From: a virus
Strand: one strand, 5' to 3'
UHGV virus genome: UHGV-1586583
Length of the DNA stretch: 39,678 nucleotides
The notes beneath the pieces are model-generated. The model saw only the letters and a program-made list of their open reading frames with translations. It was not told the origin of the DNA and did not search any database. Below are positions 1 to 39,678 of the stretch, piece after piece; positions within the stretch are counted from its first letter, which is position 1, and each line of letters opens with the position of its first letter. Position numbers and translations under genes: made by a program.

Positions 1-19
1 AAACCAACGTTTTAGTCTT
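1..19. other. Partial cix-like crossover site for Cin, truncated by the window edge
   Basis: Window opens AAACC-AA-CGTTTTAGTCTT, resembling the end of one half-site, a 2-bp crossover spacer and the other half-site of a Gin/Cin inversion site (Mu gix: ...AAACC-TC-GGTTTACAGGAA). It lies about 70 bp upstream of cin, as expected. Recalled consensus only. Confidence 0.3.
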
Positions 20-73
20 AATCCCTACCTATACCAACGATGTATTTTTAACTAAACAAAGAGGTTGTTTTTC

Positions 74-646
74 ATGCAAATTGGCTACATTCGTGTGTCA
101 ACAAATGACCAAAACACAGATTTACAAAGAAATGCACTGAACTGCGCAGGATGTGAACTGATTTTTGAAGATAAAATAAGCGGAACAAAGTCAGCCAGAC
201 CAGGCTTGAAAAAGCTGCTCAGAACGTTATCAGAAGGAGATACGCTGGTTGTCTGGAAGCTGGATAGGCTTGGCAGAAGTATGAAACACCTTATCACGCT
301 TATAGAGGAGTTGCGGGAAAAAGGTGTTAATTTCCGTAGTCTGACAGACAGTATTGACACATCAACACCCATGGGGCGTTTCTTTTTTCACGTCATGGGG
401 GCTTTAGCAGAAATGGAACGTGAATTAATTGTTGAGAGAACACTGGCCGGACTGGCAGCTGCACGCGAACAGGGACGCATTGGCGGACGTCGCCCGAAGT
501 TGACAAAAGAACAACATGAGCAAATAGCGAGGTTGATCGAAAATGGCTACAGCAGGAAACAGTTGGCAATTATTTACGATATCGGTGTATCGACGATTTA
601 TCGTTATCATCCTGTAGAGAAGCGCCAAACTCAATCTGAGCTGTAA
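74..646 (+). CDS. cin: Serine DNA invertase Cin (Gin/Hin/Cin family)
   Basis: Translation MQIGYIRVSTNDQNTDLQ...VVWKLDRLGRSMKHL...MGRFFFHVMGALAEMERELI...GRIGGRRPKLT is the canonical serine-invertase catalytic domain plus C-terminal HTH. The ATG at 74 is preferred over the TTG at 65 given in the ORF track. Confidence 0.9.
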   Translation: MQIGYIRVSTNDQNTDLQRNALNCAGCELIFEDKISGTKSARPGLKKLLRTLSEGDTLVVWKLDRLGRSMKHLITLIEELREKGVNFRSLTDSIDTSTPMGRFFFHVMGALAEMERELIVERTLAGLAAAREQGRIGGRRPKLTKEQHEQIARLIENGYSRKQLAIIYDIGVSTIYRYHPVEKRQTQSEL

Positions 647-1081
647 TTCTAATGCCGCGTCGGTGTAATTTATCTTGATAGAATAGGTACATTTATCGCG
701 CGGCACATCAATTCGATGTATCTAGCGCCTGCTGACCGCTAATGAAAACTGTCCTCGAAATGTTGTCCCTAGCCCGAGACTAGGGTATCACCTCTGGAAA
801 GCATACGCAGAACCTTTTTTAACCCAGGGTGCCCAGCCTTTTTGCTGCTCGCCTTATTCGCAAAAATTAGCTCACATCCTGCGCTTTCAAGTGCTTTTCA
901 CTGCATAGCTGTGTTTTGTTCATTTGTCTATATGCGTACATAGCCTATTAGCATATTTTCTGCCCACTATCGTTATTTATTGCAAGCTACAGGTTTTAAT
1001 TAACAAAACCAGTGTGTGTGGAAATCACAAAGTGCATACCGTTCTCAGATGTTGTTCAACTTACTGTTGTATAGGTAAAAA

Positions 1082-1345
1082 ATGACATTTTATGTACATA
1101 TCGTGATGTTATCCCTTCTTGGTGGGGTGTATTCGTATTTGAGTGGGCTATGTGAAAACCGTTACGAGTCTTCATGCAAGAAATTGCTGGCCGAATGTAT
1201 TTCCGCCGTACTTGCTGGCTTTATTGGCATGTATCTCGCGGAATATAAGGATATGAATGAAAGCCTTCAGAGCTGCATGGTTCTTATTTTCAGCGCCAAT
1301 AGCAGGCTTATTATTGAAGGTTCCAAAAGTCGGTTGAATAGGTAA
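1082..1345 (+). CDS. Small hydrophobic protein, possibly lysis-associated
   Basis: 87-aa ORF with AGGT upstream of the ATG and a hydrophobic, membrane-like sequence, directly upstream of the lydA/lydB lysis genes. Confidence 0.35.
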   Translation: MTFYVHIVMLSLLGGVYSYLSGLCENRYESSCKKLLAECISAVLAGFIGMYLAEYKDMNESLQSCMVLIFSANSRLIIEGSKSRLNR

Positions 1346-1419
1346 GTCTCTTATGCAACATAACCGGTTGAGAAGTTACTTTGCATACCATTACCTCCTG
1401 ACAACGTAGGAGGGAACTT

Positions 1420-1749
1420 GTGCTTGACACACAGGAATTAGCTCCAGTTGCTATTGCGCTCCTGCTTTCAGTAATTGGTGGGATAGGCACGTTCCTGATG
1501 GATGTCCGAGACGGTCGCCAGTCTGGCAATTTGTTGGGATTGGTTACGGAGATCTTTGTTGCAGTGACAGCTGGCGCGGTGGCGTACCTATTGGGGCAAC
1601 ACGAGGGCTGGGAGTTATCCATTACGTACTTAATGGTAACGATAGCCAGCAATAACGGTCATGAGGTGATTTCAGGGATGAAACGAGTGAATATCGATAG
1701 CATTCTGAATGTTCTTACAAGTTTGGTGAAAAAGGGAGGCGGGAAATGA
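1420..1749 (+). CDS. lydA: Holin LydA
   Basis: 109-aa protein with predicted transmembrane helices (LAPVAIALLLSVIGGIGTFLM, EIFVAVTAGAVAYLLG), GTG start preceded by AGGAGGG, first gene of the lyd/dar operon as in P1. Confidence 0.65.
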   Translation: MLDTQELAPVAIALLLSVIGGIGTFLMDVRDGRQSGNLLGLVTEIFVAVTAGAVAYLLGQHEGWELSITYLMVTIASNNGHEVISGMKRVNIDSILNVLTSLVKKGGGK

Positions 1750-2189
1750 TTGGCTGGGGTGTATGCGTTCTTGCGTTAGCCTTAGCCGATCGCTATTTGC
1801 TAAAACGCAAGGACATCACGCATTTAGAACTTGGTGATGTGGAAATTAAACCGGGTTTCATCCGGGTGCCGTTCAAATACCGGTCTAAATTCCCGTTTTT
1901 GCGCGGCGCAACGGTCAGATATTGGATCCGCGATGTTCAGAAGCCGACGACAGTGATTGAAGGCGAACAACGTTGTTTGACGTCGGCTGAACAGGGCGAA
2001 AACAGTGAATGGTTGTACATACCCACTGAATATATGGGTAAAGGAGAGCGACTGTGGCATTTCAACGTCATGGTTACGCATGGCGACTCGTTCATTAACC
2101 CGTTGTATCGGATTTTCCCTGTTACTCAGCAAATCCGCAGAAGTTACGTAATAAATCTCGCACAGGATGTGTCAGATGACGAAAAATAA
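1746..2189 (+). CDS. lydB: Antiholin-like LydB
   Basis: 147-aa ORF overlapping the lydA stop (ATGA), SD GGGAGG, N-terminal hydrophobic segment. The name is assigned by position and size relative to P1. Confidence 0.55.
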   Translation: MIGWGVCVLALALADRYLLKRKDITHLELGDVEIKPGFIRVPFKYRSKFPFLRGATVRYWIRDVQKPTTVIEGEQRCLTSAEQGENSEWLYIPTEYMGKGERLWHFNVMVTHGDSFINPLYRIFPVTQQIRRSYVINLAQDVSDDEK

Positions 2190-2778
2190 GTATGCAACGG
2201 TCGATTTTGACCAGGTTAATGAAAAGGGGCTGAAATCCCTTATCGCGGCGATCAATAAAACCGGTGTTACGGTAATTGAGGTTGACTCCAGCAACCGCGC
2301 AACAACGAAAGATGGCGTTAAAGTTAAAACCGCAAAGCTGGTTCTTAACGACGGACAAATTCTTGCCATACAGGTAAACGATACTGGCGATATATCGTCT
2401 GTGAGGCTGAATGGAAAAGCTATTCCTAACGCTCAATCGCCGGATATCAAGACGCTTGGTACCGTCATGGGGCAAGCGGCCCGCAAAAACTCCGCAAAAT
2501 TCCAGAAATCACTGATCGCCAAAGCGAAACGTGTTGCCAATCCGGTAGACAAGAAACCGGCAGTAAAATCCAACTTTCAGCGCCTGCAAGAGGCAAAACA
2601 GCGGAATGCTCAGGTGGTTGCCGCTTATAAATCAGCGCAGAACTCGGTGTCTTTCAATCAACAGCAGATCACTGATTTGCGGGCGAAGCTGGATAAGGAG
2701 ACAGGCCGACTCAATAACGAAAAGGCCCGAAATGGCGAACTCAAACGCCGTCTTAAGCAACTGAAAGCAGGAAATTAA
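2167..2778 (+). CDS. hdf: Hdf (homolog of DarA fragment), Dar antirestriction operon
   Basis: 203 aa. The segment ...KNSAKFQKSLIAKAK... parallels DarA ...KNSAKFQRAQKKKK... with a coiled-coil tail. The true start may be the ATG at 2176. Confidence 0.6.
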   Translation: MCQMTKNKYATVDFDQVNEKGLKSLIAAINKTGVTVIEVDSSNRATTKDGVKVKTAKLVLNDGQILAIQVNDTGDISSVRLNGKAIPNAQSPDIKTLGTVMGQAARKNSAKFQKSLIAKAKRVANPVDKKPAVKSNFQRLQEAKQRNAQVVAAYKSAQNSVSFNQQQITDLRAKLDKETGRLNNEKARNGELKRRLKQLKAGN

Positions 2779-2779
2779 C

Positions 2780-4699
2780 ATGGAACAGTTCAATATCAAT
2801 AAAGGGGTGACGATCAAGCCTGGGCTTGACGTGCTTCCCCCGCCAGTGACTGATGATGAATATCGCGCATTAATGGCCGGTGAGGACCGCTATCTGATGA
2901 CGGAATCCAACACCCTGGAGGAAATCGAGGCTACGTTCTTCTATGACACGCCGATCCACTGGTGTGCTACGGATTTACTGGAGGCGATTAGTTCTACTCG
3001 TTTGCAGTTACACCGGACCATGCAGGCATTTGTCCGGGCATTGAACCAGAAGCTGAATGGTACCGGAATCTCTGCGGGGAGTGATAAAACGGGGGATGTG
3101 GCCCAGAGCGGCGCGCGCGCGATCGGCGGCGCTGAAATTGGCCGGGCACGTAACGTTAACGGGCTGCCGGTCTTGCCAGCCATTATTCCGCTCAGTGATG
3201 GTCAGACTATCAGCATTCTGTTTCATAGCCCGACAGCGGAAAACCGGATCACCAATAGCGATACGCTGGTTGCTTTCCAGTTCTTACTGAATAAAAAAGA
3301 CGTTACTCACACCGTTGCTCCGATGAGTGGACGTGATATGACGCTGGCGCAGGTCACCATGAAACTTGCCAACCTTGCAGAGAAAAACTCGGCAAAATTC
3401 CAGCGTGCGCAGAAGAAGAAAAAAGCCCTTGTTGATGAAATAACCCAACTACAGGCTGACAGTGACCAGAAAGAGGATGCCATGAGCGACCTCGCGGATC
3501 AGGTGGCAGCGGTAGAAGGGCAGAAGGCAGATCTGGAGCAGAAAATTAACGCTGTTGCATCGGAAGCGGATTCTCTTTATGAAGAGAATGAGCGTTTGCA
3601 GACGGAGATTGATCAGCTCAATCGCACTGGTGGGCGCGATACCATTGCTCCAGCGGGGATGACTGGTGGGCACTCTCGCGCGCTGACGGATCGCCTTGCC
3701 AGTATCAAAAATCGTATGCATATGGACGGGGAAGTGACGCTCAGTAATGGTGCATCAATGAAGCAATTCATTGGGGGCGGCGAAGGGTATATCCAGTTAA
3801 CCGATCCGGATGGCAGCGTATACATGATCAAGGCTAAATCCATACAGGGTGTGGACATGGCAGATGCGATCGGCAAGCTGTTTAAAGCCTATAAAGCGGG
3901 TAATGTATCGGAATACCTGGTCCAACCAGAAGAACATAAACCGGAAAACGTCGAACCTGAACCAGCGGAGGATGCCGGTAGCTCTTCGCCTGAACCAGAA
4001 GTCTCTGTAGGTGCATATCGATATGCCCTGCAAATGCGTCCGGCGGCCCCTGGCGCAATACCTGAAGGTAACAAAGCAATTCTGCCGCGCCCTGATGAAG
4101 GTGACCCGTATTATGAATATGCACGCTACGGCATTGCTACTTACGATACCCCGCTTTCTGATCAGCAAATGAGTGAGTACGACCTGAAGTTATTGCCTCG
4201 CGAGGATTCTTTCGACTTCCTGGCGAAGACACTTACTAATGGTCCGTTTGGCAAATATGCACAAAAAGCTCTGGAGCTGGCCACCAGCTCACCAGACGAG
4301 TTCCGCGTAATGCTGAAAACTCAGTTTCAAAAAACTTTCCCCAATATTGCGTTTCCTGGGGGCGCTGGCACCGAGAAAATGGTGCAGAGCATGATCAATG
4401 CATTGCAGGCCGAAGTCGGTGAGATTCCTCAGCCAGAACCGGCCCCGGCACAGCCTGATGAAACGGTTAGCGAAGCAGATGCAGAGGCTAATAAAGCCAT
4501 TGAATATCTCAATAACGTGATGGATATACAAAGCACTGACATGGCGGAGATCCGTAACGCCCGGGGCAATGTCCGGGAAGCGATTGCAGCCCTTCAGGCT
4601 GCCGGACGTTTTGAGGAAAACGAAGAGCTGGTTAACGGCGCAGCTCGCCACCTGGCTGATCTGTTGGTAGCAATCCAGAAAGCGGGGGTAGCGGCATGA
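2780..4699 (+). CDS. darA: DarA, virion-packaged antirestriction protein
   Basis: 639-aa ORF, matching the size I recall for P1 DarA, in the expected position after hdf, with a coiled-coil region and an internal region homologous to Hdf. Confidence 0.7.
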   Translation: MEQFNINKGVTIKPGLDVLPPPVTDDEYRALMAGEDRYLMTESNTLEEIEATFFYDTPIHWCATDLLEAISSTRLQLHRTMQAFVRALNQKLNGTGISAGSDKTGDVAQSGARAIGGAEIGRARNVNGLPVLPAIIPLSDGQTISILFHSPTAENRITNSDTLVAFQFLLNKKDVTHTVAPMSGRDMTLAQVTMKLANLAEKNSAKFQRAQKKKKALVDEITQLQADSDQKEDAMSDLADQVAAVEGQKADLEQKINAVASEADSLYEENERLQTEIDQLNRTGGRDTIAPAGMTGGHSRALTDRLASIKNRMHMDGEVTLSNGASMKQFIGGGEGYIQLTDPDGSVYMIKAKSIQGVDMADAIGKLFKAYKAGNVSEYLVQPEEHKPENVEPEPAEDAGSSSPEPEVSVGAYRYALQMRPAAPGAIPEGNKAILPRPDEGDPYYEYARYGIATYDTPLSDQQMSEYDLKLLPREDSFDFLAKTLTNGPFGKYAQKALELATSSPDEFRVMLKTQFQKTFPNIAFPGGAGTEKMVQSMINALQAEVGEIPQPEPAPAQPDETVSEADAEANKAIEYLNNVMDIQSTDMAEIRNARGNVREAIAALQAAGRFEENEELVNGAARHLADLLVAIQKAGVAA

Positions 4700-5061
4700 C
4701 ACTATCAGCTATTGAGTTAATGGATCTCAGCGATAAGTTGGATGCTCTGATGTCCAAAGCGGCTACCGCGAGTGGCATGGAGTTGCTGGATATCAGCGAT
4801 GAAATTGACCAGATCATGCAACAGATGGGGTACGGCGCGTCCGGCGGTGGTAGTGGCGAGGAAAAACAACCTTCGGAACATGATGGTGTGCCAAAACTGG
4901 TTGCTGATTTCCTGGCTGATAAATTCGTCGATCAGAGCACCGATGCATTTATCGGTACCTTGCAGGATTTGAGTCAATATGTTGGCACATACATCGACCT
5001 GGACCAGGTTAAACAGCACACTGCGGCATGGATAGCCGCCAACATTAAAGAGGCAGCATAA
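4696..5061 (+). CDS. ddrA: DdrA (Dar operon small protein)
   Basis: 121-aa ORF overlapping the darA stop, acidic/Gly-rich; assigned by position and size. Confidence 0.55.
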   Translation: MTLSAIELMDLSDKLDALMSKAATASGMELLDISDEIDQIMQQMGYGASGGGSGEEKQPSEHDGVPKLVADFLADKFVDQSTDAFIGTLQDLSQYVGTYIDLDQVKQHTAAWIAANIKEAA

Positions 5062-5073
5062 GGCGTAACAGGG

Positions 5074-8061
5074 ATGAGCTTAAGCGATCAGGTGGTAATG
5101 GCCACCAGCATAGAAACGCTGATCGAGCTGCTAAAGAACCTGCCCGATTATGGGCGGGTTTCGTATGTGGTGACAGCGAAGGGAGACGAGGTAAAAACAG
5201 CGTTTGATATCGTCGATGCCTCAGCTCTTTTGGTATCCAATACTCTGGATGGGAAAATTAATCCTGACTATCCCCAGGAACTTCAGCCGCGCGACCGGAC
5301 CCGCGCATCCAGCCTTCTTCAGGTTAACCAGATATCCAAAGATTTGCGGCCAGCTCAGCTTACTGATTCCGGTTTATCCAGCCATGGTGCGCCAATAATT
5401 GGTGAGGACAATGCCGTTGAGTCAGGTAATGGGCGGACCATGGGGATCATTAAAGCCTATCAGGACGGTAATGCGGATCGGTATCGGGAGTACCTGATTG
5501 AACATGCGACCGAATTCGGCATACGGCCTGAAAAGGTTGAATCAATGACGGCTCCGGTACTGGTGCGCCGCCGGTTAACGAAGGTTGACCGTGTTCAGTT
5601 TGCCAAGGACTCAAATATTTCTGATCTCCAGGAAATGGCAGCCAGTGAAAAGGCTTTTGTTGATGCCGACAGCATAACTCCGGCGATGATGGCGCTGTTT
5701 AACCCATCAGAAAGCGGAGATCTGCTTAGCCGCAGTAATGACGCGTTTATTCGCGGATTCATGACGCAAGTTGGTGCCACACAGGCTGCTGGCCTTGTAA
5801 CGGAAGATGGGCGACCAACACGGCAACTTGTTGACCGTATACAAAACGCGATCTTTGCCAAGGCATATAAGGATGCGCGCCTGGTAAGAATGGTTGCAGA
5901 AGAACCTGATCCGGATATGCGTAATGTTCTGACGGCGCTTAATGCGGCAGCCAATGATTTTGTCCAGATGCAGGCTTTATCAGGAGAAGCGCACAAGCAG
6001 GCTGTGACAACTATTGTTGATGGTATTGAGACAGCGGATAGTCTCGATAAAAAGGCGCTGGCGGCATTGAAAGATGCGGTAGACCTGGTAAGGCAATCGA
6101 AGGAGTCAGGCCAACATATTACCGATGTTATTGCTCAGGGGGATATGTTCAGCGAAACAGCCCCGGAAGTGAAAGCTCTCGCGTTGTTCATCGTCGCGAA
6201 TAACCGTAGCGCGAAGCGTATGGCCACCGCCTTTAAATTGATGGCTCAACGTATCAATGATGAGTTACAGCACCAGGGCCAGGCGCTGGGGGATATGTTT
6301 GGCGGTGGTGATGTGTCGTTACAGGATATCCTTCGCCAGGTGTCTCAGGAACTGGAAAACGAAGGCATGCAAGGGATATCCGGCGGTCTTTTCGAGTCCG
6401 TTTCCGGCGGTAGTTACAACGGTGTTGCTCCATATACCAGCTTGCTATTACATCGGGCATCCGGCATCAAAGACATTATTCATCTGATCAGGCTGCTTTC
6501 CCGTACAGATCCCCAGGATGAACAGCTTGTACAAGTGCTTGCGCATTTTGTTCGAATGCCTGTTGCCGACGTGAATAAATGGTGCCGATTATTCGGTATC
6601 AGCAATTCGTTACTTCGCGGATTGTTAAATCACGCATCCTCCCTTGGGCGCGACGGCTTTGATGAGATAGCGCAGGCGATAAAAAACGGAGATATGCCAC
6701 CAGCTATTGACTGGTTTTCCATTCGCCCAACCAGGGTGAAAGCATTCCTTAGCGCGGCGCATTCGGCATCACCATTGGCAGAAATGATTCAGAGGTTGTC
6801 GCTCATATTCACAGACCATACCGCGTTGGGTGATCTGACTCTGGACGAGATGAAAGAAGCCTCCATTCAGTGGGCCGATCAACAAAATGAGGTTAACTCA
6901 GACTTCTTGCCAGCATTCAGGAAGGCCGTTAGTAAAGCGGATGATGCCCGTGGAATTCTGAAGGCATTTAAGGCATTGCAAAGTCGGGTTAATAAACATG
7001 TCGGTGATATCGATGGGGTAACGGCGGAAGGCAGGGATATCCTTAAAGAGCACGGCATAACGCCAGAGTTTATTGATGAGATCAGGACGGATATGCAGCG
7101 TGAGGTCGTATCGTCCCTGCAAATCGTAGCCAGAGCGTTGGCGGATGCTAATCCGAAGAGTGCGGCCATTGTTAACCGGGTTATTGGTGATATTGAAGCA
7201 TCGGAGGGCATGGGGGCGCTGAAACTCTTCCTTTCGCGAGCGTTTAATCCTAACGGCAATATTCTCCCTGGCATTATTGGTGAGGCTAAAAAGTATGTCA
7301 GTGAAGAAGAACTTGAGCAGCTTGACCAACTACTTAAGCGATTCTCATATAACCCGCAGATACGCTGGCAAATGAATCAGCGAAGTATGGGTTCGGTCCA
7401 CGAGAAAGTGTTATCTGCCATGAACAGTGCGATCGCAAACTCATCCGTATCTGAAGAAAAAGCTCTTGAGTGGGCCGACTCTTTTATCACAGAAGAAGTG
7501 GAAGAAGCCCGCGCTGGACAGAATGGTGGGATAGACCTGCGCAAGGAACTTGCTGATATTTATCGCCTGACCGGCGGGAAAATATCGACCTTATCAAAGG
7601 TAGTTCACCACCAGGGAAGGGCATATGCAAATCTTAATGGTGTTGTTGCTGTCAATTTGAACGATGAAAATGCAAGTGCACTGTGGCACGAGCTGGGTCA
7701 TCATCTTGAGTACAGTAACCCTGGTTTGTTAGAGAAAGCCCGGTCATTCCTGAAGGCCAATGTTGAAGGGGATAAGCCATCTTTCGTCAATATCGGTGGG
7801 CGTGGCAAGCCTGAATGGTGCTTCAGATCTCGATTGAGTAATATTTATATGGCGAAGGTATACCCGCCAGCCTCAGTAAGTAACACCGGGAAAATTCGGC
7901 AGAAATCACCGACTATTTCCAAAACGTCAGCAACGGAAGTATTCTCTATGGCTCTTCAGTTGTATCATGACAAAGAGGCCGCTGCCGCATCACTGATGAA
8001 TGGTGACGGATTGCTGGAACTGTTATTAGGTGTGGCAAAGGAGCTAAATAATGCAGATTAA
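5074..8061 (+). CDS. ddrB: DdrB, large Dar operon protein
   Basis: 995-aa ORF downstream of ddrA, consistent in size and order with P1 DdrB. Confidence 0.65.
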   Translation: MSLSDQVVMATSIETLIELLKNLPDYGRVSYVVTAKGDEVKTAFDIVDASALLVSNTLDGKINPDYPQELQPRDRTRASSLLQVNQISKDLRPAQLTDSGLSSHGAPIIGEDNAVESGNGRTMGIIKAYQDGNADRYREYLIEHATEFGIRPEKVESMTAPVLVRRRLTKVDRVQFAKDSNISDLQEMAASEKAFVDADSITPAMMALFNPSESGDLLSRSNDAFIRGFMTQVGATQAAGLVTEDGRPTRQLVDRIQNAIFAKAYKDARLVRMVAEEPDPDMRNVLTALNAAANDFVQMQALSGEAHKQAVTTIVDGIETADSLDKKALAALKDAVDLVRQSKESGQHITDVIAQGDMFSETAPEVKALALFIVANNRSAKRMATAFKLMAQRINDELQHQGQALGDMFGGGDVSLQDILRQVSQELENEGMQGISGGLFESVSGGSYNGVAPYTSLLLHRASGIKDIIHLIRLLSRTDPQDEQLVQVLAHFVRMPVADVNKWCRLFGISNSLLRGLLNHASSLGRDGFDEIAQAIKNGDMPPAIDWFSIRPTRVKAFLSAAHSASPLAEMIQRLSLIFTDHTALGDLTLDEMKEASIQWADQQNEVNSDFLPAFRKAVSKADDARGILKAFKALQSRVNKHVGDIDGVTAEGRDILKEHGITPEFIDEIRTDMQREVVSSLQIVARALADANPKSAAIVNRVIGDIEASEGMGALKLFLSRAFNPNGNILPGIIGEAKKYVSEEELEQLDQLLKRFSYNPQIRWQMNQRSMGSVHEKVLSAMNSAIANSSVSEEKALEWADSFITEEVEEARAGQNGGIDLRKELADIYRLTGGKISTLSKVVHHQGRAYANLNGVVAVNLNDENASALWHELGHHLEYSNPGLLEKARSFLKANVEGDKPSFVNIGGRGKPEWCFRSRLSNIYMAKVYPPASVSNTGKIRQKSPTISKTSATEVFSMALQLYHDKEAAAASLMNGDGLLELLLGVAKELNNAD

Positions 8062-8359
8062 AATCGCAGCGCCATTAGGTGGAGATGCCATTATCGAATT
8101 TGATGATAATGAAGAAGTTTCCGGGCGTTTAAGCATTATCTCCGGTGACATTACCGAGGACATGATCGCTGAAGCCATAGCTGGGGCAAATCCCAATAGC
8201 TATATGGGATTCGTTAACACCCTTGATGCTCCCGCAAGTGATGTTCTCCGAACGCTGCATCTTTACGCTGGCTGGTTTGTTGATTGGCCAGCAGTAGATG
8301 GTGGCGATGAGGACGACGACGATGATTTTGGTGATCATGTAGACCAGATCGTATATTGA
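8051..8359 (+). CDS. Small acidic protein, last gene of the dar operon
   Basis: 102-aa ORF overlapping the ddrB stop, with an extremely acidic C-terminus (DGGDEDDDDDFGDH). Probably the P1 iddB equivalent, but the name is not certain. Confidence 0.5.
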   Translation: MQIKIAAPLGGDAIIEFDDNEEVSGRLSIISGDITEDMIAEAIAGANPNSYMGFVNTLDAPASDVLRTLHLYAGWFVDWPAVDGGDEDDDDDFGDHVDQIVY

Positions 8360-8361
8360 AG

Positions 8362-8387
8362 AAATCCCGCCAATCGGCGGGATTTTT
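8362..8387 (+). terminator. Rho-independent terminator of the lyd/dar operon
   Basis: AAATCCCGCC-AATC-GGCGGGATTT hairpin followed by a T-run, placed between the convergent dar operon and the minus-strand gene ending at 8391. Confidence 0.6.
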
Positions 8388-8390
8388 ACC

Positions 8391-9485
8391 TCACGAGAAG
8401 CTTTTTTCTGATGTCAGCCAACAGTGCTCGTGCAAATCTCTTGGTGGTTTTTCGACAAATGCCTCTTCAGCCACATCCTGCCAGGGGATTTGTTTAGCCC
8501 ATTCAGTTATAGCGTTATGGTTTGCCGAGAATAACGGTATTGTATAGGCCTTCAGCCAGTCTAATGTGCTGGAGTTGTGTTTTTGAGCGTGATGTTTCGC
8601 ATGGTGTTTGGCGATCACGATCGTAGGCACTACCCATTTACTACCGTCAGTCATTGTGAAGTGCATATTACGGGGAACAGATGACTTTTCCATCAACTCC
8701 CGAATCCCGGGGAATTTCCCCAAGATCAATCGGCGATATTCATCGCTATTGCGCCCACCAAACTCTTTGGCTTTGAATTCAAGATATGCTTCAGAAACGA
8801 GAGGTGAATCCTCTGTGTTTAGAGTTATCGCCGTGAAAAAACCAGCAGGATTGTTTTTACTATGGGCCAACCGGTGATGCGAATCATAAAAGTACCCTTT
8901 CTCGCGTTCCGATGGTTTCGACAGCAACAGCAGGCGCGAGTCATAATTGGTTAAATTGCCAGTTATCACTGCATGAGCGCGATCGCTGATTTCCGCCGAG
9001 TTAATAACGATGAAAAGATCGTGCGGTCCAGTAAAACCAGCCAGAGACTCTTCGTTATTCAGACAATAGGTTATATAGACGCATCCCCATGTTTCACTGA
9101 TATGCACCAACCCTTTGTCAGGGTGTATTCTGAAATAATTGCCAAGAAAAGGGTGTTTTTGGGTAACTCGCTCCCAATAACGGAACATATAGTCAATTAT
9201 TGTTTTTCGACTATCGTTAATCGCAGGAGAAACAACCACTGTACGGGAACACGAATACAGTATTGTTTGCAGGATGCTAATCACTGCCACAATAGAGGTT
9301 TCCCCAATACCATGTGGTGTGGTGGCAGTGACTTTGGCTCCGGTGTTCTTTATCGCGTTAATAATTTTTGCTTGATGAGGTGTTAACTCAATATCAAGCA
9401 ACTCTTTTGCTGCCAGTTCCCAATTGTCTTTATACCGTTCTATCAGTGCTAACCAGGCAGATTCATTCTGTATACGATTAATCAC
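8391..9485 (-). CDS. PacB-like terminase large-subunit paralog with degenerate ATPase motifs
   Basis: 364 aa. Aligns by eye to the N-terminal ATPase region of the PacB at 28724..30208 ([22 protein letters not shown] versus [21 protein letters not shown]). Walker A reads GIGETS where PacB has GTGKS; Walker B reads FIVINSAE where PacB has YIIDEAS. Confidence 0.6.
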   Translation of the reverse strand: MINRIQNESAWLALIERYKDNWELAAKELLDIELTPHQAKIINAIKNTGAKVTATTPHGIGETSIVAVISILQTILYSCSRTVVVSPAINDSRKTIIDYMFRYWERVTQKHPFLGNYFRIHPDKGLVHISETWGCVYITYCLNNEESLAGFTGPHDLFIVINSAEISDRAHAVITGNLTNYDSRLLLLSKPSEREKGYFYDSHHRLAHSKNNPAGFFTAITLNTEDSPLVSEAYLEFKAKEFGGRNSDEYRRLILGKFPGIRELMEKSSVPRNMHFTMTDGSKWVVPTIVIAKHHAKHHAQKHNSSTLDWLKAYTIPLFSANHNAITEWAKQIPWQDVAEEAFVEKPPRDLHEHCWLTSEKSFS

Positions 9486-10266
9486 TTTCCACCTCTTCCG
9501 TGGTGTTTTCTTGCAGTTCTGTTAATGCAGCACGACATAGGTTCCGGGCATTGGCTATAGCCACACTTTTGACTTCATCCGTCATCGTGCAGGTAATGTA
9601 CTGATCGAGTTCTTCAGCGCGGATGATGCTTTTGCCAATCAGAAACTGTATTTGCCAGAGCAGATCGGCATCCATAATCAGAATTTCTGCCGGGCCTTCA
9701 GGGCCAGCCGGGAAGGAAACATAAGACTGTTTGCCCAGGCCGACAACTCGACAACTTGCTTCAAGAATTGCGCGCTTGAGGTCTGACTTTATAACGGAAA
9801 CAGGTTGATTTTCACCAGTGATTACGCCGTTGACATGGAAAGGCATGTAGCTTGAAATACGCTCCACTTTCCACACGCCAGCAAGCGATCCTTCATGCAG
9901 CACAATGGGGGTAACCGCGAGTTTCATCTCACCATATAGCTGCTGGCAGATAGCTGGATTGCTGAATACATCTAAAGGCTCACATTCAAACAGCGGCGCA
10001 ATCTGCATGAGGTCCATCATGGTCATCCCTGGAGTACGAGCAGTAATGAATCTGCGCATACCAGTATCCATTGCGCTCCAGATTGCTACACCATGCTTTT
10101 TGCTCACTTCTTCAGTAAAGCCAAGGTGGCACATGATGGTTTTTTCGATAGCCAGATCGGAGATAGAAACCTTTTCGCCAGGTACACCATCATTATTGAT
10201 GGTCACTTCGACACTCTGGCCATTACGCAGGCGGTATTGAATTGTTTTAGTATTTTGTGCTGCCAT
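9478..10266 (-). CDS. Hypothetical protein, operonic partner of the PacB-like gene
   Basis: ORF overlaps the start of the downstream PacB-like gene by 8 nt. The track extends it to a TTG at 10386 (302 aa); I prefer the ATG at 10266 (MAAQNTK..., about 262 aa) because a separate small ORF ends 15 nt upstream. Confidence 0.45.
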   Translation of the reverse strand: MAAQNTKTIQYRLRNGQSVEVTINNDGVPGEKVSISDLAIEKTIMCHLGFTEEVSKKHGVAIWSAMDTGMRRFITARTPGMTMMDLMQIAPLFECEPLDVFSNPAICQQLYGEMKLAVTPIVLHEGSLAGVWKVERISSYMPFHVNGVITGENQPVSVIKSDLKRAILEASCRVVGLGKQSYVSFPAGPEGPAEILIMDADLLWQIQFLIGKSIIRAEELDQYITCTMTDEVKSVAIANARNLCRAALTELQENTTEEVESD

Positions 10267-10280
10267 AGTCTTTTCTCTGC

Positions 10281-10463
10281 TTAAAAACTGATGTATTGCG
10301 CCTTCAGGTGGGTCAGGAATGTTTTCCCACCAGCGAAAGCAATATCTCGGGGTGTTCTGTTCGTTAAAAACGCGTTCCATTGCCAACTTTGGCGTTTTTT
10401 AGCGAGTTCGTGCTTTTGTTGGCGTTTGGACCACCGCTTTTCTTTCAGTCGTTTTTTACTCAT
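10281..10463 (-). CDS. Small highly basic protein, possibly coupled to ssb
   Basis: 60-aa Lys/Arg-rich ORF (MSKKRLKEKRWSKRQQKHELAKKRQ...) starting 5 nt after the ssb stop codon. It is mutually exclusive with the 302-aa extension of the neighbouring gene. Confidence 0.3.
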   Translation of the reverse strand: MSKKRLKEKRWSKRQQKHELAKKRQSWQWNAFLTNRTPRDIAFAGGKTFLTHLKAQYISF

Positions 10464-10468
10464 AAACT

Positions 10469-10957
10469 CTAAAACGGAATATCGTCTTCAAAGTCCATTG
10501 GAGGTTCGTTATTGGCGCTGCTCTGAGGTTTGCCACCACCGCTGTATTGCTGGTGGTTTTGAGGTTGGTTTGACTGCCCCCAGCCATTTGAGGACTGTGA
10601 ATCGTCGCGGCGAGCGCCGATCATTTGCATGGTGCCGCCCTGGCTGACGATAATTTCCGTCGTGTAACGTTCTACACCGGCGTCATCTGTCCACTTACGG
10701 GTTTTAAGTTTCCCTTCGATGTAGACCTGAGAACCTTTTCGTAAATACTCACTCGCAATTTCAGCAAGTTTTCCGAACAAAACGACTTTATGCCATTCTG
10801 TTTGCTCTTTCTGTTGGCCCGTTTGCTTGTCGCGCCATGATTCATTCGTTGCGATGCTGAGTCTTCCGACCGCGCCGCCATTTGGTATATACCTGATCTC
10901 CGGGTCTTGCCCCAGGGTACCAATCAGGATGACTTTGTTTACACCGCGTTGTGCCAC
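10469..10957 (-). CDS. ssb: Single-stranded DNA-binding protein
   Basis: [23 protein letters not shown]...[14 protein letters not shown]...GGTMQM...DDIPF: OB-fold SSB with the conserved acidic C-terminal tail. Confidence 0.92.
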
Positions 10958-10976
10958 TTATCTTACCTAATAAAAT

Positions 10977-10993
10977 AAATTAATTAGAGCAAT
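10977..10993 (-). promoter_or_regulatory. C1 repressor operator (ATTGCTCTAATTAATTT)
   Basis: 16 of 17 match to the P1 C1 operator consensus ATTGCTCTAATAAATTT as I recall it, in the divergent ssb/lyz intergenic region 20 bp upstream of the ssb start. Confidence 0.6.
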
Positions 10994-11125
10994 AATGTAT
11001 ATCTTTGAAACGTAGCTAACAAGTGATTTGCATTATCCTGTGTCTTCTAAAGGGATCGAGTCAGTCGGTATTGGCTGTGAATGGGTGTTTGTCCTGGAGC
11101 GTAAAAATTCGCTTATGAGGTCTTT

Positions 11126-11683
11126 ATGAAGGGAAAAACAGCCGCAGGAGGCGGTGCAATTTGCGCTATCGCGGTGATGATTACCATCGTGATGGGTAAT
11201 GGCAATGTGCGAACCAACCAGGCGGGGCTTGAGCTTATCGGAAACGCTGAAGGTTGCCGACGTGACCCATACATGTGCCCGGCGGGTGTATGGACTGACG
11301 GGATTGGTAATACACACGGGGTAACGCCGGGCGTGCGAAAAACCGACCAGCAAATCGCCGCTGATTGGGAAAAGAATATCCTGATCGCTGAACGCTGTAT
11401 TAACCAGCACTTCCGGGGCAAAGACATGCCCGATAATGCCTTTAGCGCAATGACAAGCGCGGCATTCAATATGGGATGCAATAGTTTACGGACCTACTAC
11501 AGCAAAGCGCGAGGCATGCGAGTAGAAACGTCCATCCACAAGTGGGCGCAGAAAGGAGAATGGGTGAATATGTGTAACCATCTCCCTGATTTCGTGAACA
11601 GTAACGGCGTGCCCCTGCGAGGTTTAAAGATTCGCCGTGAAAAAGAACGCCAGCTTTGCCTGACGGGACTGGTCAATGAATAA
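11126..11683 (+). CDS. lyz: Endolysin Lyz (lysozyme-like, with N-terminal signal-anchor-release segment)
   Basis: 185 aa with N-terminal hydrophobic stretch (GGGAICAIAVMITIVMG) followed by a lysozyme-like domain, as in the P1 SAR endolysin. Confidence 0.85.
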   Translation: MKGKTAAGGGAICAIAVMITIVMGNGNVRTNQAGLELIGNAEGCRRDPYMCPAGVWTDGIGNTHGVTPGVRKTDQQIAADWEKNILIAERCINQHFRGKDMPDNAFSAMTSAAFNMGCNSLRTYYSKARGMRVETSIHKWAQKGEWVNMCNHLPDFVNSNGVPLRGLKIRREKERQLCLTGLVNE

Positions 11684-11930
11684 ACTCCGGCAGCTCCGCC
11701 GACTTTCGACAATGAAGTTATCGCTGGCGGCGATAGTTTTCGACTCGATTTTCATGGCGGTATATGTGCTCAATGAGACGTGGCCACTGGAACCGCTATT
11801 ATATGCCGGGCTTCGGCTGTGCCTGACATTTTTGAGCATGGCTGCAAGATTGATGCAGCAGAAAGAAACCGCTTCAGATTGCCCACGTCGCGCGGTGCGA
11901 AAATATATGGCACGCAGACGAAGGCGATAA
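11676..11930 (+). CDS. Small membrane protein downstream of lyz, possibly holin or spanin-like
   Basis: 84-aa ORF overlapping the lyz stop, hydrophobic core and strongly basic C-terminus (RRAVRKYMARRRRR). Confidence 0.4.
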   Translation: MNKLRQLRRLSTMKLSLAAIVFDSIFMAVYVLNETWPLEPLLYAGLRLCLTFLSMAARLMQQKETASDCPRRAVRKYMARRRRR

Positions 11931-11941
11931 TAGTTAACGAG

Positions 11942-11969
11942 AACCCCGGCAGCCGCCGGGGTTATTTTT
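11942..11969 (+). terminator. Rho-independent terminator after the lyz cluster
   Basis: CCCCGGC-AGCC-GCCGGGG hairpin followed by TTATTTTT, between convergent lyz-cluster and pro genes. Confidence 0.7.
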
Positions 11970-11974
11970 GATGG

Positions 11975-14705
<2,731 letters not shown>

Positions 14706-14772
14706 TTAATTAGAATAATTCGCATCGTGTTTGAACGGAAATTTAACACTAGTCACTTGTTAAGGATTACCA

Positions 14773-17700
14773 ATGAACAAGCTATCTATGGGGGTATTTC
14801 GCTGTTCAAGTGTCAGCGAAATATTGAAATACATTAGGGCAATAACATCTCACCGAGCGCCGATTAAATACGGCGTGGAAAAGGTGGAAGGCAAAAGCTA
14901 TGACCGACTGCGCCGTGAGGCGAATCAGAAGGCGATAGATTTGCTTAATTCGCTGGTGGACGGCGCGACACTGACAGATGAACAGCGCCAGATCCTGGCT
15001 GGGTACACCGGTGAAGGCGGCATTGGCGGGTCCGTCTCCGAATATTACACACCAAAGCCGATCGCTGAAGGTGTCTGGGAGATCATGAAGCTCTACGGCG
15101 CGGACGTAGGTAACACTCTGGAACCATCGGCGGGCACCGGCGTTTTTAATGAGACAAAACCGGTTGGTACGGTGATGACCGCGACTGAGATCAGCAGTGT
15201 TTCCGGTCGTATAAACCAGCTGTTACATCCGGAAGACAGCGTACAGATTTCCCCGTTCGAACAACTGGCTGTAAGCACGCCTAACGATTCATTTGACCAT
15301 GTTGTGGGTAACGTTCCGTTCGGTGGTCGTGATAACACACGCAACATCGATAAGCCTTACGCAGAAGAAACGGACATGGGTTCTTACTTCATGCTCCGCA
15401 TGCTGGACAAGATAAAGCCAGGCGGATTCATGTGCGTGATTGTGCCGCCGTCCATTGTTTCAGGTTCAAACATGAAGCGGTTACGCCTGCGCCTATCACG
15501 GAAAGCTGAATTTCTTGGTGCCCACCGCTTGCCTACCGGTACTTTTGACGCAAACGGGACCAGTACGGTCGTTGACGTGGTGCTGATGCGCAAACATCCG
15601 GCGGAGATGGCTGAGAAAATCCCCCTGGTGGATGAAGGCACTCTTGAATCGGCAAATGTGCTTTGGCCAACGTTTATTTCTGGCAAGTGGTTTGAAAAGG
15701 ACGGCCGCCGGTTTGTTCATGGCACTCAGGAGAAGGGATTCCAGGGGCGTATTGAGGTTCGTGCCGACGGGCAGATTGATAACCAGGCTCTTAAAGCGAA
15801 GCTGATTCATCGTTTCGAAAGTCGTATCGACTGGTCTTTGCTCGATATGGCTGAACCGTCACCGACCGCAGATGTTGTTGATGAAGGGGAAATGCGCCTG
15901 ATTAATGGCGTATGGCAAAAATATGCTGGTGGTCGCTGGATTGAAGCTGATGCCGGGAAGGAGCTGAAGATTGAGGTTGCCAGTTATGGCGCGGATAGCT
16001 GGGAGGCTCTTCAGCGTAACCTGACTACAACAGAAGGCCGTCTCGGTATGACATTTACCCAGATGGCAAATGTCCGCGATAAGTACACCACATCAATCAG
16101 CGACGATATGGTGCAGCTGGTGGACTGGATTAACAGCCAGCCTGAAAAATACCGTGAACGCTTGTATCGTGGGGCGATGATTGGCCGGATGTTAATTGAA
16201 TATCAGGACATGAAGGCCGCCGGGCATAGTGCTGAACAAATCGAACAGCAGCGCCTTTCTCTGGTATCCCGTTTGCAGGCAGAGATTGACCGTTTTGGTA
16301 ACCCCGGTCGCGGTCCGATAGCGAAATTATCGGGGAGCGGTGCGCGCGCCTGGTTTGCTTTCCGTGGTGCAATTAAGCTGGATGGCACTATTTCTGACGA
16401 GCTGACAGGAAAACTGGTTACGCATGATTCCAGCGCCAGTTATGACTCCACCAGCTATCAGGACACCCTGCGTTATCTCTACAGTGATCTCACTCGCGAT
16501 CCAATCCAGCTCGATGATTTCCGCCTTGCGTTTACCGGCGAACTGCCAGCCAGTGATGACGAGTTGCTTAATTTATTGGCCAGCACCCCTGGCATTGCGG
16601 TTTCACCGTATGGCGGGATTGTTCCGTTCGCCCGCGCCACCAGCGGCGACATTAACGAGATAGTGGCTCCAAAGCAGGAATTCCTCGCCACGCTCCCCGA
16701 CGGTCCAGTAAAGAACAACGTCCTTAATCAGCTGGCAGCGATCGAAGAGAAGCGCATCAAGACGCCAGCAGAGAATATCCGGTTTAAGCTCAATAGCCGT
16801 TGGTTCGACCGTTCCGTGATTCTGGAATTTTTGCAGGAAAACGGCTATCCGGATCTGCGCTATGTGCAGTCAGTGCAGCTGGAAGGCGACGAAATGGTTT
16901 CTGACACCTATCACGGTGGTGATGGTCTGTTCGTCGGGCACCGATACGGTGTCGTCCAGCGCAAGGATAAAGAAACAGGCGAGATCCGCTACGAGTGGGA
17001 CCGTAAATCAGGTGAAAACGCGACCGGGTTCCCGGCACAGCTGGAAAAGTATCTCAATGGTGCGCGTATCGGTGGCAAAGATAGCGCGACGGCGAACGGC
17101 TACCGCGAGCAGATGGCACTGCTTGAGGACCAGTTCAATAAGTGGATCAAGACGCACGATCGCTACGATGAGCTGGTTGCCAAATACAACGATGTGTTCA
17201 ATAGCAATATCCCGTATGAACACTCTGGCGATCCGCTTGGGTTGAAGGGATTAAGCGGTAAGCGCCAGCCATTTGATTACCAGAATAGCGAGGTGCGCCG
17301 ACTGTCCGAAGATGGGCGCGGCATCCTGGGCTTCGGCACCGGGCTGGGTAAAACCACGACCGCGCTGGCGCTTGAGGCGTTCAACTATGAGAACGGTCGC
17401 TCCACCCGTACTGCGTATGTAGTGCCTAAATCAGTGCTGGAAAACTGGTATTACGAAGCAAAAGAATTCCTGAGTGAAGAGGCATTCAGTAACTACCTGT
17501 TCGTCGGTCTTGATGTGCTGATGGATGGCGATCAGATTCGCCAGGTGCCGGTGCTCGATGAGAACGGTAAACCTGTTCTTGGTACTGATGGCACTCCAGT
17601 TATGCGCGATGCTCTTAAGCTGGCAGATGAAGCCACTATCACGGCGCGGATGAACGCGATCCCGCACTCAAATTACCGTGCAGTCGTGTTTACCAAAGAA

Positions 17701-20700
17701 CAATACGCCCGCATTCCGCTACGTGATGACACCGTAGATGAGCATGCACAGGATATGCTTTATGACTTCGTTGCCGCCGGGCGCGTAGCCAGCGCAATGG
17801 ACTCCGACTCCCACCGCAAAGAGGCCGCGCGTCGCCGGGTATTGTCGGAGTATTCAGATACCGGCACCGAAAAAGCAGAGAAGTATCCGTACTTTGAGGA
17901 TATGGGCTTCGATAGTGTGATCGCTGACGAAGGTCACAACTACCGCAATAGCTATAAAAATGGTCGCGAAGCGTCACAACTGGCCTATCTGCCCACCAGC
18001 GCGGTGGCGCAATCGGCGCGGGATATGGCAATTAAAAACGCGTACCTGATGAAAAAGAATGGTGGGCGCGGACCGGTTCTCCTGACTGCAACGCCAGTCG
18101 TTAACACCCCGATCGATGCATACAACATGCTTTCTCATGTTCTGCCGAAGGAATACTGGCAGAAGATGGGGATCTACAGTCCTGATGACTTCGTAAAATT
18201 CTTCGGCAAGACCAGGCTGGAAACGGTACAGAAAATCAGCGGTGAAGTTGAAGAAAAAATGGCGCTGGTGGGCTTTGAAAACCTTGATGCGCTGCGCGGC
18301 ATATTCCATCGCTGGACAACGCTTAAAACGGCGGAAGACGTTAAGGATACCGTGGAGATCCCGGAACTGGACGAACACCAGCAGGATGCACCACTTACGG
18401 AAGAACAACTGGCGGCGTATGAAGAATTGCGTCAGCAGGCGGAAGCGGCAGCCAAAGCCAACAATGGCGTAACGACCTCGGTCAATGAAGACGGCGTGAT
18501 TGAGCACGAGAAAGCCCGTCCGATCTTCTCAATAATCAGGGATATGGACCGCGTATGTACTGACATGGACCTGTACTATCGCAGGATCACCTATCGTTTC
18601 CTGCCGGAGTACGCCGATGCGGTGCAGCAGCTGGCGGACAGTTTGCCTAAACAAGCCACCAGCGAAGACGACGACAGTGATGATTCGATCACGCAGCAAT
18701 CGCAATACTCCCTGATAGATAAGGGCGAGTTTATTCAGTTGCAGGTACCGGAAGCATTTGAGCAGGAAGTGAATAAGCGCCTGGCCAAGTTTGGCATTGA
18801 CGAACAGACCGTAACTCACCCCGTTACGCCCAAATACGCGAAGCTGATTGCCACGCTGAAGGAGTTTTTCCCGGAAGGTAAGCAAATCATCTTCACCGAT
18901 GAAAAAACGCAACACCAGAAGCTCAAGCGCATTATCTGCAATGCTCTTAACCTTGAACCTTCAAAGGTGGGGATCCTGAATGCTCAGACGGTTGCCGAGG
19001 CAGGTAAAACCGGTAAGAAACTGAAAGCGGTTAAACCACCGAAAGAGCTACCGGATGAACCAACAGATGCACAGATAGCGAAATACAACGAGCAAATGGC
19101 TCTGTATGACGCCTATATCGCGCAGCAAAATGAAATGTCGCTGGGTGGGCTGGAAAAGATTGCTGCCGACTTCCAGGAGGGCCGGACTCCGATCATCATC
19201 TGCAACAAAAAGGCAGAGGTGGGTATCAACCTGCATCGAGGAACGACTGACATCCATCATCTGACGTTGCCATGGACACCAGCCAGTATCGCACAGCGTA
19301 ACGGTCGCGGTGCCCGAGTTGGTTCCAACCGTGCAAGCGTTCGCGTTCACTACTACTGCGGCAAGGGTTCTTTCGATGAATACCGACTGAAGACGCTGAA
19401 GCGTAAAGCAGGCTGGATCTCCGATATCCTCCGCTCAGATAAGTCTGAAATGGAGAACGCCGACGCCAACGATATGATCGAAATGCAGATGTATACCGCT
19501 AAGGATGATGGCGAACGTCTGGCAATGATGCAGGTTCAAATGGATAAGGCGAAAGCCGCGCAACGCGCTCGCCAGAAAGAACAGGCTACTATCGACCTTC
19601 AGAACTACATCAAGGCGCAGCACGCAGCTGGCGAGGATGTGGAGGTACTTACCGCTGAATTAGAGCGAAGCAAAGCGGAACTTGAAAAGACCACCGCCGA
19701 GGTAGCTAAATTCAAACAGGCGGCAATGGCCAAGGCAGCGGATAACGCAGACTGGAAGGCCCGCTGGGGGAGTGTCCATCACACAGACCGTATGTTGTTA
19801 GCACAGTATCGCGCGTCGTTGAAAAGCGCCATTCAGCGCAAGGCTAATATCTCTCAAGCCATCTCCCGCTATGAGAAATTATTGAACCGTACTCAGAAGG
19901 CCGCGACGGATATCAAACGCCTGCGCCCGCTGGTGGAGGATGCAATAAATAAAGGCATTCTGGATGTAGATCCTGACCTGGTTAACCATGCGAGTGAGTT
20001 CCTTGTTATCGGCGATCGCTCATGGCGTGTAGGCCAATACTACGATTGTGCCGGTGATATCGTTCGCATTAAGTCGCTGGACTTCGACAGCCAGCGCGCA
20101 GACGTGGAGATCATCTTTACCTTCAAAGGCACCAAATCGGGTAACTGGGATGTGAAGACGCTGGATAAACAGGTGGATGTAACTCCCGATGAAGATGCTG
20201 TTATGCAGAAAATCAGTGGTGGCGTCTCCATCGCCGGGATTAACGACATCATTTCCTGTGACGATTTCTACCGTTTCCAGCAGCGCGGCATGATCAAAAT
20301 CACTGACTCATACGGCGTTCAGACTACAGAGTCAGGCTATAGCATTGATTTTGTTGGCACCTATACGGACCCACTGAAGCATGCGGTTTACCCGGATCGC
20401 CGTGACGGCGCGCTGAAGTCGTCAATTGCAAAATGGGTGCTTGGTATGATGTCGGAAGGGAATAACCGCCAGATCCGTTCGGCAGAAACATTCCTGGTTG
20501 AATTGTTTGGCTCCAATTATGGCGATGTAATCGCGTCATACGGAGATACGCTATCCCCTGAAGCAATTCAGGAGAAAATAGCGGATGCGATCGCCAGAAT
20601 GCCGGAAAAAACAAGCCAGGGGTCTACTCGTAACGGGGATTCTGAACTTGAAGTCACCAATGCCATTTTCGGTACCAATGAGTTCCGGGCGTCAGATTAT

Positions 20701-21540
20701 GAGATCACCACAGCACAGTTTGGCACCATTGGCATTTACAGCAATAAAGACGAGATCAAGCAGGCAATGGACGCAGCAAGTGCGCGCATTGCAGCAGAAC
20801 GGAAAGCCAATCTGAATCATGCAGTCGCCGCGCTGACTCAATCGTGGGTAACAGCAATCAGGGAGGCCGCCACCACAGGAAAAATCACACCGGCAATTGC
20901 GGATGTCGTAAACGACGGCTCTAAATTTATGGATGCCTATCAAATGGATGCGGTGAAGTTGCCATCAGCCTATGGTCAACTCAGCTATCGCATGACCTAC
21001 AACCTGGTATCAATGTTTTCCGACCTTGCCATCCTTGGGCTGGTGGATCTTAACGAGGTTACGCCGGAATTGCTCAGCATGCGCAAGAATCATGTGGAGA
21101 TATTGCAGAGAGTTAACACGGTTCTTGCCGGACGCACCGATGAAGAGAAACAGGCCGACGCTGATCGGATAAACCTGGCCCTTGGCAACATCACGGAGGA
21201 AGAAATTGCCGCCAGAAACGAGAAACAAGAAGAGTTATCATCAATACAGGGTGATGCCACCAGCATAGCTCAGTCTCTTGGTCTGAATTATCGCGTATCC
21301 ACCGCCGACCTGAAGATGATGTACGCACCAAAATTCGCCGCTGGCGAGGTATTTGGGCTTCAGGAAGCCTCAGGCATGAAAGGCGTTCTTTTCCGTGCGA
21401 AAGACGCAATCAAGGCGAAATTCGGCGCTCGCTGGCTGCCAGCGAAGGCGAAGAACAGCGATTTCCCGGGTAACTGGTGGATTATCGAGACAAAACACAA
21501 CGTGGCGGACGTTCTGGCCGTCATCCAACAATACGCATAA
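14773..21540 (+). CDS. darB: DarB, giant virion-packaged antirestriction protein (methyltransferase plus helicase domains)
   Basis: 2255-aa ORF, matching the length I recall for P1 DarB. N-terminal AdoMet-MTase-like motifs (EPSAGTGVF, VVGNVPFG); helicase Walker A GFGTGLGKTT and DEGH box (IADEGHNYRN). SD AAGGA upstream of the ATG. Confidence 0.85.
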   Translation: MNKLSMGVFRCSSVSEILKYIRAITSHRAPIKYGVEKVEGKSYDRLRREANQKAIDLLNSLVDGATLTDEQRQILAGYTGEGGIGGSVSEYYTPKPIAEGVWEIMKLYGADVGNTLEPSAGTGVFNETKPVGTVMTATEISSVSGRINQLLHPEDSVQISPFEQLAVSTPNDSFDHVVGNVPFGGRDNTRNIDKPYAEETDMGSYFMLRMLDKIKPGGFMCVIVPPSIVSGSNMKRLRLRLSRKAEFLGAHRLPTGTFDANGTSTVVDVVLMRKHPAEMAEKIPLVDEGTLESANVLWPTFISGKWFEKDGRRFVHGTQEKGFQGRIEVRADGQIDNQALKAKLIHRFESRIDWSLLDMAEPSPTADVVDEGEMRLINGVWQKYAGGRWIEADAGKELKIEVASYGADSWEALQRNLTTTEGRLGMTFTQMANVRDKYTTSISDDMVQLVDWINSQPEKYRERLYRGAMIGRMLIEYQDMKAAGHSAEQIEQQRLSLVSRLQAEIDRFGNPGRGPIAKLSGSGARAWFAFRGAIKLDGTISDELTGKLVTHDSSASYDSTSYQDTLRYLYSDLTRDPIQLDDFRLAFTGELPASDDELLNLLASTPGIAVSPYGGIVPFARATSGDINEIVAPKQEFLATLPDGPVKNNVLNQLAAIEEKRIKTPAENIRFKLNSRWFDRSVILEFLQENGYPDLRYVQSVQLEGDEMVSDTYHGGDGLFVGHRYGVVQRKDKETGEIRYEWDRKSGENATGFPAQLEKYLNGARIGGKDSATANGYREQMALLEDQFNKWIKTHDRYDELVAKYNDVFNSNIPYEHSGDPLGLKGLSGKRQPFDYQNSEVRRLSEDGRGILGFGTGLGKTTTALALEAFNYENGRSTRTAYVVPKSVLENWYYEAKEFLSEEAFSNYLFVGLDVLMDGDQIRQVPVLDENGKPVLGTDGTPVMRDALKLADEATITARMNAIPHSNYRAVVFTKEQYARIPLRDDTVDEHAQDMLYDFVAAGRVASAMDSDSHRKEAARRRVLSEYSDTGTEKAEKYPYFEDMGFDSVIADEGHNYRNSYKNGREASQLAYLPTSAVAQSARDMAIKNAYLMKKNGGRGPVLLTATPVVNTPIDAYNMLSHVLPKEYWQKMGIYSPDDFVKFFGKTRLETVQKISGEVEEKMALVGFENLDALRGIFHRWTTLKTAEDVKDTVEIPELDEHQQDAPLTEEQLAAYEELRQQAEAAAKANNGVTTSVNEDGVIEHEKARPIFSIIRDMDRVCTDMDLYYRRITYRFLPEYADAVQQLADSLPKQATSEDDDSDDSITQQSQYSLIDKGEFIQLQVPEAFEQEVNKRLAKFGIDEQTVTHPVTPKYAKLIATLKEFFPEGKQIIFTDEKTQHQKLKRIICNALNLEPSKVGILNAQTVAEAGKTGKKLKAVKPPKELPDEPTDAQIAKYNEQMALYDAYIAQQNEMSLGGLEKIAADFQEGRTPIIICNKKAEVGINLHRGTTDIHHLTLPWTPASIAQRNGRGARVGSNRASVRVHYYCGKGSFDEYRLKTLKRKAGWISDILRSDKSEMENADANDMIEMQMYTAKDDGERLAMMQVQMDKAKAAQRARQKEQATIDLQNYIKAQHAAGEDVEVLTAELERSKAELEKTTAEVAKFKQAAMAKAADNADWKARWGSVHHTDRMLLAQYRASLKSAIQRKANISQAISRYEKLLNRTQKAATDIKRLRPLVEDAINKGILDVDPDLVNHASEFLVIGDRSWRVGQYYDCAGDIVRIKSLDFDSQRADVEIIFTFKGTKSGNWDVKTLDKQVDVTPDEDAVMQKISGGVSIAGINDIISCDDFYRFQQRGMIKITDSYGVQTTESGYSIDFVGTYTDPLKHAVYPDRRDGALKSSIAKWVLGMMSEGNNRQIRSAETFLVELFGSNYGDVIASYGDTLSPEAIQEKIADAIARMPEKTSQGSTRNGDSELEVTNAIFGTNEFRASDYEITTAQFGTIGIYSNKDEIKQAMDAASARIAAERKANLNHAVAALTQSWVTAIREAATTGKITPAIADVVNDGSKFMDAYQMDAVKLPSAYGQLSYRMTYNLVSMFSDLAILGLVDLNEVTPELLSMRKNHVEILQRVNTVLAGRTDEEKQADADRINLALGNITEEEIAARNEKQEELSSIQGDATSIAQSLGLNYRVSTADLKMMYAPKFAAGEVFGLQEASGMKGVLFRAKDAIKAKFGARWLPAKAKNSDFPGNWWIIETKHNVADVLAVIQQYA

Positions 21541-21546
21541 CAGGAG

Positions 21547-21564
21547 CGCCCGGTTCGCCGGGCG
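21547..21564 (+). other. GC-rich hairpin with UUCG tetraloop in the darB-ulx intercistronic region
   Basis: CGCCCGG-TTCG-CCGGGCG sits between a GGAG motif at 21543..21546 and the ATG at 21574. Confidence 0.4.
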
Positions 21565-21573
21565 TCGCATAAT

Positions 21574-22014
21574 ATGGCCACACTATCTGATACAATAAAA
21601 CCGAATAAAACATATCTTGAGGCGGTACTGCGTACGGCATTGTTAGGAAAGACAGAAGACGAATACGTTGATTTCTTCCTGTCAGGGCTACGCGGGCGAT
21701 TACTGAAAAATCCCCGCCTGTACCGCAGCTATGGCCCATACTGGCCGGAAATTAAAAAATTATTACTGGAGCGCGGTTATGGTAATTTCGGTCGTCTCGT
21801 TGACCGTGACGTTCGCAAAATTTACCGTTATGACCGCCCGGCGCTGACACTCATAGCCGCGACGCTCTACAGCCAGGAGCGTTTTGATAATGGTCAGATA
21901 TACTCAGCCTGGCATTTACTGCCAGTGCCTGAAGAGGTTGACGACCAGGACTATGAGTTTGAGTCTTACGATTTGGAAGTTGAAGCCTTAGCACAGGCTG
22001 GAGAGAAAACTTGA
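21574..22014 (+). CDS. ulx: Ulx-like protein
   Basis: 146-aa ORF immediately downstream of darB and upstream of the putative lxc. Naming is by position only. Confidence 0.4.
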   Translation: MATLSDTIKPNKTYLEAVLRTALLGKTEDEYVDFFLSGLRGRLLKNPRLYRSYGPYWPEIKKLLLERGYGNFGRLVDRDVRKIYRYDRPALTLIAATLYSQERFDNGQIYSAWHLLPVPEEVDDQDYEFESYDLEVEALAQAGEKT

Positions 22015-22259
22015 AAAAGCGATACTACACAGTAAAGCATGGGACGCTACGAGCATTACAAGAGTTTGCTGACAAGCATAACGTTGAGGTGCGCAGGGAA
22101 GGGGGAAGTAAAGCTCTGCGCATGTACCGTCCGGACGGAAAATGGCGGACGGTCGTCGATTTCAAAACTAACAGCGTTCCCCAGGGCGTCCGCGATCGGG
22201 CATTCGAGGAATGGGAGCAGATCATCATAGATAACGCATTGCTCCTGAATGCTGATTAA
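22011..22259 (+). CDS. lxc: Lxc/Bof-like C1 co-repressor
   Basis: 82-codon ORF with a TTG start, overlapping the stop of the upstream gene. This matches my recollection of P1 bof/lxc, but it was not verified by alignment. Confidence 0.4.
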   Translation: MKKRYYTVKHGTLRALQEFADKHNVEVRREGGSKALRMYRPDGKWRTVVDFKTNSVPQGVRDRAFEEWEQIIIDNALLLNAD

Positions 22260-22263
22260 GAAC

Positions 22264-22292
22264 TCTCCGGCCTAGGGAGATTAGGCCGGAGA
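22264..22292. terminator. Hairpin between convergent lxc and the SIR2-like gene, candidate bidirectional terminator
   Basis: TCTCCGGCC-(11 nt loop)-GGCCGGAGA inverted repeat at the boundary where base composition switches to AT-rich. No clean T-run on either side. Confidence 0.4.
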
Positions 22293-22300
22293 TAAATATA

Positions 22301-23605
22301 CTATATAAACTTAGATATAATATCGTGAATCTGTTGTAGCGGGATTTCTTCCATCTTACTCTTAATAAGAGAGCGGTTAGATGCTGTCAGTGAAGGCCAT
22401 TTTGTTTTCCAGGCTAGATATGCTCGCCATGAGTAGCCTGTTTCGTAAGGTTTATTCATATAAGTCATTGAGTGTTCAACCGCATGTATGTATTTTTTCT
22501 CAAAGTTGGTTCCTTTTACTTCAAATAAACTACCGAAATAAATAAGCCATTTTGCCAGGTGTTCATACTGCTCCCATGCGCCAGACTCTTTAGTAAGATC
22601 TATTTTTTTATCTATTATATCACAAAAAACATTTAATACCTTTTCATCATTCCAGCTATATCCAGATGATGAAATGGAGGAAATGATATGATAAAAAGAA
22701 TCCTCTAACTTCAAGAACTCTATTTTATACTCTCTTCCGTTTTTTATTACCGATTTGATTGAGTGCCTCAATTTGTCTTTTATTTTTTTTGCTTCTGGAA
22801 TTTTCTTGTTAAGTTTTCTAAAGAAATCAGACACCTCTGTTTTATCTATAACCCTAATCCCAAAGCAGGAAAAATAGTAATCTTTAATAGGTTGCAATAG
22901 TTTCCCTCGGGAAATAAGGAAAATATTGGAGGACATTACGTTGTCCCGTGAAAATACCTTATATTCATTTATAATCGCCTTGAGGTTCGCGTCACTTAGA
23001 GAATAGCCAAGAATAACAATAGTGTTTTCATGTAGAACTGTGCTTAGTTTATTTGAAAAGTAAGAATTACCATTTATAAATCTGAAATAATCCTCGCTAG
23101 TAACAACCATATCTGATGGGGAGTCTATAGAGCCGTGAACATGGTAGACTTTAACCTCACAATTATATTTTGGAATTGGCAGGCCGGGGGTGATTGTACA
23201 CGTTCGATTCTCTCCAGCCAGTTTTTCTGCTAACTTGTCATAATTTGTCGTAATTACTTTAAATGTGTTTTCTTTGAAAAAGTCTTGAATATATTCAATT
23301 GATGGATCAAGTTCGATTGAGGCTATGATTTTCTCAATCTCCTGGTAAATATTTTTCCCCGAAAGTATAAATTTTAGTGCAATAACCTGAGCAGCCTCTT
23401 CAAGGCTAAGGTCTTTTGCTTTTCCATCAGGAAATAATTCCTCTTTGAGTGAGTCACCATCCTTCAATAAACCGCACAGTTGCTCCAATAAAGATTGCCA
23501 ACTTGGGGCTTTATCATCAGAAACAGCCTTTGAAAATCCAGTGCCTGTAAGAAAGCACAGCCTATGTGTAGCTGCTGCATAGGCAATTTCTATATACTCG
23601 CTCAT
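22301..23605 (-). CDS. SIR2-like (sirtuin-fold NADase) domain protein with uncharacterized C-terminal domain; candidate anti-phage defense effector
   Basis: 434 aa. N-terminal region carries the defense-type SIR2 hallmarks: Gly-rich loop CFLTGTGFSKAV, VITTNYD (N121) and YHVHGS (H157), then VILGYSLSD. The C-terminal 200 aa or so has no motif I recognise. The gene is strongly AT-rich against its neighbours, has its own GGAG ribosome-binding site, and occupies the position of the P1 res/mod genes. Confidence 0.7.
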   Translation of the reverse strand: MSEYIEIAYAAATHRLCFLTGTGFSKAVSDDKAPSWQSLLEQLCGLLKDGDSLKEELFPDGKAKDLSLEEAAQVIALKFILSGKNIYQEIEKIIASIELDPSIEYIQDFFKENTFKVITTNYDKLAEKLAGENRTCTITPGLPIPKYNCEVKVYHVHGSIDSPSDMVVTSEDYFRFINGNSYFSNKLSTVLHENTIVILGYSLSDANLKAIINEYKVFSRDNVMSSNIFLISRGKLLQPIKDYYFSCFGIRVIDKTEVSDFFRKLNKKIPEAKKIKDKLRHSIKSVIKNGREYKIEFLKLEDSFYHIISSISSSGYSWNDEKVLNVFCDIIDKKIDLTKESGAWEQYEHLAKWLIYFGSLFEVKGTNFEKKYIHAVEHSMTYMNKPYETGYSWRAYLAWKTKWPSLTASNRSLIKSKMEEIPLQQIHDIISKFI

Positions 23606-23661
23606 TACTTACTCCATTTACTTATAGTTCTACGGAGAAGTATACCCTAATGCATTGACGT

Positions 23662-24303
23662 TTATAGATAATTTCCTTTTCCTGTTAATACTCCCTTAGG
23701 CACCTGTTTTTGTGCCAGCGTTTGGGTTCCGCGAATTATGTTAATCAGAGGGCTTAGTAACGATGGTTCCTGGCGTGCCTCAACTTCTCCAGCCATTGCC
23801 CTGATGTAGTCTGCGCTGGCAACGTTGTTGTATTCCGTCGCAAAGCAACAGAGTAACGTCAGAACATGCTCTGTCGTTATTTCGCTCCAGTTGATGTTGA
23901 AAAATTCATCGCCTTTTTTATCGTGTTCGGAATCGAAGATGCTTTGGTGGAGGATGTATTTGCCGGATTCCTTGCGCGGTAACTTGATTGCTTTCTGGCG
24001 TTCCAGCTCCTTATAAATCTGCATGGCCTCAATTAGTACCGGCCTGCCGTTCATGAAGGGATCGCGCAACCTTACACGCTGGCCAACTCGACCAGTAATA
24101 AAGCTGTTTTCCTCTTCCACCAGCACGATAAAACCCTTTTCCTCTTTTTCTCGCAATTCGCGCAGCAGCTGGAGTTCCATATCGCGGCGGCGTTCAGGGT
24201 AGCTGGTCCGCTCAGCCATTATCAGCTCGTTGTTGATCCATGCAGCAGTCATTGACGCCGGTTTACCGACGCTCATCGAAACAACGCATATTTTCTTATC
24301 CAT
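23662..24303 (-). CDS. mat: Mat-like particle maturation protein
   Basis: ORF between ref and the SIR2-like gene. Preferred start is the ATG at 24303 with SD AGGGG; the track gives a GTG at 24330. Assigned by position relative to ref. Confidence 0.45.
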   Translation of the reverse strand: MDKKICVVSMSVGKPASMTAAWINNELIMAERTSYPERRRDMELQLLRELREKEEKGFIVLVEEENSFITGRVGQRVRLRDPFMNGRPVLIEAMQIYKELERQKAIKLPRKESGKYILHQSIFDSEHDKKGDEFFNINWSEITTEHVLTLLCCFATEYNNVASADYIRAMAGEVEARQEPSLLSPLINIIRGTQTLAQKQVPKGVLTGKGNYL

Positions 24304-24491
24304 AGCGCCCCTACAAAAAAGAAAAGCCACCAGCGGCGGCTTAGCAATACAACTGAAGGTAGCGCCCGGTACTCAGACTGTGCCGTCCATGGAATATTTG
24401 AAAAGGGATCCATCCGTACCGGGCATGTGATGATTCTGACTGAAGTCACTTGTCAGTTGTCAATTATTTCAGATTAAAAATAATATATTTA

Positions 24492-25052
24492 TTAGTGCAT
24501 GATGTTTGCCATCTCATAGGCGTCAGCCAGCAACTCCATCTCTGACTTGTTCAGCAAGGTGAATTCTTTCTTGCCTCCAACCACACCATCGGCATGAACA
24601 GGGACCAGCCAGGGGTATTTTTCTCTTACTTCAGCCGGTGCTGCATGCTGGTGGTGCCATCTACAAAGTGGCAACTGCTTTTTGTGACAACCCGGCGCGG
24701 TACGACCGGAGATATGGTGCAGAGACACCTCTTCAGATATTACTCCATGCATATAGCAGGCAATGCAGGGGAGAGCGCCAAGAGCATTGGCTATGCGCCG
24801 TTCCTCCGCCGTCGGTGTTCGTCCCTTCAAGCCACGAGATTTTATTTTTACCGCACTTTTCCGCGTTTTGCTGGCTGGTGGGCGCTCTTTCTGTTTAGCG
24901 ATACGGCGGTCGATAGAATCCCGCATTTTCTGATATTGCGATTCTCGCCAGGCGGGGTCAGCCAACTTTTCCCGTTGCCGAGCGATCGCTCGTTCTCTGG
25001 CTGCCTTCTGCCACTCGCGGCGCTGTTCAAGTTTTTGTTCGATTGTTTTCAT
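24492..25052 (-). CDS. ref: Ref, HNH-family recombination-enhancement endonuclease
   Basis: 186 aa with a basic N-terminal region and HNH-like core (CIACYMHG...SLHHISGRTAPGCHKKQLPLCRWHHQ), matching my recollection of P1 Ref. Confidence 0.8.
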   Translation of the reverse strand: MKTIEQKLEQRREWQKAARERAIARQREKLADPAWRESQYQKMRDSIDRRIAKQKERPPASKTRKSAVKIKSRGLKGRTPTAEERRIANALGALPCIACYMHGVISEEVSLHHISGRTAPGCHKKQLPLCRWHHQHAAPAEVREKYPWLVPVHADGVVGGKKEFTLLNKSEMELLADAYEMANIMH

Positions 25053-25057
25053 ATGGC

Positions 25058-25084
25058 AAAAAAAAAGGCGGCCTAATGGCCGCC
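25058..25084 (-). terminator. Hairpin plus T9 run in the ref leader, terminator or attenuator-like
   Basis: On the minus strand, GGCGGCC-ATTA-GGCCGCC is followed by nine T residues, ending 5 nt before the ref ATG. Confidence 0.45.
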
Positions 25085-25151
25085 AATGATGTCAAGGAGT
25101 TAAGTAATGGCAACGTCTTCGTAGTTGACAAAAACTGCGGCTTAATTATAG

Positions 25152-25168
25152 CAATCAATTAGAGCAAT
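25152..25168 (-). promoter_or_regulatory. C1 operator upstream of ref (ATTGCTCTAATTGATTG), with an overlapping second partial copy
   Basis: 14 of 17 match to the consensus; an adjacent ATTGCTATAATTAAG (about 25139..25155) gives a tandem arrangement, as for the P1 ref operators Op2a/Op2b. Confidence 0.6.
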
Positions 25169-25299
25169 GGTAGATATTTTGTTAATCGCGAATCACATTT
25201 TTTCACTTCAGTACCTGTGTGCTATACTCCTTCTTGATTGATTGGATGCGGAATACAAACCCGCTCTTTTGTGCAGCCTGGCTCCTTGCCAGGCTTTTT

Positions 25300-25611
25300 T
25301 TATTTCATCATGGAAGCTGTTAACGCTTTGGATCTTGCTGAACTGATTGAAAGGGCATTGTTTACCTTACCCAGGAGTTCGCCAAATTCCACCATCACTC
25401 TAGTAAGCCCGCGCCGCGCTTCCTCCTCCGTTGCATTCATCACAAAATGTTCAGCACTCCGCATGCTTTTAACGGGGAACGCAACAGATATCGAGTCGAT
25501 ATCAGGCATCCTATCGCTCAACTTTACGGTGACAATGACAGATGGTGACTGAATTTGAGAGCTTACAGACAGCACCACATATTTTCCGTCTATTTTGAAA
25601 TCCTTCCGCAT
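25300..25611 (-). CDS. Small C1-controlled protein between cre and ref
   Basis: 103-aa ORF with SD GGTGA upstream of the ATG and a C1 operator 17 bp upstream. Preferred over the overlapping plus-strand ORF 25238..25552. Confidence 0.45.
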   Translation of the reverse strand: MRKDFKIDGKYVVLSVSSQIQSPSVIVTVKLSDRMPDIDSISVAFPVKSMRSAEHFVMNATEEEARRGLTRVMVEFGELLGKVNNALSISSARSKALTASMMK

Positions 25612-25627
25612 GTGTCACCATAAATAT

Positions 25628-25644
25628 CAAATAATTAGAGCAAT
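25628..25644 (-). promoter_or_regulatory. C1 operator (ATTGCTCTAATTATTTG)
   Basis: Operator-consensus match immediately upstream of the 103-aa ORF. Confidence 0.55.
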
Positions 25645-25661
25645 CTGGCGCAAATGAACGG

Positions 25662-26693
25662 CTAATCGCCATCTTCCAGCAGGCGCACCATTGCCCCCGT
25701 TTCACTATCCAGGTTACGAATGTAGTTCATGACAATATTTACGTTGGTCCAGCCACCAGCTTGCATGATCTCCGGTATTGAAACTCCGGCGCGGGCCATA
25801 TCTCGCGCGGCTCCGACACGGGCACTGTGTCCAGACCAGGCCAGGTACCTCTGGCCAGAGTCATCCTTAGCCCCGTAAATCAATCGGTGAGTTGCTTCAA
25901 AAATCCCTTCCAGGGCGCGAGTTGATAGCTGGCTGGTGGCAGATGGCGCGGCAACACCATTTTTTCTGACACGGCAAAACAAGTAGTTATTCGGATCATC
26001 AGCCACACCAGAGACAGAAATCCATCGCTCAACCAGTTTAGTTACCCCCAGACTAAGTGCCTTCTCTACACCAGCGGTGCTAACCAGCGTTTTCGTTCTG
26101 CCAATATGGATTAACATTCTCCCACCGTCAGTACGTGAGATATCTTTAACTCTGATCCTAGAAATTTCGGCTATACGTAACAGGGTGTTATAAGCAATCC
26201 CCAGAAATGCCAGATTACGTATATCCTGGCAGCGATCGCTATTTTCCATGAGTGAACGAACCTGGTCGAAATCAGTGCGTTCGAACGCCAGCGCCTGTTT
26301 TGCACGCTCACCGGCATCAACGTTTTCTTTTCGGATCCGTCGCATGACCAGTGAAACAGCATTGCTGTCACTTGGTCGTGGCAGCCCGGACCGACGATGA
26401 AGCATATTTAGCTGGCCCAAATGTTGCTGGATAGTTTTCACTGCCAGACCGCGCGCCTGAAGATATAGAAGATAATCGCGAACATCTTCAGGTTCTGCGG
26501 GAAACCATTTCCGGTTATTCAACTTGCACCATGCCGCCCACGATCGGCAAACGGACAGAAGCATTTTCCAGGTATGCTCAGAAAACGCCTGGCGATCCCT
26601 GAACATGTCCATCAGGTTCTTGCGAACCTCATCACTCGTTGCATCGACCGGTAATGCAGGCAAATTTTGGTGTACGGTCAGTAAATTGGACAT
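25662..26693 (-). CDS. cre: Cre tyrosine site-specific recombinase
   Basis: 343-aa protein beginning MSNLLTVHQNLPALPVDATSDEVRKNLMDMFRDRQAFSEHTWKMLLSVCRSWAAWCKL... and ending ...RLLEDGD, which I recognise as Cre. loxP lies about 420 bp upstream. Confidence 0.97.
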   Translation of the reverse strand: MSNLLTVHQNLPALPVDATSDEVRKNLMDMFRDRQAFSEHTWKMLLSVCRSWAAWCKLNNRKWFPAEPEDVRDYLLYLQARGLAVKTIQQHLGQLNMLHRRSGLPRPSDSNAVSLVMRRIRKENVDAGERAKQALAFERTDFDQVRSLMENSDRCQDIRNLAFLGIAYNTLLRIAEISRIRVKDISRTDGGRMLIHIGRTKTLVSTAGVEKALSLGVTKLVERWISVSGVADDPNNYLFCRVRKNGVAAPSATSQLSTRALEGIFEATHRLIYGAKDDSGQRYLAWSGHSARVGAARDMARAGVSIPEIMQAGGWTNVNIVMNYIRNLDSETGAMVRLLEDGD

Positions 26694-26700
26694 TTAACAC

Positions 26701-26922
26701 TCAGATAATGGTTTTAAGTAAAGTGTACAGGATCGGCTCTGCCTTTACCTGTTTATGGTTCTCGTCATAGAAACGCCAGCGACCGCGCGTGCGTTCTATT
26801 TTCTCTTCACCGCGCGATAATGACAGTTGACAACTATCACGATCAAACCCTTTTGCCCGCCAGTAACCACGGTTTTTCTCAAGCTCAATATGAGTGGACA
26901 CTTTAGCAGCTGAATATCCCAT
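26701..26922 (-). CDS. Small ORF between loxP and cre
   Basis: 73-aa ORF with a strong SD (GAGGTG 5 nt before the ATG), ending 8 nt before the cre start. Confidence 0.35.
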   Translation of the reverse strand: MGYSAAKVSTHIELEKNRGYWRAKGFDRDSCQLSLSRGEEKIERTRGRWRFYDENHKQVKAEPILYTLLKTII

Positions 26923-27018
26923 TTTTCACCTCTGATTGATTGGTGGTGCTAAGTGCGCTACGCGAAATCTGGAGCACTAACACTGCCAACATTTCACAGA
27001 TTTTACGTAGCGCAACCT

Positions 27019-27040
27019 TGATCAAATGATCAAGTGATCA
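27019..27040. promoter_or_regulatory. Cluster of three TGATCA (Dam GATC) hexamers upstream of cre
   Basis: TTGATCAAATGATCAAGTGATCAC: three TGATCA at 8-bp spacing, with a fourth at 27087..27092. Confidence 0.5.
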
Positions 27041-27110
27041 CTATTTGACCTGATAAGGTATTGAACTGTATGGATTTACAGGTAAATTGATCATGTTCAA
27101 TAACCCTTAA

Positions 27111-27144
27111 GATAACTTCGTATAATGTATGCTATACGAAGTTA
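27111..27144 (+). other. loxP recombination site
   Basis: Exact 34-bp ATAACTTCGTATA-ATGTATGC-TATACGAAGTTAT: 13-bp inverted repeats flanking the 8-bp asymmetric spacer. Confidence 0.98.
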
Positions 27145-27188
27145 TTAGGTCTGAAGAGGAGTTTACGTCCAGCTGCGCATAAAAATCA

Positions 27189-27205
27189 AGAATTATTAGA
27201 GCAAT
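27189..27205 (-). promoter_or_regulatory. C1 operator (ATTGCTCTAATAATTCT) in the c1/coi control region
   Basis: 15 of 17 match to the consensus, in the regulatory region upstream of coi/c1. Confidence 0.6.
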
Positions 27206-27271
27206 AAATTTTGAGAGAATAATCCCACTCCACCAGCCAAAAACTGGATTGTTTTTCATAGTTGTTTGACA

Positions 27272-27288
27272 ATTGCTCTAATAAATTA
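27272..27288 (+). promoter_or_regulatory. C1 operator (ATTGCTCTAATAAATTA), near-consensus
   Basis: 16 of 17 match to ATTGCTCTAATAAATTT. Confidence 0.7.
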
Positions 27289-27526
27289 TAGTTTTGCCGC
27301 CGTTTCGTAATACGACTTTGGATTCACTATTTAATGTGTCTTCAGCGTTGTAGAGCGGCTCAGAAGGAAATGAGCAAACAGGGAAACCTTATACAACGGC
27401 ATTACAGCTATGCATTGCTCATCTTACACACAGCGCAATGTTGTTAGATTACCCCAGCATGGATCATGGGTGAAACAGTAGGTCAGAGCTTCAGGCTCTG
27501 TGTTGTCAATACAGTGAGGCATAATT

Positions 27527-27736
27527 ATGGCTTTCATTCCACCAACCATCGACGACGTTAGACATTGCTCTAACGCTTTATCTGTAGACCCCGCCGAAAC
27601 CGACGCTGCCCGCGCCATTGCTGAACACTACTCAAAGATATCCAATCAGGAGTACCGCATCACCCAAGACGACCTGGATGATCTCACTGACACAATCGAA
27701 TATCTCATGGCCACTAACCAGCCAGACTCACAATAA
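27527..27736 (+). CDS. coi: Coi, C1 inactivator
   Basis: 69-aa ORF immediately upstream of c1, with an operator-like sequence over its 5' end; size and position match P1 coi. Confidence 0.65.
   Translation: MAFIPPTIDDVRHCSNALSVDPAETDAARAIAEHYSKISNQEYRITQDDLDDLTDTIEYLMATNQPDSQ
27564..27580 (+). promoter_or_regulatory. C1 operator-like site (ATTGCTCTAACGCTTTA) within the coi 5' region
   Basis: 13 of 17 match, retaining the ATTGCTCTAA core. Confidence 0.45.
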
Positions 27737-27752
27737 ATGCACTAATAAATCT
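27736..27752 (+). promoter_or_regulatory. Degenerate C1 operator-like site (AATGCACTAATAAATCT) between coi and c1
   Basis: 14 of 17 match to the consensus. Confidence 0.35.
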
Positions 27753-27781
27753 ATTATTTTCGTTGGATCCTTCTATAATGG

Positions 27782-27824
27782 TGGCCAACAACTCCCAGTG
27801 TAATCCGCTGTGAGTTGTTGGCCA
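27782..27824 (+). other. Perfect 13-bp inverted repeat in the coi-c1 intergenic leader
   Basis: TGGCCAACAACTC-(17 nt)-GAGTTGTTGGCCA, located 22 bp upstream of the c1 ATG. No T-run follows. Confidence 0.5.
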
Positions 27825-27846
27825 TGTCAATTCTGGAGGAGGATCA

Positions 27847-28698
27847 ATGATAAATTATGTCTACGGCGAACAACTGTACCAGGAGTTCGTCAGCTTCAGG
27901 GATCTCTTTCTAAAAAAAGCTGTTGCACGCGCCCAACACGTTGATGCCGCCAGCGACGGTCGTCCTGTTCGCCCGGTTGTCGTTCTGCCGTTCAAAGAAA
28001 CGGACAGCATTCAGGCTGAAATTGATAAATGGACTTTAATGGCGCGGGAACTGGAACAGTACCCAGACCTCAATATCCCAAAGACTATTTTATATCCAGT
28101 GCCTAACATCCTTCGCGGTGTGCGTAAGGTTACTACTTATCAGACAGAAGCTGTGAACAGCGTCAACATGACCGCTGGCCGCATTATTCATCTGATTGAT
28201 AAGGACATTCGCATCCAGAAAAGCGCGGGGATCAATGAGCACAGTGCGAAATACATAGAGAACCTGGAAGCAACAAAAGAGCTAATGAAGCAGTACCCGG
28301 AGGATGAAAAATTCCGTATGCGTGTACACGGCTTTAGCGAAACAATGCTGCGCGTCCATTACATTTCCAGTAGCCCTAACTACAATGATGGTAAATCAGT
28401 TAGTTACCATGTGCCGCTGTGTGGTGTGTTTATCTGCGATGAAACTCTCCGTGATGGAATCATCATCAACGGTGAATTCGAGAAAGCAAAATTTAGCCTT
28501 TATGACTCTATAGAACCGATCATCTGCGACCGCTGGCCGCAGGCAAAAATATATCGCCTGGCAGATATTGAAAATGTAAAAAAACAAATTGCCATCACTC
28601 GCGAAGAGAAAAAGGTCAAATCAGCCGCATCAGTTACGCGCAGCCGTAAAACTAAGAAGGGGCAGCCAGTAAACAGCAACCCCGAAAGCGCGCAATAG
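27847..28698 (+). CDS. c1: C1 repressor of lytic functions
   Basis: 283-aa protein (MINYVYGEQLYQEFVSFRDLFLKKAVARAQ...), matching the length and sequence I recall for P1 C1, adjacent to coi and loxP. Confidence 0.9.
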   Translation: MINYVYGEQLYQEFVSFRDLFLKKAVARAQHVDAASDGRPVRPVVVLPFKETDSIQAEIDKWTLMARELEQYPDLNIPKTILYPVPNILRGVRKVTTYQTEAVNSVNMTAGRIIHLIDKDIRIQKSAGINEHSAKYIENLEATKELMKQYPEDEKFRMRVHGFSETMLRVHYISSSPNYNDGKSVSYHVPLCGVFICDETLRDGIIINGEFEKAKFSLYDSIEPIICDRWPQAKIYRLADIENVKKQIAITREEKKVKSAASVTRSRKTKKGQPVNSNPESAQ

Positions 28699-28723
28699 TT
28701 TTCCATCCGGCATGGTCAAATTG

Positions 28724-30208
28724 TTATTCATTAAGCCATGCCAGAGCTTCATCAACCTGCGCTTCGTCTTCGACGCTAAGCACTTCATCTTGGGGAACAT
28801 AGTTCGCCAACATAGCGAAACAATATGTATCCCAATGGTCCGGTGAGTGCAGGTTGAGTTTTTTCTTCATATCTTCCTTTGACATCACCTTCCATTGACC
28901 TGCGGAATTTATCCCTACCGGTATCTTTGATGCTTCCTCTATAGTCGCAGCCCCCTTATCAAGCCTCATACGCCCTGATTTTACAGCTTCTGCCGCCTGA
29001 ATATTCGCGAAAGCGCGCATATCGAAATAAAGGCTTTTATCTTCACGGCTGTGCATCTTTTTACCCCAGCGGATACGCTGGACGGTAATGCCATAGCGTT
29101 CGTACATTAGATCAGCCGTCGATTTCCCCAAGCCATCGCCATCAATAGCTATGGTTATGTTCGGGAACCGTTCTGGGTTACATTCTGCGAAAATCTTGGC
29201 GGCTAACTGCGTTTCTGTAACGTCTGTGTATTCCAGCATACGATAGTTGATTACACGGCGTTTATTTCGCTGGCCGGACACCATCATGATATTAATAACG
29301 GACTTATCTCGTCCTGTGCCACCAGCAACGTCAACACATGCAACCCAGCCCCATCCTTTGGCAATCTTGACCTTTCGCCGCGTCGCCCGCTCAACCTCAT
29401 CACGACCAAGAAGAAAGCCATCTTGAGATTTGGGAAATTCACCACGTACTTTGATCATGTACATGGGGTTATCACGACCGCCATACTCCGCAAGTTTTGC
29501 TCGTATAAATTTTGCATCTACAAGCGGAGATTCTTCACTATTCAGTATTATCGCAGTAAACAATCCATCAGGATTTCCCGGGCGAATAGCTAGTCTGTGG
29601 TGTGAATCGTAGAAATAGCCTGAAGGTCGCGTAGGCTGGGAAAGAAGCAGAATACGGTTATCCTTACCGGTCAGCGCACCTGTTATCACACTGAATGCTT
29701 TATCACTCACACCCGACGCTTCGTCGATGATATACAAGAGATGATCGGCGTGTTCACCAGCCAACGCCTCCTCATTTCCGGGGCGACAGGACTTTATCAA
29801 TATTGTCCAAACACCCTTGCCAGTCACCTCAAAAAAAGACGTTTCTGTAAGAATGAAATACTTCGACAACCACGGGAATCTGCTAACAGCAGTAGCCCAA
29901 TTGCTCTTTATGTATTTGAAAATACCATCAAGGACTTGCTGTCTTTTGTTAGCGACCAGAATGACGCGAGCGCCAGGGAAAAACATGATGAAGAGTATTG
30001 CAATGATACTCGTCATATCCGATTTACCAGTACCATGGCCGGAGGTCACACTTGTCCAACTGCCGTCCTGCTGCGTGGACTCAATGATCTCATCCTGCTG
30101 CCAGGTTGGTGTCTTCCCAAACAACACATCAGCGGCCGCAATCCAGTCATAACGATATAGCGCCACCAGCTCGCGCCAACGTGGGTCCGTTACGCAACTT
30201 CTGGCCAT
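28724..30208 (-). CDS. pacB: Pacase (terminase) large subunit PacB
   Basis: 494-aa protein with Walker A SGHGTGKS and Walker B YIIDEAS, start overlapping the pacA stop. Confidence 0.9.
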
Positions 30209-31401
30209 TAATCATCATCCCCGTACAGTTTGCGGGTAACTTCTTCGTCTTCCTCCTCGTCTTCGTCCAGATCCTGTTCAAGCCATGCTTCGTTTGATAT
30301 GCCTTCCGCATCGACATCACCATAACCACCTGTATCGACGATATCGGCAATTTCTTCTCTACGATGCTCAATCCACAATGCCGCATCAGCGCGGCGGCTG
30401 GCGGCCCGTTCTCGCGCGATTTTATCCAGATCTTCAAGTGATGGAGCGCCAGATGCTGTTTGGTTTTCCTCATCATCGGTATTGGTCTTAGGAGCACGCA
30501 GATCGGCTTTGATTTGCTCCAGCATCAGGGGCGGCACTTTTCCTCCATGCGCCTCGATGAATTCAGCCGCTTCCAGCACTGACCAGTTATTTTCACGCTT
30601 TCGTTCGTATGCCAGCTTAACAATGCCAGCTTGCCCCATAGATAAAGCGTGCTTTTCCGCCTCCCGGCTTTCTTTTCGATAGTTATTCCGGATGCTGTAA
30701 ATGGTGTTGATCAGGCTGCTTATCTGCGCGGAACAGCTGTTTAGCATGCTCGCGATACGGTATTCAGGCGGAGTACCTTCATCATCGTCTTTTTGCTGAT
30801 CGCGCATTTCCTGCACTAGGCGAATACACGTATCCCTGGCGTTCTCCAGCATAAGGAGATGCGAAAGAGACTTTTCCAGAAGAGTGGTTTCCAGAACATC
30901 GGCCCCGGACCGACGCAACATAGCGCGCGCGGCCTTCCGCGCTTCAACGTTATCTATCAGGTAATCGCCAGCTTCGAATTCAAAGCGTTCACCATCATCA
31001 TCCAGGGTGTCGCGTTCCAGGCGATCACGCAAGGTCCGGTGGGCGCGGGTGATCACGTCATGATCATCTGAACGATCATTTATGCGCTTATTTTGGCGCT
31101 TCGCATTCTCGACTGCGGCACTGACAACGGCATTAACTCTTTGTTTTTCCGCTATTTCAGCCGAAATGTGATCACCTGCATGTTGATCATTAGAGTGATC
31201 AATGATCATGCTTTTTAGTGGCTTCCTGACTGGCTTATTTGGCTTGCGGCTGTCCGTAGTCCTGGTGTCTTCTTTGAAGGCACGGAGATAACGACGTGCG
31301 GTATTAGGGTTAAGATTAAACTCGGCGGCATACTGTGCGATGGTGTAACCACCATCTCGCGCCAGGCGAGCAAAATTCTTCTTGTGATCGTCCCAGGTCA
31401 C
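30208..31401 (-). CDS. pacA: Pacase (terminase) small subunit PacA, containing the pac site
   Basis: 397-aa protein with an N-terminal HTH-like segment and a highly acidic C-terminus. The pac hexamer cluster lies within its 5' coding region. Confidence 0.9.
31048..31210. other. pac packaging site (clustered TGATCA Dam-site hexamers)
   Basis: TGATCA at 31050, 31061 (plus CGATCA at 31073) and at 31169, 31184, 31196, 31203: two clusters of 3 and 4 about 90 bp apart, the architecture I recall for the roughly 162-bp P1 pac site. Confidence 0.8.
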
Positions 31402-31486
31402 TTATGCTTCCTTTCGTAAAAACTCTTTTTGACGCGAGGGTAACGAAAGTCACATGTCAAAAGGCCCGGAACGGGCAAGCAATCAA

Positions 31487-31939
31487 TCAGATACGTGCGG
31501 ATGTGGCATTACCGTAATGACGGTGCTGACGGGCCACCTTATTGAAAAGTTGACGCGCCATTACCCAAGGCTGGTGCTCCCGGCGTTCCTTTTCGTCCTG
31601 CGTCATATAGAGTTCGTTCTGGAGTTTTTCATCAAACCGGCGCGGAGCGCGGCTACGGCGAAAGAATTCAGGATTCAGAGAGTGGATCTGAAATCTACGT
31701 GGGCGTGTACTGTCATCTATCAAAACAGACGAATACTTAGACACAGCGATAGCCTTTAAGCGCAGATAAACATCGCGCTTATCGACATCCAGATGCGGGT
31801 ATTCCTTTTCAAGAATTGCTGCGAGTTCTTTCGCTGATAGAAGAGATTTAGTGCGGATCATGTAATCCGCAATCTCGTACGATGTTATTCGTGAGTGATT
31901 TATTTCCATGAAGTGGCGTCCCTGCCAGTTAAGTAACAT
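31487..31939 (-). CDS. lpa: Lpa-like late promoter activator
   Basis: 150-aa ORF directly upstream of pacA with SD AGGTGA and a C1 operator pair just upstream, consistent with the C1-controlled gene 10/lpa of P1. Confidence 0.55.
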   Translation of the reverse strand: MLLNWQGRHFMEINHSRITSYEIADYMIRTKSLLSAKELAAILEKEYPHLDVDKRDVYLRLKAIAVSKYSSVLIDDSTRPRRFQIHSLNPEFFRRSRAPRRFDEKLQNELYMTQDEKERREHQPWVMARQLFNKVARQHRHYGNATSARI

Positions 31940-32009
31940 CCTGTCACCTACTGATTAGCCCATGTCAACTAATCAACGTGGAATATAATACCCTCGATTA
32001 AAGAAATAG

Positions 32010-32026
32010 CAATACATTAGAGCAAT
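32010..32026 (-). promoter_or_regulatory. C1 operator (ATTGCTCTAATGTATTG) upstream of lpa, with an overlapping partial second copy
   Basis: 14 of 17 match to the consensus, with an adjacent ATTGCTATTT half-motif. Confidence 0.55.
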
Positions 32027-32027
32027 T

Positions 32028-33071
32028 TTATCTAACACTCGACGAATGACTTGTGATAACGCCCACTCCAAGCGCGTAATCAAAGAACAATCGTTGATGC
32101 ATCGCCAACCTACCGTGCGTCTTCTCCCAATTATCGCGGTCACGCTCAATATCACGCTGGCATGACTGGCACAGAGGAATTGCGTAAATGTCATGCGCGC
32201 ATAATCGACTATGACGAACGATATAAGGCGTAATGTGAGCGCCAGCTCCCGCAGCTCCACACCCACAGCATGGACGGGAAGCAACAAAGTCCATGTACTC
32301 AGGTAATTTTAGCGATTGCAGTTTTGGTATTTTGAAATGCGCCATGCCAGGGTCGGAGTCAACATCCACAGGGCATACTTTTGCACGCATCGGCGCGGCG
32401 CGTTCTTCCATCATCTGAACATATGCTGTAGCGCGATCGTCATACGGGCGAATATCCGCCTCTTTCAGAGGTCCGCTATCCTGCGGAGTAGCCTTCATCT
32501 TATTTATTGATATGCGGCAGACTTCTTCCGGCATCAGGTGCATCATGTTGCGCATGAAAGCCCACCAGCACAGCTCCTGAATACTTAAATCATGGCTATT
32601 TGAAAGGCCCATTTCCTGACGGGCGACATCCAGTATCCAGTTAACGCGATTATTGTGCAGCGTTTCTTTCAGCTCATTAAAACCACGCATCCGGTAATGG
32701 TTATCGTGATGCCAGCACAACAACACCGCGCTATTGTCTCGTTCAGCGTGGACAATATGGTTGTCACACCAACTACGATCTGCGGCCTGGCATTGACCCT
32801 CTTTCCTACGCAACCACGCCACCAGCGCGTCAATTCCACCAATACGGCGAAACAGTTCATCGCTGTTAAAAAACGGCTGCAACGCCTCATTTGTTGCCAT
32901 GGTTTGCTCGGTAACAACGAGGCCGTCTTCCATGTGCTCGATTAACTCACGCGGCACCGGCTCCATAATAAATTTACGGCCAGCCTCCACCAGCTTTCTG
33001 ACCTCCTGATCCACTTTGAACGTGGCGAGGCCAAGCTCTTTCTGTACAAAGGGAGTAATTACGGCTTTCAC
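32028..33071 (-). CDS. Hypothetical protein with C-terminal Cys/His zinc-finger or HNH-like motif
   Basis: 347-aa ORF with a GTG start preceded by AAGGTG. C-terminus reads CCGCG...[27 protein letters not shown]. Confidence 0.5.
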
Positions 33072-33098
33072 ATCACACCTTTAATCACTGATTGGGCT

Positions 33099-33278
33099 TT
33101 ATCTGCTGCCCGGCATTCTCTGTTTAAGCACAACCATTTCCTGACGGCATAACACAGCAATAGCGGTCCTGACTCCAATTTGCTTACCAACCAGGTATTG
33201 CTTTACCTCGCGGCGACTCACGCCATCAAGAAGCATCTTTAACGCTTCACGGGACAACTTGTTGTATTTACGTGCCAT
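33099..33278 (-). CDS. Small protein coupled downstream of doc
   Basis: 59-aa ORF (MARKYNKLSREALKMLLDGVSRREVKQYLVGKQIGVRTAIAV...) with GGAG SD; its ATG lies 4 nt after the doc stop. Confidence 0.4.
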   Translation of the reverse strand: MARKYNKLSREALKMLLDGVSRREVKQYLVGKQIGVRTAIAVLCRQEMVVLKQRMPGSR

Positions 33279-33282
33279 TAAT

Positions 33283-33663
33283 CTACTCCGCAGAACCATA
33301 CAATCTACGTAACGTGTCGGCGACAGAAGATACAGATATCTCGCCAGTCGCAGCCCCTACAGTAAGGTCTGCCAGTTCAGGTGAATCAAATACCTGCACC
33401 CCGTTACGGCGTAGAAATAGCAGCGCACTGTTTAGCGCGGTACGCTTATTGGCATCATTGAATATATGCCCTCTCGCTGTAGCCACCAGGTAGGTGGCGG
33501 AGACTTCGAAAAGGTCGGTGATCTCTTCGTAGGCAACTCTGGCCTGAACTCTCCCGATAATGGCCTCTGCCCTACCCGGATCTGACATTCCCGGCAGGCC
33601 GCCGTAGCGGTTTATATTCGCATCATGAAGCGCAATAAGTTCTTCAGGTGATATATGCCTCAT
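33283..33663 (-). CDS. doc: Doc toxin (Fic-fold kinase) of the phd-doc addiction module
   Basis: 126-aa protein carrying the Doc-type Fic motif [10 protein letters not shown], overlapping the phd stop. Confidence 0.92.
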
Positions 33664-33884
33664 TATCGGTTAACCAGTTCCTTGTTGGTGGAGTCCAGGG
33701 TGTCAAACAGGGATGCAAATTCAGCATCCAGCGCCGCTTTTTTGTAGGCTTCGAAAGTAGCCTTGCTGACAATTACTGCTGGCTCACGGCCTCTGCGGGT
33801 GATTTCAACCTCTTCCCCGGCTTCAACATTGTTGAGCACTTCAGAAAGGTTGCCACGCGCGGTACGGAAGTTAATGGATTGCAT
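33663..33884 (-). CDS. phd: Phd antitoxin
   Basis: [73 protein letters not shown], which I recognise as P1 Phd. The track start at 33890 adds MF. Confidence 0.92.
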
Positions 33885-33956
33885 AAACACCTCGTGTACT
33901 CGTTATGTGTACACAATTATAAACTTCACAGGCATAAAGCACCAGCACTTTGCAGC

Positions 33957-34346
33957 TTAAATAACCGGACAATCATCAAATTCCCCACTTCGGGCATCAT
34001 TGATGACATGAGTGATCACACCAAAAACAGCATTACTGCCCGTGTATCCATCGTCATCTACTGGTAACGCCTCTTTCTTCCCGGTGCTTAAGTCCTCCAG
34101 GTGCTGGCGCGGATACTTCCTGTATCTCTTTATGCGATATTCACCCTCCATAGCGCACACAAGCAGAGAACCATCAACCGGAGTAAGCGAGGAATCAACC
34201 ACCAGCAAAGCACCCTGCAATATTCCCTCACGGTGATGGCTATCAGCTGCCCGCATGAAGTAGGTCGCTGAAGGATGTCTAATTATCTGCTGATCAAGAG
34301 AAATTCGGCTTTCAACATAATCCGCCGCAGGAGAAGGGAAGCCCAT
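33957..34346 (-). CDS. humD: HumD, UmuD'-like translesion synthesis accessory protein
   Basis: 129-aa protein starting MGFPSPAADYVE..., resembling the processed UmuD' form, with a LexA box 21 bp upstream. Confidence 0.8.
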   Translation of the reverse strand: MGFPSPAADYVESRISLDQQIIRHPSATYFMRAADSHHREGILQGALLVVDSSLTPVDGSLLVCAMEGEYRIKRYRKYPRQHLEDLSTGKKEALPVDDDGYTGSNAVFGVITHVINDARSGEFDDCPVI

Positions 34347-34366
34347 AGCGTTTTACCTCAATGATA

Positions 34367-34382
34367 CTGTTTATTCATACAG
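34367..34382. promoter_or_regulatory. LexA (SOS) box CTGT-N8-ACAG upstream of humD
   Basis: TACTGTTTATTCATACAGTA at 34365..34384: a perfect CTGT-N8-ACAG core with TA flanks and an AT-rich spacer. Confidence 0.8.
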
Positions 34383-34469
34383 TATACATTGAAAAGGCAT
34401 AGTTTGTGAAAGCGGGGTTTGTAGGCGCGCCACGCTGGGGGCTAATCACATTTCTCCCCCATCTTGCCG

Positions 34470-34721
34470 TTATTTTTTTGGTGCATCCTCGTTCTGATAC
34501 ACCGGATCGCTCCCTTTTGGCAACTGGAGGCTTAACTGCCGGTAGTGCCGTAGCCGTTCCATGAAATAGGCGCGCAGGTTTTCCGGTTGCTCACGGGCCA
34601 CCTGCTCTGCAATCACAGGTATATTCAGCCGTTCTTTGTAAGCAACGCCGCTGGCGGCAAGGTCTACGTTCACCTTGTCTCGCTCTTCCTGGCTTTTAGC
34701 TGCTATATTTCGATCTGACAC
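34470..34721 (-). CDS. hot: Hot, homolog of the DNA polymerase III theta subunit
   Basis: 83-aa protein whose [43 protein letters not shown] segment parallels E. coli HolE ([36 protein letters not shown]...). Confidence 0.75.
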
Positions 34722-34753
34722 AAGAAACCTCCAGGAGTTAGTGGATCAGGCAC

Positions 34754-35104
34754 ATGCACAATAACGTTCTCAATGTTAGCCGTTCAATTCAGACAATCAG
34801 AGACTGCACCAGTGTGGTGGCATCAATCCCATTGCGAAACAGCATAGACGAACTGCAAATTCGTGTATTGAATCCGAATCAGGCTAATAAGCAATTGCGC
34901 TTTATTTTGACGCTGAAAAGTGAAACAGAGGGGATAAAGCACAGCGTAAAAGTGTTTTCTGAGGCCATTCTGCTTAATGGGAAGCTCCGGCATCTGGTAA
35001 GGCCAGAACGTCAATATCCTGACGTCCTGGCGCGTGAAAAAGACCTTCTTTCTGAAGTTCAGGATAGGGTGATCGATTTCGTCAAATGCTATCCCCTGCA
35101 TTGA
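34754..35104 (+). CDS. Hypothetical protein
   Basis: 116-aa ORF on the plus strand between hot and the minus-strand block. No recognisable motif. Confidence 0.35.
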   Translation: MHNNVLNVSRSIQTIRDCTSVVASIPLRNSIDELQIRVLNPNQANKQLRFILTLKSETEGIKHSVKVFSEAILLNGKLRHLVRPERQYPDVLAREKDLLSEVQDRVIDFVKCYPLH

Positions 35105-35946
35105 GGGCAGGTGTTCCCTTCCGCAAAGTAGGGAAAATTGCTATCAAGTTCATCACACCATCTGCGATGGTCGTAGCACCAAAAAGCCTCCCACGGTAAA
35201 CCAAAAGACTTCATCCACTGGGACACTCGATCTGGTATATCTGCTGGTGGCAGTTCTTCTGGCAATAATTTGCCTGATAATTCCCTTTCCGCCCGCGACA
35301 GCATTTTTTTGAGGCTCGCGTTCTCTTTTTCAGCCACCAGCGGCAATAAAGCCCTGGCCATCTTATGAACCAATAGTGCATCAATAATGCCAAGCGTATG
35401 CCCCGGCTTAATGTTTAATGCCGCCTCAAGGTGACACCTTTCCAAGTCACTTTTCTCGGCTTGTTTATGATGATCTGGTGTAATAACGTCGCCCAAAACA
35501 CGGCTAATTCTTTCTCGTAATTGCTGGGTGCCAGCACACTTGATCGCTGTATCGTGGAGACGGTTAACCAGTTCGCGATAAACATGCGGCTTAATGCGGA
35601 TACGTTCACCGGTGACGCCCTTTCCTGGCGCTGGCACCGAACTATCCGGAATATCCGGATAGTTGCCAGCCTCGTAAGCTACCCACAGCCAGTGCATGAA
35701 TGTTTCAGTGGACACACAACCACAGTCCACATCGATTTTTCCGCGTTGCTGTCCCAGCCAATGCTCAAAATTCAATCTACACGTATTACTTTCATGTTGC
35801 TCTTTTTGTCTCAAGGCCAGCATCTGCTGGGCTATTTCCAATACTTCATCTGCCGTATATCCAGCACCGTGACCATACATTTCGATACGGGAAATAATCT
35901 CTGATATGCGCTCTTCAGTGATTCTGGTCATTTCTTTTTGCGCCAT
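35089..35946 (-). CDS. Hypothetical protein containing a GNYPDIP motif
   Basis: 285-aa ORF; shares a nucleotide-identical 17-bp segment with the gene at 37348..38586. Confidence 0.45.
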   Translation of the reverse strand: MAQKEMTRITEERISEIISRIEMYGHGAGYTADEVLEIAQQMLALRQKEQHESNTCRLNFEHWLGQQRGKIDVDCGCVSTETFMHWLWVAYEAGNYPDIPDSSVPAPGKGVTGERIRIKPHVYRELVNRLHDTAIKCAGTQQLRERISRVLGDVITPDHHKQAEKSDLERCHLEAALNIKPGHTLGIIDALLVHKMARALLPLVAEKENASLKKMLSRAERELSGKLLPEELPPADIPDRVSQWMKSFGLPWEAFWCYDHRRWCDELDSNFPYFAEGNTCPQCRG

Positions 35947-36302
35947 TTCTTTTCACATTCCTTAGTCCATTCTTCAATGTTCATTTTGGCAATATCAGTC
36001 ATTCCATCACCTAAGAAATACTTTTTCCGGTATGTCTTGCACTTAAACCACACTACAACAGCCACCAGCCAGAAAATAAAAGGCCATACAGCAATACCAA
36101 CGACAGCCGCGATAAAGCCCAATAGCCATAAATGAAGCTCTCCAACTTCTGTTTCCGGCAATATTCTTAAAGAATTAAACAGCAGGATGAACGAATGGTC
36201 GTATGCATTGGCAGTACAAGACATGCAATCCATATAATTAAAGTCATAGCCTGCGGCTGCCGCCCATAATGGGCGGTCAAGAAAATGTTTTAGTGTCATC
36301 AT
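35928..36302 (-). CDS. Hypothetical membrane protein
   Basis: 124-aa ORF with a hydrophobic segment (LHLWLLGFIAAVVGIAVWPFIFWLVAVVVWF). Confidence 0.4.
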   Translation of the reverse strand: MMTLKHFLDRPLWAAAAGYDFNYMDCMSCTANAYDHSFILLFNSLRILPETEVGELHLWLLGFIAAVVGIAVWPFIFWLVAVVVWFKCKTYRKKYFLGDGMTDIAKMNIEEWTKECEKKWRKKK

Positions 36303-36308
36303 ATAAAT

Positions 36309-36698
36309 TTAAGGTTCAGACCAGTTATCTTCAATAGCAATGCTTAATCTTTGTAGCCATTCTGCTAATTTCAGCATTGCTTCTCTTTCGCTTAAACCAC
36401 GAGGAAAATCATCAAGCGAAATTGTTGGCTTGAATCCCCCGCAATTATCCATTTCAACTGTCAGATTTTGTTCCAGCACGGTATTTCTTACGCGGCTATT
36501 GTGCCGGAGCAAATATACTGAGCGTGATTTATTGGTTTTGTGGTCTAGCTTATATTCGGTAAGTATCATCTGGCTTTTGCCATGATTATTACCTCTCCAC
36601 ATACTTACCTCACTTAATAAAACAACTCCATGCGTAGTTGATGATTTTTTCCCACGTAATATAAATCTGCACTCCGGCAGTAAAACCAAAGCCAACAA
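36309..36698 (-). CDS. Hypothetical protein
   Basis: 129-aa ORF in a co-directional minus-strand gene block. Confidence 0.4.
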   Translation of the reverse strand: MLALVLLPECRFILRGKKSSTTHGVVLLSEVSMWRGNNHGKSQMILTEYKLDHKTNKSRSVYLLRHNSRVRNTVLEQNLTVEMDNCGGFKPTISLDDFPRGLSEREAMLKLAEWLQRLSIAIEDNWSEP

Positions 36699-36780
36699 TT
36701 GCTGAAAAAATCAAAACATTTACTTTTGACATTATAAATTTTCTCTCGGTGTCGTAGGTGATAGCACCATAATTGATAAT

Positions 36781-37014
36781 TTAGTGAGTTAGCAGTTCCA
36801 TTTTTTTGATGATTTCCGCATGAGCATCATCGTTATCAACACTTAGCTCGTTTAATGCTTCTCGCACTACATCAACTTCTTCAGGCTGAAAGAAGTCGTC
36901 GCGGTAATCACCAAATAGAACCGAAACCAGCCTGCCACCAGCAACATCAAGATTGGCGCTAACAGGTGGCTCTTTGCCATCCTCAAATTCGACTACAAAA
37001 GTTAATTTTCCCAT
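36781..37014 (-). CDS. Hypothetical small acidic protein
   Basis: 77-aa ORF in the minus-strand block. Confidence 0.35.
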   Translation of the reverse strand: MGKLTFVVEFEDGKEPPVSANLDVAGGRLVSVLFGDYRDDFFQPEEVDVVREALNELSVDNDDAHAEIIKKMELLTH

Positions 37015-37090
37015 CGTTACCCCCAGAAGATAAAAATAGCGGCAATCGCCATAGCTACGCCTACAATCGCAAATGCTTCAGGCCAGCTTA

Positions 37091-37351
37091 TTACCTCACC
37101 TCCAGTCTCCATACCGCCTGACCAATCCGGCTGGCATGGGTATCTTTGGATACTGTTCCATCTTTAGCCATCTCCATAAGAATTTTGCGCAAATCTGCCG
37201 AACGCCATTCTTCATCAGGAAATTCCTTCTCCATTGCCAACCGCAGATTCCAGGTTGCCATCCTGAATGGATATTTCCCGCCGAGAGCTTTATCTTGCAG
37301 GGCAGCCCGGGAACGCATCACCTGCAAAACCTTCTCTTTTACATCCATCAT
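37091..37351 (-). CDS. Hypothetical small protein
   Basis: 86-aa ORF overlapping the downstream gene start by 4 nt. Confidence 0.35.
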   Translation of the reverse strand: MMDVKEKVLQVMRSRAALQDKALGGKYPFRMATWNLRLAMEKEFPDEEWRSADLRKILMEMAKDGTVSKDTHASRIGQAVWRLEVR

Positions 37352-38586
37352 TTCGCCTCCTGCGGCGGTTCTGGTAGAGGCATCCAGTGAGTTACATGTG
37401 CCCCGTAATGATTCCAGAACGACGCAACTGGCGCACTGTCTCCATCAGGGACAACCCAGTAATCGTGATGAACTTTATTATTAAGCCCATCAAACACCAG
37501 ATACTCTTTACAACTTCCGGGAATGTTCTCAGGCATTCGCTCACTACAGCTTATCCAACCATCCGGAATTACCGGATAGTTGCCAGCCAGTCTACGCAAA
37601 ACAGCCTTAACAGCCTCAATACGGTCATCATCGCAATTTTCCAGCGTATCTATGCGGTCGAGCATGATGATGGCGTTATCAATATCAGGATTGCCAGTCC
37701 ACTCATTATCGCGATTGGATTCGGCAGCCTGGTTGCCAGATGCTGGCTGATTGTCGGCTTGGCTATAGCTAACAGCACGGCAGGCATCCTCTACGCCTTT
37801 AACTGCATCTGCACAGTAGTTATAGCGATTGCATTCCACTAACTTCTGCTTGAGATTTTCAATTGCTTGCGCGACATCAGCCTGTATTTCTGGAACTGGC
37901 GGAACGGCTGTCTGCTGCTCTCGAACGTCATTAGCCGCTATCGGTTCTGCTGCCAACTGACTGGCATATTTGTTAATGGTAACGATAAGCTCTTGCTCAG
38001 CCTCATCCAGACAATCACCGATACCTCGCCTGTCACCGTCAAAATCATCGAAATCGGCACGAATCCTGGCAACCTTCAGGATTGCGGACAACACCTCACT
38101 AGGAATTGCCGGATAGTTGGTTGACGTTTCCGCGATTTCCCGAAAATTATTGGTTGACGAATTCTTGTTTTCCCGAAAGTTTCCGGACTGAAGCATGGCG
38201 GCGCGGCAGGCGTTCCATATTTCGGCAGCAATATCGCGCTCGCTATCGGTTAATTTGTACGTTGAAACATAGCCAGAGAGCATTTCTACGTTTTCCGGAG
38301 TTGCTTCTTCAGGCACTACCGGTGCTGGAGGGGCGGCGTAAATGCCCTCTATCACTAAATGTTTGCGCTCAAAATCATCTGGCTCTCGATGATATACGTA
38401 ACTCCAATCACCAAGGTTATCATTGCGCCTGCAACGGAAACCTATCGGCTCTGCTTCCAGCGATGCCAGAGCAATTCGTGCCAGTTCTTCCGCTTCTTCT
38501 GCTGGCAGTACAACGTTGCTACCAGGTCCGTATGTTTCGCGCCACTGCCTGATTGTCAGCAGTCGCTCTTTGGTAATAGTGGTCAT
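37348..38586 (-). CDS. Hypothetical protein with DUF551-like C-terminus and internal NYPxIP repeats
   Basis: 412 aa. The C-terminal ...WNHYGAHVTHWMPLPEPPQ resembles the DUF551 signature; two NYP(A/V)IP motifs are encoded by near-identical DNA segments. Confidence 0.5.
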   Translation of the reverse strand: MTTITKERLLTIRQWRETYGPGSNVVLPAEEAEELARIALASLEAEPIGFRCRRNDNLGDWSYVYHREPDDFERKHLVIEGIYAAPPAPVVPEEATPENVEMLSGYVSTYKLTDSERDIAAEIWNACRAAMLQSGNFRENKNSSTNNFREIAETSTNYPAIPSEVLSAILKVARIRADFDDFDGDRRGIGDCLDEAEQELIVTINKYASQLAAEPIAANDVREQQTAVPPVPEIQADVAQAIENLKQKLVECNRYNYCADAVKGVEDACRAVSYSQADNQPASGNQAAESNRDNEWTGNPDIDNAIIMLDRIDTLENCDDDRIEAVKAVLRRLAGNYPVIPDGWISCSERMPENIPGSCKEYLVFDGLNNKVHHDYWVVPDGDSAPVASFWNHYGAHVTHWMPLPEPPQEAK

Positions 38587-38596
38587 GTGTTAGTCC

Positions 38597-38950
38597 TTAT
38601 CCTGCTGTACTTTCAACTGATGAGGGGAATAAAATCTTTTCATCAAATCCGGCATTCATATCATGAACAGCAACACACCAATCCATTGACGAACGATTAT
38701 CAAGAGCCTCCATGATTTCATCCATGCGGCGCAGGTCATACAGGTAAATGCTTTTATCGCCAATGGTGTAAAAACCAATTTTTTTCGGTGATGGGCAGCG
38801 ATCAAGAACGTCCTGTAATTCGTTCAACCATGCCTGTTCTTTTTTTGTCAAAGTTGCCATATCAGTTTTCCTTATACGGATTAATTTTATTGTGCAGTGT
38901 GTTGAACGGAGCCCATACCACGTCGTTATACAATTCAATAACTGGCTCAA
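38597..38950 (-). CDS. Hypothetical protein
   Basis: 117-aa ORF in the minus-strand block. Confidence 0.35.
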   Translation of the reverse strand: MSQLLNCITTWYGLRSTHCTIKLIRIRKTDMATLTKKEQAWLNELQDVLDRCPSPKKIGFYTIGDKSIYLYDLRRMDEIMEALDNRSSMDWCVAVHDMNAGFDEKILFPSSVESTAG

Positions 38951-39081
38951 TTATTTTTCCGATTCCCCATACCAGAATTAACGGGGATATCGGTATCATC
39001 AACACGATAAACAGAATGAGAAACAAAAATTCTGTCGCTCTACTTTTTCGCGGATATTCTTTTCTGAATAATGTAGGCACA

Positions 39082-39297
39082 TCACTCTCCTTTGTTGCTC
39101 CTCAAAATTTTATGCCCTGGCGCAAAAGCACGCGTTTTGTCGGCACTTATTCGCCACCCATCTTTACGTGCCTCTTTTGCACAGCCAGCCCATGACGTAC
39201 CGATATACTCACCAAAATCTGGCGACTGATATTTGCCATCCGTACACTGGCGGCAATCACAATAGAGATGCATGGTATAACTTGCGGCAATACCCAT
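39082..39297 (-). CDS. Hypothetical Cys-rich small protein
   Basis: 71-aa ORF with several Cys residues (CDCRQCTDGK...GC), possibly zinc-binding. Confidence 0.3.
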   Translation of the reverse strand: MGIAASYTMHLYCDCRQCTDGKYQSPDFGEYIGTSWAGCAKEARKDGWRISADKTRAFAPGHKILRSNKGE

Positions 39298-39657
39298 TCA
39301 GCCTCCTTTGATGCCCGTGTTTACAACCAGGCAGGCCTCCTTGAGTACCCAGTCAATAGCGTCTTTCCATGCTCCGGTTTCAACTGGCGGATCCTCACGC
39401 CGTACCTGTTCATAAAAGCGCACGGCTTTAACCAGTCCTTCTGATGTCACCGAAGCTGGCGGGGCCGTGAATAACGCCTGAATTTCATAGTTTGGTCTGT
39501 CGTTACAATCCTCTTTTGTCGGGACATATTTCCAGTCACCAACCCACTGCTTCCCCTGAAAGTCTGTAACGCCTTTTTTCACGTAGCGATATCGCCATGC
39601 CACTGGTTTTGCCTGCCCTGCCTTTTCATGCCCTTCCTGATAATTAATCTCGCTCAT
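39298..39657 (-). CDS. Hypothetical protein
   Basis: 119-aa ORF abutting the downstream gene. Confidence 0.35.
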   Translation of the reverse strand: MSEINYQEGHEKAGQAKPVAWRYRYVKKGVTDFQGKQWVGDWKYVPTKEDCNDRPNYEIQALFTAPPASVTSEGLVKAVRFYEQVRREDPPVETGAWKDAIDWVLKEACLVVNTGIKGG

Positions 39658-39678
39658 TCATCGCCCCACTCATCACAA

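Follow-up and report, generated by a model that had tools for sequence, protein, structure and literature searches.

A predicted PacB-derived terminase pseudoenzyme in an accessory slot of P1-like phage-plasmids

Besides its intact large terminase subunit, the P1-like phage-plasmid (Punavirus) described here encodes a 364-aa paralog of PacB which, as judged from alignments and a structure model, is a pseudoenzyme: the PacB-derived ATPase fold is kept, the nucleotide site has been replaced and the nuclease domain is gone. The protein is predicted to be unable to act as an ATP-driven motor or as a nuclease. The catalytic residues were lost while the fold and the open reading frame were kept over a long divergence, and the sequence comparisons place the protein in an old, monophyletic and retained clade of dead copies. 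Tentatively, we regard it as a non-catalytic mimic of the PacB ATPase domain with a role in conflict, for which counter-defence or decoy activity against terminase-sensing immunity ranks first; we hold this to be possible rather than probable.

The window, by which we mean the whole stretch of 39,678 nucleotides that was analysed, is 99.7% identical to phage vB_EcoM-813R1 between positions 8000 and 11000 and 96% identical to P1 where the two align. The minus strand of this region reads ssb, isaA and the 364-aa ORF, and the convergent hxr/ddrB genes of the dar region come next. Coordinates of the features are collected in Table 1.

Table 1. Features of the dead-terminase locus and of the pac region in the window
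Feature	Coordinates	Strand	Basis
GC-rich hairpin between the convergent hxr and dead-terminase genes	8363..8386	.	AAATCCCGCC-GATT-GGCGGGATTT; T-rich tracts after, both strands
Dead PacB paralog gene (364 aa)	8391..9485, stop codon included	-	ORF list; BLASTP to PacB E=5e-52; phrog_5902 E=1.6e-186
C-terminal tail, aa 263-364, unrelated small domain in the nuclease's place	8394..8699	-	No similarity to PacB 275-494; phrog_17928 match
N-terminal domain (aa 1-262), predicted inactive terminase large-subunit ATPase fold	8700..9485	-	AlphaFold pLDDT >90; Foldseek terminase matches
Degenerate Walker B/catalytic Glu, aa 157-165 LFIVINSAE	8991..9017	-	Alignments; column analysis
Degenerate Walker A, aa 56-63 TPHGIGET (PacB SGHGTGKS)	9297..9320	-	Alignments; column analysis
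isaA (262 aa, ATG 10266), translationally coupled upstream partner	9478..10266	-	96% nucleotide identity to P1 isaA; phrog_2326
Conserved leader, ssb to first accessory gene	10267..10468	-	92% identical to SJ46 leader
ssb, first gene of the putative operon	10469..10957	-	ORF; P1 annotation
C1 repressor operator (Ossb/Op21 equivalent) upstream of ssb	10977..10993	-	ATTGCTCTAATTAATTT, one mismatch to consensus
pacB, intact large terminase subunit, active paralog (494 aa; GTGKS, IIDEAS)	28724..30208	-	phrog_2 terminase large subunit E=1.7e-44
pacA, terminase partner of PacB	30208..31401	-	phrog_1711 terminase E=2e-202

The PacB-derived fold, its nucleotide site and its tail

In BLASTP, residues 11-272 of the dead paralog align with residues 11-274 of the window's PacB at 35% identity over ~265 aa (E=5e-52), and the paralogy along the ATPase region, which a preliminary description had proposed by eye, is significant. 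A third PacB-like copy was not found by tblastn in the whole window. Both proteins match the same PHROG, phrog_5902. The 97%-identity cluster of the dead paralog, P0001, holds 851 sequences, all of 364 aa. In GenBank, MH422554 and MH445380 label the gene 'terminase large subunit'.

The terminase-type ASCE ATPase domain was recovered by BLASTP as well as by AlphaFold and Foldseek. The AlphaFold model has a mean pLDDT of 87.6, with values >90 in the N-terminal domain and 60-80 in the tail. Its top Foldseek matches in the PDB are the ATPase domains of the Sf6 gp2, HK97, P74-26, D6E and T4 gp17 terminases, with E-values from 1e-10 to 1e-6, and in the viral library the model matches large terminases exclusively. 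The catalytic motifs have not survived in this fold. The G-x-G-K-S/T motif is broken, with Glu62 (GIGET) at the position of the invariant lysine, which is found in all 30 true relatives and in none of the 11 dead ones. The hhhhDE motif, in which the Walker B aspartate is followed by the catalytic glutamate, is replaced by FIVIN; in the stretch DLFIVINSA, Ile161 and Asn162 stand for the aspartate and the glutamate, whose positions are conserved at 93% and 100%, respectively, in the 30 true PacB-like terminases. These substitutions, which had been described earlier, are confirmed by BLASTP and by a column comparison of 11 dead against 30 true PacB-like terminases.

The column comparison revealed that the loss takes in the whole nucleotide site. 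Positions conserved at 80-100% in the true enzymes and all lost in the dead set are S56, G57, H58, T60 and K62; H152; D161, E162, S164 and G165; Q190 and T192, which belong to the C motif; R194; and Q91. Fold residues retained in the dead set are Q38, G59, G61, W133, G150, P191, G197, F199, H204, S227, P228, G256 and F258. A further set, W11, L14, W22, A25, L34, L72, I75, D226, Y234 and R251, is conserved in the dead clade alone.

It had been asked at the outset whether a nuclease domain is retained. Both the structure model and the alignment indicate that it is gone: residues 275-494 of PacB, the C-terminal RNase H-like nuclease domain, have no counterpart, and an unrelated but widespread phage domain is found instead. 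This tail matches the C-terminal part of phrog_17928 (positions 407-489 of 511) and is predicted by AlphaFold to fold as a beta-hairpin plus helices. A profile built from five tails retrieved 939 proteins, nearly all of them ~100-aa stand-alone proteins belonging to no Pfam family, and a profile search among PDB sequences gave nothing significant. Stand-alone homologs lie directly 3' of DnaB-type helicase genes in Cronobacter phage JK004 (gene_35) and in lambdoid prophages, among nin-like accessory genes; another lies in the early region of an Acinetobacter prophage; and in Xanthomonas phages the tail forms the C-terminus of a coiled-coil protein beside recombinase, exonuclease and SSB genes. 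Outside the dead clade the domain thus occurs as an independent protein of phage early regions. The tail is absent from most members of the dead clade, which consist of the ATPase domain alone (~260 aa), and is retained in full-length relatives at 49-53% identity. A 95-aa ORF after isaA in Ro157c2YLVW was considered as a free tail domain and rejected, being unrelated in sequence.

The dead-terminase clade and its distribution

Members of the family were gathered by an exhaustive HMMER search, and their motifs are given in Table 2. In a neighbour-joining tree, ten dead proteins form one clade (99/100 bootstraps) nested inside the PacB-like terminases. A single origin for all dead copies was rejected on the same tree, where P0042 represents an independent inactivation. 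Within the dead clade, and in several P1-like lineages, the ORFs are still intact at identities as low as about 32%. For the closest allele pair, the window and MH422554, dN/dS is 0.20, a value resting on only 12 differences.

Table 2. Walker A and Walker B regions of dead relatives from the HMMER search
Protein	Walker A	Walker B	Remark
P0002	GIGRP	FIIVDSA	
P0004	GIGHKS	IIVMDAA	366 aa, with tail
P0006	GIGRAP	FIVVNAA	
P0007	GVGTHT	TIVLHAA	
P0009	GVGMHT	FIITDAA	
P0010	GTGISH	VIIPDAT	
P0013	GIGCKH	FICPNAN	
P0014	GVGTNQ	IIVPQAS	
P0042			Outside main clade

The dead copies diverge faster than their surroundings. Between the syntenic L006 and L007, which belong to a second P1-like lineage, the backbone is 76-90% identical, PacB 78%, C1 69%, the Tad2-like protein 61%, IsaA 60% and the dead terminase 49%, the lowest value of all. 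Across four lineages, pairs of PacB are 55-78% identical versus 32-49% for pairs of dead copies, and co-divergence of the dead copies with the resident PacB was rejected by these pairwise identities.

The long contigs with clade members all look P1-like, carrying a C1 repressor, a Cre-type integrase, hot and humD, and those that reach the pac region carry their own pacA and an intact pacB of ~500 aa. The comparison of presence and absence across P1-like genomes suggested in the preliminary description was made in PLSDB, where 594 plasmids carry pacB, 336 carry isaA and 120, or about 20% of P1-like plasmids, carry the dead terminase. Natural carriers include vB_EcoM-813R1 and 100%-identical plasmids of ~96 kb. 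Reference P1 is without the gene. The location between ssb and the dar operon given in that description is correct, and P1 does have IS1 there; nevertheless, the whole gene is replaced in P1 by isaB plus IS1, and the match between P1 and the window is regained precisely at the stop codon of isaA. That P1 isaB might be a remnant of the dead-terminase gene was rejected, as its sequence is unrelated. The isaA-IS1-isaB stretch has been documented as a hypervariable region of P1-like plasmids (PMC6906374, PMC9603915), and a terminase paralog is not mentioned in the papers on P1-like plasmids and P1 essentiality (PMC6906374, PMC9603915, PMC10695390). The dead-terminase gene is accessory and occupies a cargo-swapping slot.

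The isaA partner and the ssb operon

The 364-aa ORF starts with GTG, preceded at 4 nt by the Shine-Dalgarno sequence GAGGTGG, and its overlap with the isaA stop amounts to 8 nt (9478..9485), as had been noted. The upstream partner had been called unknown. It is IsaA, the product of a known P1 gene of unknown function, so that the pairing stands while the missing identity does not. Longer versions of isaA, of 302 aa in the window and of 320 aa in the P1 annotation, are improbable, since divergent homologs begin at the methionine of 10266. The structure model of IsaA is poor (pLDDT 65.7) and gave no fold match in the PDB, and a profile search found no significant relatives among PDB sequences. 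Pfam and NCBIfam scans of IsaA and of the dead paralog returned nothing usable, and a PADLOC scan of both gave no match to catalogued defence or anti-defence families. In P1, isaA is non-essential (PMC10695390).

The pair of IsaA and dead terminase recurs, at 47% and 49% identity, at another position in the second P1-like lineage. L006 and L007 both have a dUTPase gene followed by a Tad2-like gene, an IsaA homolog and the dead terminase, on the cre side of the genome, and the IsaA homologs are 47% and 44% identical to that of the window. The pairing has thus been conserved while its position moved. It is real and not obligate: IsaA also occurs where the dead copy is missing, and of the more distant clade members one comes after a Ref-like RecA-dependent nuclease gene, with which it overlaps, and others after the gene of a radical-SAM protein or after small ORFs. 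In SJ46 and Ro157c2YLVW the locus described here includes a Tad2-like gene, which lies between the conserved ssb leader and isaA; in SJ46 this gene begins at the ATG position where isaA begins in the window. The spacer between ssb and isaA in the window was also considered as a decayed Tad2-like gene; this was rejected, as the spacer is the conserved leader and the cassette is cleanly absent.

A scan with a consensus for C1 operators gave nine matches in the window against 0.16 expected, and the P1 annotation puts Ossb/Op21 over the ssb promoters. A consensus terminator scan found no minus-strand terminator between ssb and the dead-paralog gene. The hairpin at 8363..8386, which was read by eye and not flagged by that scan, follows the stop codon of the dead paralog and is likely a bidirectional terminator. 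The dead-paralog gene is probably the last cistron of an early, C1-repressed ssb-isaA operon. The C1 operator and the gene order point to early lytic expression, ahead of PacB. In P1, PacB is expressed late, from the pacA-pacB unit.

Candidate roles and comparison with known systems

As neither translocation nor cutting of DNA is predicted to be possible, the dead paralog would have to exert its effect through binding, by mimicking the ATPase domain of PacB. Its production would come early in the lytic cycle, ahead of the late PacB, and it would be directed in the first place at host sensors of the terminase ATPase fold (Avs1-3, Upx) and may occupy or divert them without the ATP-dependent activating contacts. 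EcAvs2 and Upx have been reported to be activated by the isolated ATPase domain of terminase, and recognition by EcAvs2 to use both the terminase-bound ATP and a bridging ATP at the interface (bioRxiv 10.64898/2026.04.30.721860). Several observations are consistent with such a decoy: the homology combined with a dead site, the terminase fold, the retention of the clade and the presence of resident PacA and PacB; the Tad2-like gene that immediately precedes the pair of IsaA and dead copy in L006 and L007 and precedes IsaA at the window's locus in SJ46 and Ro157c2YLVW; the adjoining dar anti-restriction region; the Ref-like nuclease or radical-SAM gene beside some clade members; and the probable early timing, patchy distribution and fast divergence.

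On the other hand, a mimic of an immune trigger could activate the sensors instead of blocking them. Avs2 makes contact with ATP, so that a protein devoid of an ATP site may fail to bind this sensor, and the loss of the site could then mean evasion or plain loss of constraint. The evidence for conflict comes from the gene neighbourhood, with no match in PADLOC, Pfam or NCBIfam; early expression is deduced from the operator and the gene order; and fast divergence could equally reflect relaxed constraint or exchange of cassettes. The narrower version, according to which the family comprises fast-evolving terminase look-alikes made early to neutralise or blind Avs1-3 and Upx, with IsaA as cofactor, appears unlikely to us.

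Second to the decoy ranks a role as modulator or dominant-negative of packaging, which we regard as somewhat doubtful. Here the dead domain would bind PacA, PacB or the portal, with one of two effects: the pacase of the phage itself would be held back from cutting pac too early, or the packaging motor of a rival P1-like phage would be poisoned. Regulation of an active enzyme by its pseudoenzyme paralog is common, and the protein is a direct paralog of the resident PacB with the fold residues retained, whose probable early expression precedes the start of packaging. Support also comes from T4, in which the admixture of ATPase-dead subunits makes motors slower, more prone to failure and less apt to engage DNA (PMC8589836). 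Nevertheless, the dead paralog is merely 35% identical to its own PacB, and the 49% identity of the dead copies versus 78% for PacB between L006 and L007 gives no indication of close co-evolution with a partner in packaging. Some 80% of P1-like plasmids do without the gene, as does P1, whose packaging is normal; the protein has no equivalent of the C-terminal half of PacB; and W11, L14, W22, A25 and L34 of the N-terminal helix, conserved in the clade, differ from the true terminases.

A function in early DNA metabolism, i.e., in replication or recombination, ranks third and is quite improbable. The inert fold would serve as a DNA-binding element or scaffold and the tail would dock to partners. 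The probable co-transcription with ssb agrees with it, as do the overlap of one clade member with a Ref-like RecA-dependent nuclease gene, the tail homologs near DnaB-type helicase genes and the coiled-coil fusion near recombinase, exonuclease and SSB genes. Against it, most clade members are tailless, nin-like regions hold mixed accessory genes anyway, and searches with Pfam, NCBIfam and PDB-sequence profiles found no DNA-binding or recombination motif in the dead paralog or its tail. Finally, a non-functional relic of a partial pacB duplication drifting to loss, though it would account for the loss of all catalytic residues in a dispensable and often replaced gene, is disfavoured and highly improbable, since intact ORFs reach about 32% identity in one clade with 99/100 bootstraps and in several P1-like lineages, fold and clade-specific residues are conserved, the tail is conserved at 53% overall identity, 851 near-identical copies are full-length, the Shine-Dalgarno sequence is good with translational coupling to isaA, and dN/dS is 0.2 (12 differences).

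Few phage proteins are as conserved as the large terminases, which are also a main target of bacterial pattern-recognition immunity. A conserved family of catalytically dead terminase domains, made apart from the real terminase, would represent a new type of phage pseudoenzyme. Whichever reading is right, the answer is informative, and it would point either to a means of countering terminase sensing or to a built-in brake or weapon directed at DNA packaging. Annotation is corrected as well, as the label in MH422554 and MH445380 is wrong and PHROG 5902 pools the dead paralog with PacB. Moreover, the isaA region of P1 gains context as an accessory operon behind ssb and a C1 operator, with Tad2-like and other swappable cargo. 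P1 is naturally without the gene and close relatives carry it, which makes the hypotheses cheap to test.

Among known systems, P1 PacB is the closest, being a homolog of the ATPase domain in PHROG 5902 with the same predicted fold and in the same genome. The dead paralog differs from it in that the Walker A lysine, the Walker B aspartate, the catalytic glutamate, the C-motif threonine and other site residues are replaced, the nuclease is gone, a foreign tail of ~100 aa is present, and the gene is an accessory one in a C1-operator operon and not in the pacA-pacB unit. SaPI Ppi and PICI Rpp interfere with packaging by binding the terminase small subunit and are not homologs of terminase. They resemble the dead paralog as small accessory proteins and share the logic of binding rather than catalysis with the packaging alternative; their target is the small subunit, and their lack of terminase homology sets them apart from a PacB-derived protein. 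Tad2 sequesters a Thoeris signalling nucleotide. Anti-defence genes of the Tad2 type, which act against Thoeris, share with the dead terminase the early operon slot (ssb leader, Tad2-like gene, isaA), a patchy distribution and a divergence faster than that of the backbone, whereas there is no relation in sequence or fold, and sequestration of a nucleotide is not indicated.

A published description of a conserved clade of catalytically dead terminase domains was not found in the literature and databases searched. The nearest case is T4 vs.8, a stand-alone terminase-ATPase-like protein of unknown function from one phage lineage, which has intact Walker A and B motifs and activates EcAvs2 (bioRxiv 10.64898/2026.04.30.721860). 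Compared by its published description, vs.8 is like the dead paralog in possessing the ATPase domain only and in occurring besides a complete terminase, while the P1-like dead family is without Walker A and B motifs. Stand-alone terminase-like ATPases are already known from vs.8, and what appears to be new here is the conserved catalytically dead clade.

The tail domain and the gene junction behind it

The C-terminal tail (aa 263-364) of the dead terminase, the PacB paralog predicted to be catalytically inactive, belongs to a large family of phage proteins of ~100 aa (939 hits) that lack annotation and for which Pfam holds no family. Members share the motif MPDGS-W-VP ... PLF ... W, followed by a further W close to the C-terminus. 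Their genes usually lie 3′ of a gene for a DnaB-type helicase, within early regions of the nin-like type, and prophages with such genes were found in Enterobacteriaceae and Acinetobacter.

The convergent hxr and dead-terminase genes are separated by a 31-nt gap that contains a GC-rich hairpin. From its sequence, this is likely a bidirectional terminator; a simple consensus scan for terminators did not pick it up.

Coordinates of the features (L-handles denote other phage, prophage or plasmid contigs)
Feature	Contig	Position	Remark
Tail of dead terminase	window	8394..8699	
Tail-family member	L004	4010..4306	
Tail-family member	L018	6001..6315	
Tail-family member	L021	6001..6318	
GC-rich hairpin	window	8363..8386	T-rich tracts on both sides
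Conserved leader, ~200 nt, behind ssb	window	10267..10468	start of post-ssb operon
60-aa very basic ORF (MSKKRLKEKRWSKRQQKHELAKKRQ...)	window	10281..10463 (-)	within conserved leader
Leader / Tad2-like region	L023 (SJ46)	2682..3527	
Leader / Tad2-like region	L022 (Ro157c2YLVW)	3399..4076	
P0042, 268 aa	L015	644..1450	PacB-like ATPase domain, predicted inactivated
P0013 (dead-terminase clade) and Ref-like nuclease gene	L011	7336..8792	
isaB / slot region	L001 (P1)	1972..2577 and 2711..3478	

Other copies predicted to be inactivated

P0042 reads AFDSTR in the Walker A region and IVVSKAA in the Walker B region, and in the tree it falls beside another set of true terminases. Judged by these residues and this placement, it is a second, independent predicted inactivation of a PacB-like ATPase domain; its neighbourhood is not visible as the contig is too short. 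The gene of P0013 has a 4-nt overlap with the stop of the gene encoding a Ref-like, RecA-dependent nuclease, the pair being located beside cre in a P1-like element. This overlap suggests translational coupling to a partner other than IsaA.

The ssb leader and the slot behind isaA

Locus comparison revealed that in SJ46 and Ro157c2YLVW the leader is followed by a Tad2-like (PF11195) gene, a candidate anti-Thoeris gene, while in the window and P1 it is followed directly by isaA, at the same ATG as the Tad2-like start. The pattern resembles a polymorphism in which the whole cassette is either present or cleanly absent. Within the leader, the small basic ORF starts 6 nt past the ssb stop; the matching ATG is absent in P1. 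In the P1 annotation, IsaA starts at an upstream GTG and has 320 aa, probably an overestimate, since its divergent homologs begin at the Met of 10266.

Downstream of isaA, the slot holds a 95-aa ORF in Ro157c2YLVW and is empty in SJ46. In P1, isaB, adjoining IS1, fills the same slot as the dead terminase; that isaB is a fragment of the dead-terminase gene was dismissed, the sequences being unrelated.

What the first reader, a model, noticed from the sequence alone, without database searches (positions are those of the whole stretch)
22260..23661. AT-rich compositional island bounded by a hairpin and the mat 3' end
The SIR2-like gene is visibly AT-rich (runs such as aaataaactaccgaaataaataag and tctattttttttatctattatatcac) against balanced flanking backbone. 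The left boundary coincides with the hairpin at 22264..22292. This looks like horizontally acquired cargo swapped in by recombination in flanking conserved genes.
Basis: seen in the sequence. Interest (0 to 1): 0.45.

Follow-up and report, generated by a model that had tools for sequence, protein, structure and literature searches.

The report
Swappable SIR2 defence cassette in P1-like phage-plasmid
The AT-rich stretch is a real, horizontally exchanged one-gene cassette sitting in the slot where phage P1 carries its classic restriction system, and it encodes an untested SIR2 enzyme that most likely kills infected cells by destroying NAD+ to block rival phages.

Summary
Window 22260..23661 has 35.8% GC against 48.8% elsewhere, the lowest of any 1402-bp stretch in the window. 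The window is a P1-like phage-plasmid, and the island fills the lxc-mat gap where P1 carries EcoP1I res/mod.

- **Variable slot:** in 77 related loci the slot holds 12 alternative contents. These include an empty site, EcoP1I, the validated defence protein CapRelSJ46, JukA-like, PIN, DUF2971, GNAT and three diverged alleles of this SIR2 gene. All cargos are AT-rich.
- **Boundaries:** the left one is exactly the lxc stop codon. The hairpin lies inside the cassette, and almost every cargo class brings its own. The right boundary is graded, reaching 60-120 nt into the mat 3' end.
- **Exchange mechanism:** flank alleles do not track cargo, and there are no terminal repeats. This points to homologous recombination in the conserved flanks.
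- **The gene:** a 434-aa protein with a SIR2_2 domain, intact NAD-site motifs and a family-specific alpha-solenoid C-terminal domain that evolves faster than the SIR2 domain. Its architecture resembles a miniature DSR2. It belongs to no named defence system.

A NAD+-depleting abortive-infection role is inferred, not shown.

The parts
22260..23661 (.). Variable cargo module: the segment with no counterpart in P1. It replaces P1 res-mod-IS5 (P1 coordinates 3469..9749).
   Evidence: Local BLAST against P1; GC 35.8%, z = -4.5; 12 alternative contents in 77 loci.
22264..22292 (.). GC-rich hairpin (11-bp stem, 7-nt loop) between the convergent lxc (+) and SIR2 (-) genes. It is a probable bidirectional terminator or 3'-end stabiliser and is part of the cassette, not of the backbone.
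   Evidence: Flagged as terminator-like on the - strand. Almost every cargo class has a different strong hairpin at this place; EcoP1I has only a weak fold.
22301..23605 (-). 434-aa SIR2-family ORF. The stop codon is 22301..22303 and the ATG is at 23605.
   Evidence: Pfam SIR2_2 at 83.8 bits against a 24.5 cutoff. Full-length match to phrog_7567, function unknown. Full-length homologues at 55-61% identity.
22847..23605 (-). N-terminal SIR2 (Rossmann) domain, aa 1-253, with invariant motifs GTGFS (21-25), TTNYD (119-123; N121) and HVHGS (155-159; H157).
   Evidence: Alignment A1 with residue numbering. HMMER alignment to DSR2 and ThsA chains. Foldseek best matches are the SIR2 domains of DSR2, ThsA and KomC.
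22304..22846 (-). C-terminal all-alpha domain, aa 254-434, with an alpha-solenoid/HEAT-like fold. It is specific to this family and is the putative sensor or regulatory domain.
23606..23661 (-). 56-bp cassette-specific leader between the mat stop and the SIR2 start. It holds a Shine-Dalgarno GGAG at 23612..23615, 6 nt before the ATG.
   Evidence: Read from the sequence.
23661..23688 (-). Candidate sigma-70 promoter TTAACA-16 nt-TATAAA overlapping the last mat codons and the mat stop. This is inferred and weak, because the final T of the -10 hexamer is missing.
   Evidence: The same register reads TTAACA-16-TATAAT in the CapRelSJ46 cassette. The consensus scanner did not report it.
23662..23780 (-). 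mat 3' end (last 20-40 codons). Its sequence co-varies with the cargo class while keeping its length and the motif VPxGxLTGKxNYx*. This is the graded right-hand recombination boundary.
22011..22259 (+). lxc (modulator of C1), the conserved left flank. Homology among all cargo classes ends at its stop codon.
23662..24330 (-). mat (maturation control), the conserved right flank.

Best explanation
The island is one allele of a swappable accessory cassette in the lxc-mat slot of P1-like phage-plasmids. In P1 itself this slot holds the EcoP1I type III restriction-modification genes, and in phage SJ46 it holds CapRelSJ46.

Cassettes consist of a private hairpin after the lxc stop, one to a few AT-rich genes, and a cassette-linked variant of the last codons of mat. 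They are exchanged between co-resident or co-infecting P1-like elements by homologous recombination in the conserved flanks (darB-ulx-lxc on one side, mat-ref on the other). The replacement and the flank shuffling are shown here. The recombination mechanism is inferred from them and from the absence of transposon-type ends.

The cargo in this window is a single 434-aa protein. It has an N-terminal SIR2_2 NAD-binding domain with intact catalytic Asn121 and His157, and a family-specific alpha-solenoid C-terminal domain.

The proposed mechanism is inferred by analogy with DSR2 and ThsA. In the lysogen the enzyme is held inactive. A component of a superinfecting phage binds or remodels the solenoid domain. 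The SIR2 domain then hydrolyses NAD+, and the infected cell stops growing before the rival phage completes its cycle. This protects the clonal population that carries the phage-plasmid.
For: Hotspot and exchange:
- None of 19 P1-like phage records has the gene, although the flanks match at 97-98%. Only 62 of 707 plasmids hold the whole query.
- 12 content classes occur in 77 loci, all at 32-43% GC except the empty spacer.
- The left breakpoint is at the lxc stop in all classes, and the right boundary is graded inside mat.
- The window's closest left flank (99.4%) belongs to a DUF2971-carrying locus and its closest right flank (99.5%) to a JukA-carrying locus. Both are closer than any other SIR2 locus.
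- No direct or inverted repeats sit at the borders.

Defence character of the slot:
- The P1 allele is EcoP1I res/mod.
- The SJ46 allele is identical to PDB 7ZTB, CapRelSJ46, which is experimentally anti-phage (PMC9712102).
- Other alleles hit JukA (1e-65), PDC-S33, PDC-S31 and PDC-S34.

The protein:
- SIR2_2 at E = 1.6e-23, with invariant GTGFS, TTNYD and HVHGS motifs.
- H157 aligns with the DSR2 residue mutated in the deposited H171A structures.
- The best structural matches are the SIR2 domains of DSR2, ThsA and KomC.
- The C-terminal domain is an alpha-solenoid, the fold class reported for the DSR2 CTD (PMC11850899 abstract).
- Between close alleles the C-terminal domain has 12 nonsynonymous and 3 synonymous changes, against 5 and 11 in the SIR2 domain (Fisher p = 0.011).
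- Homologues sit at a prophage end next to the integrase in E. coli, in a Halomonas defence island, and beside a dGTPase-like HD protein in Pantoea.
- Three diverged alleles of the family (59% and 84% aa identity) occupy the same slot. About 131 of 699 P1-like-carrying complete E. coli genomes hold one.
Against: - There is no experimental evidence for this family. PHROGs lists it as unknown function.
- It matches no full-length model in PADLOC or NCBIfam.
- A DefenseFinder survey of P1-like elements does not list it among the systems the paper names in its text.
- No strong promoter was found for the gene. The only candidate lacks the final T of the -10 hexamer, so expression in the lysogen is unproven. 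Read-through from the C1-repressed and late mat promoter is possible.
- The C-terminal domain is never found fused to another effector, so its sensor role has no support from domain shuffling.
- Some slot cargos (GNAT, AraC+EAL, a lipoprotein-like ORF) are not obviously defence genes, so residence in the slot does not prove defence.
- 2 of 13 related SIR2 loci carry frameshifts.
Confidence: 0.72

Rival explanations
1. The SIR2 protein is not an anti-phage effector. It would be a lysogenic-conversion or phage-development factor: a protein deacylase or ADP-ribosyltransferase that modifies a host or phage protein. It might be expressed with mat from the C1-controlled and late promoters during P1 lytic growth.
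For: - RefSeq names it 'SIR2 family NAD-dependent protein deacylase'.
- The gene lies directly downstream of mat on the same strand, with only 56 bp between them and no strong promoter of its own.
- The P1 annotation places a C1 operator and a late promoter in front of mat.
- Other cargos of the slot include a GNAT acetyltransferase and an AraC+EAL pair, which are not typical defence genes.
Against: - The domain is Pfam SIR2_2. Its closest sequence and structure relatives are all defence NADases (ThsA, DSR2, KomC), not classical sirtuins.
- Homologues occur in defence islands and at prophage ends outside any P1 context, so the function does not depend on mat or on P1 development.
- The hotspot holds two validated defence systems.
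Confidence: 0.15
2. The cassette is a counter-defence or addiction module that serves the phage-plasmid itself. It could kill cells that lose the plasmid, or protect P1 from host immunity, in line with the neighbouring anti-restriction genes darB and ulx.
For: - The left neighbours ulx and darB are annotated as anti-restriction functions.
- Other slot alleles, an R-M system and the fused toxin-antitoxin CapRel, can also act as addiction modules (established knowledge for R-M and TA systems; PMC10879196 discussion).
Against: - A single polypeptide with no separate labile antidote is not an evident addiction system.
- No anti-defence protein with a SIR2 fold turned up in the sequence and structure searches run here.
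- Homologues occur on chromosomes outside plasmids.
Confidence: 0.08
3. The low GC is an intrinsic feature of this part of the P1 backbone, caused by local mutational bias or regulatory AT-rich DNA, rather than a sign of foreign origin. Alternatively, the gene was inserted by a transposon or a site-specific element.
For: Other parts of the window also dip in GC, to 38-41% at 27001-27500 and 36001-37000.
Against: - Presence/absence and replacement polymorphism is directly observed, including an empty site with a 39-bp lxc-mat spacer.
- There are no terminal repeats or target duplications.
- No recombinase gene lies within the island.
Confidence: 0.03

Closest known systems
DSR2 (defence-associated sirtuin 2, Bacillus subtilis)
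   Same: - It is a single polypeptide with an N-terminal SIR2 NADase domain followed by an alpha-solenoid region. The best Foldseek matches of the model are DSR2 chains.
- The catalytic Asn and His align.
- DSR2 is activated by a phage tail tube protein and depletes NAD+ (abstracts of PMC11263360, PMC10981675 and PMC11850899).
   Different: - This protein has 434 aa against about 1000, with no middle domain and a solenoid of only about 180 aa.
- Sequence similarity is confined to the SIR2 domain.
- The NCBIfam Dsr2 equivalog scores 30.6 bits against a cutoff of 1400.
- The trigger is unknown.
Thoeris ThsA (SIR2-SLOG NADase)
   Same: - The protein size is similar.
- The SIR2 domain is the closest in sequence: SeThsA 7uxt at E = 3e-9 and the PADLOC ThsA model at 7e-18.
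   Different: - The C-terminal domain is an alpha-solenoid, not a SLOG/STALD nucleotide-binding domain.
- No ThsB/TIR gene lies in the cassette; the island holds a single ORF.
CapRelSJ46 and EcoP1I res/mod, the other occupants of the same slot
   Same: - They have the same genomic position, the same left junction at the lxc stop, the same type of private hairpin and the same AT-richness.
- CapRelSJ46 is likewise a single-polypeptide sensor-effector carried by a P1-like prophage (PMC9712102).
   Different: The proteins and chemistry are unrelated: tRNA pyrophosphorylation for CapRel and DNA cleavage for EcoP1I. Both of those are experimentally validated, and the SIR2 protein is not.
Defence hotspots of P2-like phages and P4-like satellites (Rousset et al. 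2022, PMC9122126)
   Same: A fixed position between conserved phage genes holds many alternative, mostly AT-rich anti-phage cassettes that are exchanged among related elements.
   Different: - The element here is a different kind, an extrachromosomal Punavirus phage-plasmid.
- The slot is bounded by lxc and mat.
- I found no paper in the searchable library that describes this slot as a hotspot.

Membership tests
Pfam SIR2_2 (PF13289) domain family | HMM score above the gathering threshold | tested here: met
   83.8 bits against a cutoff of 24.5, covering aa 117-245.
Pfam SIR2_2 (PF13289) domain family | NAD-site motifs conserved: Gly-rich loop, catalytic Asn and catalytic His | tested here: met
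   GTGFS 21-25, TTNYD 119-123 and HVHGS 155-159 are invariant in 36 homologues. H157 aligns with the His of DSR2 that is mutated in the deposited H171A structures.
DSR2 | Full-length match to the Dsr2 equivalog model (protein of about 1000-1200 aa with MID and CTD) | tested here: not met
   NF041819 scores 30.6 bits against a cutoff of 1400, and only aa 117-212 match. The PADLOC Dsr2 model gives 3e-8 over the SIR2 domain only.
DSR2 | NADase activated by a phage tail tube protein | not testable with these tools
   This needs biochemistry and phage escape genetics.
Thoeris (ThsA/ThsB) | ThsA C-terminal SLOG/STALD domain that binds the gcADPR signal | tested here: not met
   PADLOC ThsA models match only aa 117-236. 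The C-terminal model is an all-alpha solenoid.
Thoeris (ThsA/ThsB) | Adjacent ThsB (TIR) gene | tested here: not met
   The cassette holds one ORF between lxc and mat. The same is true in all 14 SIR2-class loci.
Lamassu (LmuA-SIR2 with LmuB SMC) | Adjacent LmuB/SMC-like gene | tested here: not met
   The LmuA model hits at 2e-13 over aa 20-219 only, and the cassette contains no second gene.
SIR2-HerA | Adjacent HerA ATPase gene | tested here: not met
   It is a single-gene cassette.
PADLOC candidate PDC-S25 | Full-length match to the PDC-S25 profile (517-528 positions) | tested here: not met
   The best hit, 5e-24, covers only profile positions 127-283, equal to aa 100-253, which is the SIR2 domain alone.
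Phage-borne defence hotspot | A fixed position between conserved genes with many alternative cargos among close relatives | tested here: met
   12 content classes in 77 loci, with flanks 93-99% identical.
Phage-borne defence hotspot | Cargos include experimentally validated defence systems | tested here: met
   EcoP1I res/mod. CapRelSJ46 is identical to PDB 7ZTB and its anti-phage activity is reported in PMC9712102. JukA-like cargo hits at 1e-65.
Phage-borne defence hotspot | This particular cargo protects against phage | not testable with these tools
   This needs plaque assays with the cloned gene.

The most novel reading that the evidence does not exclude
The 434-aa SIR2/alpha-solenoid protein would found a new single-protein anti-phage system, a 'mini-DSR2'. 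Its private, fast-evolving solenoid would directly recognise a phage protein and release NADase activity. The lxc-mat slot of P1-like phage-plasmids would be an unrecognised defence hotspot. Its other untested cargos would then be further new systems: DUF2971, PIN_12, GNAT, YaaC plus a deoxyribosyltransferase-like protein, AraC plus EAL, and a small lipoprotein-like ORF. The cassette-linked tail of Mat might carry the cargo promoter.
Probability: 0.45. Interest if true: 0.6.

Novelty: new variant of a known kind. Interest (0 to 1): 0.47.

Why it matters
P1 is a classical phage, and its EcoP1I genes are a textbook restriction system. This analysis shows that those genes are only one allele of a slot that also holds CapRelSJ46 and about ten other cassettes. 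That turns a familiar map position into a compact place to look for new immune genes.

About 13% of complete E. coli genomes carry a P1-like element, and roughly a fifth of those carry a member of this SIR2 family. An untested, probably NAD+-depleting gene is therefore common in clinical and animal E. coli, Salmonella and Klebsiella. It could shape which phages, including therapeutic ones, can grow on these strains.

The general phenomena are already known: phage-borne defence hotspots and SIR2 NADase effectors. The gain is therefore incremental rather than conceptual.

Tried and rejected
- **Named defence systems.** PDC-S25, ThsA, LmuA, Dsr1/2 and SIR2-HerA were all rejected, because only the SIR2 domain matches and no partner gene is present.
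- **Transposon or site-specific insertion.** No flanking direct or inverted repeats and no recombinase gene were found.
- **Reusable sensor module.** I tested whether the C-terminal domain is fused to other effectors. A profile search of 1.84 billion representatives found only 94 hits, all of the same SIR2 architecture or fragments of it. This gives no support for the idea and does not contradict it.
- **DNA-level donor.** Outside P1-like elements the island occurs only at two chromosomal places in complete E. coli genomes. The nearest proteins elsewhere are at most 61% identical. The donor remains unknown.
- **Promoter.** The consensus scan found none upstream of the gene. A manual candidate, TTAACA-16-TATAAA, is only loosely associated with minus-strand cargos across classes.
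- **Genome-contig scan with Lxc.** It returned only two loci, one EcoP1I class and one DUF2971 class, and added nothing.
- **Literature.** No paper in the searchable library links SIR2 to P1-like elements or describes an lxc-mat hotspot. Subscription-only papers, such as comparative P1/D6 genomics, could not be searched.
- **Exact-sequence cluster look-up.** The look-up from the window translation failed. The identical P0001 worked, and its cluster members are annotated only as 'SIR2 family protein'.
Full report
**What the window is.** The ORF map identifies a P1-like phage-plasmid. It contains:
- Cre (25662..26693, -), c8 (called cra in my working notes), ref (24492..25052, -) and mat (23662..24330, -)
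- a 434-aa ORF (22301..23605, -)
- lxc (22011..22259, +), ulx (21574..22014, +) and darB (14773..21540, +)

Annotated relatives confirm the gene names: RCS47, SJ46 and P1. The window is 100% identical over the tested 2.9 kb to several E. coli plasmids of about 96-98 kb, such as NZ_CP103469.1.

**Checking the observation.**
- The stretch 22260..23661 has 35.8% GC, against 48.8% for the rest of the window.
- It is the lowest of all 1402-bp windows, at z = -4.5. The lowest value elsewhere is 40.7% (profile).
- GC3 of the ORF is 0.331, against 0.500 +/- 0.048 for 27 other ORFs.
- The hairpin at 22264..22292 has an 11-bp perfect stem. It folds at -22.2 kcal/mol with z = -4.9.
- The ORF is a SIR2_2 protein.
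- A local BLAST of the window against P1 leaves exactly 22260..23661 unmatched.
- One of the two quoted AT runs was transcribed with one T too many.

**The locus is a replacement hotspot.**
- In P1 the same gap between lxc and mat holds res, mod and an IS5, 6.4 kb in all.
- In SJ46 it holds a RelA/SpoT-family gene. In RCS47 lxc and mat are 39 bp apart.
- None of 19 P1-like phage records has the SIR2 gene. Of 707 plasmids that match the flanks, 62 have the whole query.

I fetched 80 IMG/VR loci with Lxc as the query. Seventy-seven loci in all (73 of these, the window and the three GenBank phages) contain both lxc and the mat core. The DNA between them falls into 12 classes:

| Cargo | Size (bp) | Loci |
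|---|---|---|
| Empty spacer | 127-137 | 9 |
| Small lipoprotein-like ORF | 679 | 1 |
| GNAT, two related versions | 970 / 986-987 | 7 |
| PIN_12 | 1142-1152 | 6 |
| DUF2971 | 1288 | 10 |
| RelA/SpoT | 1364-1369 | 10 |
| SIR2 (including the window) | 1499-1513 | 14 |
| YaaC plus a nucleoside-deoxyribosyltransferase-like protein | 1796 | 4 |
| AraC plus EAL | 1837-1869 | 4 |
| JukA-like cluster | about 3660 | 4 |
| EcoP1I res/mod | 5180-6379 | 8 |

Every non-empty cargo is AT-rich, at 32-43% GC. The RelA/SpoT cargo of SJ46 is identical to PDB 7ZTB. [quoted passage not shown] PADLOC also recognises JukA (1e-65), PDC-S33, PDC-S31 and PDC-S34 among the cargos.

**Boundaries.**
- On the left, homology among all classes ends at the lxc stop codon (22257..22259). 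Each class continues with different sequence.
- In almost every class this sequence folds at once into its own GC-rich hairpin, at -12 to -25 kcal/mol. EcoP1I is the exception, at -9.
It is not a backbone landmark.
- On the right the boundary is graded. Mat keeps its length and the terminal motif VPxGxLTGKxNYx*, but its last 20-40 codons differ in a cargo-linked way.
- Against other classes, nucleotide identity to the window recovers between about 23720 and 23780.
- Identity of the last 150 bp of lxc is 92.7-99.3%. This is lower than for the whole 686-bp ulx-lxc block, at mostly 96.8-99.4%. Divergence therefore rises towards the cargo on both sides.

**How the cargo moves.**
- No direct or inverted repeats bracket the island, and it encodes no recombinase.
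- Flank alleles are not partitioned by cargo. The left flank closest to the window (99.4%) belongs to a DUF2971 locus.
- The closest right flank (99.5%) belongs to a JukA locus. Other SIR2 loci reach only 99.0% and 98.9%.

This is the pattern expected if cassettes are exchanged by homologous recombination in the conserved flanks. That conclusion is an inference from the pattern, not a demonstration.

**The protein.**
- It belongs to a compact family of proteins of about 434 aa. Members are 55-61% identical over their full length and occur in Vibrio, Halomonas, Xenorhabdus, Pseudoalteromonas, Klebsiella, Pantoea, Pseudomonas and others.
- The motifs GTGFS (21-25), TTNYD (119-123) and HVHGS (155-159) are invariant (numbering).
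- The closest solved relatives by sequence are SeThsA, DSR2, BcThsA and KomC. Similarity covers only the SIR2 domain.
- The AlphaFold model has pLDDT 84.9. Its best matches are the SIR2 domains of DSR2, ThsA and KomC.
- A profile of this domain found only 94 hits among 1.84 billion representative proteins. All were proteins of about 430-480 aa, or fragments. Ten distant ones all have SIR2_2 at the N-terminus.
- The architecture is therefore fixed, and the C-terminal domain is private to the family.

**Not a member of a named system.**
- Dsr2 and Dsr1 equivalog models score 30.6 and 21.2 bits against cutoffs of 1400.
- PDC-S25, ThsA and LmuA models match the SIR2 domain only.
- PHROGs has a full-length family, phrog_7567, of unknown function.
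- Sources name the protein only 'SIR2 family protein' or 'NAD-dependent protein deacylase'.

**Indications of a defence role.**
- Two occupants of the same slot are validated defence systems.
- The E. coli chromosomal homologue (56% identity) lies at the end of a lambdoid prophage next to the integrase.
- The Halomonas homologue lies in an island with HNH, DUF4145, HSDR_N, DUF87 and STAND genes. The Pantoea homologue lies beside an HD/HD_assoc protein.
- Three diverged alleles of the family sit in the same P1 slot. The window type has a 96% subtype. L044 and L075 are 59% identical to the window and 84% to each other.
- Between the two close alleles, the C-terminal domain has 12 nonsynonymous and 3 synonymous differences. 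The SIR2 domain has 5 and 11. That gives dN/dS of 0.97 against 0.12, with Fisher p = 0.011.
- Family-wide identity to the query is 45% in the C-terminal domain and 62% in the SIR2 domain.

Fast evolution of a non-catalytic domain fits a recognition role. Relaxed constraint would also explain it.

**Prevalence.** Among 5426 complete E. coli genomes:
- 699 carry the P1-like ulx-lxc block
- 69 carry the window-type island at 80% coverage or more
- 62 carry the L044/L075-type alleles

About one P1-like element in five therefore has a SIR2 of this family in the slot.

**Expression is the weakest point.**
- The gene follows mat on the same strand after 56 bp. It has a good Shine-Dalgarno sequence, GGAG, 6 nt before the ATG.
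- The consensus scan finds no promoter there.
- By eye, TTAACA-16 nt-TATAAA overlaps the last mat codons and the mat stop (23688..23661, - strand). In the same register the CapRelSJ46 cassette reads TTAACA-16-TATAAT.
- The association of good hexamers with minus-strand cargos across classes is only partial.
- In P1, mat is preceded by a C1 operator and a late promoter, so read-through expression during lytic growth cannot be excluded.

**Most likely mechanism.**
- *Shown:* the island is a horizontally exchanged single-gene cassette in a multi-allelic slot. It encodes a SIR2_2 protein with an intact NAD site and a private alpha-solenoid domain.
- *Inferred:* the protein is an NADase kept inactive until a component of a superinfecting phage acts on the solenoid domain. 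NAD+ depletion then aborts the infection.
- DSR2 works this way. Its SIR2 domain is coupled to an alpha-solenoid C-terminal domain that senses the phage tail tube (abstracts of PMC11263360, PMC10981675 and PMC11850899).
- I put about 0.9 on the cassette and recombination part, and about 0.6 on the NADase defence part.

**Novelty.**
- P1-like elements are known to carry variable defence genes. A DefenseFinder survey reports type III R-M, dGTPase, PrrC and CapRel (bioRxiv 10.1101/2025.09.12.675607). Gene flow of defence systems in phage-plasmids has also been described (PMC10879196).
- I found no paper in the searchable library that defines the lxc-mat slot as a hotspot, lists its cargos, or mentions this SIR2 family in P1-like elements. 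Subscription-only literature could not be searched.
- The finding is best described as a new variant of known kinds. It is a phage-borne defence hotspot whose cargo is a short SIR2-solenoid architecture outside the named SIR2 systems.

Noticed in passing
window 8358..9476: A second segment has no counterpart in P1 (1119 bp, GC 44.5%). It replaces the P1 isaB/IS1 region and holds a 265-aa ORF (8391..9188, -) with no Pfam or PADLOC hit. It may be another variable slot.
   Followed up: partly
window 34716..35330 and 35678..39678: About 4.6 kb at the right end of the window does not match the corresponding P1 region (the pmgT-pmgS side). Its ORFs of 285, 124, 129, 412 and 134 aa are uncharacterised; only the 412-aa one has a C-terminal DUF551. 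None hits PADLOC. The 36001..37000 part dips to about 40% GC.
   Followed up: partly
window 65..646: The Cin-type serine invertase gene is only about 70% identical in DNA to P1 cin, whereas most of the backbone is 96-98% identical. It is a diverged allele of the tail-fibre inversion recombinase.
   Followed up: no
window 23662..23780 (mat 3' end), and L001-L083 at the equivalent place: Mat keeps an invariant length and a C-terminal motif VPxGxLTGKxNYx*, yet its last 20-40 codons differ by cargo class. The LTGK and Y-x-stop codons coincide with -35-like and -10-like hexamers that point into minus-strand cargos. The arrangement is a perfect TATAAT in the CapRelSJ46 and YaaC cassettes.
   Followed up: partly
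L015 10249..12046, L017 2349..4190, L008 6133..7104, L016 10249..11538, L004 10249..11402, L026 10249..10929: Other cargos occupy the same slot with no known function there: YaaC plus a nucleoside-deoxyribosyltransferase-like protein, AraC plus an EAL phosphodiesterase, GNAT acetyltransferases, DUF2971 (PDC-S31-like), PIN_12 (partial PDC-S34 match) and a 135-aa lipoprotein-like ORF.
   Followed up: partly
L030 and L082 (SIR2-class loci): Two of 13 related SIR2 cassettes have a frameshift that cuts the ORF to 274 and 338 aa. They are either decaying copies or assembly errors.
   Followed up: no
L088 5301..5924 and L089 258..881: In Pseudoalteromonas a 207-aa ORF with no Pfam domain lies 76 bp upstream of the SIR2 homologue on the same strand. 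No such gene accompanies the P1 or E. coli prophage copies, so it is probably not an obligatory partner.
   Followed up: no
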